This document shows, in pieces, positions 1-64,000 of a DNA stretch of 64,000 nucleotides. This stretch comes from a bacterium (GTDB taxonomy: Bacteria > SAR324 > XYD2-FULL-50-16 > G965216635): contig OZ244188.1 of the NCBI GenBank assembly GCA_965216635.1, forward strand, positions 136,001 through 200,000. Direction: 5' to 3'. The notes under the pieces were generated by a model. That model saw nothing but the letters and a program-made list of their open reading frames with translations, was not told where the DNA came from and made no database searches. The stretch's first letter is position 1. The number at the start of each line of letters is the position of its first letter. Position numbers and translations under genes: made by a program.

Positions 1-145
1 ATTTTTATCTTCTAAAAAACGGATGTACTTCCCTAATAGAAAAGAATCTTGCTCGTTATTCAATACAATTTTTGAAGCAAACAAACTTGGGCATAAAAAT
101 ACAAAGAATCCTAATATAAAGACTAGTTTTGAAAACAATTTCATT
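1..145 (-). CDS. Partial CDS (N-terminus only; continues beyond window start). Begins MKLFSKLVFILGFFVFLCPSLFASK, i.e. a signal peptide; function unknown
   Basis: Manual reverse-complement translation from ATG at 145; hydrophobic N-terminal signal-like segment; no stop before window edge. Confidence 0.3.
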
Positions 146-178
146 TTTAAGCGATGTAATAATTAATTAATAAAATTT

Positions 179-772
179 TTATTTTTTTTTGCTATTTTTA
201 TCTTTTTGTAGAGCAAACATAGGATTGTTTCTATCATCTGGATGCATCTTGTCTCTATCTTTTTTATCCAAATGCCAGAATGATTTAGAAATAGGAACAT
301 AGGAGTCTTTTTTATTGTGATGAAACGGACACCACCAAACTTCTACCACTTTTACTAGATAGCTACACCATTCTAGTAAAGCAATACTGATAGGACAATA
401 CCAAGTACAATTAAAAAGCCAAAATAATTTAGAATGATTCAAAGAAAAACGGCTTCCCATGACAATTTGAGTTTTGTAGGTATACCTATGAGATTTTGGA
501 TCTGGCATAAAATTTTTTAACTTTTTCAGAGTTTTACTAGCTCCCATTAATTTTAAATGCCAATAACAAGCGAGCCCAATAAGATATAAAAATATCCAAG
601 AACCTAGCAAAAAAGGAATATAAATTATAGGAATACCTAGAATTTTCAAAAAAATATTTCTTTTCTTAAAATCCTCACCAATAGAAACTCTATGGCATTC
701 CGAACAGCTCTTTGGTGAACTAAAAGGATTAGTTTCTTGAAAAGAGCTTTCTGAATCTTTATTTTTTTTCAT
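179..772 (-). CDS. Hypothetical integral membrane protein (197 aa), His/Cys/Trp-rich, immediately downstream of cfa
   Basis: ORF track; hydrophobic segments; co-oriented with the CFA synthase gene upstream. Confidence 0.4.
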   Translation of the reverse strand: MKKNKDSESSFQETNPFSSPKSCSECHRVSIGEDFKKRNIFLKILGIPIIYIPFLLGSWIFLYLIGLACYWHLKLMGASKTLKKLKNFMPDPKSHRYTYKTQIVMGSRFSLNHSKLFWLFNCTWYCPISIALLEWCSYLVKVVEVWWCPFHHNKKDSYVPISKSFWHLDKKDRDKMHPDDRNNPMFALQKDKNSKKK

Positions 773-951
773 AATTTTTTTATTTTATTATTTTTAAACC
801 AACAGATAAATCAACAAACCTTTGGAATATCCCAAAATTTTTTTTGTGAACAGGTATTACTAAAATCTACACAATTGAAAATGCCTGCCCCCAATAAAAG
901 GTAGCCAAGAATCGTTGGCTGATACCAAAAAAGAGCTAATTACTTCATTTT

Positions 952-2175
952 CTAACGACTAGTTCTCTCTCTGGTGAAATGAAATAATCTTTTTAAATTA
1001 CTAGGACGTATTCCTTTTTCTACACTTTTTTCTGCTATGATGTGGTAAGCTTGCATTGAGTTTGTCAGCATAGCATTATGTGTTCCCCATAAATACAAAT
1101 GAAATGTTCGCCAAGTTTTTTCCCCACAGATGCGAACTAATTTATCACGGTTGGCTTCAAACCGTTCTGCCCAGTGTTTTAAAGTCAAGGCATAATCCAT
1201 CCGTTCATCTATCACTTCTTTAATTTCCATACCGTGAAATAAAAACTCCCTAATTACATCTTGAAGGCACATAAGAGAATGTGCTCCTGGGTAAATAAGA
1301 ATGCGACCAAAATCCCCGAGATCATATTTTTCGTGTGAGGCTGATCCGTCTAAATATATTCTTCCACCCGGTTTTAAACAACTCCAGACCTTAGCAGCAA
1401 AACGCTGGTAATAGGGAATATGCTCAATCACACCATAGATCACAATCGCATCGTAAGGAGTTTTTGGTTTGTGGTTAAAAAAATCATCCAAATACACTCG
1501 GGCTTTCTGTTGCCAACCTTCTTCGTCAATCAATTTTTGGATACATTTTTTAGAATTATCAGCGATAGTGAGGCTGGTTACATCTATCCCGCGAGGCACA
1601 CAATAACGGGTAGCGCCACCCCAACCTCCGCCAATATCTAGCAGTCGCATACCTTTTTTGAGTTTGAGTCCACTATACATAGTCTCTAGTTTATGAACTG
1701 TAGCCTGCTCTAATGTTTCTGTGGGTTTTTTGTAGATGCACTGTGAATACATATGATATTTTTTATCAGTAAAAAGATAAAAAAATTCGTCATCAAAGCT
1801 ATAATGGTGCTGAATAGATTTTTTGTTGGATTTTATAACGGGACTGAAAAAAATTTTCCAGTTCAATTTCAAGCGAGGTATCAAAGTATTTTGCTTGATA
1901 AATTTTCGCAAAGCTAAAAACGCAGAAACCTCTCCTTTTATATCAAATTGACCTTCTATGTAGGCTCGTCCAATATTCAACTCCGTTATTCCTTTCCAGA
2001 GAAAAGCGGTAGAATGAAAAGTAACAGTAAACAGCGGTTTGCCTTTACCTATTTCAAGGCTTTCGTCTTGAGGAAATTTAAAACAACAAGAAATATCTAG
2101 TCTTTGAAGAAATTTAGCTATCTTGCTAGCGGCTGCGCCATCTTTGGTTTTAATTACAAGATTTTGTTTTGTCAT
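952..2175 (-). CDS. cfa: Cyclopropane-fatty-acyl-phospholipid synthase family SAM-dependent methyltransferase
   Basis: SAM-binding motif LLDIGGGWGG and overall CFA/mycolic acid cyclopropane synthase-like length (407 aa). Confidence 0.75.
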   Translation of the reverse strand: MTKQNLVIKTKDGAAASKIAKFLQRLDISCCFKFPQDESLEIGKGKPLFTVTFHSTAFLWKGITELNIGRAYIEGQFDIKGEVSAFLALRKFIKQNTLIPRLKLNWKIFFSPVIKSNKKSIQHHYSFDDEFFYLFTDKKYHMYSQCIYKKPTETLEQATVHKLETMYSGLKLKKGMRLLDIGGGWGGATRYCVPRGIDVTSLTIADNSKKCIQKLIDEEGWQQKARVYLDDFFNHKPKTPYDAIVIYGVIEHIPYYQRFAAKVWSCLKPGGRIYLDGSASHEKYDLGDFGRILIYPGAHSLMCLQDVIREFLFHGMEIKEVIDERMDYALTLKHWAERFEANRDKLVRICGEKTWRTFHLYLWGTHNAMLTNSMQAYHIIAEKSVEKGIRPSNLKRLFHFTRERTSR

Positions 2176-2303
2176 AACTGGTTTTTAGTAAATTATAGGG
2201 ATTTTTTAAAGATTCTAAAAAATAGAAATTCTCTATTAATAAAAATTCTCCGTTTATTTTTCAATAAAACTACACAAATTTTCAAAAAATAGCAAGTCTT
2301 TAT

Positions 2304-2398
2304 TATAGACCTTTGAATTTGTTTGTCTAGTTTAGCCAATAAGCTTATCAATATAGACCTTTGAATTTGCTTGTCTAGTTTAGCCAACAAGTCTATAT
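2304..2398. mobile_element. Two tandem mini-copies of the MITE-like element (5' end TATAGACCTTTGAATTTG, internal CTAGTTTAGCC palindrome half, second copy ends AAGTCTATA)
   Basis: Direct sequence comparison with other copies at 29446, 44027, 59556. Confidence 0.6.
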
Positions 2399-2414
2399 TA
2401 CTTGATTTAACCGT

Positions 2415-4697
2415 CTAGCGGCAAATAGCACTAAAAACCTCTACAGGCGTAGCAGGCGCATTCAGTTTGACTCTTTTATTTTTGGAAAAATAAGAAACTG
2501 CATCTTTGATTGCAAGCCAAACAGAATGAGCGAGCATCAAAGGAGGCTCTCCTACGGCTTTGGATTTAAAAATAGTATCTTCGGTATTAGAATAGGTTTT
2601 TAAATGAACTCTAAAGTCTTGCGGTAGATCGCTTACAGCTGGAATTTTGTAGGTATCAGGACCTGTCGCTAAAGCTCTACCATTTTCAGCCCACCCTAAT
2701 TCTTCACAAGTCAACCATCCCATACCCTGCACAAACCCTCCTTCTACTTGTCCTCTATCTACGGCTGGATTGATAGAATGCCCTATATCGTGCAAAATAT
2801 CTGTTCTTAAAACTTTGTATTCCCCCGTTAGAGCGTCTACTAAAACTTCAGATACCGAAGCTCCATAAGCAAAGTAGAAAAAAGGATGTCCCTTGTTGTT
2901 TTTTTTATCAAAATAAACTTTTGGTGTTTTGTAATAGCCCGTGCTAGATAGGGCTATTCTATTTTCATAAGCCAAAGCAATCAATTCTTCAAAAGTAATT
3001 TTTTTCTTTTTTTCTATCCAAACATTTCCTTGCTCAAAATGAATATTTTCTACTGGAGTTTTAAAATAAGCAGCTGCAAAGCGAATCAATCTTTCTTTTA
3101 TTTTTCTAGCTGCAATCTGAGCAGCCTTTCCATTTAAATCAGTTCCAGCAGAAGCAGCAGTAGGAGAAGTGTTAGGAACTTTATCGGTGCGGGTAGAAGT
3201 GATAGATATTTTATTTAAAGCAATTTGAAATTCTTCGGCTACAATTTGAGCTACTTTAATAAAAAGTCCTTGCCCCATTTCTGTGCCACCGTGATTGAGA
3301 TGCACACTGCCATCGCTATAGATATGAATCAAAGCCCCCGCTTGATTCATAAAGGTAACTGTGAAAGAAATACCAAACTTTACTGGAGAAATAGCGATCC
3401 CTTTTTTTAAAAAAGGGCTAGTTTGGTTAAATACAGCAACCTCTTGACGTCTTTTTTTATACTCCGAAGTTTGCACTAATTCTTCCACTAAACTAGAAAT
3501 TACTGGTTCCTCTATCTCCTGCTCGTAAGGAGTTATATTTCTACCATTTTTCTTTTCATAAAAATTGAGCCTCATAATATCTAAAGGATCTTTGTTTAGG
3601 TAACGTGCTATTTCATCTATAATATGCTCTATGTGGAGCATACCTTGAGGACCCCCAAATCCACGAAATGCAGTATTGGATACTGTATTTGTTTTACAAG
3701 GATAACCCTCTATTTTAACATTTTTGAAATAATAACAATTATCCGAATGCAACATAGCCCGATTTAAAATAGCTAAAGATAAATCCGCAGAATAACCACA
3801 TTGGGCGGCTAGTTTTATTTTAATAGCTTCAACCGCTCCCGCGTCATCAAATCCCACCTCGTAAGTATTATAAAAATTGTGTCTTTTGCCAGTAGTGATC
3901 ATATCGTCAAAACGGTTGAGTCTCATTTTCACTGGCAGCCGATTACGGTAAGCAAACAAGGCAGCAATACAAGCCGCTTGTGCAGCTTGAGTTTCTTTAC
4001 CCCCAAACCCTCCACCCATTCTTCTTGTATCTACTACTACTTGGGACATTTTTAGACCTAATACTTCGGCTACGAGTTTTTGAACTTCAGTAGGATTTTG
4101 AGTAGAGCAATAAAGAAAAATACCATCCTCCTGAGGCACAGCTAAAGAAATTTGTGTCTCTAAATAAAAATGATCCTGTCCTCCAATAAAAAGCTCCCCG
4201 CTCAAACGGTGTTTTGCTTTTTGCAAAGCAAGATTAGCGTTGCCCCGTTGTAGAGTTTGTGGCTCTAATACAAAAGATTTTTTCTGTAGTGCTTCTTTTA
4301 AATCCAAAATTGGCTCTAAAGGTTTATATTTTACTTTAATTTCTCGGACAGCCTTTCTTGCACTGTGCGTATCTTTAGCCGCCACTGCTACAATAGGCTG
4401 CCCGAAAAATTCTACTTTTTTATCTGCTAAAAGAGGGTCGCCATCAAACACTGGAGCAATATCTAATTTAGCTGGAACATCCTTCGCCTGCACAATATCT
4501 ACAACTCCTGCCATTTTTTGAGCTATAGAAATATCTACCTCTTGAATTTTAGCACAAGCCTGCTCACTACAAAAAAAACAGCAATGCAATGCCTCTGGAA
4601 AATCTAAAATATCATCTACATAAACAGCTTCACCGCTGACATGTTTTTCTGCACTATCGTGAGCGAATGGCTTTGTAATATAACTTAAATTTTTCAT
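2415..4697 (-). CDS. xdhB: Xanthine dehydrogenase, molybdopterin-binding subunit
   Basis: 760 aa; aldehyde oxidase/xanthine dehydrogenase a/b hammerhead and Mo-pterin binding regions (GFGGK, GQGL motifs). Confidence 0.85.
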   Translation of the reverse strand: MKNLSYITKPFAHDSAEKHVSGEAVYVDDILDFPEALHCCFFCSEQACAKIQEVDISIAQKMAGVVDIVQAKDVPAKLDIAPVFDGDPLLADKKVEFFGQPIVAVAAKDTHSARKAVREIKVKYKPLEPILDLKEALQKKSFVLEPQTLQRGNANLALQKAKHRLSGELFIGGQDHFYLETQISLAVPQEDGIFLYCSTQNPTEVQKLVAEVLGLKMSQVVVDTRRMGGGFGGKETQAAQAACIAALFAYRNRLPVKMRLNRFDDMITTGKRHNFYNTYEVGFDDAGAVEAIKIKLAAQCGYSADLSLAILNRAMLHSDNCYYFKNVKIEGYPCKTNTVSNTAFRGFGGPQGMLHIEHIIDEIARYLNKDPLDIMRLNFYEKKNGRNITPYEQEIEEPVISSLVEELVQTSEYKKRRQEVAVFNQTSPFLKKGIAISPVKFGISFTVTFMNQAGALIHIYSDGSVHLNHGGTEMGQGLFIKVAQIVAEEFQIALNKISITSTRTDKVPNTSPTAASAGTDLNGKAAQIAARKIKERLIRFAAAYFKTPVENIHFEQGNVWIEKKKKITFEELIALAYENRIALSSTGYYKTPKVYFDKKNNKGHPFFYFAYGASVSEVLVDALTGEYKVLRTDILHDIGHSINPAVDRGQVEGGFVQGMGWLTCEELGWAENGRALATGPDTYKIPAVSDLPQDFRVHLKTYSNTEDTIFKSKAVGEPPLMLAHSVWLAIKDAVSYFSKNKRVKLNAPATPVEVFSAICR

Positions 4698-4722
4698 CTT
4701 TAGAATTTTATGCCTCTAAGTT

Positions 4723-4824
4723 TACCAGCTAACCTGTTTTTATGCTTCATTGATTTTACCAGCTAACCTATCTTTATGCTTCATTGATTTTGCCAGCTAA
4801 TCTGTTTTTATGCTTCATTGATTT
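4723..4824. repeat. 34-bp tandem direct repeat x3 (TTACCAGCTAACCTGTTTTTATGCTTCATTGATT); the last copy overlaps and encodes the res C-terminus (…LAGKINEA*)
   Basis: Seen directly in sequence; each unit carries the same mini reading frame MKHKNRLAGKINEA* on the minus strand. Confidence 0.7.
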
Positions 4825-7800
4825 TGCCAGCTAATCTATCAAAATCATCCAACCAATATTTTCTATACTCTTCTGGAGCAAGAGTAGTGTCTCTCGTTTT
4901 GAAAAACAACTGAGTTTTTATTGTAAAGCCGTGAGACAAATATTTTTTTGCTTGGTTTTTATTTTCAATTTTTTCTTCAAATAGATTTTTATAGCCATCA
5001 ATTTTTCTTATCACATCGGTATGCTCTGTGCCTTTGGGATCTAAAAAAAGAATGGTATAATTCTTCTCTTTTTGCATCCAAAAAATAAAATCAGGGAAAA
5101 AATGGGATATAGAATTTGTCTTTGGGTTATAGTAAGGAATATGAATACTATCTAAAGTTTCGTCTAGTTTAGAAAACATCCACCAATCATAATTTTTAAA
5201 AACACTGTTATCTTTTTGCAAATATTCTTCTAAATTTTCAATAAACTTTATTTCGCTCGGCACATCAATAATATGGTTTAAGTAATCTACTTTTTCTTGC
5301 TCTGCTACAATTAGAGGATGGTAGTAATGGTTGGCTAAATATTTTATTTTAATTTTTTGATTGTTGAGCTCAAAAGTTTTTGCCGATTCGAATTTTTCAA
5401 ATAAAGTGAGTTGTTCGTCGTAATCTTTTCTTTTTCCCGTTTTGAATAATTCTTCTAATTCTAATTCTTTTGCTGCACTAGATTTATTTAGTTTTTGATT
5501 TTTTATAATTTCCAGTTTCTCTTTTAATTCTTCAATTTTATTTCCATCTTTGAATTTTATTTCTTTAAAATGCACAATTTCTGCTTCTAGTTTTTTAAAC
5601 CCATCAACCTCTTGGTTTTGAATGCTGAAATAATCTAAGATACTTTTGAGGTGTAAATCTGGTTTATCAATATTTCTTGTCTCGTCAAAATTGTAATATT
5701 TGCTTTGATTCTGCATACTTTCTGACACTTTTTTTAAGACTTTTATCTCGCATTCGTTTTTTAGCAAAACGATTTTATCTCCTAAATGTTCAAATAGTTT
5801 TTGAGTTTGGGTAAGGTCTTTTTTACTAACCGAATACTTTAAAACAGTGCTGGATTCTGCCAATATTTTATTGGATTTTTGATAAACAGGTACGAGTAAC
5901 AAACGATTTTTAATTTTTTCGTTTATTGCAAATAAGTCTCCCAAATTATGTTCTGGCTTTTGCTGTTCTTCTTGGAGTTTTTCTATTATATTTTTTAAAT
6001 TTTCTGCGTTGGTTCCAAAAACAAACAGACTTTCTAAGGCTAAAATATTTTGTTTTATTTTATCAAACAGCTCTTGCTCTGCTTCTTCAGCGGCTATTAA
6101 GTTTTGCAATCTTTTTCTTTTATTTTTTAGAGGCTCTATCCGCAACCCACGCCCTACCGATTGCAAAACAAATTTTTTAGAATCTTTTGCCATTCCTATA
6201 TTTACAAATAAAATAAGATTGGGTCTATTAGAATCCCACCCTTCGTAAAAAGAACGCGAGCCCATCAAAATATTTATATCCGAATCGTCTTGGTTGATTT
6301 TTTTGAATATACTTTCATTTTCCAAACTTTCTATGATTTGATAATCTGCCACTGTGTCTTTTAACCAGCCAGAAATATCTCCAATTTTTATCAAAGCAAA
6401 AGGTTTCTCCGAAGTCTGTAGTTTGAAAGCAATCTCTTTTTTATTTTTTGGAACCTTTAAAATTTCAATTTTGCCGAAATTATTTGCATTGAATACAGCT
6501 TGCAGAATTTTCTTGTAGCTTATTTTTGAAAGTATATTGCTATCTATTTCTATTTTTGTATTTTCAAATAGATATTTATTATTGTCCGAAAATTCAGCAA
6601 GCAATTCAGTTTTAGCTTCTTCCAGTAAATTTGGTTTAATTTGGTTGTTAGCTATTTTTTCTAGTTCTGCAAAGAAAAGTTTTAAGTCTGGTTCTTTAAT
6701 AATTTTATCCAAATCAGATTTTTTTGTATTGACGGAATTAACCAGTGTCAAGAGCAAGGGGCGGTGATAAAGACTGCCATTTGTTTTTCTTATTTTTTTA
6801 AAATGCTTGTAGCTATAGGTTTGTAAAAGCAGAGTTTTTAAAACAATTTTTTGTTTTTCTATTTCGGAGAAGTTATCTTGTTCCTTAAAAGCAGTTACTT
6901 TCTGTTTTGAAACATAGATATGCTTGCCGTATCCAGCTCCTATAAATTTGGCGAGATTAAAATCAAAAACGCAGCTAGCGTAGTCTCTAGCATCGGTAAA
7001 AGTAGCAGAGAAATTAAACAAAAAACCGTTCCTTGAAAGAATAGAATAAAAAATCTGCCGTTTGCTTTCTTCTTTGTCTCCTTTGTGGGCTTCGTCTAAA
7101 AGAATATACCATTTCCCAAAGTTATCGTAATTTTTAAAATTCACAATGTTTTGCTTGTGTTCATCAGAAATTAAATCAGAGCGGTAATAAAAAATAGTTA
7201 TCTCTTTTTTGGAATAGGGCAGAGCATTTTCGTGTTTTACGCTCTCGTATTCTTTCAAACTTTTTAAGAGGATCTTGGTCTCAAAATTATCTCTATTAAA
7301 CTCTGCTATATGCTCTTTGAACTGTTGTAAAAGATCTTCTCGGTGCGCCAAAAACAAAATATCGTTTTTAGGAATTTCTCCTTTTCTTATCAGCTCTCCT
7401 AAAAGATGAATAAGTTTTACAATCACAAGCGTTTTACCAGAGCCAGTTGCCATCCAAAAACTCATCCGATTGATAAAAGAAGCGAAAGAGATTTTGTCGC
7501 CTGAAACTGAGTATTCCTCACTGTATTCCAAAAGATATTTAGTCGTTTTGTTTTCTTTGCTTTTCTTTTTGCTGCCTTTTTGATTCAAGGTATAATCAAA
7601 ATTTTCATCGTAGTTATTGTTGCGGTATTTTTGAAAAAAATTATTTTTTCTAGTCTGGTAGTCTTTGTGATTTTCGCTGTAAAACAAGTGCAGTCCTTTC
7701 AGTGAATTTTCTAGTGCTTCTTTTTGAAAATCGTAAAGTCTTTTTTTTTGAGAAAAACTTTTTAAATCAAAATTTTGCCATTCTGCTGGCAAGTTGGCAA

Positions 7801-7849
7801 AAGAAATTTTTTTAACTATTTCCTGTAGATAATGCTCCATTATTCCCAC
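4808..7849 (-). CDS. res: Type III restriction endonuclease, Res subunit (SF2 helicase-nuclease)
   Basis: Walker A ATGSGKT, DEAH-box-like LLDEAHKG, 1013 aa, 10-nt overlap with upstream mod gene. Confidence 0.85.
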   Translation of the reverse strand: MGIMEHYLQEIVKKISFANLPAEWQNFDLKSFSQKKRLYDFQKEALENSLKGLHLFYSENHKDYQTRKNNFFQKYRNNNYDENFDYTLNQKGSKKKSKENKTTKYLLEYSEEYSVSGDKISFASFINRMSFWMATGSGKTLVIVKLIHLLGELIRKGEIPKNDILFLAHREDLLQQFKEHIAEFNRDNFETKILLKSLKEYESVKHENALPYSKKEITIFYYRSDLISDEHKQNIVNFKNYDNFGKWYILLDEAHKGDKEESKRQIFYSILSRNGFLFNFSATFTDARDYASCVFDFNLAKFIGAGYGKHIYVSKQKVTAFKEQDNFSEIEKQKIVLKTLLLQTYSYKHFKKIRKTNGSLYHRPLLLTLVNSVNTKKSDLDKIIKEPDLKLFFAELEKIANNQIKPNLLEEAKTELLAEFSDNNKYLFENTKIEIDSNILSKISYKKILQAVFNANNFGKIEILKVPKNKKEIAFKLQTSEKPFALIKIGDISGWLKDTVADYQIIESLENESIFKKINQDDSDINILMGSRSFYEGWDSNRPNLILFVNIGMAKDSKKFVLQSVGRGLRIEPLKNKRKRLQNLIAAEEAEQELFDKIKQNILALESLFVFGTNAENLKNIIEKLQEEQQKPEHNLGDLFAINEKIKNRLLLVPVYQKSNKILAESSTVLKYSVSKKDLTQTQKLFEHLGDKIVLLKNECEIKVLKKVSESMQNQSKYYNFDETRNIDKPDLHLKSILDYFSIQNQEVDGFKKLEAEIVHFKEIKFKDGNKIEELKEKLEIIKNQKLNKSSAAKELELEELFKTGKRKDYDEQLTLFEKFESAKTFELNNQKIKIKYLANHYYHPLIVAEQEKVDYLNHIIDVPSEIKFIENLEEYLQKDNSVFKNYDWWMFSKLDETLDSIHIPYYNPKTNSISHFFPDFIFWMQKEKNYTILFLDPKGTEHTDVIRKIDGYKNLFEEKIENKNQAKKYLSHGFTIKTQLFFKTRDTTLAPEEYRKYWLDDFDRLAGKINEA

Positions 7850-10308
7850 CAGATTAAAGGTTTAATTTTTTTGTAGTCTAGCTCTTTTGTGTTTTCTTTG
7901 CTTCCGTCTGTAAACAAAACTTCGTCTTCAGTGATCATTTTGATCCATTTGCCGTTTAGGCAAGATAGGGTTTCTGCTATATCAACATTGGGATAAAGTT
8001 TTTTTAAGTCTACAGTCGCTTTGTTTTTTTGGTAGTCAATTTCTAAACATTTTAGCATTTTTTCGTCCTTCATAAAAACATAGTCTTGGTAGGCTTTGTC
8101 ACTCGTTTGGTTAAATAAATTTGCATCGCCGTATTTTGTGTTTTCCAAAGTTTCTTCGTACTGCTCTAGCTCGTAGTACTTGAAAAACCCGCCTCCTTTG
8201 TAGTCTTTGGTATCCTTTGAAATACCGCTTTTATCGTAGGCTAAAACTTCTTTCATTCTCGGTAAAACTACGCTATAAAAATGCTCTCCCATTTCTACAC
8301 CGAGCCATTTTCTGCCGAGTTTATGTGCCACCGCTGTTGTAGTGCCAGAGCCGAGGAAATAGTCAAAAATTAAATCTTTTTCTTTTGAGCCTGTATTGAT
8401 TACTCTGGCTAATAATTTTTCTGAGTTTTCTGTTGTAAAACCCCAAGTTGAAGAATAGCCTACCCAATCAGTCCAATTATCTGTTAATTTTTGTGTTTCG
8501 GTTTCTTCTATTTGTGGTGTTTTATTATCTCCATTACTCCATTTTATTTTATTTTCTTTTTCTAACTCAAATATAAATTTTTGATTCAAAGCCCAATGTC
8601 TACCGTCTGGAGGCAATAACTCTGTATTAAGAATTATACGCGCCCTTGTTGTTGCTTTCCCATTTCTTTTTTCAGACTGGGCTCTTATATTTTTTTTTGA
8701 AAAAAGTTTGATATATTCATCAGGTATAGGAGACCATCTAATACCTGGTAAGTGCATAGCTCTCCATTTTGGATTATCTCTTTTTTTTGTAGCTGTAGAA
8801 AAAACAAATTGATTAGACTTTGAATAGAAAAAAAGAGAATCATGTCCACTATGATATTTATTAATTTGCTCTGTTAACTTTGCCGATTTACTAATAATAA
8901 TTTCATTTTGGTAGTTAAATATTTTATCCAACAAACACCTCACAATCCAGTTTCCGTGATAATCGCAGCGCACAAAAATACTTCCGCTATTATGCAAAAC
9001 TTCTTTGGCAAGTTTTAAGCGGTTTTCAAGGAGTGTAGCCCAGCTAGAATCCTTGTATTTGACTAGATAGTCGTAGTCTGCGTTGTTTTCTAAATTAAAA
9101 GGGGGGTCAATATAAATCGTTTGTATTTTTTCTTTGAATTTAGGCAGGATAGTATTGAGTGCTTGGTAGTTTTCACTTTTTATCAGCCAGCCGTCTAGTT
9201 GCTTATCCAAATCGTCAAATAAGCCTAAAATTTCTAGCTCCAAATCTTTAAAGTGTTTGGTATCTATAGGCAAATGCTTGTGTTTTTTGGTTAAACTATT
9301 GCCGTTTAAATCTGTTTCAAAAATAGTTTCTATCTTAAAATCACTCTCTACAATTCCGAGTTCTTGCCATTCTTGGATCTGCTCTTTTATTCCTCCGTGT
9401 TTGAGTATTTTTTGTAGCAGAATTTTATCTGCGATTCTATCTAGCGTCAAAACATAATTGCTATTTTTGGCAAACTTCGGTTTGTTCCAAATCTTGACTA
9501 GCTCGTTTTCAAACTGAGCGACAAAATCAATGATCTTAAAAGCAATGTTTTTCAGTATTTGTAATTGGTTTATTCTTATCGCAGACCATTCTTTAGCCCC
9601 TTCCCAAAGATATTGATAGCTCCAGAGTTTAAACTGCTCTTCCAAAAAAGCCTTAGCGTTTTTGTTAATGAAAAAATCTACCTCTGCTTGTCTATTGAAA
9701 ATACGAAAAGCTTTTTCTAATTCTTCTTCCTTGATAAAAACTCCTGCTTTTTTTATGGCTCTTAAGATATCTTCTGTTTTTGTTTTTGTACCATTATCGG
9801 AGTGAAGCGCAGCAAAGCAAATTGTTCTATCTTCCTTTACTTCCTTAAACTCAAAAACAAGAGATTTTTTCTCGTTCGCTTTTTTAGGTTTAATATTTTC
9901 TGCGTCAAAATAGAATTTGAAAACATCAAATTCTACGAGCGTGCTTCTAAAAATCCTATCGCTTTTGACATAGTAAAGCATCTGAGTTTTCCAAAACAAA
10001 ACTACATCTTTTTCGTCTGTATAGACCTTTTCATAAATGTTGTTATGAAAGGGAGTAGAGTTAAAATAGATAGAACCGCTTTCGCTAAAATAACGACTAA
10101 AAAAAGAATGGAGTTTGTCAAAAAGCTCCTCTCTAAAATTGGAATGTTCTTTTAGAGCTTTATAAATATCTTGTTTTAGCAAAATTTCTATCTGCTCGTA
10201 ATATTTTGATTTTATTTGCATCAAATTGATAAAACCACCTTTGCCGTCAATTTTTGCACCGATAAATATATCTTGCAGTGCTTGAAAAAATTTTTGTTCT
10301 TTCGTCAT
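7840..10308 (-). CDS. mod: Type III restriction-modification system Mod subunit (N6-adenine DNA methyltransferase)
   Basis: DPPF motif (IYIDPPFN) and downstream SAM-binding region (FDYFLGSGTT); 822 aa; operonic with res. Confidence 0.85.
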   Translation of the reverse strand: MTKEQKFFQALQDIFIGAKIDGKGGFINLMQIKSKYYEQIEILLKQDIYKALKEHSNFREELFDKLHSFFSRYFSESGSIYFNSTPFHNNIYEKVYTDEKDVVLFWKTQMLYYVKSDRIFRSTLVEFDVFKFYFDAENIKPKKANEKKSLVFEFKEVKEDRTICFAALHSDNGTKTKTEDILRAIKKAGVFIKEEELEKAFRIFNRQAEVDFFINKNAKAFLEEQFKLWSYQYLWEGAKEWSAIRINQLQILKNIAFKIIDFVAQFENELVKIWNKPKFAKNSNYVLTLDRIADKILLQKILKHGGIKEQIQEWQELGIVESDFKIETIFETDLNGNSLTKKHKHLPIDTKHFKDLELEILGLFDDLDKQLDGWLIKSENYQALNTILPKFKEKIQTIYIDPPFNLENNADYDYLVKYKDSSWATLLENRLKLAKEVLHNSGSIFVRCDYHGNWIVRCLLDKIFNYQNEIIISKSAKLTEQINKYHSGHDSLFFYSKSNQFVFSTATKKRDNPKWRAMHLPGIRWSPIPDEYIKLFSKKNIRAQSEKRNGKATTRARIILNTELLPPDGRHWALNQKFIFELEKENKIKWSNGDNKTPQIEETETQKLTDNWTDWVGYSSTWGFTTENSEKLLARVINTGSKEKDLIFDYFLGSGTTTAVAHKLGRKWLGVEMGEHFYSVVLPRMKEVLAYDKSGISKDTKDYKGGGFFKYYELEQYEETLENTKYGDANLFNQTSDKAYQDYVFMKDEKMLKCLEIDYQKNKATVDLKKLYPNVDIAETLSCLNGKWIKMITEDEVLFTDGSKENTKELDYKKIKPLIWWE

Positions 10309-10312
10309 AATT

Positions 10313-11812
10313 TTAAAATTCAGTAACTCTAGTTTTCACCTTAGTTTTTCCCTGCTCTGTTGTTTCCAAATAAAATTTATAAAGTAGATTTTGAGATACA
10401 GCACTGCGGTATTCTTTCGTTGCTCTCAAATCGCTAATAGGAGAGTAGTCTTTTTGCAAAGTTTTCATTGTAGCCATTATTGTCTCTTCTTCCCATAGTT
10501 TGCCTAGCAAAGCCTGTTCGGTTTTATAAGCTCTTTTGGGGAAGGCAGACATACCTGAAAAAGCGATGGCTATTTTTTGAATGCTGTTAGCATCATCTAG
10601 TTCAAGTTGGAAAGCTCCGCAAAGTGCAGATATATCATCGTCTATTCTTTTGGATATTTTGTAAATTCTAAAATACTGTTTTTCTGTGGGTTTTGGAATT
10701 TGAATCTGTTCTATAAACTCCCCTTTTTTCAGGGCTGTTTTTCTGTAGTCAAGAAAAAAATCTGTAGCTAGAATCACTCTAGTTTTTGCTGCGTGCCCAG
10801 TAGATACTTGGCAAGCTTGCCTTAAAACAAAACGCGCCCCCCAAACCAATAGAGCTGGTGGAGTGTCGGCTACTGCTGAAGCGTTGGCGAGGTTGCCGCC
10901 AATACTAGCTTGATTTCTAATTTGTGGAGAAGCAAATCTTGTCAACAGCAAGGCAAAGTCGGGGTAATATTTTTCAAAAATAAAAAAAAGTTTAGCAAGT
11001 GGCACAGCAGATCCTAAATGGAGTTCGGTTTTTGTTTCCTTGATAATATTTAATTCTGCCACTCTGTGTAAATCAATAATGGCATAAAATCTCTGATGCC
11101 TCTGGGTGATTGCTAGAGATAAATCCGTTCCTCCACAGCTAAGTTTGGCATCTGGATTTTGTAGTAGAAGGTGAATGAAATTTTTTAAGTTTGTAGGAAG
11201 ATAGTAATTTTTTATAAGAGTATCTCCGCCTAGCGCTGTTTTGGCTGGAGATTCTTTAAGGCTATGCAGTAGTTTTAAAGTTTTTTTCTCCTCGCACGGG
11301 TGGGCATCTGCTGGTGTATCTGCTGGTGTATCTATTGGGGCTTGAAGAGCAGCATCTATAATTGCTCTGTAACCAGTGCAGCGGCAAAGATTCCCAGTCA
11401 AACCTTCCAAGACCTGTTCACGAGTAGGTTTTATGTGGTTTTGAAACAGCGCAAATAAAGACATCACAAAACCAGGTGTGCAAAAACCACATTGGGAGCC
11501 GTGATAATCTACCAAAGCTTGTTGCACAGGGTGTAACCCTTTTTTATCTTTTAAACCCTCTACTGTTATCAACTGATTGCCTTCTAAATTGCCCAGCAAG
11601 GCTATGCAAGAGTTAATCGTCCGATATTTTAGTTTTGTATATTTAGAATCTGGCTCTGCGAGAACTACAGTGCAGGCTCCACAATCACCACTAGCGCAAC
11701 CTTCTTTAGTGCCACAAAAACCCTCTTTTCGTAAATACTCCAAAATCGTTGTATTGGCGTTTTCTTCTTGGATAGTGCGGATTTCATTTTTGTTAAGTAG
11801 GAATTGGAGCAT
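10313..11812 (-). CDS. xdhA: Xanthine dehydrogenase small subunit (2Fe-2S ferredoxin + FAD-binding domains). True start probably MLQFLLNK at 11812; the ORF-track N-terminal extension to 11908 is likely spurious
   Basis: Two [2Fe-2S] cysteine clusters (CGxGxCGAC…, CGFCTPG, CRCTGY) followed by a CO-dehydrogenase flavoprotein-like FAD domain. Confidence 0.85.
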   Translation of the reverse strand: MLQFLLNKNEIRTIQEENANTTILEYLRKEGFCGTKEGCASGDCGACTVVLAEPDSKYTKLKYRTINSCIALLGNLEGNQLITVEGLKDKKGLHPVQQALVDYHGSQCGFCTPGFVMSLFALFQNHIKPTREQVLEGLTGNLCRCTGYRAIIDAALQAPIDTPADTPADAHPCEEKKTLKLLHSLKESPAKTALGGDTLIKNYYLPTNLKNFIHLLLQNPDAKLSCGGTDLSLAITQRHQRFYAIIDLHRVAELNIIKETKTELHLGSAVPLAKLFFIFEKYYPDFALLLTRFASPQIRNQASIGGNLANASAVADTPPALLVWGARFVLRQACQVSTGHAAKTRVILATDFFLDYRKTALKKGEFIEQIQIPKPTEKQYFRIYKISKRIDDDISALCGAFQLELDDANSIQKIAIAFSGMSAFPKRAYKTEQALLGKLWEEETIMATMKTLQKDYSPISDLRATKEYRSAVSQNLLYKFYLETTEQGKTKVKTRVTEF

Positions 11813-11953
11813 AATAAAAAGTATAATTATTGTTTTTATTAAAAACACCCTAATAAACCAAAGCCTACTAATAGTAAAATAGATAATCAAGAAAAAAAAC
11901 GCTGGCAATACCTATTTGATGATTTTAAGAGCTCTTATCCTTTTAATGGATGA

Positions 11954-12040
11954 TTTTTATTTTTTTGGGGCGCGTCAGTCCAGTTAGCAGTTGGTGGGTT
12001 GGTTGTGACTATATTGCAACTTTTAAAAACTGCGAGTTAA
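11954..12040 (+). pseudogene. 3' remnant of a Bdr-like gene (encodes FLFFWGASVQLAVGGLVVTILQLLKTAS*) directly upstream of the OMP array
   Basis: Manual translation; matches the C-terminal TM cassette of the Bdr-like paralogs (…LLFWGVSVQLAVGGLVVTILQFLQN). Confidence 0.6.
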
Positions 12041-12237
12041 AATTTTTTTTTGCTTTTCGTGAAAACAAAAAAAACACAAAGCTCTCACTAAAAATAAACC
12101 CTTGCATTAAGTTATATTTTGGCTAAACTAGGAAAATGTTAAAAAAAAATAAAGAATTATTTTTTTTTGTTTGCTTTTAATTTTTTTTCAGTTATATTTC
12201 TATTTTTACCTTCTTCTAACCTTTATTAAATATTATT

Positions 12238-13491
12238 ATGCAAGAAGTAACAAAAAGGGCGTTAAATAGCTCTCTTAAAAATTGTGAGACAAAATTAGCT
12301 CAATTTAACCAACGGGCTGGTTTTCAACGGGCGAGTTTTCGTGGAGCGTTATTGCTAGGTGCGGTTTTGTTGAGTTTGCTATTTGTAGGTAATCTGCAAG
12401 CACAGAGCAGCGTTAGCACAAAACAGGGATTTTTCGCGGGTATTGTCTATCTACAAGGATTCGGAGTAGATACCACAAAAACTAGCACAAGCTCTGCTAC
12501 TGGCTATGAAATCACTGGCTATGGAGAGGCAACCACTGGAATAGATTTAACTGGTGGAAATCCTAACTGGCCTACTGCAACAGCAACTGGAATGAGAGCT
12601 TTACTAAAAGCAAACTGTGAAACAGGAATAACGAGGATTACACAAACAGATGGAAATTACTTTTTCCCCGTGAGTACCTTTAGCTCTTTTAATGAGATTA
12701 AGGATGCTACTGTAACATCCCTAGACAGTGTTACTGGAGTTCGATTTAGAAATGGAAAAGACCCAAGTGAAGACTCCCATTGTCGTAGGCATTTTTACGG
12801 TGATCTTTCCTCTGGAAGAACCGCTATTAATTTTTCTGCCTATGAGATAGCGACTCCAGATTCGCTTTCAAAATCCCCTCTCCCCAGCACAGAGAGCGAC
12901 GCACTCAACGGTGTCGGTCTGCAAGTCGGCTGGCGAGGAGAAAAATGGAGAGCCTCCTTGACTCACTTTACTGGCAAGGGTGGAGCTAACGAGCTCGTCA
13001 ATACAGTGGTGATGGCGGAGTATTTTTTTCACGAGGAGTTTTTTGCAGGAGGCGGTCTAGCGAGTATGAAGCTTACCAATGGCTCTACTAGTGCTTCGGC
13101 TACTAGTCCCGTGTTAACGGTAGGCTATAAGGAGAACTTAACTCCCAACCTATTCTTTAATATTAGCTTGACGAAGTATATCTCGGGGGTTTCTCTGAGC
13201 CGTTCTGCTCCAGCTTCTGCTCCGATTCCCACTGGCAGAACTTTTAGCGAAACACAGACTGCACGCGGTGATTCAGCCTTTCTTGGAGGCCTAGTTTATA
13301 TAAATGACAGGGGAAGTGCATTTAAATTCAGTTATGATGTTGGTGCTATTGTAGATAGCAGAATAGAAGTAACCCAAGTCCGCACAAGAGATGTGGAAAT
13401 ACAAGAAGTTGAAATTCCAGCAGCGGAGAAAATTGAAGCTGAAATCAAAGCCCCCGTAGTCGTCAGCATTTCCCTGCTTTGGCGCTTTTAA
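12238..13491 (+). CDS. Paralogous outer-membrane beta-barrel protein, copy 1 (conserved N-terminal MQEVTKRALNSSLKNCETK extension, hydrophobic signal-like segment, C-terminal …VVVSISLLWRF)
   Basis: C-terminal aromatic-X-Phe OMP signature, alternating beta-strand pattern, 5-member paralog family with shared upstream region. Confidence 0.6.
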   Translation: MQEVTKRALNSSLKNCETKLAQFNQRAGFQRASFRGALLLGAVLLSLLFVGNLQAQSSVSTKQGFFAGIVYLQGFGVDTTKTSTSSATGYEITGYGEATTGIDLTGGNPNWPTATATGMRALLKANCETGITRITQTDGNYFFPVSTFSSFNEIKDATVTSLDSVTGVRFRNGKDPSEDSHCRRHFYGDLSSGRTAINFSAYEIATPDSLSKSPLPSTESDALNGVGLQVGWRGEKWRASLTHFTGKGGANELVNTVVMAEYFFHEEFFAGGGLASMKLTNGSTSASATSPVLTVGYKENLTPNLFFNISLTKYISGVSLSRSAPASAPIPTGRTFSETQTARGDSAFLGGLVYINDRGSAFKFSYDVGAIVDSRIEVTQVRTRDVEIQEVEIPAAEKIEAEIKAPVVVSISLLWRF

Positions 13492-13597
13492 CAGAGTTGT
13501 TGAAAAAAATGCAAAATTCTTTTTTTTTGTTTGCTTTTAATTTTTTTTCAGTTATATTTCTAATTTTAATCTCTTCTAACTTTTATTAAATATTATT

Positions 13598-14902
13598 ATG
13601 CAAGAAGTAACAAAAAGAGCGTTAAAAACACCTCTTAAAAATTGTGAGACAAAAGTAGCCCAATTTAATCAACGGGCTGGTTTTCAATGGGCTGGTTTTC
13701 AATGGGCTGGTTTTCAATGGGCTGGCTTCAAATGGAATGGCGTTGTATTGCTAGGTGCGATTTTGTTGAGTTTGCTATTTGTAGGTAATCTGCAAGCACA
13801 GAGCAGCGTTAGCACAAAACAGGGATTTTTCGCGGGTATTGTTTATCTACAAGGATTCGGAGTAGATACCACAAAAACTAGCACAAGCTCTGCTACTGGC
13901 TATGAAATCACTGGCTATTCAAACGACGAAACTAGAATAGACGCAACAGGTGGGAATATTTATTTGAATAAGATAGTACTAACTAGCATCAGAGTTTTAT
14001 TCAAAGAAAACTGTGAAGCAGGAACAACGAGTATTACACAAACAGGTGGAGATGCAAATTCAAATGGAAATTACTATTTTGCCTCGAAGCACTTCAGCTC
14101 TTTTAATGAGATTAAGGATGCTACTGAAACAGCCAAGGGAGGCACTATTGTTGAAACTGGATTTAGAAATGGAACAGTGGCAACTCATGACTCCTATTGT
14201 CGCAGGTACTTTTACGGAGATCTTTCCTCTGGAAGAACCACTATTAGTTTTTCTGCCTATGAGATAGCGACTCCAGATTCGCCTTCAAAACCCCCCGTCA
14301 CCAGCACAGAGAGCGACGCACTCAACGGTGTCGGTCTGCAAGTCGGCTGGCGAGGAGAAAAATGGAGAGCCTCTCTGACTCACTTTACTGGCAAGGGTGG
14401 AGCTAACGAGCTCGTCAATACAGTGGTGATGGCGGAGTATTTTTTTCACGAGGAGTTTTTTGCAGGAGGCGGTCTAGCGAGTATGAAACTTACCAATGGA
14501 TCTACTAGCGCCTCGGCTACTAGTCCCGTGTTAACGGTAGGCTATAAGGAGAACTTAACTCCCAACCTATTCTTTAATATTAGCTTGACGAAGTATATCT
14601 CGGGTATTTCTCTGAGCCGTTCTACTAATCCAGCTCAGATTCCCACTGGCGCCCCTCTTATAAGAAAAACACAGACTAAAGATGGTGATACAGTGTACAT
14701 TGGAGGAATAGTTGAGAGGAATGAAGCACGGTTTCGATATAGCTCCGCATTAGAAAGTGTGTCAGATTCCAGAATAGAAGCAACCCAAGTCCGTAGCCGA
14801 GATGTGGAAATACAACAAGTCACAACTCCAGCAGCGCAGAAGATAGAAGCCGAAATCAAAGCCCCCGTAGTCGTCAGCATTTCCCTGCTGTGGCGCTTTT
14901 AA
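13598..14902 (+). CDS. Paralogous outer-membrane beta-barrel protein, copy 2 (4 copies of GFQWA pentapeptide repeat in N-terminal extension)
   Basis: As copy 1; 15-bp in-frame tandem repeat GCTGGTTTTCAATGG. Confidence 0.6.
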   Translation: MQEVTKRALKTPLKNCETKVAQFNQRAGFQWAGFQWAGFQWAGFKWNGVVLLGAILLSLLFVGNLQAQSSVSTKQGFFAGIVYLQGFGVDTTKTSTSSATGYEITGYSNDETRIDATGGNIYLNKIVLTSIRVLFKENCEAGTTSITQTGGDANSNGNYYFASKHFSSFNEIKDATETAKGGTIVETGFRNGTVATHDSYCRRYFYGDLSSGRTTISFSAYEIATPDSPSKPPVTSTESDALNGVGLQVGWRGEKWRASLTHFTGKGGANELVNTVVMAEYFFHEEFFAGGGLASMKLTNGSTSASATSPVLTVGYKENLTPNLFFNISLTKYISGISLSRSTNPAQIPTGAPLIRKTQTKDGDTVYIGGIVERNEARFRYSSALESVSDSRIEATQVRSRDVEIQQVTTPAAQKIEAEIKAPVVVSISLLWRF

Positions 14903-15009
14903 CAGAATTGTTGAAAAAAATGCAAAATTCTTTTTTTTTATTTTCTTTTTTATTTTTTTTCAGTTATATTTCTATTTTTACCTTCTTCTAACCTTTATTA
15001 AATATTATT

Positions 15010-16353
15010 ATGCAAGAAGTAACAAAAAGGGCGTTAAAAACACCTCTTAAAAATTGTGAGACAAAAGTAGCTCAGGCTGGTTTTCAATGGGCTAACCAAT
15101 GGGCTAATCAACGGGCTGGTTTTCAATGGGCTAATCAACGGGCTGGATTCCAATGGAATGGCGTTGTATTGCTAGGTGCGGTTTTGTTGAGTTTGCTATT
15201 TGTAGGTAATCTGCAAGCACAGAGCCCCAATGGAAACACAAAACAGGGATTTTTCGCGGGTATTGTTTATCTACAAGGATTCGGAGTAGATACCACAAAA
15301 ACTAGCACAAGCTCTGCTACTGGCTATGAAATCACTGGCTATTCAAATGACGAAACTAGAATAGACGCAACCTCTGGATTGTCTTATTGGGATACCCCAG
15401 CGGGGACGACAGCCGGAATTGGAGCTAGAGCTTTAATAGCGGCAAACTGTGAACGTGATGCAACAAATACTACATATCTAGGTGAAAATTATTATCTTCC
15501 AAGAAATTTCTATTTCTTCGATTCTTTTGATCCTGGTGCGAAACAGTCTTTAGCTGATATTAATAGTTCAATGAATGATGCTACTGTTACTTTTAATGAC
15601 GACACTATTTCTAGTAGAATCTTTCGTTCAGGATTGGTAGCTGGAGAAACATCCTATTGTAAAACTTACTTTGATAGCCTTCCCCAAATTAATTTTTCTG
15701 CCTATGATGTAACTCCAGATTCGCCTTCAAAACCCCCCGTCACCAGCACAGAGAGCAACGCACTCAACGGTGTTGGTCTGCAATTCGGCTGGCGAGGAGA
15801 AAAATGGAGAGCCTCCTTGACTCACTTTACTGGCAAAGGTGGAGCTAACGAGCTCGTCAATACAGTGGTGATGGCGGAGTATTTTTTTCACGAGGAGTTT
15901 TTTGTAGGAGGCGGTCTAGCGAGTATGAAGCTTACCAATGGCTCTACTAGCGCCTCGGCTACTAGTCCCGTGATCACGGTAGGCTATAAGGAGAACTTAA
16001 CTCCCAACCTATTCTTTAATATTAGCTTGACAAAGTATATCTCGGGTATTTCTCTGAGCCGTTCTACTAGTCCTACAGCTACTAACAAAACTTTTACCCG
16101 CACACAGACTGAACGCGGTAAAGATAGTCATAAAGCAACGATTGGTAGCAGAATCACAGTTCCTGCTAATCGGCAAAGCGGGGTAGGCGCTATTTTTCAA
16201 CAAGCAGCAGGTCCTGATAATAGAATAGAAGTAACCCAATTCCGCAGCAGAGATGTGGAAATAGAAGAAGTCACAACTCCAGCAACGCAGAAGATAGAAG
16301 CTGAAATCAAAGCCCCCGTAGTCGTCAGCATTTCCCTGCTGTGGCGCTTTTAA
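15010..16353 (+). CDS. Paralogous outer-membrane beta-barrel protein, copy 3 (mixed GFQWA/NQWA/NQRA repeats)
   Basis: As copy 1. Confidence 0.6.
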   Translation: MQEVTKRALKTPLKNCETKVAQAGFQWANQWANQRAGFQWANQRAGFQWNGVVLLGAVLLSLLFVGNLQAQSPNGNTKQGFFAGIVYLQGFGVDTTKTSTSSATGYEITGYSNDETRIDATSGLSYWDTPAGTTAGIGARALIAANCERDATNTTYLGENYYLPRNFYFFDSFDPGAKQSLADINSSMNDATVTFNDDTISSRIFRSGLVAGETSYCKTYFDSLPQINFSAYDVTPDSPSKPPVTSTESNALNGVGLQFGWRGEKWRASLTHFTGKGGANELVNTVVMAEYFFHEEFFVGGGLASMKLTNGSTSASATSPVITVGYKENLTPNLFFNISLTKYISGISLSRSTSPTATNKTFTRTQTERGKDSHKATIGSRITVPANRQSGVGAIFQQAAGPDNRIEVTQFRSRDVEIEEVTTPATQKIEAEIKAPVVVSISLLWRF

Positions 16354-16383
16354 TAGAGTTGTGTAGGCACCGAATCACCTAAA

Positions 16384-16521
16384 CTTTTGAATTTGCATTC
16401 TGTTTAGCCTATGCAGCGTTAAAAAAAAATTTTAACTCTTGAAATATTACATATATTCCTGCGAGCTAAAATTTTTTTTTGCCTTGCCTAGCCGTCACAT
16501 AACGCAAATTCAAAGGTCTAT
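16384..16521. mobile_element. MITE-like element inserted in the loop of the post-OMP3 hairpin (GGCACCGAATCACCTAAAC | element | ACCTAAACTCGGTGCC), with an apparent 8-bp duplication ACCTAAAC
   Basis: The uninterrupted version of the same hairpin exists on the other strand near 57005-57035; element body is >90% identical to the 59556-59699 copy. Confidence 0.65.
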
Positions 16522-16805
16522 TACCTAAACTCGGTGCCATTCAAAAAACCACCTCCCCGCCAAACCGCATCCCCTCCAAAAACACCTAAAAAAACAAAAT
16601 TGCAGGGACATTTTTTTTGCTTTTCGTGAAAACAAAAAAAACACAAAGCTCTCACTAAAAATAAACCCTTGCATTAAGTTATATTTTGGCTAAACTAGGA
16701 AAATTTTAAAAAAAGATAAAAAGTTATGTTTTTTTTGTTTGCTTTTAATTTTTTTTCAGTTATATTTCTATTTTTACCTTCTTCTAACCTTTATTAAATA
16801 TTATT

Positions 16806-18089
16806 ATGCAAGAAGTAACAAAAAGGGCGTTAAATAGCTCTCTTAAAAATTGTGAGACAAAAGTAGCTCAGGCTGGTTTTCAATGGGCTAATCAACGGGC
16901 TGGATTCCAATGGAATGGCGTTGTATTGCTAGGTGCGGTTTTGTTGAGTTTGCTATTTGTAGGTAATCTGAAAGCACAAACCCAAAATGGTTCCAATGGA
17001 AGCACAAAACAGGGATTTTTCGCTGGTATTGTCTATCTACAAGGATTCGGAGTAGATACCACAAAAAGCAGCACAAACTCTGCTACTGGCTATAGAATCA
17101 AATATTCAAACGATATTACTGGAATAGACGCAACAGGTGGGAATCATACGTTGAGCCCTTTACTTTTACTAACTAGCATCAGAGCTTTATTCAAAGAAAA
17201 CTGTGAAGAAGGAACAACGAATTTTACACAAACGGGTGGACAAGCAAATTCAAATGGAAATTACTATTTTACCAGGGATTACTTCGTATCTTTTAATGAG
17301 ATTAAGGATGCTACTGTAATAGAATTTGTAGACCCTATTGCTCGAACTAGATTTAACAATGGAAAAGTGGTAACTCATGACTCCTATTGTCGCAGGTACT
17401 TTTACGGTGATCTTTCCTCCACTAGAACCCCTATTAATCTTCCTGATCCTGATGTGACTGCAGATTCGCTTTCAAAACCCCCCGTCACCAGCACAGAGAG
17501 CGATGCACTCAACGGTATCGGTCTGCAAGTCGGCTGGCGAGGGGAAAAATGGAGAGCCTCTCTGACTCACTTCACTGGCAAAGGTGGAGCTAACGAGCTC
17601 GCCAATACAGTGGTAATGGCGGATTATTTTTTTCACGAGAAATTTTTTGCAGGAGGCGGTCTAGCGAGTATGAAGCTTACCAATGGTTCAACTAGCGCCT
17701 CGGCTACTAGCCCCGTGGTTCAAGTAGGCTATAAGGAAAACTTAACTCCCAACCTATTCTTTAATATTAGCTTGACAAAGTATATCTCGGGTATTTCTCT
17801 GAGCCGTTCTACTAATCCAGCTCCGATTCCCACTGGCGCCCCTCTTATTAGAAAAACACAGACTAAAGATGGTGATACAGTATTCATTGGAGGAACAGTT
17901 ACTAGAATTGACAGGTCGAATCAATATAACTCCTTATTTAGCAGTGTGTTAGATTCCAGAATAGAAGTAACCCAAGTCCGCAGCCGAGATGTGGAAATAC
18001 AACAAGTCACAACTCCAGCAGCGCAGAAGATAGAAGCCGAAATCAAAGCCCCCGTAGTCGTCAGCATTTCCCTGCTTTGGCGCTTTTAA
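16806..18089 (+). CDS. Paralogous outer-membrane beta-barrel protein, copy 4
   Basis: As copy 1; shares about 270-bp upstream region with copy 1. Confidence 0.6.
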   Translation: MQEVTKRALNSSLKNCETKVAQAGFQWANQRAGFQWNGVVLLGAVLLSLLFVGNLKAQTQNGSNGSTKQGFFAGIVYLQGFGVDTTKSSTNSATGYRIKYSNDITGIDATGGNHTLSPLLLLTSIRALFKENCEEGTTNFTQTGGQANSNGNYYFTRDYFVSFNEIKDATVIEFVDPIARTRFNNGKVVTHDSYCRRYFYGDLSSTRTPINLPDPDVTADSLSKPPVTSTESDALNGIGLQVGWRGEKWRASLTHFTGKGGANELANTVVMADYFFHEKFFAGGGLASMKLTNGSTSASATSPVVQVGYKENLTPNLFFNISLTKYISGISLSRSTNPAPIPTGAPLIRKTQTKDGDTVFIGGTVTRIDRSNQYNSLFSSVLDSRIEVTQVRSRDVEIQQVTTPAAQKIEAEIKAPVVVSISLLWRF

Positions 18090-18396
18090 CAGAAAAAAAC
18101 CTACAATGGATGTTGCAAAGCATAACATGTAGAGACGCCCTACACGGGCGTCTTATATGATGTGCATAAACCACAAAAAAAACTATTTTAATAAAAGTTC
18201 TGAATTTATGAGACGCTCGTATAGAGCGTCTCTACAGACCTACATAAAATAAAAAATAACGCCCCGCATTTCCCCAAACATCTTCTTAAGAACGGGGACA
18301 CATTTTTACCCAAAATGGTTGAATAAGCAAAAAATAACGTTCCCGCAAAAACACCTAAAAAACAAAATTGCAGTGGGCATTTTTTTAATTTTGCCC

Positions 18397-18402
18397 TATA
18401 AT
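18397..18402 (+). promoter_or_regulatory. Putative -10 box (TATAAT) of the Bdr-like array promoter, inside the conserved module CAAAATTGCAGNGGNCATTTTTTTAATTTTNCCCTATAATCTTTTTATTTT
   Basis: Module conserved (reverse-complemented) upstream of the two minus-strand Bdr-like transcription units at about 55625-55690 and 56890-56945. Confidence 0.35.
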
Positions 18403-18500
18403 CTTTTTATTTTTTGGGGCTTGACTTCACTAGAATAGTTTGCTAAAATAAAACAACCAAAATAAAATGTTAAGAAAAATAAAATGTTAAGAAAAATAAA

Positions 18501-19022
18501 ATGTTAAGAACAACTACCGCACAAAAATTTACTTCTACTAAAATCTACGATCTTTTGATTGGACTAGGTGCAGAAAAAAAGAGCGCAGAGATTGCTATTG
18601 GAGAGTTTGTAGAACTGGTCCCAAAAGCTTTGGCTTCTAGTACAACAGAAACTGGTTTGGATACCACTCTTCCTACGGACAAAGGGGATATCTGGAGATT
18701 AGAATCCATCATTTCAGACAACAAAAGCGATACAGACATAAAACTGAAAGAAATTGAGAAGGAAATAGTAAAAATCAAAAGCAACCTAAAAGAAACTATA
18801 GCAAAAACCAAAAGCGACCTAAAAGAAACTATAGCAAAAATCGAAAGCAACTTAAAAGAAACTATAGCAAAAAACAAAAGCGATACCGATTTAAAAATAG
18901 AAATGATGAGAACAGAAGCAGAAAAAAACAAAAACGCTCTATTGATTATAGGAATTTCAACACAGCTAGCAGTTGGTGGGCTGGTTGTGGCTGTATTACA
19001 GCTTTTAAAAGTTTTGACTTAA
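18501..19022 (+). CDS. Bdr-like / DUF1640-like small coiled-coil membrane protein (173 aa; C-terminal cassette …LQLLKVLT)
   Basis: Conserved N-domain MLRTTTAQKFTSTKIYDLLIGLGAEKK…, 11-aa (33-bp) tandem repeats KSDLKETIAKx, C-terminal TM helix; architecture parallels Borrelia Bdr proteins. Confidence 0.55.
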   Translation: MLRTTTAQKFTSTKIYDLLIGLGAEKKSAEIAIGEFVELVPKALASSTTETGLDTTLPTDKGDIWRLESIISDNKSDTDIKLKEIEKEIVKIKSNLKETIAKTKSDLKETIAKIESNLKETIAKNKSDTDLKIEMMRTEAEKNKNALLIIGISTQLAVGGLVVAVLQLLKVLT

Positions 19023-19110
19023 TAAAGTAGCAGAAAAGTTTAGCTTATCTGCAAAATGTATTTTGGCGAGGGGATATTTTTTGGGGGCATTGACTTTAAA
19101 AGGAGAATTT

Positions 19111-19180
19111 GCCAAAATAAGTTTGCCAAAATAAGTTTGCCAAAATAAGTTTGCCAAAATAAGTTTGCCAAAATAAGTTT
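19111..19180. repeat. 14-bp tandem repeat GCCAAAATAAGTTT x5 in the promoter region of the second Bdr-like transcription unit (downstream of TTGACT at 19090)
   Basis: Seen directly; the same repeat is present in 2 copies at 20439-20466 upstream of the next unit. Confidence 0.8.
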
Positions 19181-19251
19181 GATTGCTATGATCTTTTTAG
19201 GTAGAATTTATAAAAATAAAACAACCAGCTATAAAAACCTTTAAAAATAAA

Positions 19252-19788
19252 ATGTTAAGAACAACTACAGCACAAAAATTTACTTCTACTAAAATCTACG
19301 ATCTTTTGATTGGACTAGGTGCAGAAAAAAAGAGCGCAGAGATTGCTATTGGAGAGTTTGTAGAACTGGTCCCAAAAGCTTTGGCTTCTAGTACAACAGA
19401 AAATGGTTTGGATGTCACTCTTCCTACGGACAAAGGGGATATCTGGAGATTGGAATCCATCATTTCAGACAACAAGAACGATACAGACAGAATAATAACA
19501 GAGAACAGAAACGACCTAGAAAGAATAATAACAGACAATAAAAATGATACAGACCTAAAACTGAAAGATATTGAGAGTAAAATCGTAAAAACCAAAAGCG
19601 ACTTGATAAGAATAATAACAGACAATAAAAATGATACAGACCTGAAATTTAAGGATATAGATTTAAAAATAGAAAGGATGAGAACAGAAGTAGAAAAAAA
19701 CAAAAACGCTCTATTGATTATAGGAATTTCAACACAGCTAGCAGTTGGTGGGCTGGTTGTGGCTATTTTACAATTTTTACAAAACTAA
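19252..19788 (+). CDS. Bdr-like small coiled-coil membrane protein (178 aa; C-terminal cassette …AILQFLQN)
   Basis: Paralog family as above. Confidence 0.55.
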   Translation: MLRTTTAQKFTSTKIYDLLIGLGAEKKSAEIAIGEFVELVPKALASSTTENGLDVTLPTDKGDIWRLESIISDNKNDTDRIITENRNDLERIITDNKNDTDLKLKDIESKIVKTKSDLIRIITDNKNDTDLKFKDIDLKIERMRTEVEKNKNALLIIGISTQLAVGGLVVAILQFLQN

Positions 19789-19795
19789 AAATAAA

Positions 19796-20350
19796 ATGTT
19801 AAGAACAGCTACGACACAAAAATTTACTTCTACCAAAATCTACGATCTTTTGATTGGACTAGGTGCAGAAAAAAAGAAAGCAGAGATTGCTATTGGAGAG
19901 TTTGTAGAACTGAGACCAAAAGCTTTGGCTTCTAGTACAACAGAAACGGGTTTGGATACCACTCTTCCTACGGACAAAGGGGATATCTGGAGATTGGAAT
20001 CTATCATTTCAGAGAACAAGAACGATACAGATATAAAACTGAAAGATATTGAGAGTAAAATCGTAGAAACCAAAAGCGACCTAGAAAAAACTATAGCAAA
20101 AACCAAAAGCGACCTAGAAAAAACTATAGCAAAAATCGAAAGCAACCTAAAAGAAACTATAGCAAAAATCGAAAGCAACTTAAAAGAAACTATAGCAAAA
20201 AATAAAAGCGATACCGATTTAAAAATAGAAATGATGAGAACAGAAGTAGAAAAAAACAAAAACGCTTTATTGATTATAGGAATTTCAACACAGCTAGCAG
20301 TTGGTGGGCTGGTTGTGGCTGCATTACAGCTTTTAAAAGTTTTGACTTAA
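19796..20350 (+). CDS. Bdr-like small coiled-coil membrane protein (184 aa from MLRTATTQ; ORF-track start 19745 is an extension into the upstream gene). Separated by only 7 bp from the upstream paralog
   Basis: Paralog family as above. Confidence 0.55.
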   Translation: MLRTATTQKFTSTKIYDLLIGLGAEKKKAEIAIGEFVELRPKALASSTTETGLDTTLPTDKGDIWRLESIISENKNDTDIKLKDIESKIVETKSDLEKTIAKTKSDLEKTIAKIESNLKETIAKIESNLKETIAKNKSDTDLKIEMMRTEVEKNKNALLIIGISTQLAVGGLVVAALQLLKVLT

Positions 20351-20438
20351 TAAAGTAGCAGAAAAGTTTAGCTTATCTGCAAAATGTATTTTGGTGAGGG
20401 GATATTTTTTTGGGGCATTGACTTTAAAAGGAGAATTT

Positions 20439-20466
20439 GCCAAAATAAGTTTGCCAAAATAAGTTT
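20439..20466. repeat. 14-bp tandem repeat GCCAAAATAAGTTT x2 (same promoter context as 19111-19180)
   Basis: Seen directly. Confidence 0.8.
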
Positions 20467-20536
20467 GATTGCTATGATGTTTTTAGTAGAATTTATAAAA
20501 ATAAAACAACCAAAATAAAAACTTTTAAAAAATAAA

Positions 20537-21106
20537 ATGTTAAGAACAACTACAGCACAAAACTTTACTTCTACTAAAATCTACGATCTTTTGATTGGAC
20601 TAGGTGCAGAAAAAAAGAAAGCAGAGATTGCTATTGGAGAGTTTGTAGAACTGAGACCAAAAGCTTTGGCTTCTAGTACAACAGAAACTGGTTTGGATGT
20701 CACTCTTCCTACGGACAAAGGGGATATCTGGAGATTGGAATCTATCATTTCAGAGAACAAGAACGATACAGATATAAAACTGAAAGATATTGAGAGTAAA
20801 ATCGTAGAAACCAAAAGTAACCTAGAAAAAATAATAACAGAAAACAGAAACGACCTAGAAAAAATAATAACAAAAAACAGAAACGACCTAGAAAAAATAA
20901 TAACAGACAACAGAAACGACCTAGAAAGAATAATAACAGACAATAAAAATGATACAGACCTGAAATTTAAGGATATAGATTTAAAAATAGAAAGGATGAG
21001 AACAGAAGTAGAAAAAAACAAAAACGCTCTGTTATTCTGGGGTGTGACAGCCCAGCTGACTATTGGTGGGTTGGTTGTGACTATACTACAATTTTTACAA
21101 AACTAA
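20537..21106 (+). CDS. Bdr-like small coiled-coil membrane protein (189 aa; C-terminal cassette …LLFWGVTAQLTIGGLVVTILQFLQN)
   Basis: Paralog family as above. Confidence 0.55.
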   Translation: MLRTTTAQNFTSTKIYDLLIGLGAEKKKAEIAIGEFVELRPKALASSTTETGLDVTLPTDKGDIWRLESIISENKNDTDIKLKDIESKIVETKSNLEKIITENRNDLEKIITKNRNDLEKIITDNRNDLERIITDNKNDTDLKFKDIDLKIERMRTEVEKNKNALLFWGVTAQLTIGGLVVTILQFLQN

Positions 21107-21113
21107 AAATAAA

Positions 21114-21617
21114 ATGTTAAGAACAACTACAGCACAAAACTTTACTTCTACTAAAATCTACGATCTTTTGATTGGACTAGGTGCGGAAAAAAAGAAAGCA
21201 GAGATTGCTATTGGAGAGTTTGTAGAACTGAGACCAAAAGCTTTGGCTTCTAGTGCAGCAAAAACGGGTTTGGATACCACTCTTCCTACGGACAAAGGGG
21301 ATATCTGGAGATTGGAATCTATCATTTCAGAGAACAAGAACGATACAGATATAAAACTGAAAGATATTGAGAGTAAAATCGTAGAAACCAAAAGTAACCT
21401 AGAAAGAATAATAACAGACAACAGAAACGATCTAGAAAGAATAATAACAGACAATAAAAATGATACAGACCTGAAATTTAAGGATATAGATTTAAAAATA
21501 GAAAGGATGAGAACAGAAGTAGAAAAAAACAAAAACGCTCTATTGATTATAGGAATTTCAACACAGCTAGCAGTTGGTGGGCTGGTTGTGACTATACTAC
21601 AATTTTTACAAAACTAG
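21114..21617 (+). CDS. Bdr-like small coiled-coil membrane protein (167 aa)
   Basis: Paralog family as above. Confidence 0.55.
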   Translation: MLRTTTAQNFTSTKIYDLLIGLGAEKKKAEIAIGEFVELRPKALASSAAKTGLDTTLPTDKGDIWRLESIISENKNDTDIKLKDIESKIVETKSNLERIITDNRNDLERIITDNKNDTDLKFKDIDLKIERMRTEVEKNKNALLIIGISTQLAVGGLVVTILQFLQN

Positions 21618-22065
21618 AGACCTTTATTAGCGTTCTGTTTAGCCTATGCAGCGTTGAAAAATTTTTTTAACTCTTGAAATATCACACATATTCCAGCGAG
21701 CTAAAAAAATTTTTCGCCTTGCCTAGCCGTCACATAACACTAATACAAAACTCTCACTAAAAATAGGACCTTTATTAGCGTTCTGTTTAGCCAAAACAAG
21801 CTTATTGCTTGAAACTATTTATGGGCTATAGAAAAAGTGCCTTTTGGCACTTTTTCATTTCTTTTTTGGAGTATGCAAAGTTTGTAGTGCCCTGATCCCA
21901 TTATTGTGGCACTACGCCATTGAAAAATTTTTTTAACTCTTGAAATATCACACATATTCCAGCGAGCTAAAAAAATTTTTCGCACCTGTTCTAACCATTT
22001 GGCTAGCCGTCTTAAGAACAACTACAGCACAAACTCTCACTAAAAATAAGACCTTTGCGGGATTT
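21615..22065. mobile_element. Cluster of degenerate/partial MITE-like copies (two internal segments …AACTCTTGAAATATCACACATATTCCAGCGAGCTAAAAAAATTTTTCGC…), interleaved with a fragment of a Bdr-like gene start (CTTAAGAACAACTACAGCACAAA at about 22012-22034)
   Basis: Direct comparison with the full copies at 16384 and 59556 and with the Bdr-like 5' ends (ATGTTAAGAACAACTACAGCACAAAA). Confidence 0.5.
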
Positions 22066-24024
22066 TTATTTTTCGTTGGCACTTTTAACCAATGCAGCGT
22101 AACTTCCTTTTTTTCTTAGCAATTCTTGGTGTGTGCCTCTTTCTGTGATTTTTCCATTTTGTAAGAAAAGGATTATATCGGATTGTTGGATGGTGCTGAG
22201 TTGGTGGGCTATGGCTATCACTGTTTTTTGGGAAAATATTTTCTGTATTGCCTTGTTAATTTTGGTGGTGGTGATGCTATCTACTGTGCTGGTCACTTCG
22301 TCTAGTAAGAACAATTCTTTTTTTTGGGCTACAATTCTGGCTAGGCTGATTAGTTGCGCCTGCCCTGAAGATAAATTTTTTCCGTTATCTGTAATTTGAA
22401 AGTTGAGCCCTTTTTTCATTTTTTTGACAAAATCTAGAGCATCTACATAGTTTAAAGCTTCTAGAACATCTTTTTTTGTAATTTCTTTTTTGGCAAGATT
22501 GACATTAAATTCTACAGATTCATTAAATAGATAAGTATCTTGAAATTGAATAGAAGCAAAATCTAGCAATAATTTTTTGGGTATTTTTTTCAATTCTATT
22601 CCGTTGATTTGAATTTCGCCTTCGTAGTCTTCGTATTGCTTGCTTAAAACCCTTAGAATGCTGCTTTTTCCGCACCCAGTAGCTCCAACCAAAGCCAATT
22701 TTTGTTTTGAATGCAAAGTAAAGGAAATATTTTTTAACACATATTCTGAAGTATCAGGGTAGCGAAAGGAAACATTCTTAAAAGTAATTTTTTTCATTTT
22801 TTCTAGTGTTTTATTCTGATATATCGGCAAAACTGGCTCTGGTTCTATTTTTTGGCGGAAGAGGTTTTCAATTTGATCTAACGAAGAAAGAGCTCTTTGA
22901 ATAGTAGATATTTGTTGAAAAAGCTCGCGTATCGGCACAAAACATTTTTGTAAAGCGTTCATAAAGGCAATCACTACACTAATGCTAATGAGTTGCTTGA
23001 TGGAAAGATGGGCAGCATACCAAAGCACCACTAAAACACAAATAATAGAAATGCCTTCTATAAAAGCGGTTAGAAAGGATTCGTATTTGTTGACATTTTT
23101 TTGTTGTTTGAAAAATTCATTGTTTTTTTTTTGATAATTCCACAATACTTTTTCTTCGGCTAGATAGAGTTGGACGGTCTGCATTCCTTGAATACACTCG
23201 CTGAGGTAAGCAGCAGCCTTAGCAAGCACCGATCTGGCTATGAGATAGGCTTCTCTCATTAGACTGCGGACAACATGAGCTACTCCCCAAATGATGGGAA
23301 AAAATAAACTAACAATTACAGCCAGTTTCCAATTTAAGAAATAGAGCAGCGCAAAAAGAAAGATGGTTTTAATGAAATCTACTAAAAAGGTTAGCACTCC
23401 TATTGCTAAAGATTCTTGCACATTTTCAAAGTCGCTAGTAAGTCTGGAGAGTAGTCTTCCCAAAGGCTCTTTATCAAAAAATTTTTTAGGAAATTGCAAA
23501 ATTCTGGCAAATAAATCTTGCCTCATATTGACGATGGATCTTTGTGCTATATATTGTAAAGAAAAAGAATAGATGAATTCAAAAACGATACTCAGTAGTA
23601 AAGAAGCTAATAATGCTCCTACCCACAATTTCATTGTAGCCAAATTTTTATGAATGAGGATTTGATCGCTGATTTGCACTACAATCCAAGGCACAGCAAC
23701 AGAAAAAAAAACGAGTAGTGGAATAGCTAAAATAGCGAGGGATAAACTTTTTTTATACTTCAAACTGTAAGAGATAAATCTTTTTAGAATAGCCCAATCT
23801 TTTTTTCGCAGTTCTCCCCTTAGACCTTTGGTTTTGTTTTGAAGCTGGCTAAACTCGCCTTGAATGTTATCTATATGGGTGTGCTCTGTAGAGGAGTTTC
23901 CTAGTTGTGGTTTTACTGTAATGGAATTGTTGCTATATTTTTTTTTATTTATATAACCTATGGGGGGCTTATTTTGTTTCATCTTGTATTTTCCAAGTTT
24001 TGTATAAATAACCTTTCTTTTCAA
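22066..24024 (-). CDS. ABC transporter, fused permease/ATP-binding (MsbA/ABCB-type exporter half-transporter). The real start is probably downstream of the overlap with the upstream gene
   Basis: N-terminal 6-TM domain plus NBD with Walker A GATGCGKSS, signature LSSGQAQ, Walker B LFLLDE. Confidence 0.8.
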   Translation of the reverse strand: MKRKVIYTKLGKYKMKQNKPPIGYINKKKYSNNSITVKPQLGNSSTEHTHIDNIQGEFSQLQNKTKGLRGELRKKDWAILKRFISYSLKYKKSLSLAILAIPLLVFFSVAVPWIVVQISDQILIHKNLATMKLWVGALLASLLLSIVFEFIYSFSLQYIAQRSIVNMRQDLFARILQFPKKFFDKEPLGRLLSRLTSDFENVQESLAIGVLTFLVDFIKTIFLFALLYFLNWKLAVIVSLFFPIIWGVAHVVRSLMREAYLIARSVLAKAAAYLSECIQGMQTVQLYLAEEKVLWNYQKKNNEFFKQQKNVNKYESFLTAFIEGISIICVLVVLWYAAHLSIKQLISISVVIAFMNALQKCFVPIRELFQQISTIQRALSSLDQIENLFRQKIEPEPVLPIYQNKTLEKMKKITFKNVSFRYPDTSEYVLKNISFTLHSKQKLALVGATGCGKSSILRVLSKQYEDYEGEIQINGIELKKIPKKLLLDFASIQFQDTYLFNESVEFNVNLAKKEITKKDVLEALNYVDALDFVKKMKKGLNFQITDNGKNLSSGQAQLISLARIVAQKKELFLLDEVTSTVDSITTTKINKAIQKIFSQKTVIAIAHQLSTIQQSDIILFLQNGKITERGTHQELLRKKGSYAALVKSANEK

Positions 24025-25735
24025 GCAATTCTTTAAAAGTTCCTTTTTCTACTATTTTTCCTTGCTCTAAAACTAAAATATAATCCGCGTGTGATAACAC
24101 CCTTGCTCTGTGAGAAATAATAAGAACGCTACTGCTATGCTCTTTTTTTATAATTGTTTTTAGTAAAATATTTTCGGTTTCATAATCTAGGGCAGACATA
24201 ATATTATCCAAAATCAAGAGTTCACAATTTTCTAGCATTGAGCGAGCAAAAGAAATACGCTGCTTTTGTCCTCCGGAAAGCATAATTCCTTTTTCGCCTA
24301 TGAGGGTTTCTTTTTTCTTAGGAAAAATTTTGAGTTCGTTGGTAAGGGCTGATTTTTCAAAAATAGTCCGCCACTCTGCTTTAGTAAGGATTTGCTCTGT
24401 TCTCGCTCCGAAAAGAATGTTGTTTGCCACTGTATCGGAAAAAAGAAAGGAATCTTGAGTAACGCTACGGATTAGTTTTCTTAAAATGCGGTAATCAATA
24501 TCTTCTATATCTAAATTCCCTATAAAAATACTACCCCTAGGGGCAGAGACATATTTATTCAAGCATCTTGCAAGCGTAGTTTTACCAGAGCCGACAGAAC
24601 CTAACACTCCCACAACTTGCCCTTTTTTTATGGAGAAGTTTAAATTTTTTAGCACCGCAGATTCCTTGTCTTCGGGGTAGCAAAAATTCAAATTTTTAAA
24701 CCTAATACCTTTAGCTAACTCCTTTTTTACCTGTTCTAGTTTTTGTTTGTCCTTAGTGTTGTAAGCATTTTCTTGAGCGAAAATACTATAAACGCTTTGC
24801 AAACCTAATCTGCCTTGTAGTAAAACATTTAAAAACCATCCCATACTCGCCAAAGGTGGTGTCAGAAAAGCAGTATAGCTAATCATTGCAGTAATGTCTC
24901 CTATCGTAAAATTGCCTTCAAAAAAATAAATACCACCGACGAAAAAAATTAAGGCTTTGAGCAGACTATCTGTATTATTCAAAATGGGGGAAAACAGGGA
25001 CCTGATTCTGGAAGCCTTGATAGAATTTTGATAAAGTTCTTGATTTTGTTTTGCAAAGTGCTCCTTACTCCAATCTTGCAGATCACAAGAGCGGATCACC
25101 TCCAAACCGTTAAGACTAGAGAGGATACTATTAGATAGCTGTTGCAAACATTTAATCCTTTTGAGGTAAAATTTCATAGAGTAGATAATTCCAGTATGAA
25201 TACCTGAAAAAAGCACAATCAAAGTGATAATGGTGTAGATAGTAACAGTGGGAGAAATTTGCCACATTTTGTAAGGAATGATAGAGAAGGCGCTAAAAAT
25301 ATTAACTAATTGCATCAAACCAAACCCGCAGAGTAGACGTATCCAAATAGTATCGTTATTGATTTGGGAAATAATTTTTCCAGCAAGATTTTTCATAAAA
25401 TACTCACGGGGTAATCGGGTAATTTTTTCAAATAGTTGATTTTTTACCTCAAACTCTATTTTTCTAGCAGTATTAAAAAAAAAAATTCTGGAAAGAGTTC
25501 TGACTCCTACCACCGCCACAGTTAAAAATATAGCCCATCCTACTGCTTGCAAAAATACATTTTGAGATGGATTTACTCCTTGGTACATAAAATCTATAAT
25601 TTCTTTGATACGGATAGGAATAGACGCTAAAATATAGTTCGTAAGTAGGATGAAAACGATTCCTAAAAGATAACTATATTTGTATTTAAAAACATAGCTT
25701 AAAAGAAAACGAAAACTTGGATGGATTTTTAGCAT
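23969..25735 (-). CDS. ABC transporter, fused permease/ATP-binding (second half-transporter; likely heterodimer partner)
   Basis: TMD + NBD (GSVGSGKTT, LSGGQKQR, LLILDN). Confidence 0.8.
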   Translation of the reverse strand: MLKIHPSFRFLLSYVFKYKYSYLLGIVFILLTNYILASIPIRIKEIIDFMYQGVNPSQNVFLQAVGWAIFLTVAVVGVRTLSRIFFFNTARKIEFEVKNQLFEKITRLPREYFMKNLAGKIISQINNDTIWIRLLCGFGLMQLVNIFSAFSIIPYKMWQISPTVTIYTIITLIVLFSGIHTGIIYSMKFYLKRIKCLQQLSNSILSSLNGLEVIRSCDLQDWSKEHFAKQNQELYQNSIKASRIRSLFSPILNNTDSLLKALIFFVGGIYFFEGNFTIGDITAMISYTAFLTPPLASMGWFLNVLLQGRLGLQSVYSIFAQENAYNTKDKQKLEQVKKELAKGIRFKNLNFCYPEDKESAVLKNLNFSIKKGQVVGVLGSVGSGKTTLARCLNKYVSAPRGSIFIGNLDIEDIDYRILRKLIRSVTQDSFLFSDTVANNILFGARTEQILTKAEWRTIFEKSALTNELKIFPKKKETLIGEKGIMLSGGQKQRISFARSMLENCELLILDNIMSALDYETENILLKTIIKKEHSSSVLIISHRARVLSHADYILVLEQGKIVEKGTFKELLEKKGYLYKTWKIQDETK

Positions 25736-25831
25736 TGAATACTGTTATAGTGGTAGTAAAATTCTTGCATTAACATTACCAGTATAACAGATAAATTTTA
25801 TATTTTCAATTCCATCAAATATCTGCAGCTA

Positions 25832-26218
25832 ATGAAAAAAGAAAATTCCAACGATAAAAAACTCTTTCAAAAAAAAGAAACGGATCTTTATCAAAAAATA
25901 GTCCATTTAGCCCTAGATATTAAAGCCTTCAATGAACAGGTTTATGATTTACGCGAGGTGAGCGCAGAAATGGATTATGCTGTTTTAGTCAACAGTAATT
26001 CCATAATGCACGCTAAAGGTATTAGTGAAAATGTAGAACTACAACTAAAAAAACAAAATGTTTATGCATTAGGAATAGAAGGGAAAAAAGGTAGCGACTG
26101 GATTTTGATGGATTACAACGAAGTTATTTTGCATATTTTTACCGATGAAGCAAGAGAGCACTACGATTTAGATACTGTCTTCCAAAAATATTTCAAAGCT
26201 ACAAAAATAAATCTATGA
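25832..26218 (+). CDS. rsfS: Ribosomal silencing factor RsfS (Iojap family)
   Basis: 128 aa; conserved DWILMDYNEVILHIFTDEAREHYDLDTVF motif region. Confidence 0.75.
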   Translation: MKKENSNDKKLFQKKETDLYQKIVHLALDIKAFNEQVYDLREVSAEMDYAVLVNSNSIMHAKGISENVELQLKKQNVYALGIEGKKGSDWILMDYNEVILHIFTDEAREHYDLDTVFQKYFKATKINL

Positions 26219-27021
26219 AAAATTTTCATAAGTCTCTTGCTTTTGTCACACAAAAATACGCCTATAAAGAATCCAGTTTTGTGTGTAATATTTTCAGTCA
26301 AAAATTCGGTAAAGGAAAATTTATGCTTTACGGAGCTACAAAAAATCAGAAGCAATTAAGCAACTATCAAGTGGGCAGTATTATTTCCATAGAAGCAATC
26401 CAAAAAACAACGAGTGAGTGGTTAAGCATCTACGATAACCAGTTAGTTTTAGAAAAAAATCCTAAAGACTATAATGCTTTTTCTTTTCTTTCTTTTATTT
26501 TGGAGTGGGTTTTAAAATGCGAATTTAGTGACAATCTTTTTGAAAAAATTTTTGAAAAATACCACAGCTTGTATCAAAAAATAGATGAACCCTATCCAAG
26601 AATAGTCTATTCTTTTTTGAATTTTTTTTTTCAAGTACTGAGAATGAACGGGTTTGCTCTAAACTGGAAAAATTGTAAATATTGCCAACAGACGAGCTAT
26701 CAAAAAGACGAGCAGCGAGGGTATATTTTTAGAAAAGAAAACTACGATTTTGAGTTTTCCAGCGCTTCTATTGTTTGTAGCCAGTGTTGTAGCGATAAAA
26801 AATTTTCTTTGCAGGCGGCAAATATAAAAATTTTCTTTCATCTATTTTACGAAAATGAAATAACTGCAGAAAATATTCCTCCATCTCTGTTAGCACAGAA
26901 TCTGATTTTACTTTTACAAGCCTACCTTTATCACTACCCAATGAGGCTGAAGTCTGCAGAAAATTTGATGAATTGCTTGAAAGCTATTAGTGCTAATGTG
27001 GAGAGTAAACCTGTTTTATGA
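26215..27021 (+). CDS. recO: Probable DNA repair protein RecO (N-terminal OB-fold-like region, C-terminal CxxC…CxxCC zinc motif)
   Basis: 268 aa; four-Cys cluster CKYCQQ…CSQCC; N-terminal similarity in pattern to RecO. Weak call. Confidence 0.4.
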   Translation: MKNFHKSLAFVTQKYAYKESSFVCNIFSQKFGKGKFMLYGATKNQKQLSNYQVGSIISIEAIQKTTSEWLSIYDNQLVLEKNPKDYNAFSFLSFILEWVLKCEFSDNLFEKIFEKYHSLYQKIDEPYPRIVYSFLNFFFQVLRMNGFALNWKNCKYCQQTSYQKDEQRGYIFRKENYDFEFSSASIVCSQCCSDKKFSLQAANIKIFFHLFYENEITAENIPPSLLAQNLILLLQAYLYHYPMRLKSAENLMNCLKAISANVESKPVL

Positions 27022-27226
27022 AGGCATTCTAAAGTAATTAACACACAACAAATATATTTAAAAAATTAGTGGTTGCAATAATATTATTTTTATTATACAT
27101 TTAAGCAATGCAGTGTAAGTATGTTTGTGAAAGATAGAGAATTTATTAAAAAAAACTTATAAACAAAGAACGCACCAAGCAAGAAGCAAAAAACTCCCTT
27201 CTTGCCAAAGATAAAATACATAAAAA

Positions 27227-27712
27227 ATGAAAAATTGGTTTCGCTTAACTCATCCACCAGCCACTTTGCTCACTAGCTTGAAAGCAGGTATAGGAGCTGG
27301 TGTTGCCATAGGCTGCTTATTTTTAGTGAGTCAATTTTCTGGAGAATTATTGATTATGGCTCCTTTTGGTGCGAGTAGTGTCTTGCTTTTTGCAGTTCCT
27401 CAAAGTCCTTTAGCTCAACCTGCAAATCTTATAGGAGGACATCTTTTGAGTTCAGCTATAGCTTTAATCTGTGTCTATTTTATTAAAGAGCCTTTGCTAG
27501 CACTCCCTCTAGCTATGATGCTCTCTATCGGACTGATGGCATTTTTTAGACTTACTCATCCACCGGCAGGAGCAGATCCTATTGTAATTGTTTTGGGAGA
27601 ACATACTTGGGAATTCTTTTTTTTTCCTGTATTTATTGGTAGTGTGCTATTGCTTGTTTTAGCAGTATTATATCACCGATTAATTACTAAAATAAAATAT
27701 CCACTAATATAG
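27227..27712 (+). CDS. HPP-family integral membrane protein
   Basis: Two LTHPPA motifs and 4 predicted TM helices (161 aa). Confidence 0.6.
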   Translation: MKNWFRLTHPPATLLTSLKAGIGAGVAIGCLFLVSQFSGELLIMAPFGASSVLLFAVPQSPLAQPANLIGGHLLSSAIALICVYFIKEPLLALPLAMMLSIGLMAFFRLTHPPAGADPIVIVLGEHTWEFFFFPVFIGSVLLLVLAVLYHRLITKIKYPLI

Positions 27713-27715
27713 AAA

Positions 27716-28726
27716 ATGATAACCATAATTATAATCGGAATAATTGTACTTCTGCCGTTAGTTTATCTTTCTTTGCTAAAAGGCGAATACGAAGTAAAAA
27801 GAAATATCCTAATCCATAAAAAAGCAAAAGTAATTTTTGATAAAATTTGTGATTTTAAGACTTGGAATGAATGGAGTCCTTGGCTAATTCACGAACCAGA
27901 AACGAAAATCGTCTATAGCCGTGACTTCCAAAAAGAAGGTGGCAGTTATACTTGGGACGGTAAAACTATCGGGTCGGGTAAATTAACGCATACCCGTTTA
28001 GTTTCACCTAACAAAATTGAGCAAAGAATTGATTTCATCAAACCTTTTCGTGCTGTTTGTAGAGTTGCTTGGAAAATTGAAGAAGAAAAAGGGAGCAGCA
28101 AAGTTACTTGGATTATGCAAGGAAAAATGCCTTTCTTGTTTCGCTTTATGACTGCAAAAACAGTCTGTATGATAGAAAAAGACTACGATTTTGGTTTGGC
28201 TATGATCAACGGAATTTTGGATAGCAAGGCAGAAAGACCTGAACTTAGTTTTAATGGAAAAACAGTGTTGGCAGAACAAAACTGTTTAACTAAGTCTTAC
28301 ACTGGTTCTTTTGATAATTTAAAATCAGTAATGTCGCAAACATTTCCCGAGCTTTATCAATACATAGTGAAATCTGAAAACTTAGAAATTGCGGGAGTGC
28401 CTTTTACCGCTTATCGCAAAATGAGCCCAAAGAAAAACACGGTAAAACTGGATATATGCATTCCCATTAAAGGAAGTAGTAGCGCAAACACTTATGAAAT
28501 TAAAACTTTTCCAGCGGGTAAATATTTCAAAAGCACACTCAAAGGAAATTATAAATTTTTAGAGTTTGCTTGGCCCCAAAGTTTTAACCATCTTAAAATG
28601 CAGAAAAAAATACAAAAAATGAGATTTGATTGGCGAAGAGTTTGTTTAGAGTTTTATCCTAATGATCCTACAAAACTAAAACATACTAACGATACTCTTA
28701 CTGAGATCTATATTCCTATAAAATAA
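27716..28726 (+). CDS. Membrane-anchored protein with SRPBCC (polyketide cyclase/START-like) N-domain and GyrI-like effector-binding C-domain
   Basis: N-terminal TM helix; WNEWSPW motif typical of SRPBCC domains; C-terminal half resembles the AraC-effector/GyrI-like fold. Weak call. Confidence 0.35.
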   Translation: MITIIIIGIIVLLPLVYLSLLKGEYEVKRNILIHKKAKVIFDKICDFKTWNEWSPWLIHEPETKIVYSRDFQKEGGSYTWDGKTIGSGKLTHTRLVSPNKIEQRIDFIKPFRAVCRVAWKIEEEKGSSKVTWIMQGKMPFLFRFMTAKTVCMIEKDYDFGLAMINGILDSKAERPELSFNGKTVLAEQNCLTKSYTGSFDNLKSVMSQTFPELYQYIVKSENLEIAGVPFTAYRKMSPKKNTVKLDICIPIKGSSSANTYEIKTFPAGKYFKSTLKGNYKFLEFAWPQSFNHLKMQKKIQKMRFDWRRVCLEFYPNDPTKLKHTNDTLTEIYIPIK

Positions 28727-28733
28727 GAGACTG

Positions 28734-29264
28734 TTGAATCAAATTATGTTTAGATTTTTAAAAAAAGTTTTTAAAGCAAAGAGTGGTTTTAGCCATTTAG
28801 ACGTAAGCGGAAAAGCAAAAATGGTTAGCGTGGTAGAAAAAAAGAGAAGTCATAGAGTAGCCTGTGCAAGAGCAATAATCAAAGCAAGTAGTGAGTTAAT
28901 AGAAAAATTGAAACAGAACGATTTGAAAAAAGGAGATACTATTACAGTGGCTAAAGTTGCTGGAATCAGTGCTGCTAAAAAAACTTCTGATTTAATTCCT
29001 CTTTGTCACTCCCTGCCTTTAGAAAATGTTACCCTAGATATAGAATACAACGGTAATCAGATTCGTATTCAAAGCAAGGTAGAATGTTATGGCAAGACCG
29101 GCGTAGAAATGGAAGCCTTGACTGCAGTTTCAGTAGCTGCTTTGACTATTTACGATATGTGCAAATCCATAGACAAAAGCATTATTGTTGAAAAACAAGG
29201 ACTGTATTCCAAAACAGGAGGTAAGTCTGGTGATTTTTTAAATTCTGCAATGGAGTGGAATTAG
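28734..29264 (+). CDS. moaC: Cyclic pyranopterin monophosphate synthase accessory protein MoaC (molybdenum cofactor biosynthesis)
   Basis: Conserved MoaC motifs (…HLDVSGKAKMVSV…, TGVEMEALTAVSVAALTIYDMCKS). Confidence 0.8.
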   Translation: MNQIMFRFLKKVFKAKSGFSHLDVSGKAKMVSVVEKKRSHRVACARAIIKASSELIEKLKQNDLKKGDTITVAKVAGISAAKKTSDLIPLCHSLPLENVTLDIEYNGNQIRIQSKVECYGKTGVEMEALTAVSVAALTIYDMCKSIDKSIIVEKQGLYSKTGGKSGDFLNSAMEWN

Positions 29265-29445
29265 TCGGGGAAAATCAAATTTGGGAATTATCTTCTTGTT
29301 AGGAAGCAAGAATGAAAAAAAAATAAAGAAATTTTCTAAAATCACTAAAAGTGAAAAGTAAGAAATAGATAAATTATCATCAAATACATTTTTAAGAATG
29401 AACCTCAAAAACTTGCCTAGAAATTTTATTATTCTATATTACTCC

Positions 29446-29612
29446 TATAGACTTTTGAATTTGCGTTCTGTTTAGCCTATACATCGTTAAAAAAAATTGT
29501 CCCTTGAAATACTTGAGTATTGCTGCGAGCCAAATTTTTTTCGCACCTGTTCTAACCATTTGGCTAGCCTTCGCAGCTGGTTTTGTCCTATTTGGTAAAT
29601 TCAAAGGTCTAT
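29446..29612. mobile_element. Full-length MITE-like element (167 bp) with inverted termini TATAGACTTTTGAATTTG … AAATTCAAAGGTCTAT
   Basis: Terminal inverted repeats seen directly; related to copies at 16384, 59556, 61841. Confidence 0.7.
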
Positions 29613-29789
29613 CCTATTTTTTTGGATAATATTTTAGACAAATTTCTTTGTTTTTCTTTAAAAATCCCTATTTATAAGATATTTTTTGATTTTTAAAGCA
29701 ATTTACTCTTATAATTCTTAAAACAAACTTGACAAAAATTTTAAAATTCTTATGCTTTATTATAATTTCAAACTACTTATTTTTAAAAA

Positions 29790-30056
29790 ATGAAACCACA
29801 AGGTGAAGTAAGAATAGACAATGCGGTATTGGTAGCTAGTTTACTGGCTTATTACCGTAAATCTGTTTCTGACGAAAATAAGAATATACTAAAAAAAATC
29901 ATTAAAGATTTTAAAAATGATCCTAAAAATATTCCTCACGATATTGATAGATTTTGCAGATATTTGGAGATGGATAAAAACCTTATGGGTAGTTTGAAAA
30001 CAATGTCTCCTTTAGAAAGAATATTGACATTTCCTAGGAAAGGCAAAAAAAGCTAG
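29790..30056 (+). CDS. Hypothetical protein (88 aa)
   Basis: ORF track only. Confidence 0.3.
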   Translation: MKPQGEVRIDNAVLVASLLAYYRKSVSDENKNILKKIIKDFKNDPKNIPHDIDRFCRYLEMDKNLMGSLKTMSPLERILTFPRKGKKS

Positions 30057-30405
30057 AGAAATCGGATTAAGTGTATGTTTTCTAACATTATTTTCTTGTT
30101 TAAATTTATTTCTAACTCAATTAAAGCGCTATACTTGACAAATTATTTTCTTATGGTTATAATAAACCTAAATTTCAACTAAGAACTGCATTGTTTAAGA
30201 CAGTCGGCACCAGTTATCTTAATTTATTAAGGCTATCTTAATTTATTAAGGTAGAGGAAGGTTTAAAAATGCCTACCGAGACGATTTTCCAAATCATTGG
30301 ACAGGGATTAATTAAGATTGCTGAATTAGGGATTCTAGTTCAATAGTCTCTAATGCCTACCGTCTCACCTGCCTTTTACCTGCATTTCTACAACATTAAA
30401 AAACA

Positions 30406-30936
30406 TTGTTAACTAGGAAAAACAAAGAAGAACTGTTAACTGAATACAGTGAGATTTTTAATAATCTTTCTTCAGGTATTTTTATAGATTATAAAGGTCT
30501 GACTGTTTTAGAGATTACAGAATTTAGAAAAAAACTAGCAGTGAGTGGTTCTTACTTTAGAGTATTGAAAAATCGTATTGCAAAACGAGCGTTAGCTTCT
30601 TCTCCTTTAAAGGAAGTCGCGAAGGAATTAGTGGAAACTAAAGCACTTATCTACGGTAAAACCGATATGGTGACTTTGGCTAAATTGGTTTGCGGACAAC
30701 TAAGCAGACTGGATAAATGCCAATTAATTAGCGGTTTTACTCTTGAAAAGGAGCAGGTAGAACTTCTTGACGAAAAAAAAGTTGTGGTTATGAGCAAATT
30801 AGCTTCTAAAGAAGAGTTATTGAGTAAATTACTTTTCTTACTCAATGCTCCATTGACAAATTTGGCAAGAGTGCTCAATGAGGTTCCGGCTAAGTTTGTG
30901 CGTTTATTGTCGGCAGTCGCTGATAGTAAAAAATAA
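30406..30936 (+). CDS. rplJ: 50S ribosomal protein L10
   Basis: 176 aa; typical L10 N-terminal region; followed by rplL. Confidence 0.8.
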
Positions 30937-30968
30937 TAAAACCTTTAAATATAATTAAAAAAAAAAAT

Positions 30969-31355
30969 ATGACAACAATAACACAAGATCAGTTGATTGA
31001 GCATATTTCTAAAATGAGTGTTTTAGAAGTATCGGAGTTGGTTAAAGCATTAGAAGAAAAATTTGGTGTAAGCGCAGCCGCCATTGTATCTGCTCCAGCA
31101 GGTGGTGGACAGGTAGCAGAAGCTGTAGAAGAAAAAACAGAATTTGATATAATTCTTAAATCTGCAGGTCCTAATAAAATTGCTGTCATCAAAGCAGTTC
31201 GTGTTTTAAATTCTGCTTTAGGCTTGAAAGAGGCTAAAGATTTGGTAGAATCTGCTAGTGATAATACAAAAATTAAGGAAGCAGTAAAAAAAGAAGAAGC
31301 TGAGGAAATCGTCAAAAAAATTAATGCTACAGGAGCAGAAGCTATTTTGGTTTAA
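30969..31355 (+). CDS. rplL: 50S ribosomal protein L7/L12
   Basis: 128 aa; Ala-rich hinge; C-terminal domain …[22 protein letters not shown]…. Confidence 0.9.
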
Positions 31356-31420
31356 TTATTTCGGATATTTTTTAGCTTTAAAAATAGGACTTTTTGTCCA
31401 ATTTTCTACTTCCTATCTAA

Positions 31421-31504
31421 GCCGAGGTGGTGAAATTGGTAGACACGCTGGACTCAAAATTCAGTAGACGCAAGTCTGTGTCGGTTCAAGTCCGACCCTC
31501 GGCA
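31421..31504 (+). tRNA. tRNA-Leu (anticodon CAA), long variable arm
   Basis: Cloverleaf by hand: 7-bp acceptor GCCGAGG/CCTCGGC, anticodon stem CTGGA/TTCAG with loop CTCAAAA, variable arm, T-arm GTCGG TTCAAGT CCGAC; no encoded CCA. Confidence 0.8.
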
Positions 31505-31531
31505 CTTGCATTTTGTGAAAGAATCTATATT

Positions 31532-32710
31532 ATGATATCTTCTCAAATCTCAGAATTTATTCAAAACTCTTCTTGGATTCGCAGAATGTTTGAGGCGGGA
31601 GACGAGATGAGAAAGAGCCTCGGAGAAGAAAATGTTTTTGATTTTTCTTTAGGCAATCCTTGCTTAAAGCCTCCTATAGAAGTGGTGAATGCCTGGATAA
31701 AACATCTACAAAAAAAAAATAGCCATAGCTATACTTCTAATGCAGGGCTTTGGGAAACTAGAGAATTTATTGCACAAAGATTAAAATGCGAGACTTCTCT
31801 TGATTTTACAGCGGATTTAATTACTCTTTGCTGTGGTGCTGGTGGGGGGTTGAATGTTGTTCTACATTCGCTTTTAAACTCGGAAGAAGAGGTTTTAGTT
31901 TCACGACCCTATTTCCCCGAATATTTTTTTTATGCATTCAATCACAGTGGGGTTTTAAAAACAGTCTCAAGCAAACAAAATTTCCAGTTAGATTTAGATA
32001 GTATTGAAAAAAGCTTGTCTAAAAAAACAAAAGTTTTTTTAATCAATTCTCCCAACAATCCTACAGGTGTAGTTTATCAAAAAGAAGATATTCAAAAATT
32101 GGGTTTGCTTTTAGAAAATTATACGCAAAAAAATGGCACATTCATTTACCTTGTATCCGATGAGCCTTATGCAAAAATTATTTACGACGGTGTAAAAAAT
32201 CCGTCAGTTTTTGATTGTTATCAAAATTCTATACGGGTAACTTCTCACTCCAAAGACCTTTCTTTAGCTGGAGAAAGAATAGGATATATAGCCTTGCATC
32301 CAGAAATCCAAGAAAAAGAAAAATTGGTAGAAGCCTGTGGTTTTTCCAATCGCACACTAGGTTTTGTGAATGCTCCAGCTACAATGCAAGCAATTTTACC
32401 AAAAATTTTTGATTTAGCACTAGATTTAGACTACTACCTTGCTTTGAGAAATCTCTTATACGACAGATTGACAAAAATAGGTTACAAAATGCAAAAACCA
32501 CAGGGAGCCTTTTACCTATTCCCAGAATCTTTAGAAAAAGATGATTTGTCTTTTATAAAAAAAGCACTAGAGTTTGGTATTCTTTTAGTTCCGGGATCTG
32601 GATTTGGAATGCCTTCACACTTTCGTTTGTCTTACGCTGTAGATAAATCTATGGCAGAAAGATCACTTTGTGCTTTTGAAGAACTGTTTAACTATTATAA
32701 GAAAAGGTGA
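31532..32710 (+). CDS. Class I/II pyridoxal-phosphate-dependent aminotransferase (aspartate/aromatic or LL-DAP-type; subtype not resolved). ORF-track start 31427 is an artefact overlapping the tRNA
   Basis: 392 aa from MISSQ…; fold-type I aminotransferase features (…SHSKDLSLAGERIGY…). Confidence 0.65.
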   Translation: MISSQISEFIQNSSWIRRMFEAGDEMRKSLGEENVFDFSLGNPCLKPPIEVVNAWIKHLQKKNSHSYTSNAGLWETREFIAQRLKCETSLDFTADLITLCCGAGGGLNVVLHSLLNSEEEVLVSRPYFPEYFFYAFNHSGVLKTVSSKQNFQLDLDSIEKSLSKKTKVFLINSPNNPTGVVYQKEDIQKLGLLLENYTQKNGTFIYLVSDEPYAKIIYDGVKNPSVFDCYQNSIRVTSHSKDLSLAGERIGYIALHPEIQEKEKLVEACGFSNRTLGFVNAPATMQAILPKIFDLALDLDYYLALRNLLYDRLTKIGYKMQKPQGAFYLFPESLEKDDLSFIKKALEFGILLVPGSGFGMPSHFRLSYAVDKSMAERSLCAFEELFNYYKKR

Positions 32711-34272
32711 AAATATATCTATTTGATACTACTCTCAGGGATGGAACTCAAGGCGAGGATGTTTCTTTTAGTTTAGAAGACAAACTTAATATCGCAAAAG
32801 CCTTAGATAATTTTGGCATTCACTACATAGAAGCAGGTTGGCCCGGCTCTAATCCTAAAGATATTGAATTTTTTCAGAGAGCAAAAAAAATCAAATTTAA
32901 AAATGCTAAAATCACTGCTTTTGGCTCTACTAGAAAAGCGAATGTGGCTTGTGAAATGGATAACAATTTACAAGCTATTTTAGAAGTCCAACCAAAAGTA
33001 GCCTGTATTTTTGGGAAATCGTGGGATTTTCATGTCAAAACCGCACTCAGAACAAATTTAGAAGAAAATCTAAAAATGATTTCCAGTTCCATCCGCTATC
33101 TAAAGAAAAACCTCAAAGAAGTGATTTATGATGCAGAACATTTTTTTGATGGCTATAAAAATAATCCCGAATACGCTTTAAAAACGATCCAAGTAGCAGC
33201 TGATGCAGGTGCAGATTTTATCGTGCTTTGCGATACTAATGGAGGTGCTTTAAGTTGGGAAATAGAAAAAATTCTAAACGAAGCAAAAAACTATTGCAGT
33301 AAAAAAATAGGCATTCACGCCCACAACGATGGTGAAATGGCAGTAGCTAATAGTCTTGTAGCCTTGCGTAACGGGGCAGAGATGGTGCAAGGGACAATCA
33401 ACGGAATTGGAGAAAGATGCGGTAATGCAAACCTTATTAGTATTATAGCTAATTTACAACTGAAGATGGGATATAAAATTTTACCTGCGAAAAAAATAAC
33501 AACTTTAAGTAATTTAAGCCACTCTATAAGAGAATTTGCTAATTTGGACGAATGGAAAAATCAGCCTTTTGTCGGCAAAAGTGCTTTTGCCCATAAAGGA
33601 GGAATCCATGTTTCAGCTGTGCAAAAAAATGCAACAAGCTACGAGCATATAGAACCAGAACAAGTAGGCAATAGTAGACGCATTTTAGTGAGTGAGCTTA
33701 GTGGTATATCCAATATTCGTTGGAAAATTAAAGAACAAAATTTTAAAATAAACGAAAACGACCCCGAGCTAAAAAAAATTGTAAGCGAACTCAAAAAATC
33801 AGAAAATACAGGTTATTCTTATGAGGGAGCAGATGCTAGTTTGGAATTACTGACACTCCGTAGCAAAAAAATGCTTAAAGAATATTTTGTTTTGGAAGGC
33901 TACCAAGTTTATGACGGTAGGAGAAATCAAGAAAAAGATTCTTATACAGAAGCGAGTATAAAAATCAGTGTTAAAGAAAAAATTTTTCATACCGCAAGTA
34001 GTGGGGATGGACCTGTAGATGCCCTCAATAAATCTTTAAGAAAAGCTCTTAGCAATTTTTTTCCTCGTATACGCTCTGTTCATTTACAAGACTACAAGGT
34101 GCGGATTTTGGATAAAAATAAAGGCACTGCAGCACAGACTAGAGTTTTGATTACCTGTAGCGATGGCAAACAAAATTGGACAACAGTAGGCGTTGATAAA
34201 GATATTATCAGGGCTTCTTATATTGCTCTTACCGATTCTTACATCTACAAACTTTACAAAACAAAGGCTTAG
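32707..34272 (+). CDS. cimA: (R)-citramalate synthase / LeuA-family alpha-isopropylmalate-synthase homolog (CimA-type, short form)
   Basis: N-terminal DTTLRDGTQGE…GWPGSNPKD motif characteristic of the CimA branch; HxH metal site (IHAHND); 521 aa. Confidence 0.65.
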   Translation: MKIYLFDTTLRDGTQGEDVSFSLEDKLNIAKALDNFGIHYIEAGWPGSNPKDIEFFQRAKKIKFKNAKITAFGSTRKANVACEMDNNLQAILEVQPKVACIFGKSWDFHVKTALRTNLEENLKMISSSIRYLKKNLKEVIYDAEHFFDGYKNNPEYALKTIQVAADAGADFIVLCDTNGGALSWEIEKILNEAKNYCSKKIGIHAHNDGEMAVANSLVALRNGAEMVQGTINGIGERCGNANLISIIANLQLKMGYKILPAKKITTLSNLSHSIREFANLDEWKNQPFVGKSAFAHKGGIHVSAVQKNATSYEHIEPEQVGNSRRILVSELSGISNIRWKIKEQNFKINENDPELKKIVSELKKSENTGYSYEGADASLELLTLRSKKMLKEYFVLEGYQVYDGRRNQEKDSYTEASIKISVKEKIFHTASSGDGPVDALNKSLRKALSNFFPRIRSVHLQDYKVRILDKNKGTAAQTRVLITCSDGKQNWTTVGVDKDIIRASYIALTDSYIYKLYKTKA

Positions 34273-34306
34273 TTTTGTATAAAAAAAGTAGATAGAGCAA
34301 AGATTT

Positions 34307-34624
34307 TTACATTTGCATATCTTTAATTTGTGCTAATTCAATATTAGCGCTTTCGTCTAATGGACATTTTTTTGCTATTTCAATAGCTTCTTCCATACTG
34401 TCTGCCTTAATAATAGTATAACCATTAACTGGATTACTTCCACCATCGTCTACTACTGACTTGTCGCCTTTCACAGTTTTGGAAGGACCTACTGGAGCTC
34501 CCGTATCATGAATAGCTTCACCTATAGATATGAACCAATCTTTCCACTGTTTCATTATTTTATCTCCTTCTTCTTTACTTTCTGGTTTTTTACCTCCGTG
34601 GTAAACGAATAGATATTTTGACAT
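34307..34624 (-). CDS. Small alpha/beta-barrel protein, YciI/Dabb-like (105 aa)
   Basis: Weak pattern similarity only. Confidence 0.25.
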   Translation of the reverse strand: MSKYLFVYHGGKKPESKEEGDKIMKQWKDWFISIGEAIHDTGAPVGPSKTVKGDKSVVDDGGSNPVNGYTIIKADSMEEAIEIAKKCPLDESANIELAQIKDMQM

Positions 34625-34764
34625 TTTATTTTTTGTTTATAATTTTTGTGATATTTACAGAGATTTTTTGCATTGATTTTAGTTCAAACAAAAACACTCA
34701 CTTTTCAGTAAAAAAACTATCAAAAAAAAATCTATTTTGCAATAGTATTTTTAATAAGTTCAGA

Positions 34765-35226
34765 TTAAAACTGATTTGGGGTTGTTTGGCGGAGAGCTTC
34801 AAAAGCTACAATAGCTACAGCACTAGAGAGGTTATAACTGCGAAGTCCTTTATTAAAGATGGGAATAGTATAACAACGAGCCTTATGCTCGCCTAGTATT
34901 TGTTTGCCTAAACCTGTAATTTCGCTTCCAAAAATCAAAAAATCGTCTTTTTGAAACTTTATGCGGGTATAAGGTTTGTTACTTTTTGTTGTTAGTAGAT
35001 AGTAATTTTTTCCCTTTAGATTTTTAAGATAAGTTGCGCTATCTTCAAAATAGCTATAATCCACTAAATGCCAATAGTCTAAGCCTGCTCTTTTTAGGTG
35101 CTTGTCTGTCAGCTCAAAACCCAGCTTACCTACTAAATGTAGACGAATATTAGTGCCAGCGCAAAGACGGGCAATATTACCAGTATTGGGAGGGATTTGG
35201 GGATTGATTAGGGTAATAGTCAACAT
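34765..35226 (-). CDS. trmL: tRNA (cytidine(34)/5-carboxymethylaminomethyluridine(34)-2'-O)-methyltransferase TrmL (SpoU family)
   Basis: 153 aa; N-terminal IPPNTGNIARLCAGT motif and C-terminal SLNLSSAVAIVAFEALRQ. Confidence 0.8.
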   Translation of the reverse strand: MLTITLINPQIPPNTGNIARLCAGTNIRLHLVGKLGFELTDKHLKRAGLDYWHLVDYSYFEDSATYLKNLKGKNYYLLTTKSNKPYTRIKFQKDDFLIFGSEITGLGKQILGEHKARCYTIPIFNKGLRSYNLSSAVAIVAFEALRQTTPNQF

Positions 35227-35254
35227 TACTATTTTTGGGAGTGTTATAATTTAG

Positions 35255-35340
35255 TATAGACTTTTGAATTTGCCAAATAGGACAAAACCAGCTATGACGT
35301 TTTGCTTCAAGCAAAATTCCCTGAAATACCAGCTCGCACT
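35255..35340. mobile_element. Partial MITE-like element (5' terminus TATAGACTTTTGAATTTG only)
   Basis: Seen directly. Confidence 0.5.
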
Positions 35341-35419
35341 ATAGCTACAGTTCTAAATAGAGAAGAAAAAAAAGAAGTAGCATGAAGTTAAGGTGGATTT
35401 AAAATAAAATGTTCAAGGA

Positions 35420-35566
35420 GTGAAAAAGGATTTAAAAGAAGGGTTTGCAAAAATAGATAAAGAAATCCAAAAACTTAAAACGGAGATTATTCTTATAAAA
35501 TGGACACTGGTCCTGGTTCTTGTAGCGGTGGTTATTCCTATTTTACAAAATATTTTTAGATTTTAG
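35420..35566 (+). pseudogene. Orphan 48-codon reading frame (VKKDLKEGFAKIDKEIQKLKTEIILIKWTLVLVLVAVVIPILQNIFRF*) resembling the coiled-coil + C-terminal TM cassette of the Bdr-like family (XhlA-like architecture). No in-frame ATG
   Basis: Manual translation; resembles the …ESRVHIIKWVIATTLTSTGILIVIIFGLLQFLKVAA cassette of genes 52873-53451 and 55738-56238. Confidence 0.35.
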
Positions 35567-35671
35567 AGGCAGGTTTTTATTTTCTGATTTTTGAATTTGT
35601 CAATAAAAGGGCATCACAACAAACATATGCCCTATTATAATATCTAACTGCGAGGCACTTCTTTTTGTAAA

Positions 35672-36517
35672 TTATTCTTCACCCCTAATATGCAAAAATA
35701 CTGGAAAACGGGGTATTCCTTTTTTTGTAAAACCTTGATAACGAAAGGTCACGCGGCTTCCTAATGGCGGTGGATTTTTTCTTTGAGCATCACTCAAACC
35801 ACTGCCAATATAAAAAACAACACCATCGTCTCCTTGAACCTTGAGAGAGCCTACCATTTGGGAAAATTTTCCTTTTCCTTTTTTATAACCCAAAACTGTA
35901 GCTTCAGCGTCGTTATAAGGTTTCAGTTTTAGCAAATCTTGACTTCGTCCTTTTTTATAGAGTGCAGTTTTTTTGTGTAGCATCAAGCCTTCACCTCCTC
36001 TATCTATTGTATTTTTTAATTGCTGCATTAATTGAGCTTCATCTGCGACCTGATTTTGCTGGACGAGTTTCAAGTAGGCAGAGCTATTCGTTTTTACTAT
36101 TTTTCTCATTTGCTTTAGTCTTGTATCAAAAATCCCTGAATTTTTCGGCGAATCAAAAATCCAAAAAGCGATTTCTTGCCAGCCTTTGTGAGGTTTGTCT
36201 TGGCTAACGACAGAAAAAATGTCTTCGTATTTTTTATTTACTGCCCATAATTCTCCGTCTAGAGCTATTTTTGGAAATAATGCAGTGAACCAAATCGGTG
36301 CATCAAAAACTTTACCTCCTCGTGAAATAAGCTGTTTTCCATCCCAATGAGCCCTCACTCCATCTAGTTTTTCGCTGACCCAATATTGAGTAACATCAAT
36401 GTTCTCAGAATAGATTTTTGCTAACATTAAATCGGGAGATTTTTCTTTTTTACTAAAAGAAGAAAAAGTAAAAAAGAATAGTAGCAAGCAACTATAGAAA
36501 AAAATTTGTTTAATCAT
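35672..36517 (-). CDS. Minimal ATP-dependent DNA ligase with N-terminal signal peptide (Lig E-type, predicted periplasmic)
   Basis: KxDG adenylation motif (SEKLDGVRAHWDG), about 280 aa, cleavable-looking signal MIKQIFFYSCLLLFFFTFSSFS. Confidence 0.7.
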   Translation of the reverse strand: MIKQIFFYSCLLLFFFTFSSFSKKEKSPDLMLAKIYSENIDVTQYWVSEKLDGVRAHWDGKQLISRGGKVFDAPIWFTALFPKIALDGELWAVNKKYEDIFSVVSQDKPHKGWQEIAFWIFDSPKNSGIFDTRLKQMRKIVKTNSSAYLKLVQQNQVADEAQLMQQLKNTIDRGGEGLMLHKKTALYKKGRSQDLLKLKPYNDAEATVLGYKKGKGKFSQMVGSLKVQGDDGVVFYIGSGLSDAQRKNPPPLGSRVTFRYQGFTKKGIPRFPVFLHIRGEE

Positions 36518-36632
36518 TTTTTATGAAAGGTAATGTGAAAATTTTTATTTAAAATAATATTTCAACTCTGATAGTGGGATTTGCCCATTTACAAAGTTCA
36601 TTGAAGTTTGTTCTCGGGTGCTTAAGTCTTTA

Positions 36633-38285
36633 CTACTCTATTCGCCAAGTTTTGACTGCGATTTCAGCTAATTTTACTTGTCTAGAATTGATTTCTGCAA
36701 GTTTCCATTCTGTATAATTTTCAATATTACGATTGATAGAATATTTACTTTTAAGCAGGATCTTTTTTTTTTTTTCAAAGTCTTCTTGACCTGGATTTTC
36801 TTTGCTTGGTAATAAAGCCATATTGCCTAATCTTTGATTGCATTGCCCCCAATCATTTCCAAAATAATCTATCCATTCTTCTTGTGGGTTAAGAGGCAAA
36901 ATATGCTCTACTGTTAGATCTGTTTCACTAATGTTTTTTTTACTCTCAAATTCTTCTAATCTTGCCAATAGATAGCAAGCTCTCTTATTAGATTTTTTTG
37001 TAGGCATTACCTTTTCCTCAAAGTTCTGCTTAAAAATTTTATCGTTTGGATAAAGTGTTAATAATTTTTCTTTTACAGCATCAATTTTACAGCCTTTGGT
37101 AATAGCAACACAAATATCATTATAAAGAATTTCTTGTTCACCTGAATGTCCTCGACCAATTATATTGTAGCGTAAAGATAAAACACAAACCCATTCCAAG
37201 ATAATGTGAAAATCCTGTTTAAATTTCAAATAGCTTGCAAGTAATAGACTAATAGGCTTGCGAACACCAAATAAATGTAAGAATGAAATATTTTTTTTAA
37301 TCTTTCCAACTTGTTGATTAATCTTGTAGTCTTTCCAAAACTCACTATTTTCACTTACTAAAGCTCCATATAGATAACAGTCTGCAACAAGTTTATTGAG
37401 ATATTCATCCGACTGTTCTTTTTGCTGGATTTCTTGCCTGATGGCTCTAAATAGATGATTTTGACGCACCAGTTTATGATGATTATTCCAGTGAGCTAAT
37501 ATATATTCTGTATAGCTTTTTCCCGAAATATTTGCTCCTATTTTTTCCCATTTTTCATCCCATTCGTCCAAAATATTATCAGGGGTATCCCCCTCATCAT
37601 CAATTTTAGAAAATAGATAATTTTTTAATAAATCAGCAGAGGAAAGTTTTACCCCTCTTGCGTTGAGAGTTTCAAATATCTTGTAAGCATTAAGTTCATC
37701 TCCTATGTAAAGTGTTGTAAAAAACATTCTATTTGTCATTTTATTAACTAGACTGCTAATTTTTTCTCCTTCACTAATAGCAGCAAATTTTTCACTAAAA
37801 AAATCTATTGATTTTCTCATCAAACTCACAGTTTCTTTTACATTTCGTCTGGGGATTTCGTTTTCGTCTACTGCACTGCGGTAGTGATAATCATTATTAC
37901 GATTGAGCTTTAGTTTGTTTTCTACACGTAAATAGACTAAATCTTTCGTACCAATAAAGTTTTTTAGTAGCTCGTCTGCTCGTTCTTTGTCATCGATTTT
38001 TTTCAGTCTTTTAATGGCTGCTAAAATCAATAAAGAAAAGGTAGTTAATCGCTGTTGCCCATCAATCACTTTGTAGAAACGTTCTTCTGTTTCTTCTAAT
38101 ACAAGATAGCCCATATAATGATACTCTTCTTCAGAATTAACAAGCTCTATATCTTCCCATAAATCTCTCCAATGTTCATTTTCCCAAGAATAGTCTCTTT
38201 GAAATTTTGGAACTAAGTATTTTTTACCATTGCCAAATATATCTCTCAGACTCTCATCTTTAGGATTAACTATTACTTTTGGCAT
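36633..38285 (-). CDS. GmrSD-like Type IV restriction endonuclease (DUF262 ParB-like N-domain + DUF1524 His-Me finger C-domain)
   Basis: N-terminal FQRDYSWE…DGQQRLTT (DUF262 signature), C-terminal EHILP…N…H-type HNH-like motif (DUF1524); 550 aa. Confidence 0.7.
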   Translation of the reverse strand: MPKVIVNPKDESLRDIFGNGKKYLVPKFQRDYSWENEHWRDLWEDIELVNSEEEYHYMGYLVLEETEERFYKVIDGQQRLTTFSLLILAAIKRLKKIDDKERADELLKNFIGTKDLVYLRVENKLKLNRNNDYHYRSAVDENEIPRRNVKETVSLMRKSIDFFSEKFAAISEGEKISSLVNKMTNRMFFTTLYIGDELNAYKIFETLNARGVKLSSADLLKNYLFSKIDDEGDTPDNILDEWDEKWEKIGANISGKSYTEYILAHWNNHHKLVRQNHLFRAIRQEIQQKEQSDEYLNKLVADCYLYGALVSENSEFWKDYKINQQVGKIKKNISFLHLFGVRKPISLLLASYLKFKQDFHIILEWVCVLSLRYNIIGRGHSGEQEILYNDICVAITKGCKIDAVKEKLLTLYPNDKIFKQNFEEKVMPTKKSNKRACYLLARLEEFESKKNISETDLTVEHILPLNPQEEWIDYFGNDWGQCNQRLGNMALLPSKENPGQEDFEKKKKILLKSKYSINRNIENYTEWKLAEINSRQVKLAEIAVKTWRIE

Positions 38286-38354
38286 TTTAATTTTTAATAC
38301 TGTTTTTAGTTAAAAACTTTTTATTGTTAGATAATATCAATTTCACAATAATAC

Positions 38355-39728
38355 TCAAGAAAAATAATTTTCTAGTTTGGCGAGAGAGATTTGCCCATTT
38401 ACAAAATCTATTGAAGTTTGTTCTCGGGTGCTTAAGTCTTTAATGCTGATAGTTTTTTTTTGTTTTTCTTCTTCTCCATAAAGCAGAACCCAACGAATTT
38501 TTTTTTTTTCGGCGTAGCTAAGTTGGTTTTTTATTTTTTTATCTTCTAAATAGTGTTCTACAGCTATACCGATTTTTCTAATTTTTTCTGCTATTAAAAA
38601 GTTTTCGGCTAGGTAATCTTCTCCCATAAAAGTAATCAGCAATTTATTTTCTGCTTGTTCTTCTTTTGGGGTGTTTTTTTCAGCGTTCAGAACAGCATCA
38701 AAAAGACGTGATAAGCCTACTGATAAGCCTATACCCGGTAGTTTTTTGTTGATAAACTGGCTTGCTAAATTATCATATCTTCCTCCACTACAAACAGAAC
38801 CTAATTGAGAATAATTGTCTAATTCTGTCTCAAAAACAATTCCAGTGTAATAGTCTAGCCCTCTAGCTAATTGAGGATTAAACCAAAAAATATTTTTATA
38901 ACCTGGATTATCTTCTAATATTTGAAAGGTTTGCTTCATTTCTTGGATTGCATTTTGGTAATTTGGTCCGAATGGAAATTGTGTTGCGAACTTATCTAGA
39001 CGATCTATGCTCTTATCTCCTACTGTTTCATCTAAAAAATTTAAAAATTGAAAAAATTCTTCTTTTTTGATTCCACTAAAATATTGCTCTAGCCTAGCAT
39101 CAAAATTATTTCTAGGATTTGTCTGTAAACTGGTTAGGTATTTATCAATTCGGCGGACTAGTTCTGCTAGCTCTTGTTCGTTTCTACAATTACTATAATA
39201 CTTTAGATAACCTCGTAGAATTTCACGGTGGTTAATATAAATTCTAAATTCTCCTAAACCTAATGATTTAAAAATACTTGCCACTAAAAACAAAATTTCT
39301 ACGCTATGATAATGCGAAAGATTTTCTTGATTAATAATATCAAAATCGCACTGGTAAAATTGGCGGTATCTTCCTTTTTGAGCTCGTTCTCCTCTCCAAA
39401 CAGGTTGGATTTGATAGCGACGGAAAGGAAATGTTAAGTTATGAAAGTGGGTTGCGACATAGCGAGCTAAAGGCACAGTCAAATCAAATCGTAAGCCTAA
39501 ATCTTTGCTGCCTTCGTCTTCGGATTGCACTCGTCTTAAACCATAAATTTCTTTGGAGTTACCACCTTTTTGGAGTAAAGTTGTTAGTCTTTCTACAGCT
39601 GGAGTTTCTATAGGATCTGCTCCATAGGATGCAAAAATATTTTTTATTTTATCTATTATGTTTTGGAAAGCTTTCTGTTGTTGCGGTAAAAACTCGGGAA
39701 AGCCTGATATATTTTTGGAAGATACCAC
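38355..39728 (-). CDS. hisS: Histidine--tRNA ligase (class IIa; eukaryote/archaea-like sequence type)
   Basis: Class II motifs (…GLRFDLTVPLARY…, …RYQIQPVWRGERAQKGRYRQFYQCDFDI…, …GGGRYDNL…) and C-terminal anticodon-binding domain. Confidence 0.85.
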   Translation of the reverse strand: MVSSKNISGFPEFLPQQQKAFQNIIDKIKNIFASYGADPIETPAVERLTTLLQKGGNSKEIYGLRRVQSEDEGSKDLGLRFDLTVPLARYVATHFHNLTFPFRRYQIQPVWRGERAQKGRYRQFYQCDFDIINQENLSHYHSVEILFLVASIFKSLGLGEFRIYINHREILRGYLKYYSNCRNEQELAELVRRIDKYLTSLQTNPRNNFDARLEQYFSGIKKEEFFQFLNFLDETVGDKSIDRLDKFATQFPFGPNYQNAIQEMKQTFQILEDNPGYKNIFWFNPQLARGLDYYTGIVFETELDNYSQLGSVCSGGRYDNLASQFINKKLPGIGLSVGLSRLFDAVLNAEKNTPKEEQAENKLLITFMGEDYLAENFLIAEKIRKIGIAVEHYLEDKKIKNQLSYAEKKKIRWVLLYGEEEKQKKTISIKDLSTREQTSIDFVNGQISLAKLENYFS

Positions 39729-39731
39729 AGG

Positions 39732-40616
39732 TTAAGAGGTGATTCTTTTTTGGCGAAGATTTTCTATGAGAGCAGAAGTGTCCCATTTTTGCTTGCCGTC
39801 TTCTTCTAATAAAGCGTAATATTTATCTACAAGACTAGTGACAGGTAAAGCTATGTTTTTTTCTTGTGCTTCGTTTAAACAAATGGCTAAATCTTTTCTC
39901 ATCCATTTCAAAGCAAAACCAAAATCAAATTTTCCTTCTATCATAGTATCCGCTCTATTTTCCATTTGCCAAGAACTTGCAGCCCCTTTGTTAATAGTGG
40001 ACATGATTTTTTTTATATTGATACCAGATTTTTCGCCAAAGTAAATAGCTTCGGACAACCCTTGCAGTAATCCAGCAATGCAAATTTGGTTGACCATTTT
40101 TGCTAGCTGTCCGTGTCCAGCAGGACCTATAAGTTCTGCTTTTTGAGAATAACATTGAAAGCATGGTTTTGCTTTATTAAAAGCAGTTTCGTTTCCTCCC
40201 ACCATAATTGTAAGGATTCCTTTTTCAGCACCTAGTTGTCCCCCAGATACTGGAGCATCCAAAAAATCAATATTTTTTTCTTGGCAATTTTTTTCTAATT
40301 GTTGGGCTAATTTTGCAGAAGCAGTGGTGTGATCTATGAGTAAGCTTCCTTCTTTCATTGCGTTCAAAACTCCTGTTTCACCTCCCACGACAGAGAGAAC
40401 ATCATCATCGTTGCCGACACACAACATTACAAAATCTGCATCTTTAGCAGCTATAGCAGGAGTATCTTTTGCTTCGCCTGAGTGTTTTTTTAGCCATAAT
40501 TGGGATTTTTCTGCGGTGCGGTTAAAAACAGTGACTTCGTAGCCCGCGTCTGCTAAGTGTCCTGCCATAGAAAAACCCATTACACCTAAACCGATAAAAC
40601 AAACTTTTGCTTTCAT
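39732..40616 (-). CDS. NAD(P)-dependent 3-hydroxyisobutyrate/2-hydroxy-3-oxopropionate-reductase-family dehydrogenase
   Basis: N-terminal Rossmann FIGLGVMGFSMAGHL; 6PGDH-like C-domain; 294 aa. Confidence 0.75.
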   Translation of the reverse strand: MKAKVCFIGLGVMGFSMAGHLADAGYEVTVFNRTAEKSQLWLKKHSGEAKDTPAIAAKDADFVMLCVGNDDDVLSVVGGETGVLNAMKEGSLLIDHTTASAKLAQQLEKNCQEKNIDFLDAPVSGGQLGAEKGILTIMVGGNETAFNKAKPCFQCYSQKAELIGPAGHGQLAKMVNQICIAGLLQGLSEAIYFGEKSGINIKKIMSTINKGAASSWQMENRADTMIEGKFDFGFALKWMRKDLAICLNEAQEKNIALPVTSLVDKYYALLEEDGKQKWDTSALIENLRQKRITS

Positions 40617-40644
40617 TTTAGAGAATGTGAGGTTGAAAATAAAA

Positions 40645-40905
40645 TTAGGCTGATTGTTGAGGCAGTATATTTACTAATTTCTTATTATTGCTGCTGTGGA
40701 ATTTTACTACACCTTCTGATTTTGCAAAGAGAGTAAAATCTCTGCCTGTGCCGACATTGTCGCCTGCATAAAATTTATTACCTACTTGACGCACTAAAAT
40801 AGTTCCAGATGATACTAGTTGACCGTCAAATTTTTTTACACCTCTGAATTTAGGTTTAGAGTCCCTACCATTTCTGGTGCTGCCTTGTCCTTTTTTATGT
40901 GCCAT
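40645..40905 (-). CDS. rpmA: 50S ribosomal protein L27
   Basis: [16 protein letters not shown]… conserved L27 N-terminus. Confidence 0.9.
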
Positions 40906-40960
40906 AATTTTTTAATTTAAAAAATTTGGGAATTATACGCTTAAAAAACCATTGTCTATT

Positions 40961-41155
40961 TTATTTATAAACATTGATTTTTGAAAATGCGTGTTTTAAA
41001 ACTTTATCAATCTGTATAATTTTTTCTTTTCCTATCTCTTTTTCTGCTTTTTCTCTTTCCTTTGTAGTTAAGTGAGAACTGGCTTTTTCATAAGGGGACA
41101 TATTACAAATGTCCTTTATTTCAATCCCCTTATTTTTAACTTCTGTTTTTATCAT
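40961..41155 (-). CDS. Hypothetical protein (64 aa) between rplU and rpmA
   Basis: ORF track only. Confidence 0.3.
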   Translation of the reverse strand: MIKTEVKNKGIEIKDICNMSPYEKASSHLTTKEREKAEKEIGKEKIIQIDKVLKHAFSKINVYK

Positions 41156-41157
41156 TA

Positions 41158-41811
41158 TTAGTTAAAAATCCAATCTGCTAGTGATTTGTATTCTAATTCT
41201 GAACCTTCTATTTTAAAATAAGTTATATTAAAATTTTGTCCATCTTTATCTATTGTAAATTGAATTTTAGTCGGTTGTCCCTCTGCGATATAATATTTAT
41301 TTCTATAAGCAACTGCAGCAGAAAGTAATATAGAACTTGCATACTTACCCTCGGATTTAAAACTATTAGGTCTCTCCTCAGTACAAGTATTAAATAATAT
41401 AACGGTAAGATATTCCACTGGAGCGTCATAATCAAAATCATATCCCCGAACAATGCCTTTAGTATCACAACTACTAATATACTTCCCCAAAACAAGAACA
41501 TCATTCATATTTTTAAGGTTATATTTCTCTTTTTCTGTCTTACTGCTAATACTTATTTTTTCATCAAAATATCTTTTATCCAAATCTTTACCAACCTTCC
41601 CTTGAAATTCTACTATAGTTTTTTGTTTTTTGGTTTTGAATGTAGTCCATTTTCCATCAGTAAAACTAGATTCCAATGCATCACCAATAGCAACCGAAGG
41701 ATAAGACTCTAAAACACCAGTTTTGACTAATTTAATAGGACTTTCTTTACAACCAACTAACAGCAAAGCAAAACAAACCAGAGCAATAACTCTGTACATA
41801 ATTTTATTCAT
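41158..41811 (-). CDS. Putative lipoprotein (217 aa) between rplU and rpmA
   Basis: Lipobox LLVGC at residues 17-21. Confidence 0.45.
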   Translation of the reverse strand: MNKIMYRVIALVCFALLLVGCKESPIKLVKTGVLESYPSVAIGDALESSFTDGKWTTFKTKKQKTIVEFQGKVGKDLDKRYFDEKISISSKTEKEKYNLKNMNDVLVLGKYISSCDTKGIVRGYDFDYDAPVEYLTVILFNTCTEERPNSFKSEGKYASSILLSAAVAYRNKYYIAEGQPTKIQFTIDKDGQNFNITYFKIEGSELEYKSLADWIFN

Positions 41812-41866
41812 AAGTAATATAAGTTAAGTTAAGATTTTTAGTTTTTTTCATTTTTTTATGAATAAA

Positions 41867-42418
41867 TTATTTTGATTCTTTAGGTTTTGGACTAGTTGGT
41901 TTAGAATCGCTTGATTTTTTACTAGTTGGTTTAGAATCGCTTGATTTTTTACTAGTTGGTTTTGTCGCACCCGCTGTTTTAGCAGAATCTGTTTTGACTA
42001 CTTTAGTTACTTTAGCCGTTTTTGCTTGCTCTGCTGCTTGTTTTTTTTTTCTATGGGATGGTTTTACAACTTTTGTGGTTTTATCATCTTCCAATAGATC
42101 CTTGCCGTTCACCAAAATTTTTTCAATTAAAAGAGTGGTCTTATATTGCCGATGCCCTTGTTTTTTTTTATAACCTTTTCTTCTTTTCTTTTTAAAAACA
42201 ACAATTTTTTTATCTCTACCTTGCTCTAATACTTTTGCTTGCACCACAGCCTTAGCTACAAAAGGAGTACCTAAAATCACTTTGCTTTCTTGTCTTAGTA
42301 AAAGGACTTGATCCAAAGGAAAAGTTTCGTCTTTTTTGTAGGGTAGCTTATCTACAGAAATACGATTTTGAGGTTTTACTTTCCATTGCTTGCCTGAAAT
42401 TTTTACGATTGCATACAT
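41867..42418 (-). CDS. rplU: 50S ribosomal protein L21 with a long Lys/Ser/Pro-rich C-terminal tail (histone-H1-like) that contains 33-bp tandem repeats. True start likely MYAIVKISGKQWKV at 42418
   Basis: L21 core MYAIVKISGKQWKV…; tail …KPTSKKSSDSKPTSKKSSDSKPTSPKPKESK encoded by tandem repeat at about 41885-41950. Confidence 0.8.
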   Translation of the reverse strand: MYAIVKISGKQWKVKPQNRISVDKLPYKKDETFPLDQVLLLRQESKVILGTPFVAKAVVQAKVLEQGRDKKIVVFKKKRRKGYKKKQGHRQYKTTLLIEKILVNGKDLLEDDKTTKVVKPSHRKKKQAAEQAKTAKVTKVVKTDSAKTAGATKPTSKKSSDSKPTSKKSSDSKPTSPKPKESK

Positions 42419-42575
42419 AATATAAATAGTTAATATACTAATGAGATTAGAATTTTTTAAAACTTTTGTCAAACTTTTTAATATAATCTCTAGAAATTAT
42501 TTAATTTATCTTTTATTTAAGAAAAGAATGGAATTTTTTTTGCTTAATAGGTAGTTTATTGTTAACTTGAACTAA

Positions 42576-43880
42576 ATGATGAAAAAAATATATTTTCTTT
42601 TTGGGGCTCTTATTTTTTTTACTTTGAGTATTCATTCTACGCTAGCTTCTAGTAGGCTATATTATGAATTAGACCAGAGTATTTTACAATCTAATCTTGA
42701 AAAGAAACAAGCCTACCTATCTATTATTTTTGATTCTAAAATCAGAAATGAAAATATAGATAAAATCAGACTAAAAAAAGCTATTGCTACAAATTTAGCA
42801 GCCAACTACCGAGTTGCTAGTCCTATACAAACGCAGCAATTTTTTAAAAACCATTCTATTAGTCTGGATACATTGAGAAAGGATAAAAGTTTGTTGCAAC
42901 AATTTTTTTCAAAGACAAAAACGAATATTTTAGTTCATACAGCTTTGCAAGAAAAAGGTAATATTGTGGTTGCCGAATATAGAATTTTTGGGAAAAATAC
43001 TCACCAAATAGGAATAACAACGCAGTCTTTCCTTAAAACACAGTTTTATAAGCAGTCCCAGAATTCTGAACCGAAAATTCTGCCTAATCTATTGGTTTCT
43101 TCAGAAAATAATCTAGGCGGTCTCCTAGCCCAACAAAATTTAGAAGAGTTTTTTGAACAACCCACTAAGGCAATAGATAATTTTATAAACCAATCAGAAC
43201 CTGTTGCAGAAAATGGAAATTCTTGGTCTTTTTATTTACCTACCGCTTATTTTCCAGTAAGAACCCACAGCCTAGAAATCAATTTTGCTATAGAAGATTT
43301 GCGATTCGTAAAAATTCAAGGTGAATCTTATCGTTATCTTTTTGGTAATTCTCTTTTTGAGTTTTCTACGAATTTGCAAACCAGAAACTCTAGCCTTTAT
43401 CAAAGTTTTGTGGGTATTAAAGCGGGTATTTTTCAAAGAGATGACCTCCAATCTCCTTTTAGACTCGCACTGGGCGTGCGAACCCTCTTTCAAAAAAATG
43501 AATCATCAAGAAGTGATCCTTCAGAAGATACAAATAAGAAAGATGAAAGAAAAAAATTAAGAAGGCTATCTTTTTTTGCAGTGGCAAGTGGCAATATTTC
43601 CCCTCACAATATAATTTACAATATTTATTTGGATAACTATACTATTGGAGGAGGTATAAAATACAAATTGCCTCATAGAATTTTTCTATTTTTGGATAGC
43701 CGTTTGGATTATGAAAGCAAAGCCAAAGAATCTTTTTTAGCTCTAGGTTTTGAGCATTTTCCAGCGGATAGCGTTGGTTATACTTTGACTTATAAAACAG
43801 AAGAAAGAAAAATAGAAAATTCTAGCGATAAAAAAGAAAAAGTATCATTAGTAGTGTTTGGTATTAAAATTTCTTTTTAA
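42576..43880 (+). CDS. Hypothetical outer-membrane beta-barrel protein (signal peptide; C-terminal …VVFGIKISF)
   Basis: Signal peptide, alternating amphipathic strands, terminal Phe. Confidence 0.45.
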   Translation: MMKKIYFLFGALIFFTLSIHSTLASSRLYYELDQSILQSNLEKKQAYLSIIFDSKIRNENIDKIRLKKAIATNLAANYRVASPIQTQQFFKNHSISLDTLRKDKSLLQQFFSKTKTNILVHTALQEKGNIVVAEYRIFGKNTHQIGITTQSFLKTQFYKQSQNSEPKILPNLLVSSENNLGGLLAQQNLEEFFEQPTKAIDNFINQSEPVAENGNSWSFYLPTAYFPVRTHSLEINFAIEDLRFVKIQGESYRYLFGNSLFEFSTNLQTRNSSLYQSFVGIKAGIFQRDDLQSPFRLALGVRTLFQKNESSRSDPSEDTNKKDERKKLRRLSFFAVASGNISPHNIIYNIYLDNYTIGGGIKYKLPHRIFLFLDSRLDYESKAKESFLALGFEHFPADSVGYTLTYKTEERKIENSSDKKEKVSLVVFGIKISF

Positions 43881-44026
43881 GAAAAAATGAGTTGAGATAA
43901 ACATTCCTAAAAAGGAAGTTATACAAATATTCTTAGAACCAAATTTTGTAAATTAGCAGTATATCATTCTTCCTAAAGTTTTTGCTTTAATTATGTTTTT
44001 GTAGTAGTATAACCTTTTACTAATAA

Positions 44027-44089
44027 TATAGACCTTTGAATTTGTGTTCTGTGACGGCTAAACTAGATAAGCAAATTCAAAAGTCTATA
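44027..44089. mobile_element. Mini MITE-like element (63 bp): TATAGACCTTTGAATTTG…GGCTAAACTAG…CAAATTCAAAAGTCTATA
   Basis: Both inverted termini present. Confidence 0.65.
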
Positions 44090-44094
44090 ATACA

Positions 44095-44673
44095 ATGAAA
44101 AAATTTATAATCAGTATGTCAATTTTATTCTCTCTTTTAGCTGCCAACGAGGCTATGGCTGACGAATTTCCTAAAGTGGAAATAAAAACCAATCAAGGTA
44201 TAATTGTTTTAGAACTCAACTCTAAATTAACTCCTGTTACTGCAGAAAATTTTTTGAAATATGTAGGATCTAATTTTTATGATGGCACTATTTTTCATCG
44301 TGTGATTGGAAATTTTATGATTCAGGGTGGTGGTTATACTCAAGATTTTAAAGAAAAACCAACACTTGATGCCATAGAAAACGAATCTCGTCAGGGATTC
44401 CAAGCTGGTTTAAAAAACGATAGAGGCACTATTGCAATGGCAAGAACAAATGATCCTCATTCAGCAACATCGCAGTTTTTTATTAATGTTGTAGATAATG
44501 ATTTTTTAAACTATAGCTCTTCTAATGCGGGTTACGCAGTTTTTGGAAAGGTTATAGAGGGTATGGATGTTGTAGATAAAATCAGACTTATTCCAACAGG
44601 TGCTGCTGGCTTTTTTCCAACCGATGTCCCACAAACACCAGTAGTTATTGAATCTGTGAAAGTTTTGCGTTAG
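44095..44673 (+). CDS. ppiA: Periplasmic peptidyl-prolyl cis-trans isomerase, cyclophilin type
   Basis: Signal peptide + cyclophilin motifs ([13 protein letters not shown], …SQFFINV…). Confidence 0.85.
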
Positions 44674-44743
44674 ATATGACGCCCTCCAGTAATCTCTTTA
44701 GAGATATTCATTATAGTATAGACTTCATCCTGTTACGTCTTAA

Positions 44744-46423
44744 TTGGCTTTTTTTTATCATCAAACAATGCAAACAAACGAAAAAAAAAAACTGATCCAA
44801 GAAGCTGCTTTTGTTCCTTTTTGGGTGTTGAATAGTCGTCAATTATGCGACCTTGAATTACTTCTTAGCGGTAGTTTTGCACCTATGAATAGTTTTTTAG
44901 GGCAAAAAGATTACGAATCTGTATTAGCTAAAATGCGAATGGCAGATAACTCACTTATGCCTATCCCTGTTACCTTAGATGTTTCTGAAAAATTTATTGA
45001 ACCGCTTTCTGTAGGAGAAAAAATTGCTTTACGAACATCGGATATGACTCCGTTAGCTATTTTAACCATTTCTGAAATATGGAAACCTGATTTTGAAAAA
45101 GAAGCTCAAGCAGTTTATGGAACTTGTGATCAAACACACCCTGGAGTAGATTATCTGATGAGTTCTACAAATCCTTTTTATATTAGTGGAGAAATTCAAA
45201 AAATTAGCCTACCTCAATACCCTGATTATAAAGCATTAAGATATACCCCAGAGACTTTAAAAGCCTTCTTCAAGGAGCAAAAATGGGAGCAGATAGTAGC
45301 CTTTCAGACTCGCAACCCAATGCACAGAGCACATGTAGAATTGACACAGTATGCAATGCAAAAAAGTAATGCAAAACTATTACTACACCCTGTCGTAGGA
45401 GTCACAAAACCCGGTGATATAGACTATTACACGAGAGTGAAATGCTACTTAGAAATTTTGAAATACTACCCTAAGGACAGTGCAAAATTAGCACTATTGC
45501 CTCTCGCTATGAGGATGGCAGGACCTCGCGAAGCAATTTGGCACGGTTTAATTCGTAAAAATTATGGCTGTAATCACTTTATTATAGGTAGAGACCACGC
45601 AGGACCAGGTGTAGATAAACAAGGAAAACCATTTTATGAGGAATACGAAGCACAAGAATTATTCCAAAAGCACGAAAAAGAATTAGGTATTAAAATGATA
45701 GCTATAGAAAAAATAGGTTATTCTCCTTCACAAAAAAAATATATTTTTCAAAAAGATTTTACCGAAGAAACAAAGTTTATTTCAGGGACTAAAATGAGAA
45801 AGATGCAAGAAGAAGGAGAACAAATTCCAGAATGGTTCACTTATTCAGAAGTAGCAAAACAACTACAAGAATCTTATCCTCCATTGAAAAAAAGAGGTTT
45901 TACTGTTTTTTTTACAGGGCTTTCTGGATCAGGTAAGTCTACACTCGCTCAAGCCTTAATCGTAAAGATTAGAGAAAAAACCTATCGTGGCATTACGCTA
46001 CTAGATGGAGATATTGTCCGCAGTAACCTTTCCAGTGAATTAGGATTTTCTAAAGAACATCGTTCTATTAATATACGGCGTATAGGTTTTGTTGCTAGTG
46101 AAATCACAAAAAACAACGGTGTTGCTATTTGTGCTCCCATTGCTCCTTATGCAGAAGATCGTCTTTTCAATCGTAAGTTGATTTCAGAAGTCGGGGGTTA
46201 TATTGAGGTTTATGTGAATACACCTTTTTCAGTTTGTGCAGAACGTGATGTAAAAGGATTTTATTTGCGGGCTAGTAAAAAGCTAACCAAAAATTTTACC
46301 GGTGTAGATGATCCTTATGAAGAGCCCCGAAATCCTGATATAGTAGTAACTACAACAGTAGATTCTGTTGAAAAAAGCACTCTATCTATTGTAAAAAAAA
46401 TTGAAGAATTAGGTTATATCTAA
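44744..46423 (+). CDS. sat: Bifunctional sulfate adenylyltransferase (ATP sulfurylase) / adenylyl-sulfate kinase-like fusion protein. Start may be MQTNEKK at 44768
   Basis: QTRN and GRDHAG ATP-sulfurylase motifs; C-terminal APS-kinase P-loop GLSGSGKST. Confidence 0.8.
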   Translation: MAFFYHQTMQTNEKKKLIQEAAFVPFWVLNSRQLCDLELLLSGSFAPMNSFLGQKDYESVLAKMRMADNSLMPIPVTLDVSEKFIEPLSVGEKIALRTSDMTPLAILTISEIWKPDFEKEAQAVYGTCDQTHPGVDYLMSSTNPFYISGEIQKISLPQYPDYKALRYTPETLKAFFKEQKWEQIVAFQTRNPMHRAHVELTQYAMQKSNAKLLLHPVVGVTKPGDIDYYTRVKCYLEILKYYPKDSAKLALLPLAMRMAGPREAIWHGLIRKNYGCNHFIIGRDHAGPGVDKQGKPFYEEYEAQELFQKHEKELGIKMIAIEKIGYSPSQKKYIFQKDFTEETKFISGTKMRKMQEEGEQIPEWFTYSEVAKQLQESYPPLKKRGFTVFFTGLSGSGKSTLAQALIVKIREKTYRGITLLDGDIVRSNLSSELGFSKEHRSINIRRIGFVASEITKNNGVAICAPIAPYAEDRLFNRKLISEVGGYIEVYVNTPFSVCAERDVKGFYLRASKKLTKNFTGVDDPYEEPRNPDIVVTTTVDSVEKSTLSIVKKIEELGYI

Positions 46424-46507
46424 AATAAAAAAATCAAATATGTTATTATTTTTTTATTGACAATTAGTAGTTATTCGTTTAGTGGTATTAGTTTAAGTTA
46501 TTTTAAT

Positions 46508-47746
46508 ATGAAAAAAATAAAAGTAGATAATCCCATTGTAGAATTAGACGGCGATGAAATGACCCGTGTCATTTGGAAATTCATTAAGGACAAACTGATT
46601 TTACCTTACTTGGATTTGCCGATTGAATATTTTGATTTGGGAATCCAAAACAGAGATGCTACTGAAGATAAAGTCACTCTCGCAGCAGCAGAAGCAATTA
46701 AAAAATACAATGTAGGTATTAAGTGTGCCACGATCACACCTGATGAAGCGAGAATAAAAGAGTTTGGCTTAAAAAAAAAATGGAATAGTCCTAATGGGAC
46801 AATTAGAAATACTATTGGAGGCACAGTATTTCGTGAACCTATTATTTGTAAAAATATCCCCCGTCTAGTTTCTAACTGGACAAAACCAATAGTGATTGGA
46901 AGACATGCTTTTGGAGATCAGTATAGAGCAAAAAGTATGTTAATACCGGGTAAAGGAAGTTTAAGTTTAGTATTTACTCCAGCCGATGGCTCCAAAACTC
47001 TGACCAGAGAAATTTTTGATTTTCCTTCCGAAGGAGTAGCAATGGGAATGTCTAACCTCAAAGATTCAATTCAAGGTTTTGCTAGAGCTTCTCTCAGCTA
47101 TGGACTGCAGAAAAAATGGCCCGTCTATTTTTCTACTAAAAACACTATTCTCAATATTTACGACGGTTATTTTAAAAACATTTTTAGTGAAATTTTTGAA
47201 GCAGAATTTAAAGAACTTTTTGAAAAAGCAGGCATTACCTACGAACATCGTTTGATTGATGATATGGTAGCTGCCGCTCTCAAATGGTCTGGAGGTTTTG
47301 TTTGGGCTTGTAAAAATTACGACGGGGATGTGCAATCTGATACTGTGGCGCAAGGTTTTGGTTCTTTAGGCTTGATGACTTCGGTATTATTGGCATCCGA
47401 TGGCAAAACTATGGAATCAGAAGCTGCTCACGGCACGGTCACCCGCCATTTTCGCTTGCACCAAAAAGGAGAAGAGACTAGCACAAACCCTATCGCAAGT
47501 ATTTTTGCTTGGACGAGAGGGCTTATTCATAGAGGCAAACTGGATTCCAATCAACCTTTAGTGGATTTTGCTGTGCAGTTGGAGAAAGTTTGTATAGCCA
47601 CAGTAGAAGCAGGTTTTATGACAAAAGATTTGGCTGTTAACATTAAAGGCGACAAGACACAAAGAAGCGATTATCTCAATACGCAAGAATTTTTAGATAA
47701 ATTGGATATAGAGCTTTCTCAAGGAGCTCAAAGCCATCATAACTAA
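46508..47746 (+). CDS. icd: Isocitrate dehydrogenase [NADP], eukaryote-like homodimeric type
   Basis: 412 aa from [23 protein letters not shown]…; subfamily II IDH signature regions. Confidence 0.85.
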
Positions 47747-47788
47747 TGCAAAGATTTCTTTCAAACTTTAGATTGAAAAAATCTTTGA

Positions 47789-48334
47789 ATGGGCTATAGT
47801 TTTAGAAAATTATTAAAAAACAAAATGGATATTAAAAATTTGGTGCTTTTTATTTTGAATAACTGCAAGCCTAATATGGGAGTAAAAAAGCTTAACAAAT
47901 TAGCTTTTTTGTTGGAGTTCACTTATATTTTTGATCATTTTGATGGTGATTTTAGTAAACATAAAAAGCTAACAAAAACTAATTTTGTAGCTTTACCCAT
48001 GGGTCCCGTGATTCAGGATTACAAAGAATTATTCCAAGGGATGAAAAAAGAAAAATTGATTGTGCAAAATACAAAAGCAGATATAGGTAAAATTGATTAT
48101 CTTCCGCTAGTCAATAGAGATTTTGAAATTGACGAGAATAAGAAAAATTTTTTGTTACGAGTTTTGGATAAATACAAAAATCTCTCCGCAGCACAATTAC
48201 AAAACTATACTCATTCTTTGGATAGTTACGGTATTACTATGTCAGAAAACAACAACAAACCCGGTAAAATTATAGATAAAGAGCTGGCTCATTTGGACGC
48301 TATTTTATCTTTAGAAAATCTGATGGACGATTAA
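47789..48334 (+). CDS. Panacea-domain (DUF4065, SocA/PanA-like) putative antitoxin
   Basis: LNKLAFLLEF… and …FVALPMGPVIQDY… resemble the Panacea core (LxKLLYxAD… / …AxxYGPVxxxxY); 181 aa. Confidence 0.5.
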   Translation: MGYSFRKLLKNKMDIKNLVLFILNNCKPNMGVKKLNKLAFLLEFTYIFDHFDGDFSKHKKLTKTNFVALPMGPVIQDYKELFQGMKKEKLIVQNTKADIGKIDYLPLVNRDFEIDENKKNFLLRVLDKYKNLSAAQLQNYTHSLDSYGITMSENNNKPGKIIDKELAHLDAILSLENLMDD

Positions 48335-48339
48335 AATCT

Positions 48340-48618
48340 ATGCAGGTTATTCAGGTGATCTATGAACCAGATTTTGAAAAAAATTCTAAAAAAGAATTGC
48401 AAAAGAATTATTCTCAAGTAAAAAAAATTTTTGATAGAAAAGTCAATTTTCTTCTAAAGGAAGGACTTTTATACCCCTCTCTAAACACCAAAAAAACTGA
48501 ACCAAAATCAAGCAATATTTGGGAGTTTTACATCACAAGAAAAGAATATCGTTGTTTTTTTCGTTATGATAAGAAAGAAAAAACAACGACTAATATAAAA
48601 ATAGGCAAACACTTATAA
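48340..48618 (+). CDS. Small basic protein (92 aa), putative RelE/HigB (Gp49-like) family toxin partner of the upstream Panacea protein
   Basis: Size, pI, and C-terminal EFYITRKEYRCFFRYDKKEK pattern reminiscent of Gp49/HigB toxins; 5-bp spacing to upstream gene. Weak call. Confidence 0.35.
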   Translation: MQVIQVIYEPDFEKNSKKELQKNYSQVKKIFDRKVNFLLKEGLLYPSLNTKKTEPKSSNIWEFYITRKEYRCFFRYDKKEKTTTNIKIGKHL

Positions 48619-48650
48619 TTTGAATCTGCATAACTTAAAACTGCATAACT

Positions 48651-51116
48651 ATGAAATTATCTTTAAACTGGTTAAAAGACTATGTTACTTTACCAGAAAT
48701 TACCGCTGAAGAACTACTAAGCAAGGTGTCTCTTAGTGTTTGTGAAATGGAAAGTTGCGTGGTTGTTGGAGATTGCTTAAAAAAAATTGTAGTAAGTGAA
48801 GTTTTGGAAATTAATCCGCACCCTAATGCAGATAGATTGACTTTGGTGAAAGTAAGCACAGGCAAAGAAATGTTTGAGGTGGTCTGCGGAGCAAAAAATT
48901 TTTCTGTAGGCGACAAAGTGCCTTACGCTCCTTTAGGCACTGCTCTCATAGATTTTACGGTGAAAAAAGCAAAAATCAGAGGGGTTGAGAGTTGCGGTGT
49001 GCTTTGTGCGGAAGATGAAATAGGCTTTGGAGAGGATCATAGCGGATTGATGCTTTTGGATAAAAAAGAAAAATTAGGAAAGCCATTAGCAGAAATTTAT
49101 CCCGATCAATTAGATACAATTTTGGATTTGGATAATAAGTCTATCAATCACCGACCTGATCTTTGGGGGCATTATGGCTTTGCGAGGGAGCTTTCGGTTT
49201 TGTTTGGGGTGTCTTTTAAGGAATTTTCACCAACTCAAAATATAAAAGGCAAGACGAAAAGCAATTTTTCCATTTCTGTAGAATGCAAAGATTTAGTTCC
49301 AAGATTTTCTGCTTTAGATATAGAAGGCTTACAGATATGCCCCAGTCCCGATTGGCTAAAATTTCGTCTGCATAGAGTAGGTTTGCGAGCAATTAGTAAT
49401 CTTGTAGATGTTACAAACTATGTGATGCTGGATTTAGGACAGCCGATGCATATTTTTGATAAAGAGCGGTTGAGTTCCTCCCAGCTAGTAGTTCGCAAAG
49501 CCAAAGCCAAAGAAAAGCTGACTACTCTAAAAGAAAAAGAAATAGAATTATGCGAGGAAGATATTTGCATTTCCGATGGCAAAAAACCTGTTTCTTTAGC
49601 GGGGGTTATGGGTGGTTTAAATAGTGGCATTCAAGAAAACACCAAAAATACTTTGCTAGAGGCTGCTTGCTGGGATGCAAGCACTATCCGTAAAACTGCA
49701 GCGAGAACGAAACAGCGCACCGATGCTAGTCAAAGGTTTGAAAAATCATTAGACCCAACACTTACTTCTTTGGGAATTTATAAAGCAGTAGAAATTTTAA
49801 AAATTTCTAATCCCAATTTAGAAATAAAAGGAGAATTGATAGATATAGCCTCACCTGAAATTACCCCCCAACCTCAAGAGCAAACAATAGAATTTCAACC
49901 GAAAGATTGCGATAGAATTTTAGGAGTAAGTGTGCCCAAAGAAAAAATGAAAGAAATTCTTTTAGGACTGGGTTTTAAGATTGAAGAAAAAAACGAAAGA
50001 TGGCGAGTCAAAGTGCCTAGCTGGAGAGCGACTAGGGATGTTGCTATTGCAGAAGATTTAATTGAAGAAATAGGGAGATTTTACGGATACGATAAAATTA
50101 AGGCAGAAGCACCAGTCTTTCCAGTTTTGCATCCAGAAATAAACCAACAAAGAAAACTGGAAAGAAAAGCAAAACAAATTTTAGTGGATAGGGGGTATTT
50201 TGAAACCTTTAGTTATCCTTTGAGTAGTGAAGAGAGAGAAAAGGAGTGGAGTATTCCTAATTTAAAACAAGGTAAGATGCTTATCAATCCGACATCAGAA
50301 GAAGAAACTAGAATGAGATTAAGTTTATTGCCTCAAGTCTGTGACGCAGTTTCTTTGAATACGAAGGAATATTCTCATTTTCGTTTTTTTGAATTGGGTA
50401 GGATTTATACTTGGGATGACGCTATTTCATCCACTCGGCAACCACAAGAAGAAAATATATTTTTTTGGGCTGCTTACGATGAAAAGATTAGCCTTGGTGA
50501 ACTTTTTGAATCAGTAAAAACAGACCTTTTTATTTGGCTTGCCAAACTATTGCAAAAATCTTGTGTTCTAAAACCGCTAGCCCAAAAACCACTAAAGGCA
50601 GAACAGACAAATCTAAAGGCAGAAAGTGATTTTCACCCTTACGCTAACGCAGAAATTTTAATTGAGCCAAAAAACTATTTAAATAAAAACTATTCGCAAA
50701 AAATAGGTAGAATTTTTTCTTTTACTCCCCTTAAAAGAAAGCAGCTCGGTTGGGATGGGAATGCAGTTTTTATAGAATTGAATTTTGATTTAGTCTTTCA
50801 AAGAGTGAAAAGAAGCTCACAGAATATGTTTGTAGAACCAAATAAGTATCCACCCGCGAAATTTGAAATATCTTTGGTTGTGCCTATCCGCACTTATTTC
50901 TCTGAATTGGAAGTGATCGCAAAAAAAATTGAAATACTAGAAAAAATAGAATTTCAATACGATTATTTTCTACCCGAACAGCCTGATAAAAAATCTGTTA
51001 CCTTAGCTATGACTTTTCGTTCTAAAGAGCAAACTGTGGATAGCGAGCGTTTAACCAAAATACAAGATTCCATAGTAGCTTCTTTTGAAGAGAAAGGTTT
51101 TATGCTCCGTCGTTAG
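48651..51116 (+). CDS. pheT: Phenylalanine--tRNA ligase beta subunit
   Basis: N-terminal tRNA-binding (EMT/Myf) domain, B3/B4 and B5 domains, 821 aa; no pheS adjacent. Confidence 0.85.
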   Translation: MKLSLNWLKDYVTLPEITAEELLSKVSLSVCEMESCVVVGDCLKKIVVSEVLEINPHPNADRLTLVKVSTGKEMFEVVCGAKNFSVGDKVPYAPLGTALIDFTVKKAKIRGVESCGVLCAEDEIGFGEDHSGLMLLDKKEKLGKPLAEIYPDQLDTILDLDNKSINHRPDLWGHYGFARELSVLFGVSFKEFSPTQNIKGKTKSNFSISVECKDLVPRFSALDIEGLQICPSPDWLKFRLHRVGLRAISNLVDVTNYVMLDLGQPMHIFDKERLSSSQLVVRKAKAKEKLTTLKEKEIELCEEDICISDGKKPVSLAGVMGGLNSGIQENTKNTLLEAACWDASTIRKTAARTKQRTDASQRFEKSLDPTLTSLGIYKAVEILKISNPNLEIKGELIDIASPEITPQPQEQTIEFQPKDCDRILGVSVPKEKMKEILLGLGFKIEEKNERWRVKVPSWRATRDVAIAEDLIEEIGRFYGYDKIKAEAPVFPVLHPEINQQRKLERKAKQILVDRGYFETFSYPLSSEEREKEWSIPNLKQGKMLINPTSEEETRMRLSLLPQVCDAVSLNTKEYSHFRFFELGRIYTWDDAISSTRQPQEENIFFWAAYDEKISLGELFESVKTDLFIWLAKLLQKSCVLKPLAQKPLKAEQTNLKAESDFHPYANAEILIEPKNYLNKNYSQKIGRIFSFTPLKRKQLGWDGNAVFIELNFDLVFQRVKRSSQNMFVEPNKYPPAKFEISLVVPIRTYFSELEVIAKKIEILEKIEFQYDYFLPEQPDKKSVTLAMTFRSKEQTVDSERLTKIQDSIVASFEEKGFMLRR

Positions 51117-51288
51117 TTATTCTGGTGCCAATTATTTAGGTTGCCAATTATTTAGGTTGCCAGTAACAATAAAGGCATTATTCTAGTGCTAGTTATTGGA
51201 GTTTTTTTTGTAGATTTTGCCTGAATTTTGCAATAATCAGCTACAAGTTGTAATTTTTAACATTTTTAACAACCAACGAATACCAATT

Positions 51289-51609
51289 ATGGCAAAATAC
51301 ATTGTAAGATACGCACTCAAAAATAGAGACAGCGAAAACACAGATTTAGAAAAAATACTTCATAAAATATCTACTTCTTGCGAAAAAATTGCAAAGGCAA
51401 CCTTTGTGATTGATTCTGAGAAGACAGCTAGAAGAGTAATGGAAAGTCTCGCTTCGGAGATGAATATTAAAGACAACTTCATGGAGGAATTTTATACAGC
51501 GCTTCCAGCAGCACTTTATAATACTATTGGGGCAGATTCTGCTAATTACGCTACAGATAAAATCTTTATTGGAGAATTGAGAGGAAAGGCTGCGTGGTGT
51601 TGGAAGTAG
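51289..51609 (+). CDS. Hypothetical protein (about 107 aa from MAKYIVRY…)
   Basis: ORF track; start chosen at internal Met with plausible spacing. Confidence 0.3.
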   Translation: MAKYIVRYALKNRDSENTDLEKILHKISTSCEKIAKATFVIDSEKTARRVMESLASEMNIKDNFMEEFYTALPAALYNTIGADSANYATDKIFIGELRGKAAWCWK

Positions 51610-51652
51610 GTTTATTTTTTTAAACTCTTCAATTATCTCCCCAATAAAAAAA

Positions 51653-52672
51653 ATGGATTTCATCCAACAGATTCACAAAGCTGCACAAGGCACAAGCAAA
51701 AGGATTGTGTTACCTGAAACAAGCGATGAAAGGATTTTAAAAGCCGCTCACATAATTCAACAAAAAAATATTGCGGAAGTTTTGCTTTTAGGAGAAGCAG
51801 AAAATTTAAAGCAAAAATTTCAAAAACTTGGATTAGATAGTAGCGCTATAAAGTTTGTTTCTTTAGCAGAAAACAAAGAAAATTACGCTGATTTGATGCT
51901 AGAAATCAGAAAAGCCTATACTCAAAAAAAAACTCTCTTAAAATGCGAGGCGCTGAAGCAATTAGAAAATCCACTATATTATGGTTGCTTAATGGTAAAA
52001 AGCGGGGCAGCGGATGGTATGGTAGCAGGTGCTATCCATCCCACTGCAGATGTTCTGCGAGCTGCTTTGAGTTATATTAAATTTCCCTTCTCCTCCGAGC
52101 AAAACAGCAGTTTAGTTTCAGGTTTTTTTTTAGCAGTCTTGCCCCATAATCAATCAGAGGCAAATAATAGTCTCAGCCCTATTTTAGGTTTAGCAGATTG
52201 TGCTGTAAATCCTAACCCTAGCCCCCAACAACTCGCAGAGATTGCGATTAATTCTGCCTCTACTATGGAAAAACTTACCCAGCTAGAACCCAAAGTGGCG
52301 ATGCTTAGTTTTTCTACAAAAGGTAGTGCAACACACAAAATGGTAGAAAAAGTGAATGAAGCTACAAAAATAGCAAAAAAACTAGCCCCTTCTTTGGAGA
52401 TAGACGGAGAAATGCAGTTAGATGCAGCCTTGATAGAAGAGGTAGCCCAAAGCAAAGCACCGCAAAGTTCTGTCGCAGGATATGCGAATGTTTTGATTTT
52501 TCCAGACTTAAATTCTGGTAATATTGGGTATAAAATTATCCAAAGGCTGGGAAAAGCTCAAGTTATAGGACCCATTCTGCAGGGAATGGCAGCTCCAGTG
52601 AATGATCTTTCTCGCGGCTGTAGTATCAACGAAATTGTTAATCTTGTAGCTATTACTTCCCTACAAAGCTAA
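51653..52672 (+). CDS. pta: Phosphate acetyltransferase (short, Pta-II-less form)
   Basis: 339 aa; conserved …GMVAGAIHPTADVLRAAL… and …IGPILQGMAAPVNDLSRGCS… motifs. Confidence 0.8.
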   Translation: MDFIQQIHKAAQGTSKRIVLPETSDERILKAAHIIQQKNIAEVLLLGEAENLKQKFQKLGLDSSAIKFVSLAENKENYADLMLEIRKAYTQKKTLLKCEALKQLENPLYYGCLMVKSGAADGMVAGAIHPTADVLRAALSYIKFPFSSEQNSSLVSGFFLAVLPHNQSEANNSLSPILGLADCAVNPNPSPQQLAEIAINSASTMEKLTQLEPKVAMLSFSTKGSATHKMVEKVNEATKIAKKLAPSLEIDGEMQLDAALIEEVAQSKAPQSSVAGYANVLIFPDLNSGNIGYKIIQRLGKAQVIGPILQGMAAPVNDLSRGCSINEIVNLVAITSLQS

Positions 52673-52701
52673 CTGTAATTTGCTGAATTAGACATTCTAT
52701 T

Positions 52702-52775
52702 TATAGATTTTTGAATTTGCTTATCTAGTGTAGCCTATGCAGCGTTGAATTTTTTTTGTCTTGCCTAGCCTTCCA
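52702..52775. mobile_element. Partial MITE-like element (5' terminus TATAGATTTTTGAATTTG + internal segment)
   Basis: Seen directly. Confidence 0.5.
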
Positions 52776-52872
52776 ATGCCTGATTTTATTTGTGGGAGGG
52801 GATGCAGTTTTTAGGTGGTTTTTGGTGGGGATACGGTTTTTTGATGGGTTTTGACGCGGAGGTATTTTATGT

Positions 52873-53451
52873 TTATGCTGCCACTTTTAAAAATTGTAAC
52901 AATCCAAATATTATAACAATCAATATACCCGTGCTGGTTAGAGTAGTCGCAATAACCCATTTGATTATATGAACTCTACTTTCTGATATTTTTAACTCAA
53001 GGTCGCTTTTGATTTTTGCTATAGTTTCTTTTAGGTTGCTTTTGGTTTCTACGATTTTACTCTCAATATCTTTCAGTTTTAGGTCTGTATCATTTTTATT
53101 GTCTGTTATTATTTTTTCTAGGTCGTTTCTGTTTTTTGTTATTATTTTTTCTAGGTCGTTTCTGTTTTTTGTTATTATTTTTTCTGTATCGTTTTTGTTG
53201 TCTGCTATTATTCTTATCAAGTCGTTTTTGTTCTCTGAAATGATGGATTCCAATCTCCAGATATCGCCTTTGTCCGTAGGAAGAGTGGTATCCAAACCCG
53301 TTTCTGTTGTACTAGAAGCCAAAGCTTTTGGGACCAGTTCTACAAACTCTCCAATAGCAATCTCTGCGCTCTTTTTTTCTGCACCTAGTCCAATCAAAAG
53401 ATCGTAGATTTTAGTAGAAGTAAATTTTTGTGCTGTAGTTGTTCTTAACAT
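52873..53451 (-). CDS. Bdr-like small coiled-coil membrane protein (192 aa; third C-terminal cassette …ESRVHIIKWVIATTLTSTGILIVIIFGLLQFLKVAA)
   Basis: Paralog family; N-domain identical to cluster-1 genes. Confidence 0.55.
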   Translation of the reverse strand: MLRTTTAQKFTSTKIYDLLIGLGAEKKSAEIAIGEFVELVPKALASSTTETGLDTTLPTDKGDIWRLESIISENKNDLIRIIADNKNDTEKIITKNRNDLEKIITKNRNDLEKIITDNKNDTDLKLKDIESKIVETKSNLKETIAKIKSDLELKISESRVHIIKWVIATTLTSTGILIVIIFGLLQFLKVAA

Positions 53452-53458
53452 TTTATTT

Positions 53459-53962
53459 TTAGTTTTGTAAAAATTGCAGTATAGTCACAACCAACCCACC
53501 AACTGCTAACTGGACTGACACACCCCAAAATAATAAAGAGTTTTTATTTTTTTCTGCTTCTGTTCTCATCCTTTCTATTTTTAAATCTATATCCTTAAAT
53601 TTCAGGTCTGTATCGCTTTTGATTTTTGCTATAGTTTCTTTTAGGTCGCTTTTGTTTTTTTCTGCTTCTGTTCTCATCTTTTCTATTTTCAAATCGGTAT
53701 CGTTTTTGTTGTCTGCTATTATTCTTATCAAGTCGTTTTTGTTCTCTGAAATGATGGATTCCAATCTCCAGATATCGCCTTTGTCCGTAGGAAGAGTGGT
53801 ATCCAAACCAGTTTCTGTTGTACTAGAAGCCAAAGCTTTTGGGACCAGTTCTACAAACTCTCCAATAGCAATCTCTGCGCTCTTTTTCTCCGCACCTAGT
53901 CCAATCAAAAGATCGTAGATTTTAGTAGAAGTAAATTTTTGTGCTGTAGTTGTTCTTAACAT
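53459..53962 (-). CDS. Bdr-like small coiled-coil membrane protein (167 aa)
   Basis: Paralog family; identical protein to 54502-55005. Confidence 0.55.
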   Translation of the reverse strand: MLRTTTAQKFTSTKIYDLLIGLGAEKKSAEIAIGEFVELVPKALASSTTETGLDTTLPTDKGDIWRLESIISENKNDLIRIIADNKNDTDLKIEKMRTEAEKNKSDLKETIAKIKSDTDLKFKDIDLKIERMRTEAEKNKNSLLFWGVSVQLAVGGLVVTILQFLQN

Positions 53963-53969
53963 TTTATTT

Positions 53970-54494
53970 TTAGTTTTGTAAAAATTGCAATATAGTCACA
54001 ACCAACCCACCAACTGCTAACTGGACTGACACACCCCAAAATAATAAAGAGTTTTTATTTTTTTCTGCTTCTGTTCTCATCCTTTCTATTTTTAAATCTA
54101 TATCCTTAAATTTCAGGTCTGTATCGCTTTTGATTTTTGCTATAGTTTCTTTTAGTTCGCTTTTGTTTTTTTCTGCTTCTGTTCTCATCTTTTCTATTTT
54201 CAAATCGGTATCGCTTTTGCTTTCTATTATTTTTCCCTCAATTTCTTTCAGTTTTATGTCTGTATCGTTTTTGTTCTCTGAAATGATGGATTCCAATCTC
54301 CAGATATCGCCTTTGTCCGTAGGAAGAGTGGTATCCAAACCAGTTTCTGTTGTACTAGAAGCCAAAGCTTTTGGGACCAGTTCTACAAACTCTCCAATAG
54401 CAATCTCTGCGCTCTTTTTTTCTGCACCTAGTCCAATCAAAAGATCGTAGATTTTAGTAGAAGTAAATTTTTGTGCTGTAGTTGTTCTTAACAT
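53970..54494 (-). CDS. Bdr-like small coiled-coil membrane protein (174 aa)
   Basis: Paralog family; 1-aa difference from 55013-55537. Confidence 0.55.
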   Translation of the reverse strand: MLRTTTAQKFTSTKIYDLLIGLGAEKKSAEIAIGEFVELVPKALASSTTETGLDTTLPTDKGDIWRLESIISENKNDTDIKLKEIEGKIIESKSDTDLKIEKMRTEAEKNKSELKETIAKIKSDTDLKFKDIDLKIERMRTEAEKNKNSLLFWGVSVQLAVGGLVVTILQFLQN

Positions 54495-54501
54495 TTTATT
54501 T

Positions 54502-55005
54502 TTAGTTTTGTAAAAATTGCAGTATAGTCACAACCAACCCACCAACTGCTAACTGGACTGACACACCCCAAAATAATAAAGAGTTTTTATTTTTTTCTGC
54601 TTCTGTTCTCATCCTTTCTATTTTTAAATCTATATCCTTAAATTTCAGGTCTGTATCGCTTTTGATTTTTGCTATAGTTTCTTTTAGGTCGCTTTTGTTT
54701 TTTTCTGCTTCTGTTCTCATCTTTTCTATTTTCAAATCGGTATCGTTTTTGTTGTCTGCTATTATTCTTATCAAGTCGTTTTTGTTCTCTGAAATGATGG
54801 ATTCCAATCTCCAGATATCGCCTTTGTCCGTAGGAAGAGTGGTATCCAAACCAGTTTCTGTTGTACTAGAAGCCAAAGCTTTTGGGACCAGTTCTACAAA
54901 CTCTCCAATAGCAATCTCTGCGCTCTTTTTTTCTGCACCTAGTCCAATCAAAAGATCGTAGATTTTAGTAGAAGTAAATTTTTGTGCTGTAGTTGTTCTT
55001 AACAT
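54502..55005 (-). CDS. Bdr-like small coiled-coil membrane protein (167 aa)
   Basis: Paralog family. Confidence 0.55.
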   Translation of the reverse strand: MLRTTTAQKFTSTKIYDLLIGLGAEKKSAEIAIGEFVELVPKALASSTTETGLDTTLPTDKGDIWRLESIISENKNDLIRIIADNKNDTDLKIEKMRTEAEKNKSDLKETIAKIKSDTDLKFKDIDLKIERMRTEAEKNKNSLLFWGVSVQLAVGGLVVTILQFLQN

Positions 55006-55012
55006 TTTATTT

Positions 55013-55537
55013 TTAGTTTTGTAAAAATTGCAGTATAGTCACAACCAACCCACCAACTGCTAACTGGACTGACACACCCCAAAATAATAAAGAGTTTTTA
55101 TTTTTTTCTGCTTCTGTTCTCATCCTTTCTATTTTTAAATCTATATCCTTAAATTTCAGGTCTGTATCGCTTTTGATTTTTGCTATAGTTTCTTTTAGTT
55201 CGCTTTTGTTTTTTTCTGCTTCTGTTCTCATTTTTTCTATTTTCAAATCGGTATCGCTTTTGCTTTCTATTATTTTTCCCTCAATTTCTTTCAGTTTTAT
55301 GTCTGTATCGTTTTTGTTCTCTGAAATGATGGATTCCAATCTCCAGATATCCCCTTTGTCCGTAGGAAGAGTGGTATCCAAACCAGTTTCTGTTGTACTA
55401 GAAGCCAAAGCTTTTGGGACCAGTTCTACAAACTCTCCAATAGCAATCTCTGCGCTCTTTTTTTCTGCACCTAGTCCAATCAAAAGATCGTAGATTTTAG
55501 TAGAAGTAAATTTTTGTGCTGTAGCTGTTCTTAACAT
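55013..55537 (-). CDS. Bdr-like small coiled-coil membrane protein (174 aa)
   Basis: Paralog family. Confidence 0.55.
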   Translation of the reverse strand: MLRTATAQKFTSTKIYDLLIGLGAEKKSAEIAIGEFVELVPKALASSTTETGLDTTLPTDKGDIWRLESIISENKNDTDIKLKEIEGKIIESKSDTDLKIEKMRTEAEKNKSELKETIAKIKSDTDLKFKDIDLKIERMRTEAEKNKNSLLFWGVSVQLAVGGLVVTILQFLQN

Positions 55538-55631
55538 TTTACTTTTATAAGGTTTTTATTTTGGTTATTTTATTTGGTTGTTTTATTTTAGCAAACTATT
55601 CTACTAAAGTCAAGCCCAAAAAAATAAAAAG

Positions 55632-55637
55632 ATTATA
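55632..55637 (-). promoter_or_regulatory. Putative -10 box (TATAAT on minus strand) of the 5-gene Bdr-like transcription unit, inside the conserved promoter module
   Basis: Reverse complement of 55625-55690 matches the 18360-18410 module upstream of array 1. Confidence 0.35.
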
Positions 55638-55737
55638 GGGAAAAAATTAAAAAAATGTCCCCTGCAATTTTGTTTTTTAGTGGGTTTTGAGGGGGACGCA
55701 GTTTTTAGGTGGGTTTTGACGGGGAGGTATTTTATGT

Positions 55738-56238
55738 TTATGCTACCACTTTTAAGAATTGTAACAATCCAAATATTATAACAATCAATATACCCGTACT
55801 GGTTAGAGTAGTCGCAATAACCCATTTGATTATATGAACTCTACTTTCTGATATTTTTAACTCAAGGTCGCTTTTGATTTTTGCTATAGTTTCTTTTAGG
55901 TCGCTTTTGTTTTTTTCTGCTTCTGTTCTCATCTTTTCTATTTTCAAATCGGTATCGCTTTTGCTTTCTATTATTTTTCCCTCAATTTCTTTCAGTTTTA
56001 TGTCTGTATCGTTTTTGTTCTCTGAAATGATGGATTCCAATCTCCAGATATCCCCTTTGTCCGTAGGAAGAGTGGTATCCAAACCAGTTTCTGTTGTACT
56101 AGAAGCCAAAGCTTTTGGGACCAGTTCTACAAACTCTCCAATAGCAATCTCTGCGCTCTTTTTTTCTGCACCTAGTCCAATCAAAAGATCGTAGATTTTA
56201 GTAGAAGTAAAGTTTTGTGCTGTAGTTGTTCTTAACAT
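55738..56238 (-). CDS. Bdr-like small coiled-coil membrane protein (166 aa; third C-terminal cassette)
   Basis: Paralog family. Confidence 0.55.
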   Translation of the reverse strand: MLRTTTAQNFTSTKIYDLLIGLGAEKKSAEIAIGEFVELVPKALASSTTETGLDTTLPTDKGDIWRLESIISENKNDTDIKLKEIEGKIIESKSDTDLKIEKMRTEAEKNKSDLKETIAKIKSDLELKISESRVHIIKWVIATTLTSTGILIVIIFGLLQFLKVVA

Positions 56239-56245
56239 TTTACTT

Positions 56246-56803
56246 TTAGTTTTGTAAAAATTGCAATATAGTCACAACCAACCCACCAACTGCTAACTGG
56301 ACTGACACACCCCAAAATAATAAAGAGTTTTTATTTTTTTCTGCTTCTGTTCTCATCCTTTCTATTTTTAAATCTATATCCTTAAATTTCAGGTCTGTAT
56401 CGCTTTTGATTTTTGCTATAGTTTCTTTTAGGTTGCTTTCGATTTTTGCTATAGTTTCTTTTAGTTCGCTTTTGTTTTTTTCTGCTTCTGTTCTCATCTT
56501 TTCTATTTTCAAATCGGTATCGCTTTTGCTTTCTATTATTTTTCCCTCAATTTCTTTCAGTTTTATGTCTGTATCGCTTTTGTTGTCTGAAATGATGGCT
56601 TCCAATCTCCAGATATCCCCTTTGTCCGTAGGAAGAGTGGTATCCAAACCAGTTTCTGTTGTACTAGAAGCCAAAGCTTTTGGGACCAGTTCTACAAACT
56701 CTCCAATAGCGATCTCTGCTTTCTTTTTTTCTGCACCTAGTCCAATCAAAAGATCGTAGATTTTAGTAGAAGTAAATTTTTGTGCTGTAGTTGTTCTTAA
56801 CAT
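56246..56803 (-). CDS. Bdr-like small coiled-coil membrane protein (185 aa)
   Basis: Paralog family. Confidence 0.55.
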   Translation of the reverse strand: MLRTTTAQKFTSTKIYDLLIGLGAEKKKAEIAIGEFVELVPKALASSTTETGLDTTLPTDKGDIWRLEAIISDNKSDTDIKLKEIEGKIIESKSDTDLKIEKMRTEAEKNKSELKETIAKIESNLKETIAKIKSDTDLKFKDIDLKIERMRTEAEKNKNSLLFWGVSVQLAVGGLVVTILQFLQN

Positions 56804-56897
56804 TTTACTTTTATAAGGTTTTTATTTTGGTTATTTTATTTGGTTGTTTTATTTTAGCAAATTGTCCTATTAAAGTCAAGTTCTAAAAAATAAAAAG

Positions 56898-56903
56898 ATT
56901 ATA
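56898..56903 (-). promoter_or_regulatory. Putative -10 box (TATAAT on minus strand) of the 2-gene Bdr-like transcription unit, same conserved module
   Basis: Sequence conservation with 18360-18410 and 55625-55690. Confidence 0.35.
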
Positions 56904-57087
56904 GGGAAAAAATTAAAAAAATGTCCCCTGCAATTTTGTTTTTTTAGTGGGTTTTGGTGGGGAGGTGGTTTTTTGAGGGGCACCGAATTTAGGTGATTCG
57001 GTGCCTCTGCAGAATGTTATCAGTTTTTTGAGGGGCACCGAGAGTTCACTTCTTTTTTAGTGGATTTCTCGGTGCCTCTAAATTCTG

Positions 57088-58344
57088 TTAAAAGCGCCAC
57101 AGCAGGGAAATGCTGACGACTACGGGGGCTTTGATTTCGGCTTCTATCTTCTCCGTTGCTGGAGTTTCAACTTCTTGTATTTCCACATCTCTTGTGCCGA
57201 CTTGGGTTGCTTGTATTCTATTATCGTTTTCCTCGCTGAGGTACAGCAGACCTAATGTATTATATGTGCCACACGGCGAAATATTGCAAATACGCGTTCC
57301 TATCGTGACTGAATCACCACCTTCTCCGGACTGTGTTTCGCTAAAAGTTCTGCCAGTGGGAATCGGAGCAGAAACTGTACGGTTTAGAGAAATACCCGAG
57401 ATATACTTTGTCAAGCTAATATTAAAGAATAGGTTGGGAGTTAAGTTCTCCTTATAGCCTACCGTTAACACGGGACTAGTAGCCGAGGCGCTAGTTGAGC
57501 CATTGGTAAGCTTCATACTCGCTAGACCGCCTCCTGCAAAAAACTCCTCGTGAAAAAAATACTCCGCCATCACCACTGTATTGACGAGCTCGTTAGCTCC
57601 ACCCTTGCCAGTAAAGTGAGTCAGAGAGGCTCTCCATTTTTCTCCTCGCCAGCCGAATTGCAGACCGACACCGTTGAGTGCGTCGCTCTCTGTGCTAGTG
57701 ACGGGGGATTTTGAAAGCGAATCTGGAGTCGCTATCTCATAGGCAGAAAAACTAATAGTGGTTCTGTTGGAGGAATCATCACCGAAAAAATAGCTAAAAC
57801 AAACGGATGTTTTTTCGTCTTTACCATTATATATGTTACCTGGAGAGTCTGTAGTTCCTTCATTAGACGACTTTGTGCCTTCATTAAAGGATTGGAAACT
57901 ATCACTTCTAAAATAATAGTCTGTTCCCTTTGAATCAACAGATGCTTTGCCTTCTTTACAGGTTGCGGTCATTAAAGCGCTTATTCCAGCCATTACTGCT
58001 GGACTGTGAGACGATCTTATTTTAGTAATTTCTATTCCAATGGTTTCGTTTGAATAGGTTACTCCATAGCTAGTAGAAGAGCTTGTGCTAGTTTTTGTGG
58101 TATCTACTCCGAAACCTTGTAGATAGACAATACCAGCAAAAAATCCCTGTTTCGTGCTAGCGCTGCTCTGTGCTTGCAGATTACCTACAAATAACAAACT
58201 CAACAAAACCGCACCTAGCAATACAACGCCATTCCATTGGAAGCTAGCCCGTTGAAAACTCGCCCGTTGAAAACCTGCCTGAGCTACTTTTGTCTCACAA
58301 TTTTTAAGAGGTGTTTTTAACGTTCTTTTTGTTACTTCTTGCAT
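57088..58344 (-). CDS. Paralogous outer-membrane beta-barrel protein, copy 5 (minus-strand counterpart of the 12238-18089 family)
   Basis: Same N-terminal MQEVTKRTLKTPLKNCETKVAQ… extension with GFQRA/SFQRA repeats and C-terminal …VVVSISLLWRF; shares upstream region (58345-58460) with copies 1 and 4. Confidence 0.6.
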   Translation of the reverse strand: MQEVTKRTLKTPLKNCETKVAQAGFQRASFQRASFQWNGVVLLGAVLLSLLFVGNLQAQSSASTKQGFFAGIVYLQGFGVDTTKTSTSSSTSYGVTYSNETIGIEITKIRSSHSPAVMAGISALMTATCKEGKASVDSKGTDYYFRSDSFQSFNEGTKSSNEGTTDSPGNIYNGKDEKTSVCFSYFFGDDSSNRTTISFSAYEIATPDSLSKSPVTSTESDALNGVGLQFGWRGEKWRASLTHFTGKGGANELVNTVVMAEYFFHEEFFAGGGLASMKLTNGSTSASATSPVLTVGYKENLTPNLFFNISLTKYISGISLNRTVSAPIPTGRTFSETQSGEGGDSVTIGTRICNISPCGTYNTLGLLYLSEENDNRIQATQVGTRDVEIQEVETPATEKIEAEIKAPVVVSISLLWRF

Positions 58345-58561
58345 AATAATATTTAATAAAGATTAGAAGAGATTAAAATTAGAAATATAACTGAAAAAAA
58401 ATTAAAAGCAAACAAAAAAAACATAACTTTTTATCTTTTTTTAAAATTTTCCTAGTTTAGCCAAAATATAGCAGAAAAAAAATTTAAAAGCAAATAAAAA
58501 AAAAAGAATTTTTAAAATTGGCTTTTTGGGGCTGTTTTTTGGTTTTATTTGGGATTTTTTG

Positions 58562-59527
58562 CTATAGCAGGGTAAAATTTTCTGGTGGAATTACTTTTAT
58601 TTGTTCTAAATCGGATAGTTCTGGACAAGATTCTTTTAGTGTTTCTAAGGCAGTGATGATTTTTTCTTGTTTTTCTATTTCTAAGGGTAGATAGGGAAGT
58701 CTGCTTACTGGTTTGCATAAACCCATCATAGCTAAAACCGTATTGAGCACGATGGGGTTGGGCTCTATAAATAACGAGACAGTAAAGGGTAAAATTTTTT
58801 TCTGTAGTTCTTCGTTGTTTTCATCCATTAAAATCCGAAAAAGAGCGGGGATCACATTGGCTGTTACAGAAATGACTCCGTGTGATCTGCTGGCTTTAGA
58901 TTTGCTGTCTTTAGATTTTTTGGCTTTGACTATTGGGGCGTGTCTGGATTCAAACGCTTGGTCGTCGTTTCCAGACCAGCAGGCAATGGATTTTTTTTCG
59001 TAGTAGTCAATTCTATCACAGCCAGCACATTCTTTGACTCCTATAAAATTGGGGTGTTTTTGTAGTTTTTCTATAATAGTTGGAGTTATATCTTGGGCGG
59101 TTCTACTGGGAACATTATAGATAAAACAGGGGGCAATGTTTAGCGAAGTTTCTAAATGCAATAAAATACCTGCTTCGTTGGTTTTTCCGTAGTAAGGATT
59201 GATCTGTAGACAGGCGTGGCAACCGTTGTCCGTAGCTTCTTGGGTGGCTTGTTTTGCTTCTTTGGTAGAGTTGCTGCCTGTATTGCCAATAATAAGCAAA
59301 TCTTTACCAAAAAACTCTACTGCATAACGAATGAGTGAAATATTTTCTTTCCAACTCATCAAATGCCCCTCTCCAGTAGTTCCGCAGATTACGAGCCCAT
59401 CTGTGCCTGCTTTGATTTGCCTCACTACTAGCTTATCAAAGGCTGCAAAATCTATTTCTCCTGTTTTTTGATAAGGAGTTTTTATAGCAGTTATTAGCGA
59501 GGCTTGTTTGATTTGTGTTATACTCAT
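58562..59527 (-). CDS. dapA: 4-hydroxy-tetrahydrodipicolinate synthase (plant-like sequence type) with a unique Lys/Ser-rich insertion (…PIVKAKKSKDSKSKASRSHG…)
   Basis: …LITAIKTPY…GTTGEG…IGNTGSNSTKEA…INPYYGKT…YNVPSRTAQDI… conserved DHDPS blocks. Confidence 0.8.
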   Translation of the reverse strand: MSITQIKQASLITAIKTPYQKTGEIDFAAFDKLVVRQIKAGTDGLVICGTTGEGHLMSWKENISLIRYAVEFFGKDLLIIGNTGSNSTKEAKQATQEATDNGCHACLQINPYYGKTNEAGILLHLETSLNIAPCFIYNVPSRTAQDITPTIIEKLQKHPNFIGVKECAGCDRIDYYEKKSIACWSGNDDQAFESRHAPIVKAKKSKDSKSKASRSHGVISVTANVIPALFRILMDENNEELQKKILPFTVSLFIEPNPIVLNTVLAMMGLCKPVSRLPYLPLEIEKQEKIITALETLKESCPELSDLEQIKVIPPENFTLL

Positions 59528-59555
59528 ATCTATGTTATAGTTTTTTTAAATATTT

Positions 59556-59699
59556 TATAGACTTTTGAATTTGCGTTCTGTTTAGCCTATACAGCGTTGA
59601 AAAAATTTTTTAACTCTTGAAATACTTCAGTATTCCAGCGAGCTAAAAAATTTTTTCGCCTTGCCTAGCCGTCACATAACGCAAATTCAAAAGGTCTAT
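59556..59699. mobile_element. Full-length MITE-like element (144 bp), TATAGACTTTTGAATTTG … CAAATTCAAAAGGTCTAT
   Basis: Both inverted termini; body >90% identical to 16384-16521 copy. Confidence 0.7.
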
Positions 59700-59746
59700 T
59701 TTATTTAATAGTTTTTTTAAAGAATTTTATCTATAATATAGAAATA

Positions 59747-60490
59747 ATGATAGAGTTTGTCAATGTTTATAAATCTTTTGGGGATTTTAAAATTTTACAG
59801 GGAATGAGTCTTGTCTTTCCTAAAAAAAAAACAACGGTTTTATTAGGTCGTTCTGGCACTGGAAAATCTGTTACGATAAAACATATACTTGGCTTTTTAG
59901 CTCCTGATAGTGGAAAGGTACTGATTGATCAAAAGGACACTTCTAAGTATTCCAAAAAGGAGTGGAGAAAGGTGAGGAAAAACATTGGGATTTCTTTTCA
60001 GGGCTCGGCTTTGTTTGATTCTATGAGTGTTTTGGAAAATGTGGCTTTTCCCATTCGTGAGCATAGCAAGATGAGTAATGCAAATATTATAGAAAAAGCT
60101 ATGGAAAAATTAGAAATAGTGGGCTTGAAAGAGCATGTTAAGAAAATGCCTAGTGAACTTTCAGGGGGTATGCAAAAAAGGGCTGCTTTAGCAAGGGCTA
60201 TTGCGTTAGATCCTGAGGTGGTTCTTTTTGATGAGCCTACTTCGGGGCTGGATCCTATAGTAACATCTGTAATAGATGAGCTGGTAAAACAAACTCAAGA
60301 AAAAACGGAGTGCACTTTTATTATTATCAGTCATGATATGACGTCTACTTTCCGTGTTGCTGATAAAGTGGCAATGCTTTATCAGGGTAAAATTTTAGAG
60401 GAAGGCACGGTGGAAGAATTTAAAAATACAACAAATTCTTTAGTGTTGCAGTTTATTCATGGGTCTTTGGATGGTGATTTCAAAATCTAA
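59747..60490 (+). CDS. ABC transporter ATP-binding protein, MlaF/Mkl-type (Mce-associated)
   Basis: Walker A GRSGTGKS, signature LSGGMQKR, Walker B VVLFDEPTSGLD; followed by MCE gene. Confidence 0.8.
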   Translation: MIEFVNVYKSFGDFKILQGMSLVFPKKKTTVLLGRSGTGKSVTIKHILGFLAPDSGKVLIDQKDTSKYSKKEWRKVRKNIGISFQGSALFDSMSVLENVAFPIREHSKMSNANIIEKAMEKLEIVGLKEHVKKMPSELSGGMQKRAALARAIALDPEVVLFDEPTSGLDPIVTSVIDELVKQTQEKTECTFIIISHDMTSTFRVADKVAMLYQGKILEEGTVEEFKNTTNSLVLQFIHGSLDGDFKI

Positions 60491-60495
60491 TTATT

Positions 60496-61842
60496 ATGTG
60501 GTCTTTTTTAGCAAAAATCAAAGCAGAAACTTTAGTAGGTATTTTGATAATATCAGGGGTGGGTTTAGTGATTTACAGCTCTATTAAGGTGACTGGTTTC
60601 AAAGATTTTCAGGGTGAGGGGAATATAGTTTATGCTTATTTTGATAATGCCGCTGGATTGTCTCCAAAAACTGCCGTACGTATTGCCGGCATCAAAGTAG
60701 GTCGTATAGAAAATATTAGTTTGGATGAGAGAAAGGCTAAAGTCTCTATACTTGTTTTTTCAGGTTATGCGATTCCAGTGGATTCTATTGCTACTATTAA
60801 AAGTTTAGGGATTCTGGGGGATAAATATGTGGAAATTGCAACAGGTGTAGCAAGCATTCAATTACAAGATGGAGAGATTATTGCTACACAGAACGCTAAA
60901 GGATTGGAGACTGCTATTGAAAATTTGACGGATCTTAGTTTTTCTTTAAAAAGAATTGCTGAGAAAAATGAAGGTGATATTAGAGAACTTATTGCTAATC
61001 TTAAAGTATTTAGTGCAGAATTAAAAACTATTGCGACTAGAGGTGATTTGGGTGATAGTCTTGCTAATCTTAAAGTATTTAGTGCAGAATTAAAAACTAT
61101 TGCGACTAAAGGTGATTTGGGTGATAGTCTTGCTAATCTTGAGTCTATCACGGCTAAAATTGATAAAGGCGAGGGAACTTTGGGACAACTCATCAACGAC
61201 AGCGACACTGTTGAAAAACTTAATGTTGCTTTAGATGATATTGGTAATCTTCTCGGCTCTGCTTCTCGGTGGCAGTATGATGTGGCTTTTGAAGGAGATT
61301 ATCTGGGAAAACAAGGAGTTCTTAAATCAAATTTTGGAGTTAAAATTAGAACCCAAAAGGATAGATTTTATCAGTTTAAGTTAACAAACCATCCTTTTGG
61401 GAAAATAGAAAATAAAACTACTACCCAAACTATCACAGATGCTAGTGGCAATGTGGCAACTAGCACTACCGAAGAAATAATAAAAACAGAAGATTATCTG
61501 CTTTCGTTACAGATTGCAAAAAGGTTTTACGACACGCAATTTAAAATAGGTATTTTTGAAGATACTTTTGGAGTTGGAGTAGAGCAGTTTTTTGGTTTAA
61601 AAGATAGGTTGAGAGTTTATACAGAGGCTTGGAATTTTGGTCGCGAAGACTTGCCTCCACAATCGGTGCTTGGGGGCTCCTACCGCGTGGCAGGTGGATT
61701 ATACTTGAATTTTGGAGTACACGATGTATTTCACAAGGATCCTAAACAAAGAGACTATTTTTTAGGCTTGAAGCTAGAGTTTAAAGAGGACGATCTGAAT
61801 ATTTTAGGGGCTGGGGCTGTGACAGGCGCTATTGCTAGGTAG
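60496..61842 (+). CDS. MCE-family (MlaD-like) substrate-binding protein with long C-terminal extension; contains an internal 69-bp (23-aa) exact duplication
   Basis: N-terminal TM + MCE domain (…YAYFDNAAGLSPKTAVRIAGIKVGRI…); 448 aa. Confidence 0.7.
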   Translation: MWSFLAKIKAETLVGILIISGVGLVIYSSIKVTGFKDFQGEGNIVYAYFDNAAGLSPKTAVRIAGIKVGRIENISLDERKAKVSILVFSGYAIPVDSIATIKSLGILGDKYVEIATGVASIQLQDGEIIATQNAKGLETAIENLTDLSFSLKRIAEKNEGDIRELIANLKVFSAELKTIATRGDLGDSLANLKVFSAELKTIATKGDLGDSLANLESITAKIDKGEGTLGQLINDSDTVEKLNVALDDIGNLLGSASRWQYDVAFEGDYLGKQGVLKSNFGVKIRTQKDRFYQFKLTNHPFGKIENKTTTQTITDASGNVATSTTEEIIKTEDYLLSLQIAKRFYDTQFKIGIFEDTFGVGVEQFFGLKDRLRVYTEAWNFGREDLPPQSVLGGSYRVAGGLYLNFGVHDVFHKDPKQRDYFLGLKLEFKEDDLNILGAGAVTGAIAR

Positions 61843-62140
61843 ATTTTTGAATTTGTGTTCTGTTTAGCCAGAGCAAGCGTTAAATTTTTTTTTTTGCACT
61901 TTTCTAACCATTTGGCTAGCCTCAATAGTGGGGTAAGCATCAGCGAAATCCTTAAAGATTTATTGAGGTTTAATAAGTAGTGAGAAACTGCTATTTTAAT
62001 GTTTTTTGAAAAAATTTTTGATTTTTTTTAAAAAACTTGAATTTTTTGTTTTAAAAGGGTATTCTATAGAGAAAGCTTGAATTTTTAAGGAGGATTTTAT
62101 TTGCTGAAAGTACAAAATAGACGAAATTCAAAGGTCTATA
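61841..62140. mobile_element. MITE-like element, longer/composite variant: 5' terminus AGATTTTTGAATTTGTGTTCTGTTTAGCC at 61841, 3' terminus AAATTCAAAGGTCTATA at about 62124-62140
   Basis: Terminal sequences match family; interior differs (may be two partial copies). Confidence 0.4.
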
Positions 62141-62313
62141 ATAGCACCATTGGCTCTTTTGTATTGCATTTTTGCTAGAAAACATTCATAGCTCTAATTT
62201 GAAATATTAATTTTTTTACTATTTTTACCTGATTCTATTATTTTCTTGACAGAAATATTTTTTTCGGCTAGGATGTTGTAGAATTTAACTTTGACTAACC
62301 AAACATAACAAAA

Positions 62314-64000
62314 AATGACTAGTTCAACAATTCATGGACCGGATGTTGTACATCCAGAGAAAGCTAGTGCTGTAGGCTCTAGAAATAGTTTGAATCGTAA
62401 CGCCAGAGACGAGTATAAAGAATCTAAATATGTTGTTGATGAAGAAGTAGATAAGGTTCTCAATCATATCAATTCAAAGTTGCCTCCGGAAGTTCTTAGT
62501 AAACTCCATATCAGCTCTTCTATAAAAGAATTGCTTCATAGTTATTTTAACCAGGGGTTACATAACATGACAAACCGCTATCTTACAACAGTGGAAGATG
62601 AGATGGCTAAGAAATTTAGGGACTTTGTAGATAGTGCCGAACAGCATGGGTTGAATAAATATACTCCTGGTGAGGTGCCTAAGTTGTTAAATCAAATCGG
62701 CGGAGAAGGTAAATTTAATACTACAGAGGTAGAAAAATCTGTAGTTAATATTTATGGCCATCTTCAAGGGCACGTACAAAGAGGGCAGTTTGAATTAGAA
62801 CAAGAAACGAATAGCTTGCTTAGACAAAAGGTAGATATAGGCGCTTTTATTCGTGGGGAAAATGTTCATTCTATTATTAAATGTGTTTTTAAGGATTCCC
62901 TTATTAAACCAGAAACAGTCACAGACATTTCTTTGGCTATTAATATTTTAGATGAGGATATGTTTAGTCCAATCTATCACTACCGAAGACCAGTCCATAC
63001 TATTTTGTCGCATGTTATCTCAGACGCTATATTCACCTATGTGGACAACCATGTGAAGAAAAAAAATGTAGATGTGGTGGATAAAGGAGGGGAAGACTTC
63101 TCGGCTCACGATATTTTCTTTGAAAAGGTTAAGTCCGTGGAGAATTTATTTTCGTCGGTAAAAACAGAGAAAGGTGAACAGATTAGCCATGCAACAGAAT
63201 TAAAAGAGATGAGTGAAGGATATGTATCTCTTGTTAAAGGTATACCAGCTGAGTTGAGTAAGTTGTATTCAGATCCTTTGTCTGTTAAAGAAAATATTGT
63301 TAAATTGTTGGATGCGGATTCTGTTAGAAACAGAGGTTTTAATACCGCAGTGAATACTATCACCGCCATCTTAGATACTTCTAGAATGGGTTATCAATTT
63401 ATTGAGAATAATAAAAATGCCAGACAACTTTTAATTAGGGAGTATGAAGATGAGAATAAGGAAAACTTACCAGATGAAAATTATGAGATTAGTATGAAGT
63501 ATTTAGATGCTGAACAGCTAAGAGAATTTCGTATTTCCTATGTTCAGACATTTAGTGATTTTGAAATTCAAACGAAAATGGTCTGGGATGTTTGTAAGGA
63601 GATCTATAATGAAACCAAGAGGGATTTTAATAGAATAGATTATGACGATGTCAAACAGGAATACTTAGGCAAAAGAAAAAAAGGCTTGTTTGCTAGAATT
63701 TTTTCCTCCCTAGGAGCCAGTGACACTGAGGATGATTTTGAAGAAAATGAAAAAATATGGGATGAAATTTTGTTCATCCATCCAGATGAAACGGAAATTG
63801 AAAAAGCGAATGCCACTTTTAGAGATTCTTTTAACAGAACAACTAAACTCTTTGAGTTGATAAGAACAGAAATGGAATCTGTTTTTCAGAGAATCTATCC
63901 TGTAGAAAGAGTTTACGTAGAAGAAAGGGTGGATGCTTTAGAAGAAAGTTTAAATGAGTTTTATAAGATGTACAATCCCTTTCACTGTCAACCTGGTTTG
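62314..64000 (+). CDS. Partial CDS (N-terminal >560 aa of a large acidic/Lys-rich protein; runs off window end). Hypothetical, possibly secreted/effector-like
   Basis: Uninterrupted frame from ATG at 62314 (MTSSTIHGPDVVHPEK…) to window end; not in ORF track because no stop inside the window. Confidence 0.5.

Follow-up and report, generated by a model that had tools for sequence, protein, structure and literature searches.

The proteins described so far that come closest to those considered here belong to the DUF1640/CCDC90-like superfamily (human MCUR1 and CCDC90B, yeast Fmp32, prokaryotic homologues, and the structures 6H9M and 6H9L). Within about 150-190 residues they combine a head and neck with a parallel coiled-coil stalk and a C-terminal transmembrane (TM) anchor, with non-heptad (11-residue) stalk repeats and the motif 'R-x-E…K…(L/I)-(L/K)-W-h-h-G' leading into the membrane segment. 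At the start of the stalk, DUF1640 proteins carry a beta-layer motif, [aliphatic]-A-T-K-[polar]-[DE] (PMC4786415). Another system with a comparable build is Bdr of Borrelia, a group of multi-copy proteins of ~20 kDa with a conserved N-terminus, variable 11-residue repeats and a C-terminal hydrophobic anchor, whose single genes are scattered on plasmids and prophages beside mlp or replication loci (PMC10016077). An 18-kDa antigen of B. miyamotoi also carries a DUF1640 protein annotation (PMC6856195).

The beta-layer motif apart, the features of build listed for both systems are shared by a set of proteins encoded in a 64,000-nucleotide stretch of bacterial DNA, referred to below as the window. 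The locus at 52873-56803 is probably best explained as a chromosomal tandem array of seven tail-anchored DUF1640/CCDC90-like paralogs that has been shaped by recombination. Unlike bdr, the window genes form chromosomal head-to-tail arrays with 7-nt spacers, and they are found in a different kind of host, a Shine-Dalgarno-poor (SD-poor) organism with Mla, MsbA and xdh genes. They also differ from other DUF1640/CCDC90-like genes, which occur as one or a few per genome, whereas the source genome has at least 26 paralogs in tandem arrays, with exchangeable stalk cassettes and a link to an outer-membrane-like (OMP-like) family.

Organisation of the locus

Seven minus-strand paralogs had been called in this interval by an earlier note made from the sequence, and all seven open reading frames were located exactly where it had placed them. 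They are listed here with the neighbouring features (array 2 comprises B1 to B7).

12238-18089, plus strand: four tandem OMP-like paralogs (417, 434, 447 and 427 aa), directly upstream of array 1
18501-21617, plus strand: array 1, five paralogs (173 / 178, 184 / 189, 167 aa) in three promoter-headed units
52807-52872, minus strand: downstream C/A-rich module, shared with the sequence after B2
52873-53451, minus strand: B7, 192 aa, last gene in unit 2, with an alternative tail (…LQFLKVAA)
53222-55547, no strand: full extent of the tandem repeat of period 1043, 2.23 copies, enclosing the interval 53459-55544 of the earlier note
53459-53962, minus strand: B6, 167 aa
53970-54494, minus strand: B5, 174 aa, differing from B3 by T5A only
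54502-55005, minus strand: B4, 167 aa, protein identical to B6
55013-55537, minus strand: B3, 174 aa, opens unit 2
55538-55737, minus strand: inter-unit spacer, with the downstream module (as 52807-52872) followed by the promoter module (as 56804-56950)
55738-56238, minus strand: B2, 166 aa, last gene in unit 1, with an alternative membrane tail IIKWVIATTLTSTGILIVIIFGLLQFLKVVA
56246-56803, minus strand: B1, 185 aa, in unit 1, with a QN-type tail
56804-56980, minus strand: module preceding unit 1, alignable with both the B2-B3 spacer and the region 5' of array 1
57088-58344, minus strand: OMP-like partner gene, 418 aa, directly upstream of array 2

The gap between genes is fixed at 7 nt (TAA AAATAAA ATG), and the final gene of each unit (B2 and B7) carries the alternative membrane tail. 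The coding end of this tail, together with the C/A-rich downstream module, forms a repeat (D4) whose two copies are 93% identical.

An upstream module of ~150 nt with TTGACT-17-(TG)TAAAAT heads B1 (as TTGACT-17-TGnTAAAAT, 56879-56851) and B3 (as TTGACT-17-TAAAAT, 55613-55585); the same module is present 5' of the first gene of array 1, and promoters in array 2 are found at unit heads only. Each unit would be driven by this same promoter, of the sigma-70 type with an extended -10 element. The region 56804-56980 further contains a C/A-rich motif, a weak hairpin with a T7 tract, an A-rich leader of unit 1 from which a Shine-Dalgarno motif is absent, and a second promoter-like site, GGGACA-18-TATAAT at 56927-56898. 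There is no canonical intrinsic terminator between the two units, where the sole hairpin with a U-tract is weak (-11.5 kcal/mol, z = -1.7). The earlier proposal of two transcription units, each with the conserved promoter module, is therefore sound as regards the promoter before each unit, but the division into two is based on the second promoter and not on demonstrated termination, since no canonical terminator separates them. Together with the recombination described below, this would yield co-expressed anchor proteins that keep a single constant head while their stalks vary in length.

Family assignment and relation to Bdr

Profile comparison places the array proteins in the DUF1640/CCDC90-like (MCUR1/CCDC90B) superfamily, which is represented by PF07798, as a divergent clade confined to its lineage. 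None of the window paralogs reaches the PF07798 gathering threshold (33.5 bits), the best being B7 with 26.2 bits while the others score 14-21 or have no match; a precomputed PF07798 flag is present on three family members in the source genome. When the family profile was run exhaustively against 1.84 billion representative proteins, its weak full-length matches were genuine PF07798 members (39-73 bits), and the comparison of the family with these members by hhalign gave a probability of 98.7% and E = 2.5e-16 over 162 columns that include head, stalk and anchor. The same PF07798 members, taken as an intermediate set, match the CCDC90B structure 6H9M (E = 1.9e-6) and its prokaryotic homologue 6H9L; the family profile compared directly with PDB sequences has no match. 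The head, FTSTKIYDLLIGLGAEKKxAEIAIGEF, occurs in about 15 of the 1.84 billion representative proteins. At the place of the beta-layer, all window paralogs have an invariant L-P-T-D-K-G-D and so depart from the DUF1640 motif: PTDKGD stands instead of ATKxD, after a linker of ~15 residues. The canonical A-A-T-K-K-D was found in P0035, a distant paralog from the same genome, and in P0051.

The term 'Bdr-like' used in the earlier note is apt for architecture and superfamily, but the KID-repeat model is missed and there is no direct similarity to Bdr. At E <= 0.1, the KID repeat PF02524 matches none of eight window paralogs, while BdrA of cp32-1 matches it at E = 8.6e-21 with 5 repeats. A tblastn search of B7 against 72,556 plasmid records gave no Borrelia match at E <= 10, and hhalign of the family against BdrA gave a non-significant 13.6% probability, with only repeat aligned to repeat. 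The intermediate PF07798 set, on the other hand, aligns with BdrA at 96% probability and E = 4.2e-9, with the head included. On the strength of these profile alignments we accept that Bdr also joins the DUF1640/CCDC90-like superfamily, and that the array proteins are its distant cousins.

It could be asked whether these are true Bdr genes, or belong to a module carried by phages or plasmids and akin to the bdr of Borrelia cp32, as both have the same general build (~20 kDa, conserved N-terminus, 11-residue repeats, hydrophobic C-terminus), and both the window family and BdrA weakly match phrog_6701 and phrog_9415. We regard this as extremely unlikely, because in addition to the three negative comparisons above, a scan for viral contigs and a PADLOC run both found nothing, and the array lies among housekeeping genes of the chromosome (pta, pheT, icd and dapA, with hisS and mlaFD also in the window). 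Bdr membership is thus largely refuted, with the KID model, tblastn, direct hhalign and the chromosomal location all against it.

Architecture of the array proteins

The proposed plan of the proteins would comprise a 45-residue helical-hairpin head, a short linker and neck, a long helix, and a C-terminal transmembrane segment. The AF2 monomer model, which has no significant fold match, contains helices at residues 3-21 and 26-45, a disordered linker and one helix at 61-173. The long helix would be assembled from a small vocabulary of 11- and 18-residue (7+11) cassettes with a hydrophobic periodicity of 3.6-3.67 residues. In 46 family sequences, 108 eleven-residue and 56 eighteen-residue units were counted, and the hydropathy power equals 737 at period 3.6, 646 at 3.67 and 62 at 3.5. 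The stalk of B7 has four 11-residue cassettes in succession, and a 33-nt tandem repeat lies at 53104-53232.

A single C-terminal hydrophobic maximum of 19 residues (1.8-2.3) is followed by 0-8 residues, and the hydropathy profiles of the family proteins contain no N-terminal hydrophobic segment or signal peptide. Since there is no signal peptide, and since the flank N-terminal to the TM segment is rich in lysine, we infer a cytoplasmic location for both head and stalk. If they behave like CCDC90B, the proteins would probably assemble into parallel trimers and hold the head some 11-15 nm away from the inner membrane. A trimeric coiled coil would fit the periodicity of 3.6-3.67 residues but is not proven by it, and the structure prediction is that of a monomer only. 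Speaking against this picture, nothing physical obviously explains why a cytoplasmic stalk should be linked to an outer-membrane-like protein.

Origin of the two-gene repeat

Tandem paralogs shaped by unequal crossover and gene conversion are exemplified by the lipoprotein (lpl) cluster of Staphylococcus aureus. There, too, paralogs with a conserved 5' part lie head to tail, and recombination between neighbours gives changes in copy number and chimeras; however, the proteins are unrelated and use other export routes, and the window genes vary in length through the 11- and 18-residue stalk cassettes.

The earlier claim that 53459-54501 is repeated at 54502-55544 was borne out, with 1036 of 1043 positions identical (99.33%), seven substitutions and no indels, and so were the claims that the two 167-aa proteins (B4 and B6) are identical and that the 174-aa proteins (B3 and B5) differ by one residue, T5A. 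The differences had also been said to lie in the intergenic part, which is not the case: six of the seven are coding (five synonymous and T5A), and only 54499/55542 is intergenic. The 192-aa gene contributes its head as a third, incomplete copy, which brings the whole tract to 2.23 copies. At the 5' end of B3, whose head is of the 'first-gene' type common to B1 and B2, three of the seven differences lie close together, namely those at the intergenic site and at codons 5 and 62. The 567 nt of stalk and tail in the repeat hold only 2 differences, whereas other like-for-like pairs are 86-97% identical. As the identity is contiguous and the pairs elsewhere are this much less alike, a single duplication is the simplest origin of the tract.

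Mis-assembly is typical of tracts such as this one, with 99.3% repeats over 2.3 kb, in which the repeat could have been expanded or a longer array collapsed. An error of this sort seems very unlikely here, since the copies differ by seven substitutions with no homopolymer indels, and several of the variant states are common to other paralogs, as would be expected of real distinct copies; differences of this kind argue against a duplicate made by the assembler. Additionally, the source is a single 2.39-Mb contig, which implies that a stretch of 2.3 kb was within reach of the assembly.

Both the array and the two-gene repeat are most readily put down to non-allelic homologous recombination. The first ~230 nt of every array-2 gene are 97-100% identical within the array, and these near-identical starts, together with the 33-/54-nt stalk repeats, make the array a substrate for such recombination. 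The 1043-bp repeat would have come from unequal crossover between head-coding segments, while stalk length would be altered by slippage and exchange of cassettes. The reconstruction is imperfect, because head site 153 is G in B7 and T in B5, so that a later change or conversion in B7 is needed.

Gene conversion, acting inside the array and between it and array 1, probably keeps heads and tails alike. Across all 12 paralogs of the two arrays, which lie 35 kb apart, head identity is 93-100% and variants are shared in a mosaic manner, and in the four-gamete test on the 225-nt head, 55 of the 105 informative site pairs show all four gametes. In stalk and tail, B1 and B5 have 0 mismatches in 294 positions, apart from one extra 33-nt cassette in B1 (LKETIAKIESN), and B3 and B5 have 2 in 294, so B1 of the other unit is closer to B5 than B3 is. 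Codon 169 is TTG in B5 and B1, and CTG in B3, B4 and B6. Such mosaic sharing shows what appears to be ongoing unequal crossover and gene conversion.

The same data could be read as concerted evolution, in which an old duplication (or one of several) was kept near-identical by gene conversion. This would agree with the likeness of heads within array 2 and to those of array 1, with the failed four-gamete pairs and with the sharing of body and codon 169 by B5 and B1 across units, but it accords less well with an unbroken 1043-nt identity that takes in two unlike stalks as well as two tails and the spacers, and as the main explanation we find it rather improbable. It is not mutually exclusive with a single duplication. 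The paralog array and its highly similar two-gene repeat described in the earlier note stand, but its 'very recent tandem amplification' is not supported as worded, because mosaic sharing means that this is not the sole reading; since gene conversion keeps copies alike, identity is a poor clock and cannot be used to place one recent event in time. The copy-number dynamics are deduced from sequence patterns alone, in the single genome for the species.

The OMP-like partner family

OMP-like genes adjoin family genes in both window arrays. All OMP-like members have a signal-peptide-like N-terminus and a terminal Phe; PF13505 matches only 2 of 26 members (best E = 1.6e-5), the family has no match among PDB sequences, and the AF2 model has a pLDDT of 27.8. 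The source genome contains at least 43 OMP-like paralogs beside its 26 or more stalk-protein genes, and 22 family clusters (90% identity) are found on one contig of 2,394,643 bp, which also carries 42 OMP-like clusters and the query's own. The adjacency of the two families recurs in a 64%-identical relative (loci L002, L006, L007, L010 and L012), and the relatives' family genes likewise have a conserved TTGACT module of their own.

Large families of this kind (at least 26 and at least 43 paralogs), stalks built from cassettes, promoters confined to unit heads, and tandem repeats of 14 nt and 17 nt in the leaders of array 1 could bring to mind programmed antigenic or phase variation, with silent or alternative cassettes being recombined or switched so that a surface structure is altered, together with the OMP-like family. 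We consider this quite unlikely. All copies are intact open reading frames that each begin with a separate start codon and keep the fixed 7-nt spacer, and hence no copy looks like a silent cassette; surface exposure is itself unlikely given the missing signal peptide and the C-terminal anchor; and no recombinase, invertible element or long homopolymer tract was seen in or beside the array.

Returning to an array shaped by recombination, a tentative and still somewhat doubtful proposal is that an SD-poor, low-GC Gram-negative lineage co-amplified the OMP-like and the tail-anchored stalk families, both orphan envelope families, as a linked module. In the source genome, the stalk-protein member would have been expanded further, into polycistronic arrays where recombining 11- and 18-residue cassettes give graded stalk lengths on a constant head. 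If the pairing is functional, the stalk proteins could act, for example, as inner-membrane partners, rulers or scaffolds in the biogenesis or regulation of specific outer-membrane paralogs, and the pairing would then give a first hint, from genome data, at what the Bdr/MCUR1/DUF1640 superfamily does in bacteria.

Structure of the Array

The seven minus-strand open reading frames listed in the earlier note were found at the positions it gave, and five more paralogs form a second array (array 1) on the plus strand, so named below.

Features of the two arrays
56803–56246, minus strand, B1, ORF of 185 aa
56238–55738, minus strand, B2, ORF of 166 aa
55537–55013, minus strand, B3, ORF of 174 aa
55005–54502, minus strand, B4, ORF of 167 aa
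54494–53970, minus strand, B5, ORF of 174 aa
53962–53459, minus strand, B6, ORF of 167 aa
53451–52873, minus strand, B7, ORF of 192 aa
18501–21617, plus strand, array 1, five paralogs in three units
56879–56851 (B1) and 55613–55585 (B3), minus strand, promoter-like TTGACT-17-TGnTAAAAT within a ~150-nt module
52807–53048 and 55672–55913, repeat D4 (alternative tail plus C/A-rich module), 93% identity
53104–53232 and 56400–56480, 33-nt tandem repeats

The interval 53459–54501 recurs at 54502–55544 with 1036 of 1043 nt identical and substitutions only; as had been reported, the two 167-aa proteins (B4 and B6) are identical and the two 174-aa proteins (B3 and B5) differ by one residue, which is T5A. 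The differences had been placed in the intergenic part, which has to be corrected, since six of the seven fall within genes (five synonymous, one non-synonymous) and only one is intergenic. The interval itself stands, but identity at period 1043 reaches further (53222–55547): with the first 230 nt of B7 as a third, partial copy, it amounts to 2.23 copies.

Inside every paralog of both arrays there is an open frame of 99–132 aa on the opposite strand, in the seven-gene array at 53009–53407, 53619–53918, 54130–54450, 54662–54961, 55173–55493, 55874–56194 and 56406–56759 (plus strand). The simplest view of such frames is that they are no genes and arise as a side effect of sense codons rich in Lys/Glu/Asn and poor in stops.

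Origin of the Repeat

The best explanation of the 1043-bp repeat is that the constant head-coding blocks recombined by unequal crossover, with gene conversion in addition. In an ancestor of the order P-174-167-192, a misaligned exchange between the 192-type head and the 174-type head would give exactly P-174-167-174-167-192, and B5, as the new 174 copy, would inherit a head of the downstream type and the 7-nt spacer. Three of the seven differences follow from this exchange: B3 retains the promoter-type states (leader, GCT at codon 5, GGG at codon 62), and B5 has those of B4, B6 and B7. The fit is imperfect, as head site 153 is G in B7 and T in B5.

Gene conversion, layered on unequal crossover, would keep the copies alike. 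All four gametes occur at 55 of 105 informative-site pairs in the 225-nt head (12 paralogs, both arrays), and codon 169 is TTG in B5 and B1, and CTG in B3, B4 and B6. Leaving aside one inserted 33-nt cassette, the stalk and tail of B1, which belongs to the other unit, show 0/294 differences from B5, while B3 and B5 show 2/294. Slippage of 33-nt cassettes, for which the 33-nt tandem repeats offer a basis, would be a third recombination route. Other like-for-like pairs are 86–97% identical in stalk and tail, so nowhere is the array as homogeneous as in the 174/167 repeat.

The earlier note had read the near-identity as a very recent amplification or an assembly hot-spot. The near-identical repeat and its probable origin by unequal crossover agree with amplification, but identity is not readable as age because conversion is active, as the four-gamete pairs and the shared body of B1 and B5 indicate. 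It seems unlikely that an assembly error lies behind the duplication.

Expression Signals

Within a unit, the spacer between genes is always the same 7 nt (TAA-AAATAAA-ATG), and the ~150-nt module, which also holds a second, weaker site (GGGACA-18-TATAAT), is common to the regions upstream of B1, B3 and array 1. The last gene of each unit (B2, B7) has a different membrane tail, IIKWVIATTLTSTGILIVIIFGLLQFLKVxA, followed by a common C/A-rich module. Of the two proposed transcription units (B1–B2 and B3–B7), the second promoter is well supported but termination of the first is not, since no canonical intrinsic terminator was found in the array and the one inter-unit hairpin with a U7 tract is weak (−11.5 kcal/mol, z = −1.7), no more stable than shuffled sequence.

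The Shine-Dalgarno motif is absent from the array genes and also from 23 of the 25 other window genes, and is therefore missing as a trait of the organism; across the whole window, only 2/25 annotated gene starts have AGGA, GGAG or GAGG in the 20 nt before the start codon. By and large the organism is Shine-Dalgarno-independent, a possible clue to its phylum.

Several small repeats accompany these regions. The internal promoters of array 1 (~19108–19177 and ~20436–20463, plus strand) overlap in their −10 region with a 14-nt tandem repeat, TTTGCCAAAATAAG, present in five copies before gene A2 and two before gene A4 of that array, so the two leaders differ by 42 nt in length. A 17-nt tandem repeat, ATAAAATGTTAAGAAAA, triplicates the start of the first array 1 gene (~18463–18513, plus strand), giving ATGs at 18467, 18484 and 18501, the first two of which open 7-codon mini-ORFs (MLRKIKC*). 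Between an OMP-like gene and the promoter of the seven-gene array, at ~56975–57078 (minus strand reading), stand two REP-like palindromes, GGCACCGA(N)…TCGGTGCC, with CCTCAAAAAAC after each; as both lack a U-tract behind them, they do not qualify as canonical terminators.

Protein Architecture

All 12 window paralogs have a near-invariant N-terminus of 75 residues, a variable centre and a C-terminal hydrophobic segment. Across 46 family sequences, 11-residue units (108 instances, e.g., LEKIITKNRND, LKETIAKIKSD) and 18-residue (7+11) units (56 instances, e.g., TDIKLKEIEGKIIESKSD) are strung together to form the centre, in an arrangement that differs from paralog to paralog. Hydropathy power of the stalk is strong at 3.6–3.67 residues (18/5, 11/3) and almost nil at the heptad value of 3.5. 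The AF2 monomer (pLDDT 76) has a helical hairpin (3–21 and 26–45), a disordered linker and a single helix (61–173); a Foldseek search of this model gave nothing significant, such a search being uninformative for a single long helix.

Only one stretch of 19 residues is strongly hydrophobic; it sits at the extreme C-terminus, with 0–8 residues beyond it, and no N-terminal hydrophobic segment appeared in the hydropathy scan of the paralogs. We infer that the proteins are tail-anchored with a cytoplasmic head and stalk, because there is no signal peptide and the flank N-terminal of the TM segment is Lys-rich. As a working model, in which trimer and topology are both conjectural, the array would encode stalks that are co-expressed, trimeric and anchored in the inner membrane, graded in length and presenting one constant head.

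Family Membership and Relation to Borrelia Bdr

Direct annotation was limited to sub-threshold Pfam matches to PF07798 (CCDC90-like, formerly DUF1640; best score 26.2 bits, cut-off 33.5), and NCBIfam gave nothing beyond weak, sub-threshold coiled-coil matches. When the family profile was run exhaustively with HMMER against 1.84 billion representative proteins, it returned only 107 proteins at E ≤ 1e-3, of which only ~15 cover the head; the weaker full-length matches are genuine PF07798 members (39–73 bits). In profile-profile comparison, the stalk-family alignment matched a set of ten such members with 98.7% probability (E = 2.5e-16, 162 columns across head, stalk and anchor). That set also matches sequences of known structure, namely the CCDC90B head-stalk construct 6H9M (E = 1.9e-6) and its prokaryotic homologue 6H9L; the family profile itself had no match among PDB sequences. 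From these two steps, the array family is, as judged by profiles, a divergent, lineage-restricted clade of the MCUR1/CCDC90B/DUF1640 superfamily. The beta-layer motif that defines DUF1640 at the stalk base, [aliphatic]-A-T-K-[polar]-[DE] (PMC4786415), is replaced in the window paralogs by an invariant LPTDKGD, although P0035, a distant paralog of the source genome, retains AATKKD.

The label "Bdr-like" is apt for the architecture, as Bdr also has a constant N-terminus, 11-residue repeats, a membrane tail and many paralogs, but not for family membership. The bdr gene of B. burgdorferi B31 cp32-1 (L005 22131–22763) matches the KID repeat model PF02524 at 8.6e-21, and no window paralog matches that model at E ≤ 0.1; tblastn of B7 against 72,556 plasmids found no Borrelia sequence at E ≤ 10, and hhalign of the window paralogs against BdrA gave 13.6% probability. 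Thus they are not members of the Bdr family. The DUF1640 set, by contrast with the window paralogs, matches BdrA with 96% probability (hhalign, E = 4.2e-9, head included). One DUF1640 member, P0118, carries LDxKIDRVHHE repeats. DUF1640 is also the annotation given to an 18-kDa antigen of B. miyamotoi (PMC6856195). As the array family and Bdr match the same genuine DUF1640 proteins, the profiles suggest parallel offshoots of one superfamily, and they likewise suggest that Bdr belongs in the MCUR1/CCDC90B superfamily, a link for which a literature check of small extent found no statement. Bdr proteins are inner-membrane associated, and their function is not known (PMC10016077).

Two other identities were rejected: a phage origin (just weak PHROG matches of unknown function, no relatives in IMG/VR) and a defence system (only coiled-coil noise from PADLOC, LeoC/LeoBC, E > 1e-3).

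The OMP-like Partner Family

Both arrays directly follow, on the same strand, genes of an orphan OMP-like family (proteins of ~400–480 aa).

OMP-like genes, and a module of the relative
57088–58344, minus strand, OMP-like gene upstream of the seven-gene array
12238–18089, plus strand, four tandem OMP-like genes upstream of array 1
L010 8868–13559 and L014 916–3336, TP_0789-like/554-aa/MMPL module

The four tandem genes are 67–71% identical to the single one, and the source genome holds 42 further OMP-like clusters (at least 43 paralogs). Every member has a signal-like hydrophobic segment and a terminal Phe; PF13505 (OMP beta-barrel) is reached weakly, at 1.6e-5, by 2/26 members, the AF2 model was unusable (pLDDT 27.8) and the profile had no match in the PDB. 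In a 64%-identical relative, an OMP-like homologue adjoins a stalk gene in L002, L006, L007 (both sides), L010 and L012; these homologues are 44–49% identical over the full length (E down to 1e-97), and a more divergent subfamily is also present. Adjacency in both window arrays and five loci of the relative means that the linkage is conserved across species and repeated within genomes. It may reflect function or co-duplication as a segment; how a cytoplasmic stalk would physically link to an outer-membrane protein is not obvious, and within the working model the link to this partner is likewise an assumption drawn from adjacency.

Several stalk genes of the relative are followed by genes for a TP_0789-like protein (LolA-like, PF17131), a 554-aa orphan and an MMPL transporter, a module absent beside the window arrays.

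Distribution and Genome Context

A search of 5.8 billion protein clusters placed 22 stalk-family clusters on the source contig (2,394,643 bp); nine of them lie in the window and, with duplicates, the source genome has at least 26 stalk-family genes. Outside the source, that search found the family only in one ENA metagenome lineage (~64% identity), also present as NCBI MAG GCA_014238815.1. No relative was found in GTDB species genomes with a single protein, in JGI metagenomes with the stalk-family alignment, or in IMG/VR with the family alignment. The relative has one stalk gene per OMP-like gene and the source has stalk gene arrays of five and seven; the source lineage has massively expanded the stalk family together with the OMP-like family. 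Many contigs of the related metagenome (ENA ERZ26869290; L001, L009, L010, L012, L014) are internally inverted-duplicated, with genes mirrored around the centre, an arrangement that resembles fold-back artefacts of assembly and makes copy numbers from this sample untrustworthy.

The window is otherwise an ordinary Gram-negative chromosome (xdhAB, msbA-like, hisS, pheT, icd, pta, dapA, mlaFD) with one tRNA gene. A Type III restriction-modification pair (4808–10308, minus strand) has apparently been inserted into the xanthine dehydrogenase operon, between xdhB (2415–4697) and xdhA (10313–11908). A GmrSD-type restriction endonuclease gene (GmrSD_N + GmrSD_C; 36633–38285, minus strand) adjoins hisS; it is a further defence gene, unrelated to the arrays.

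The restriction-modification pair
4808–7849, minus strand, res, ResIII/REase_III
7840–10308, minus strand, mod, MTase_III (E = 1e-269)

Conclusions

The region is a tandem array prone to recombination, and its genes encode stalk proteins of the DUF1640 superfamily that are predicted to be tail-anchored and are distant cousins of Bdr. It illustrates cleanly how unequal crossover and gene conversion together shape tandem arrays whose 5' block is constant, and it cautions that near-identity inside such arrays is no date for a duplication. DUF1640/MCUR1-type proteins are conserved from bacteria to mitochondria, to our knowledge with no bacterial function known for the head-stalk-anchor design, and the Bdr proteins of Borrelia have been studied for 25 years; computed evidence now connects both the array family and Bdr to genuine PF07798 members. 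The stalk-length variants on one head are a natural series and a ready-made structure-function panel, and the conserved genomic partner suggests a testable envelope-related role.
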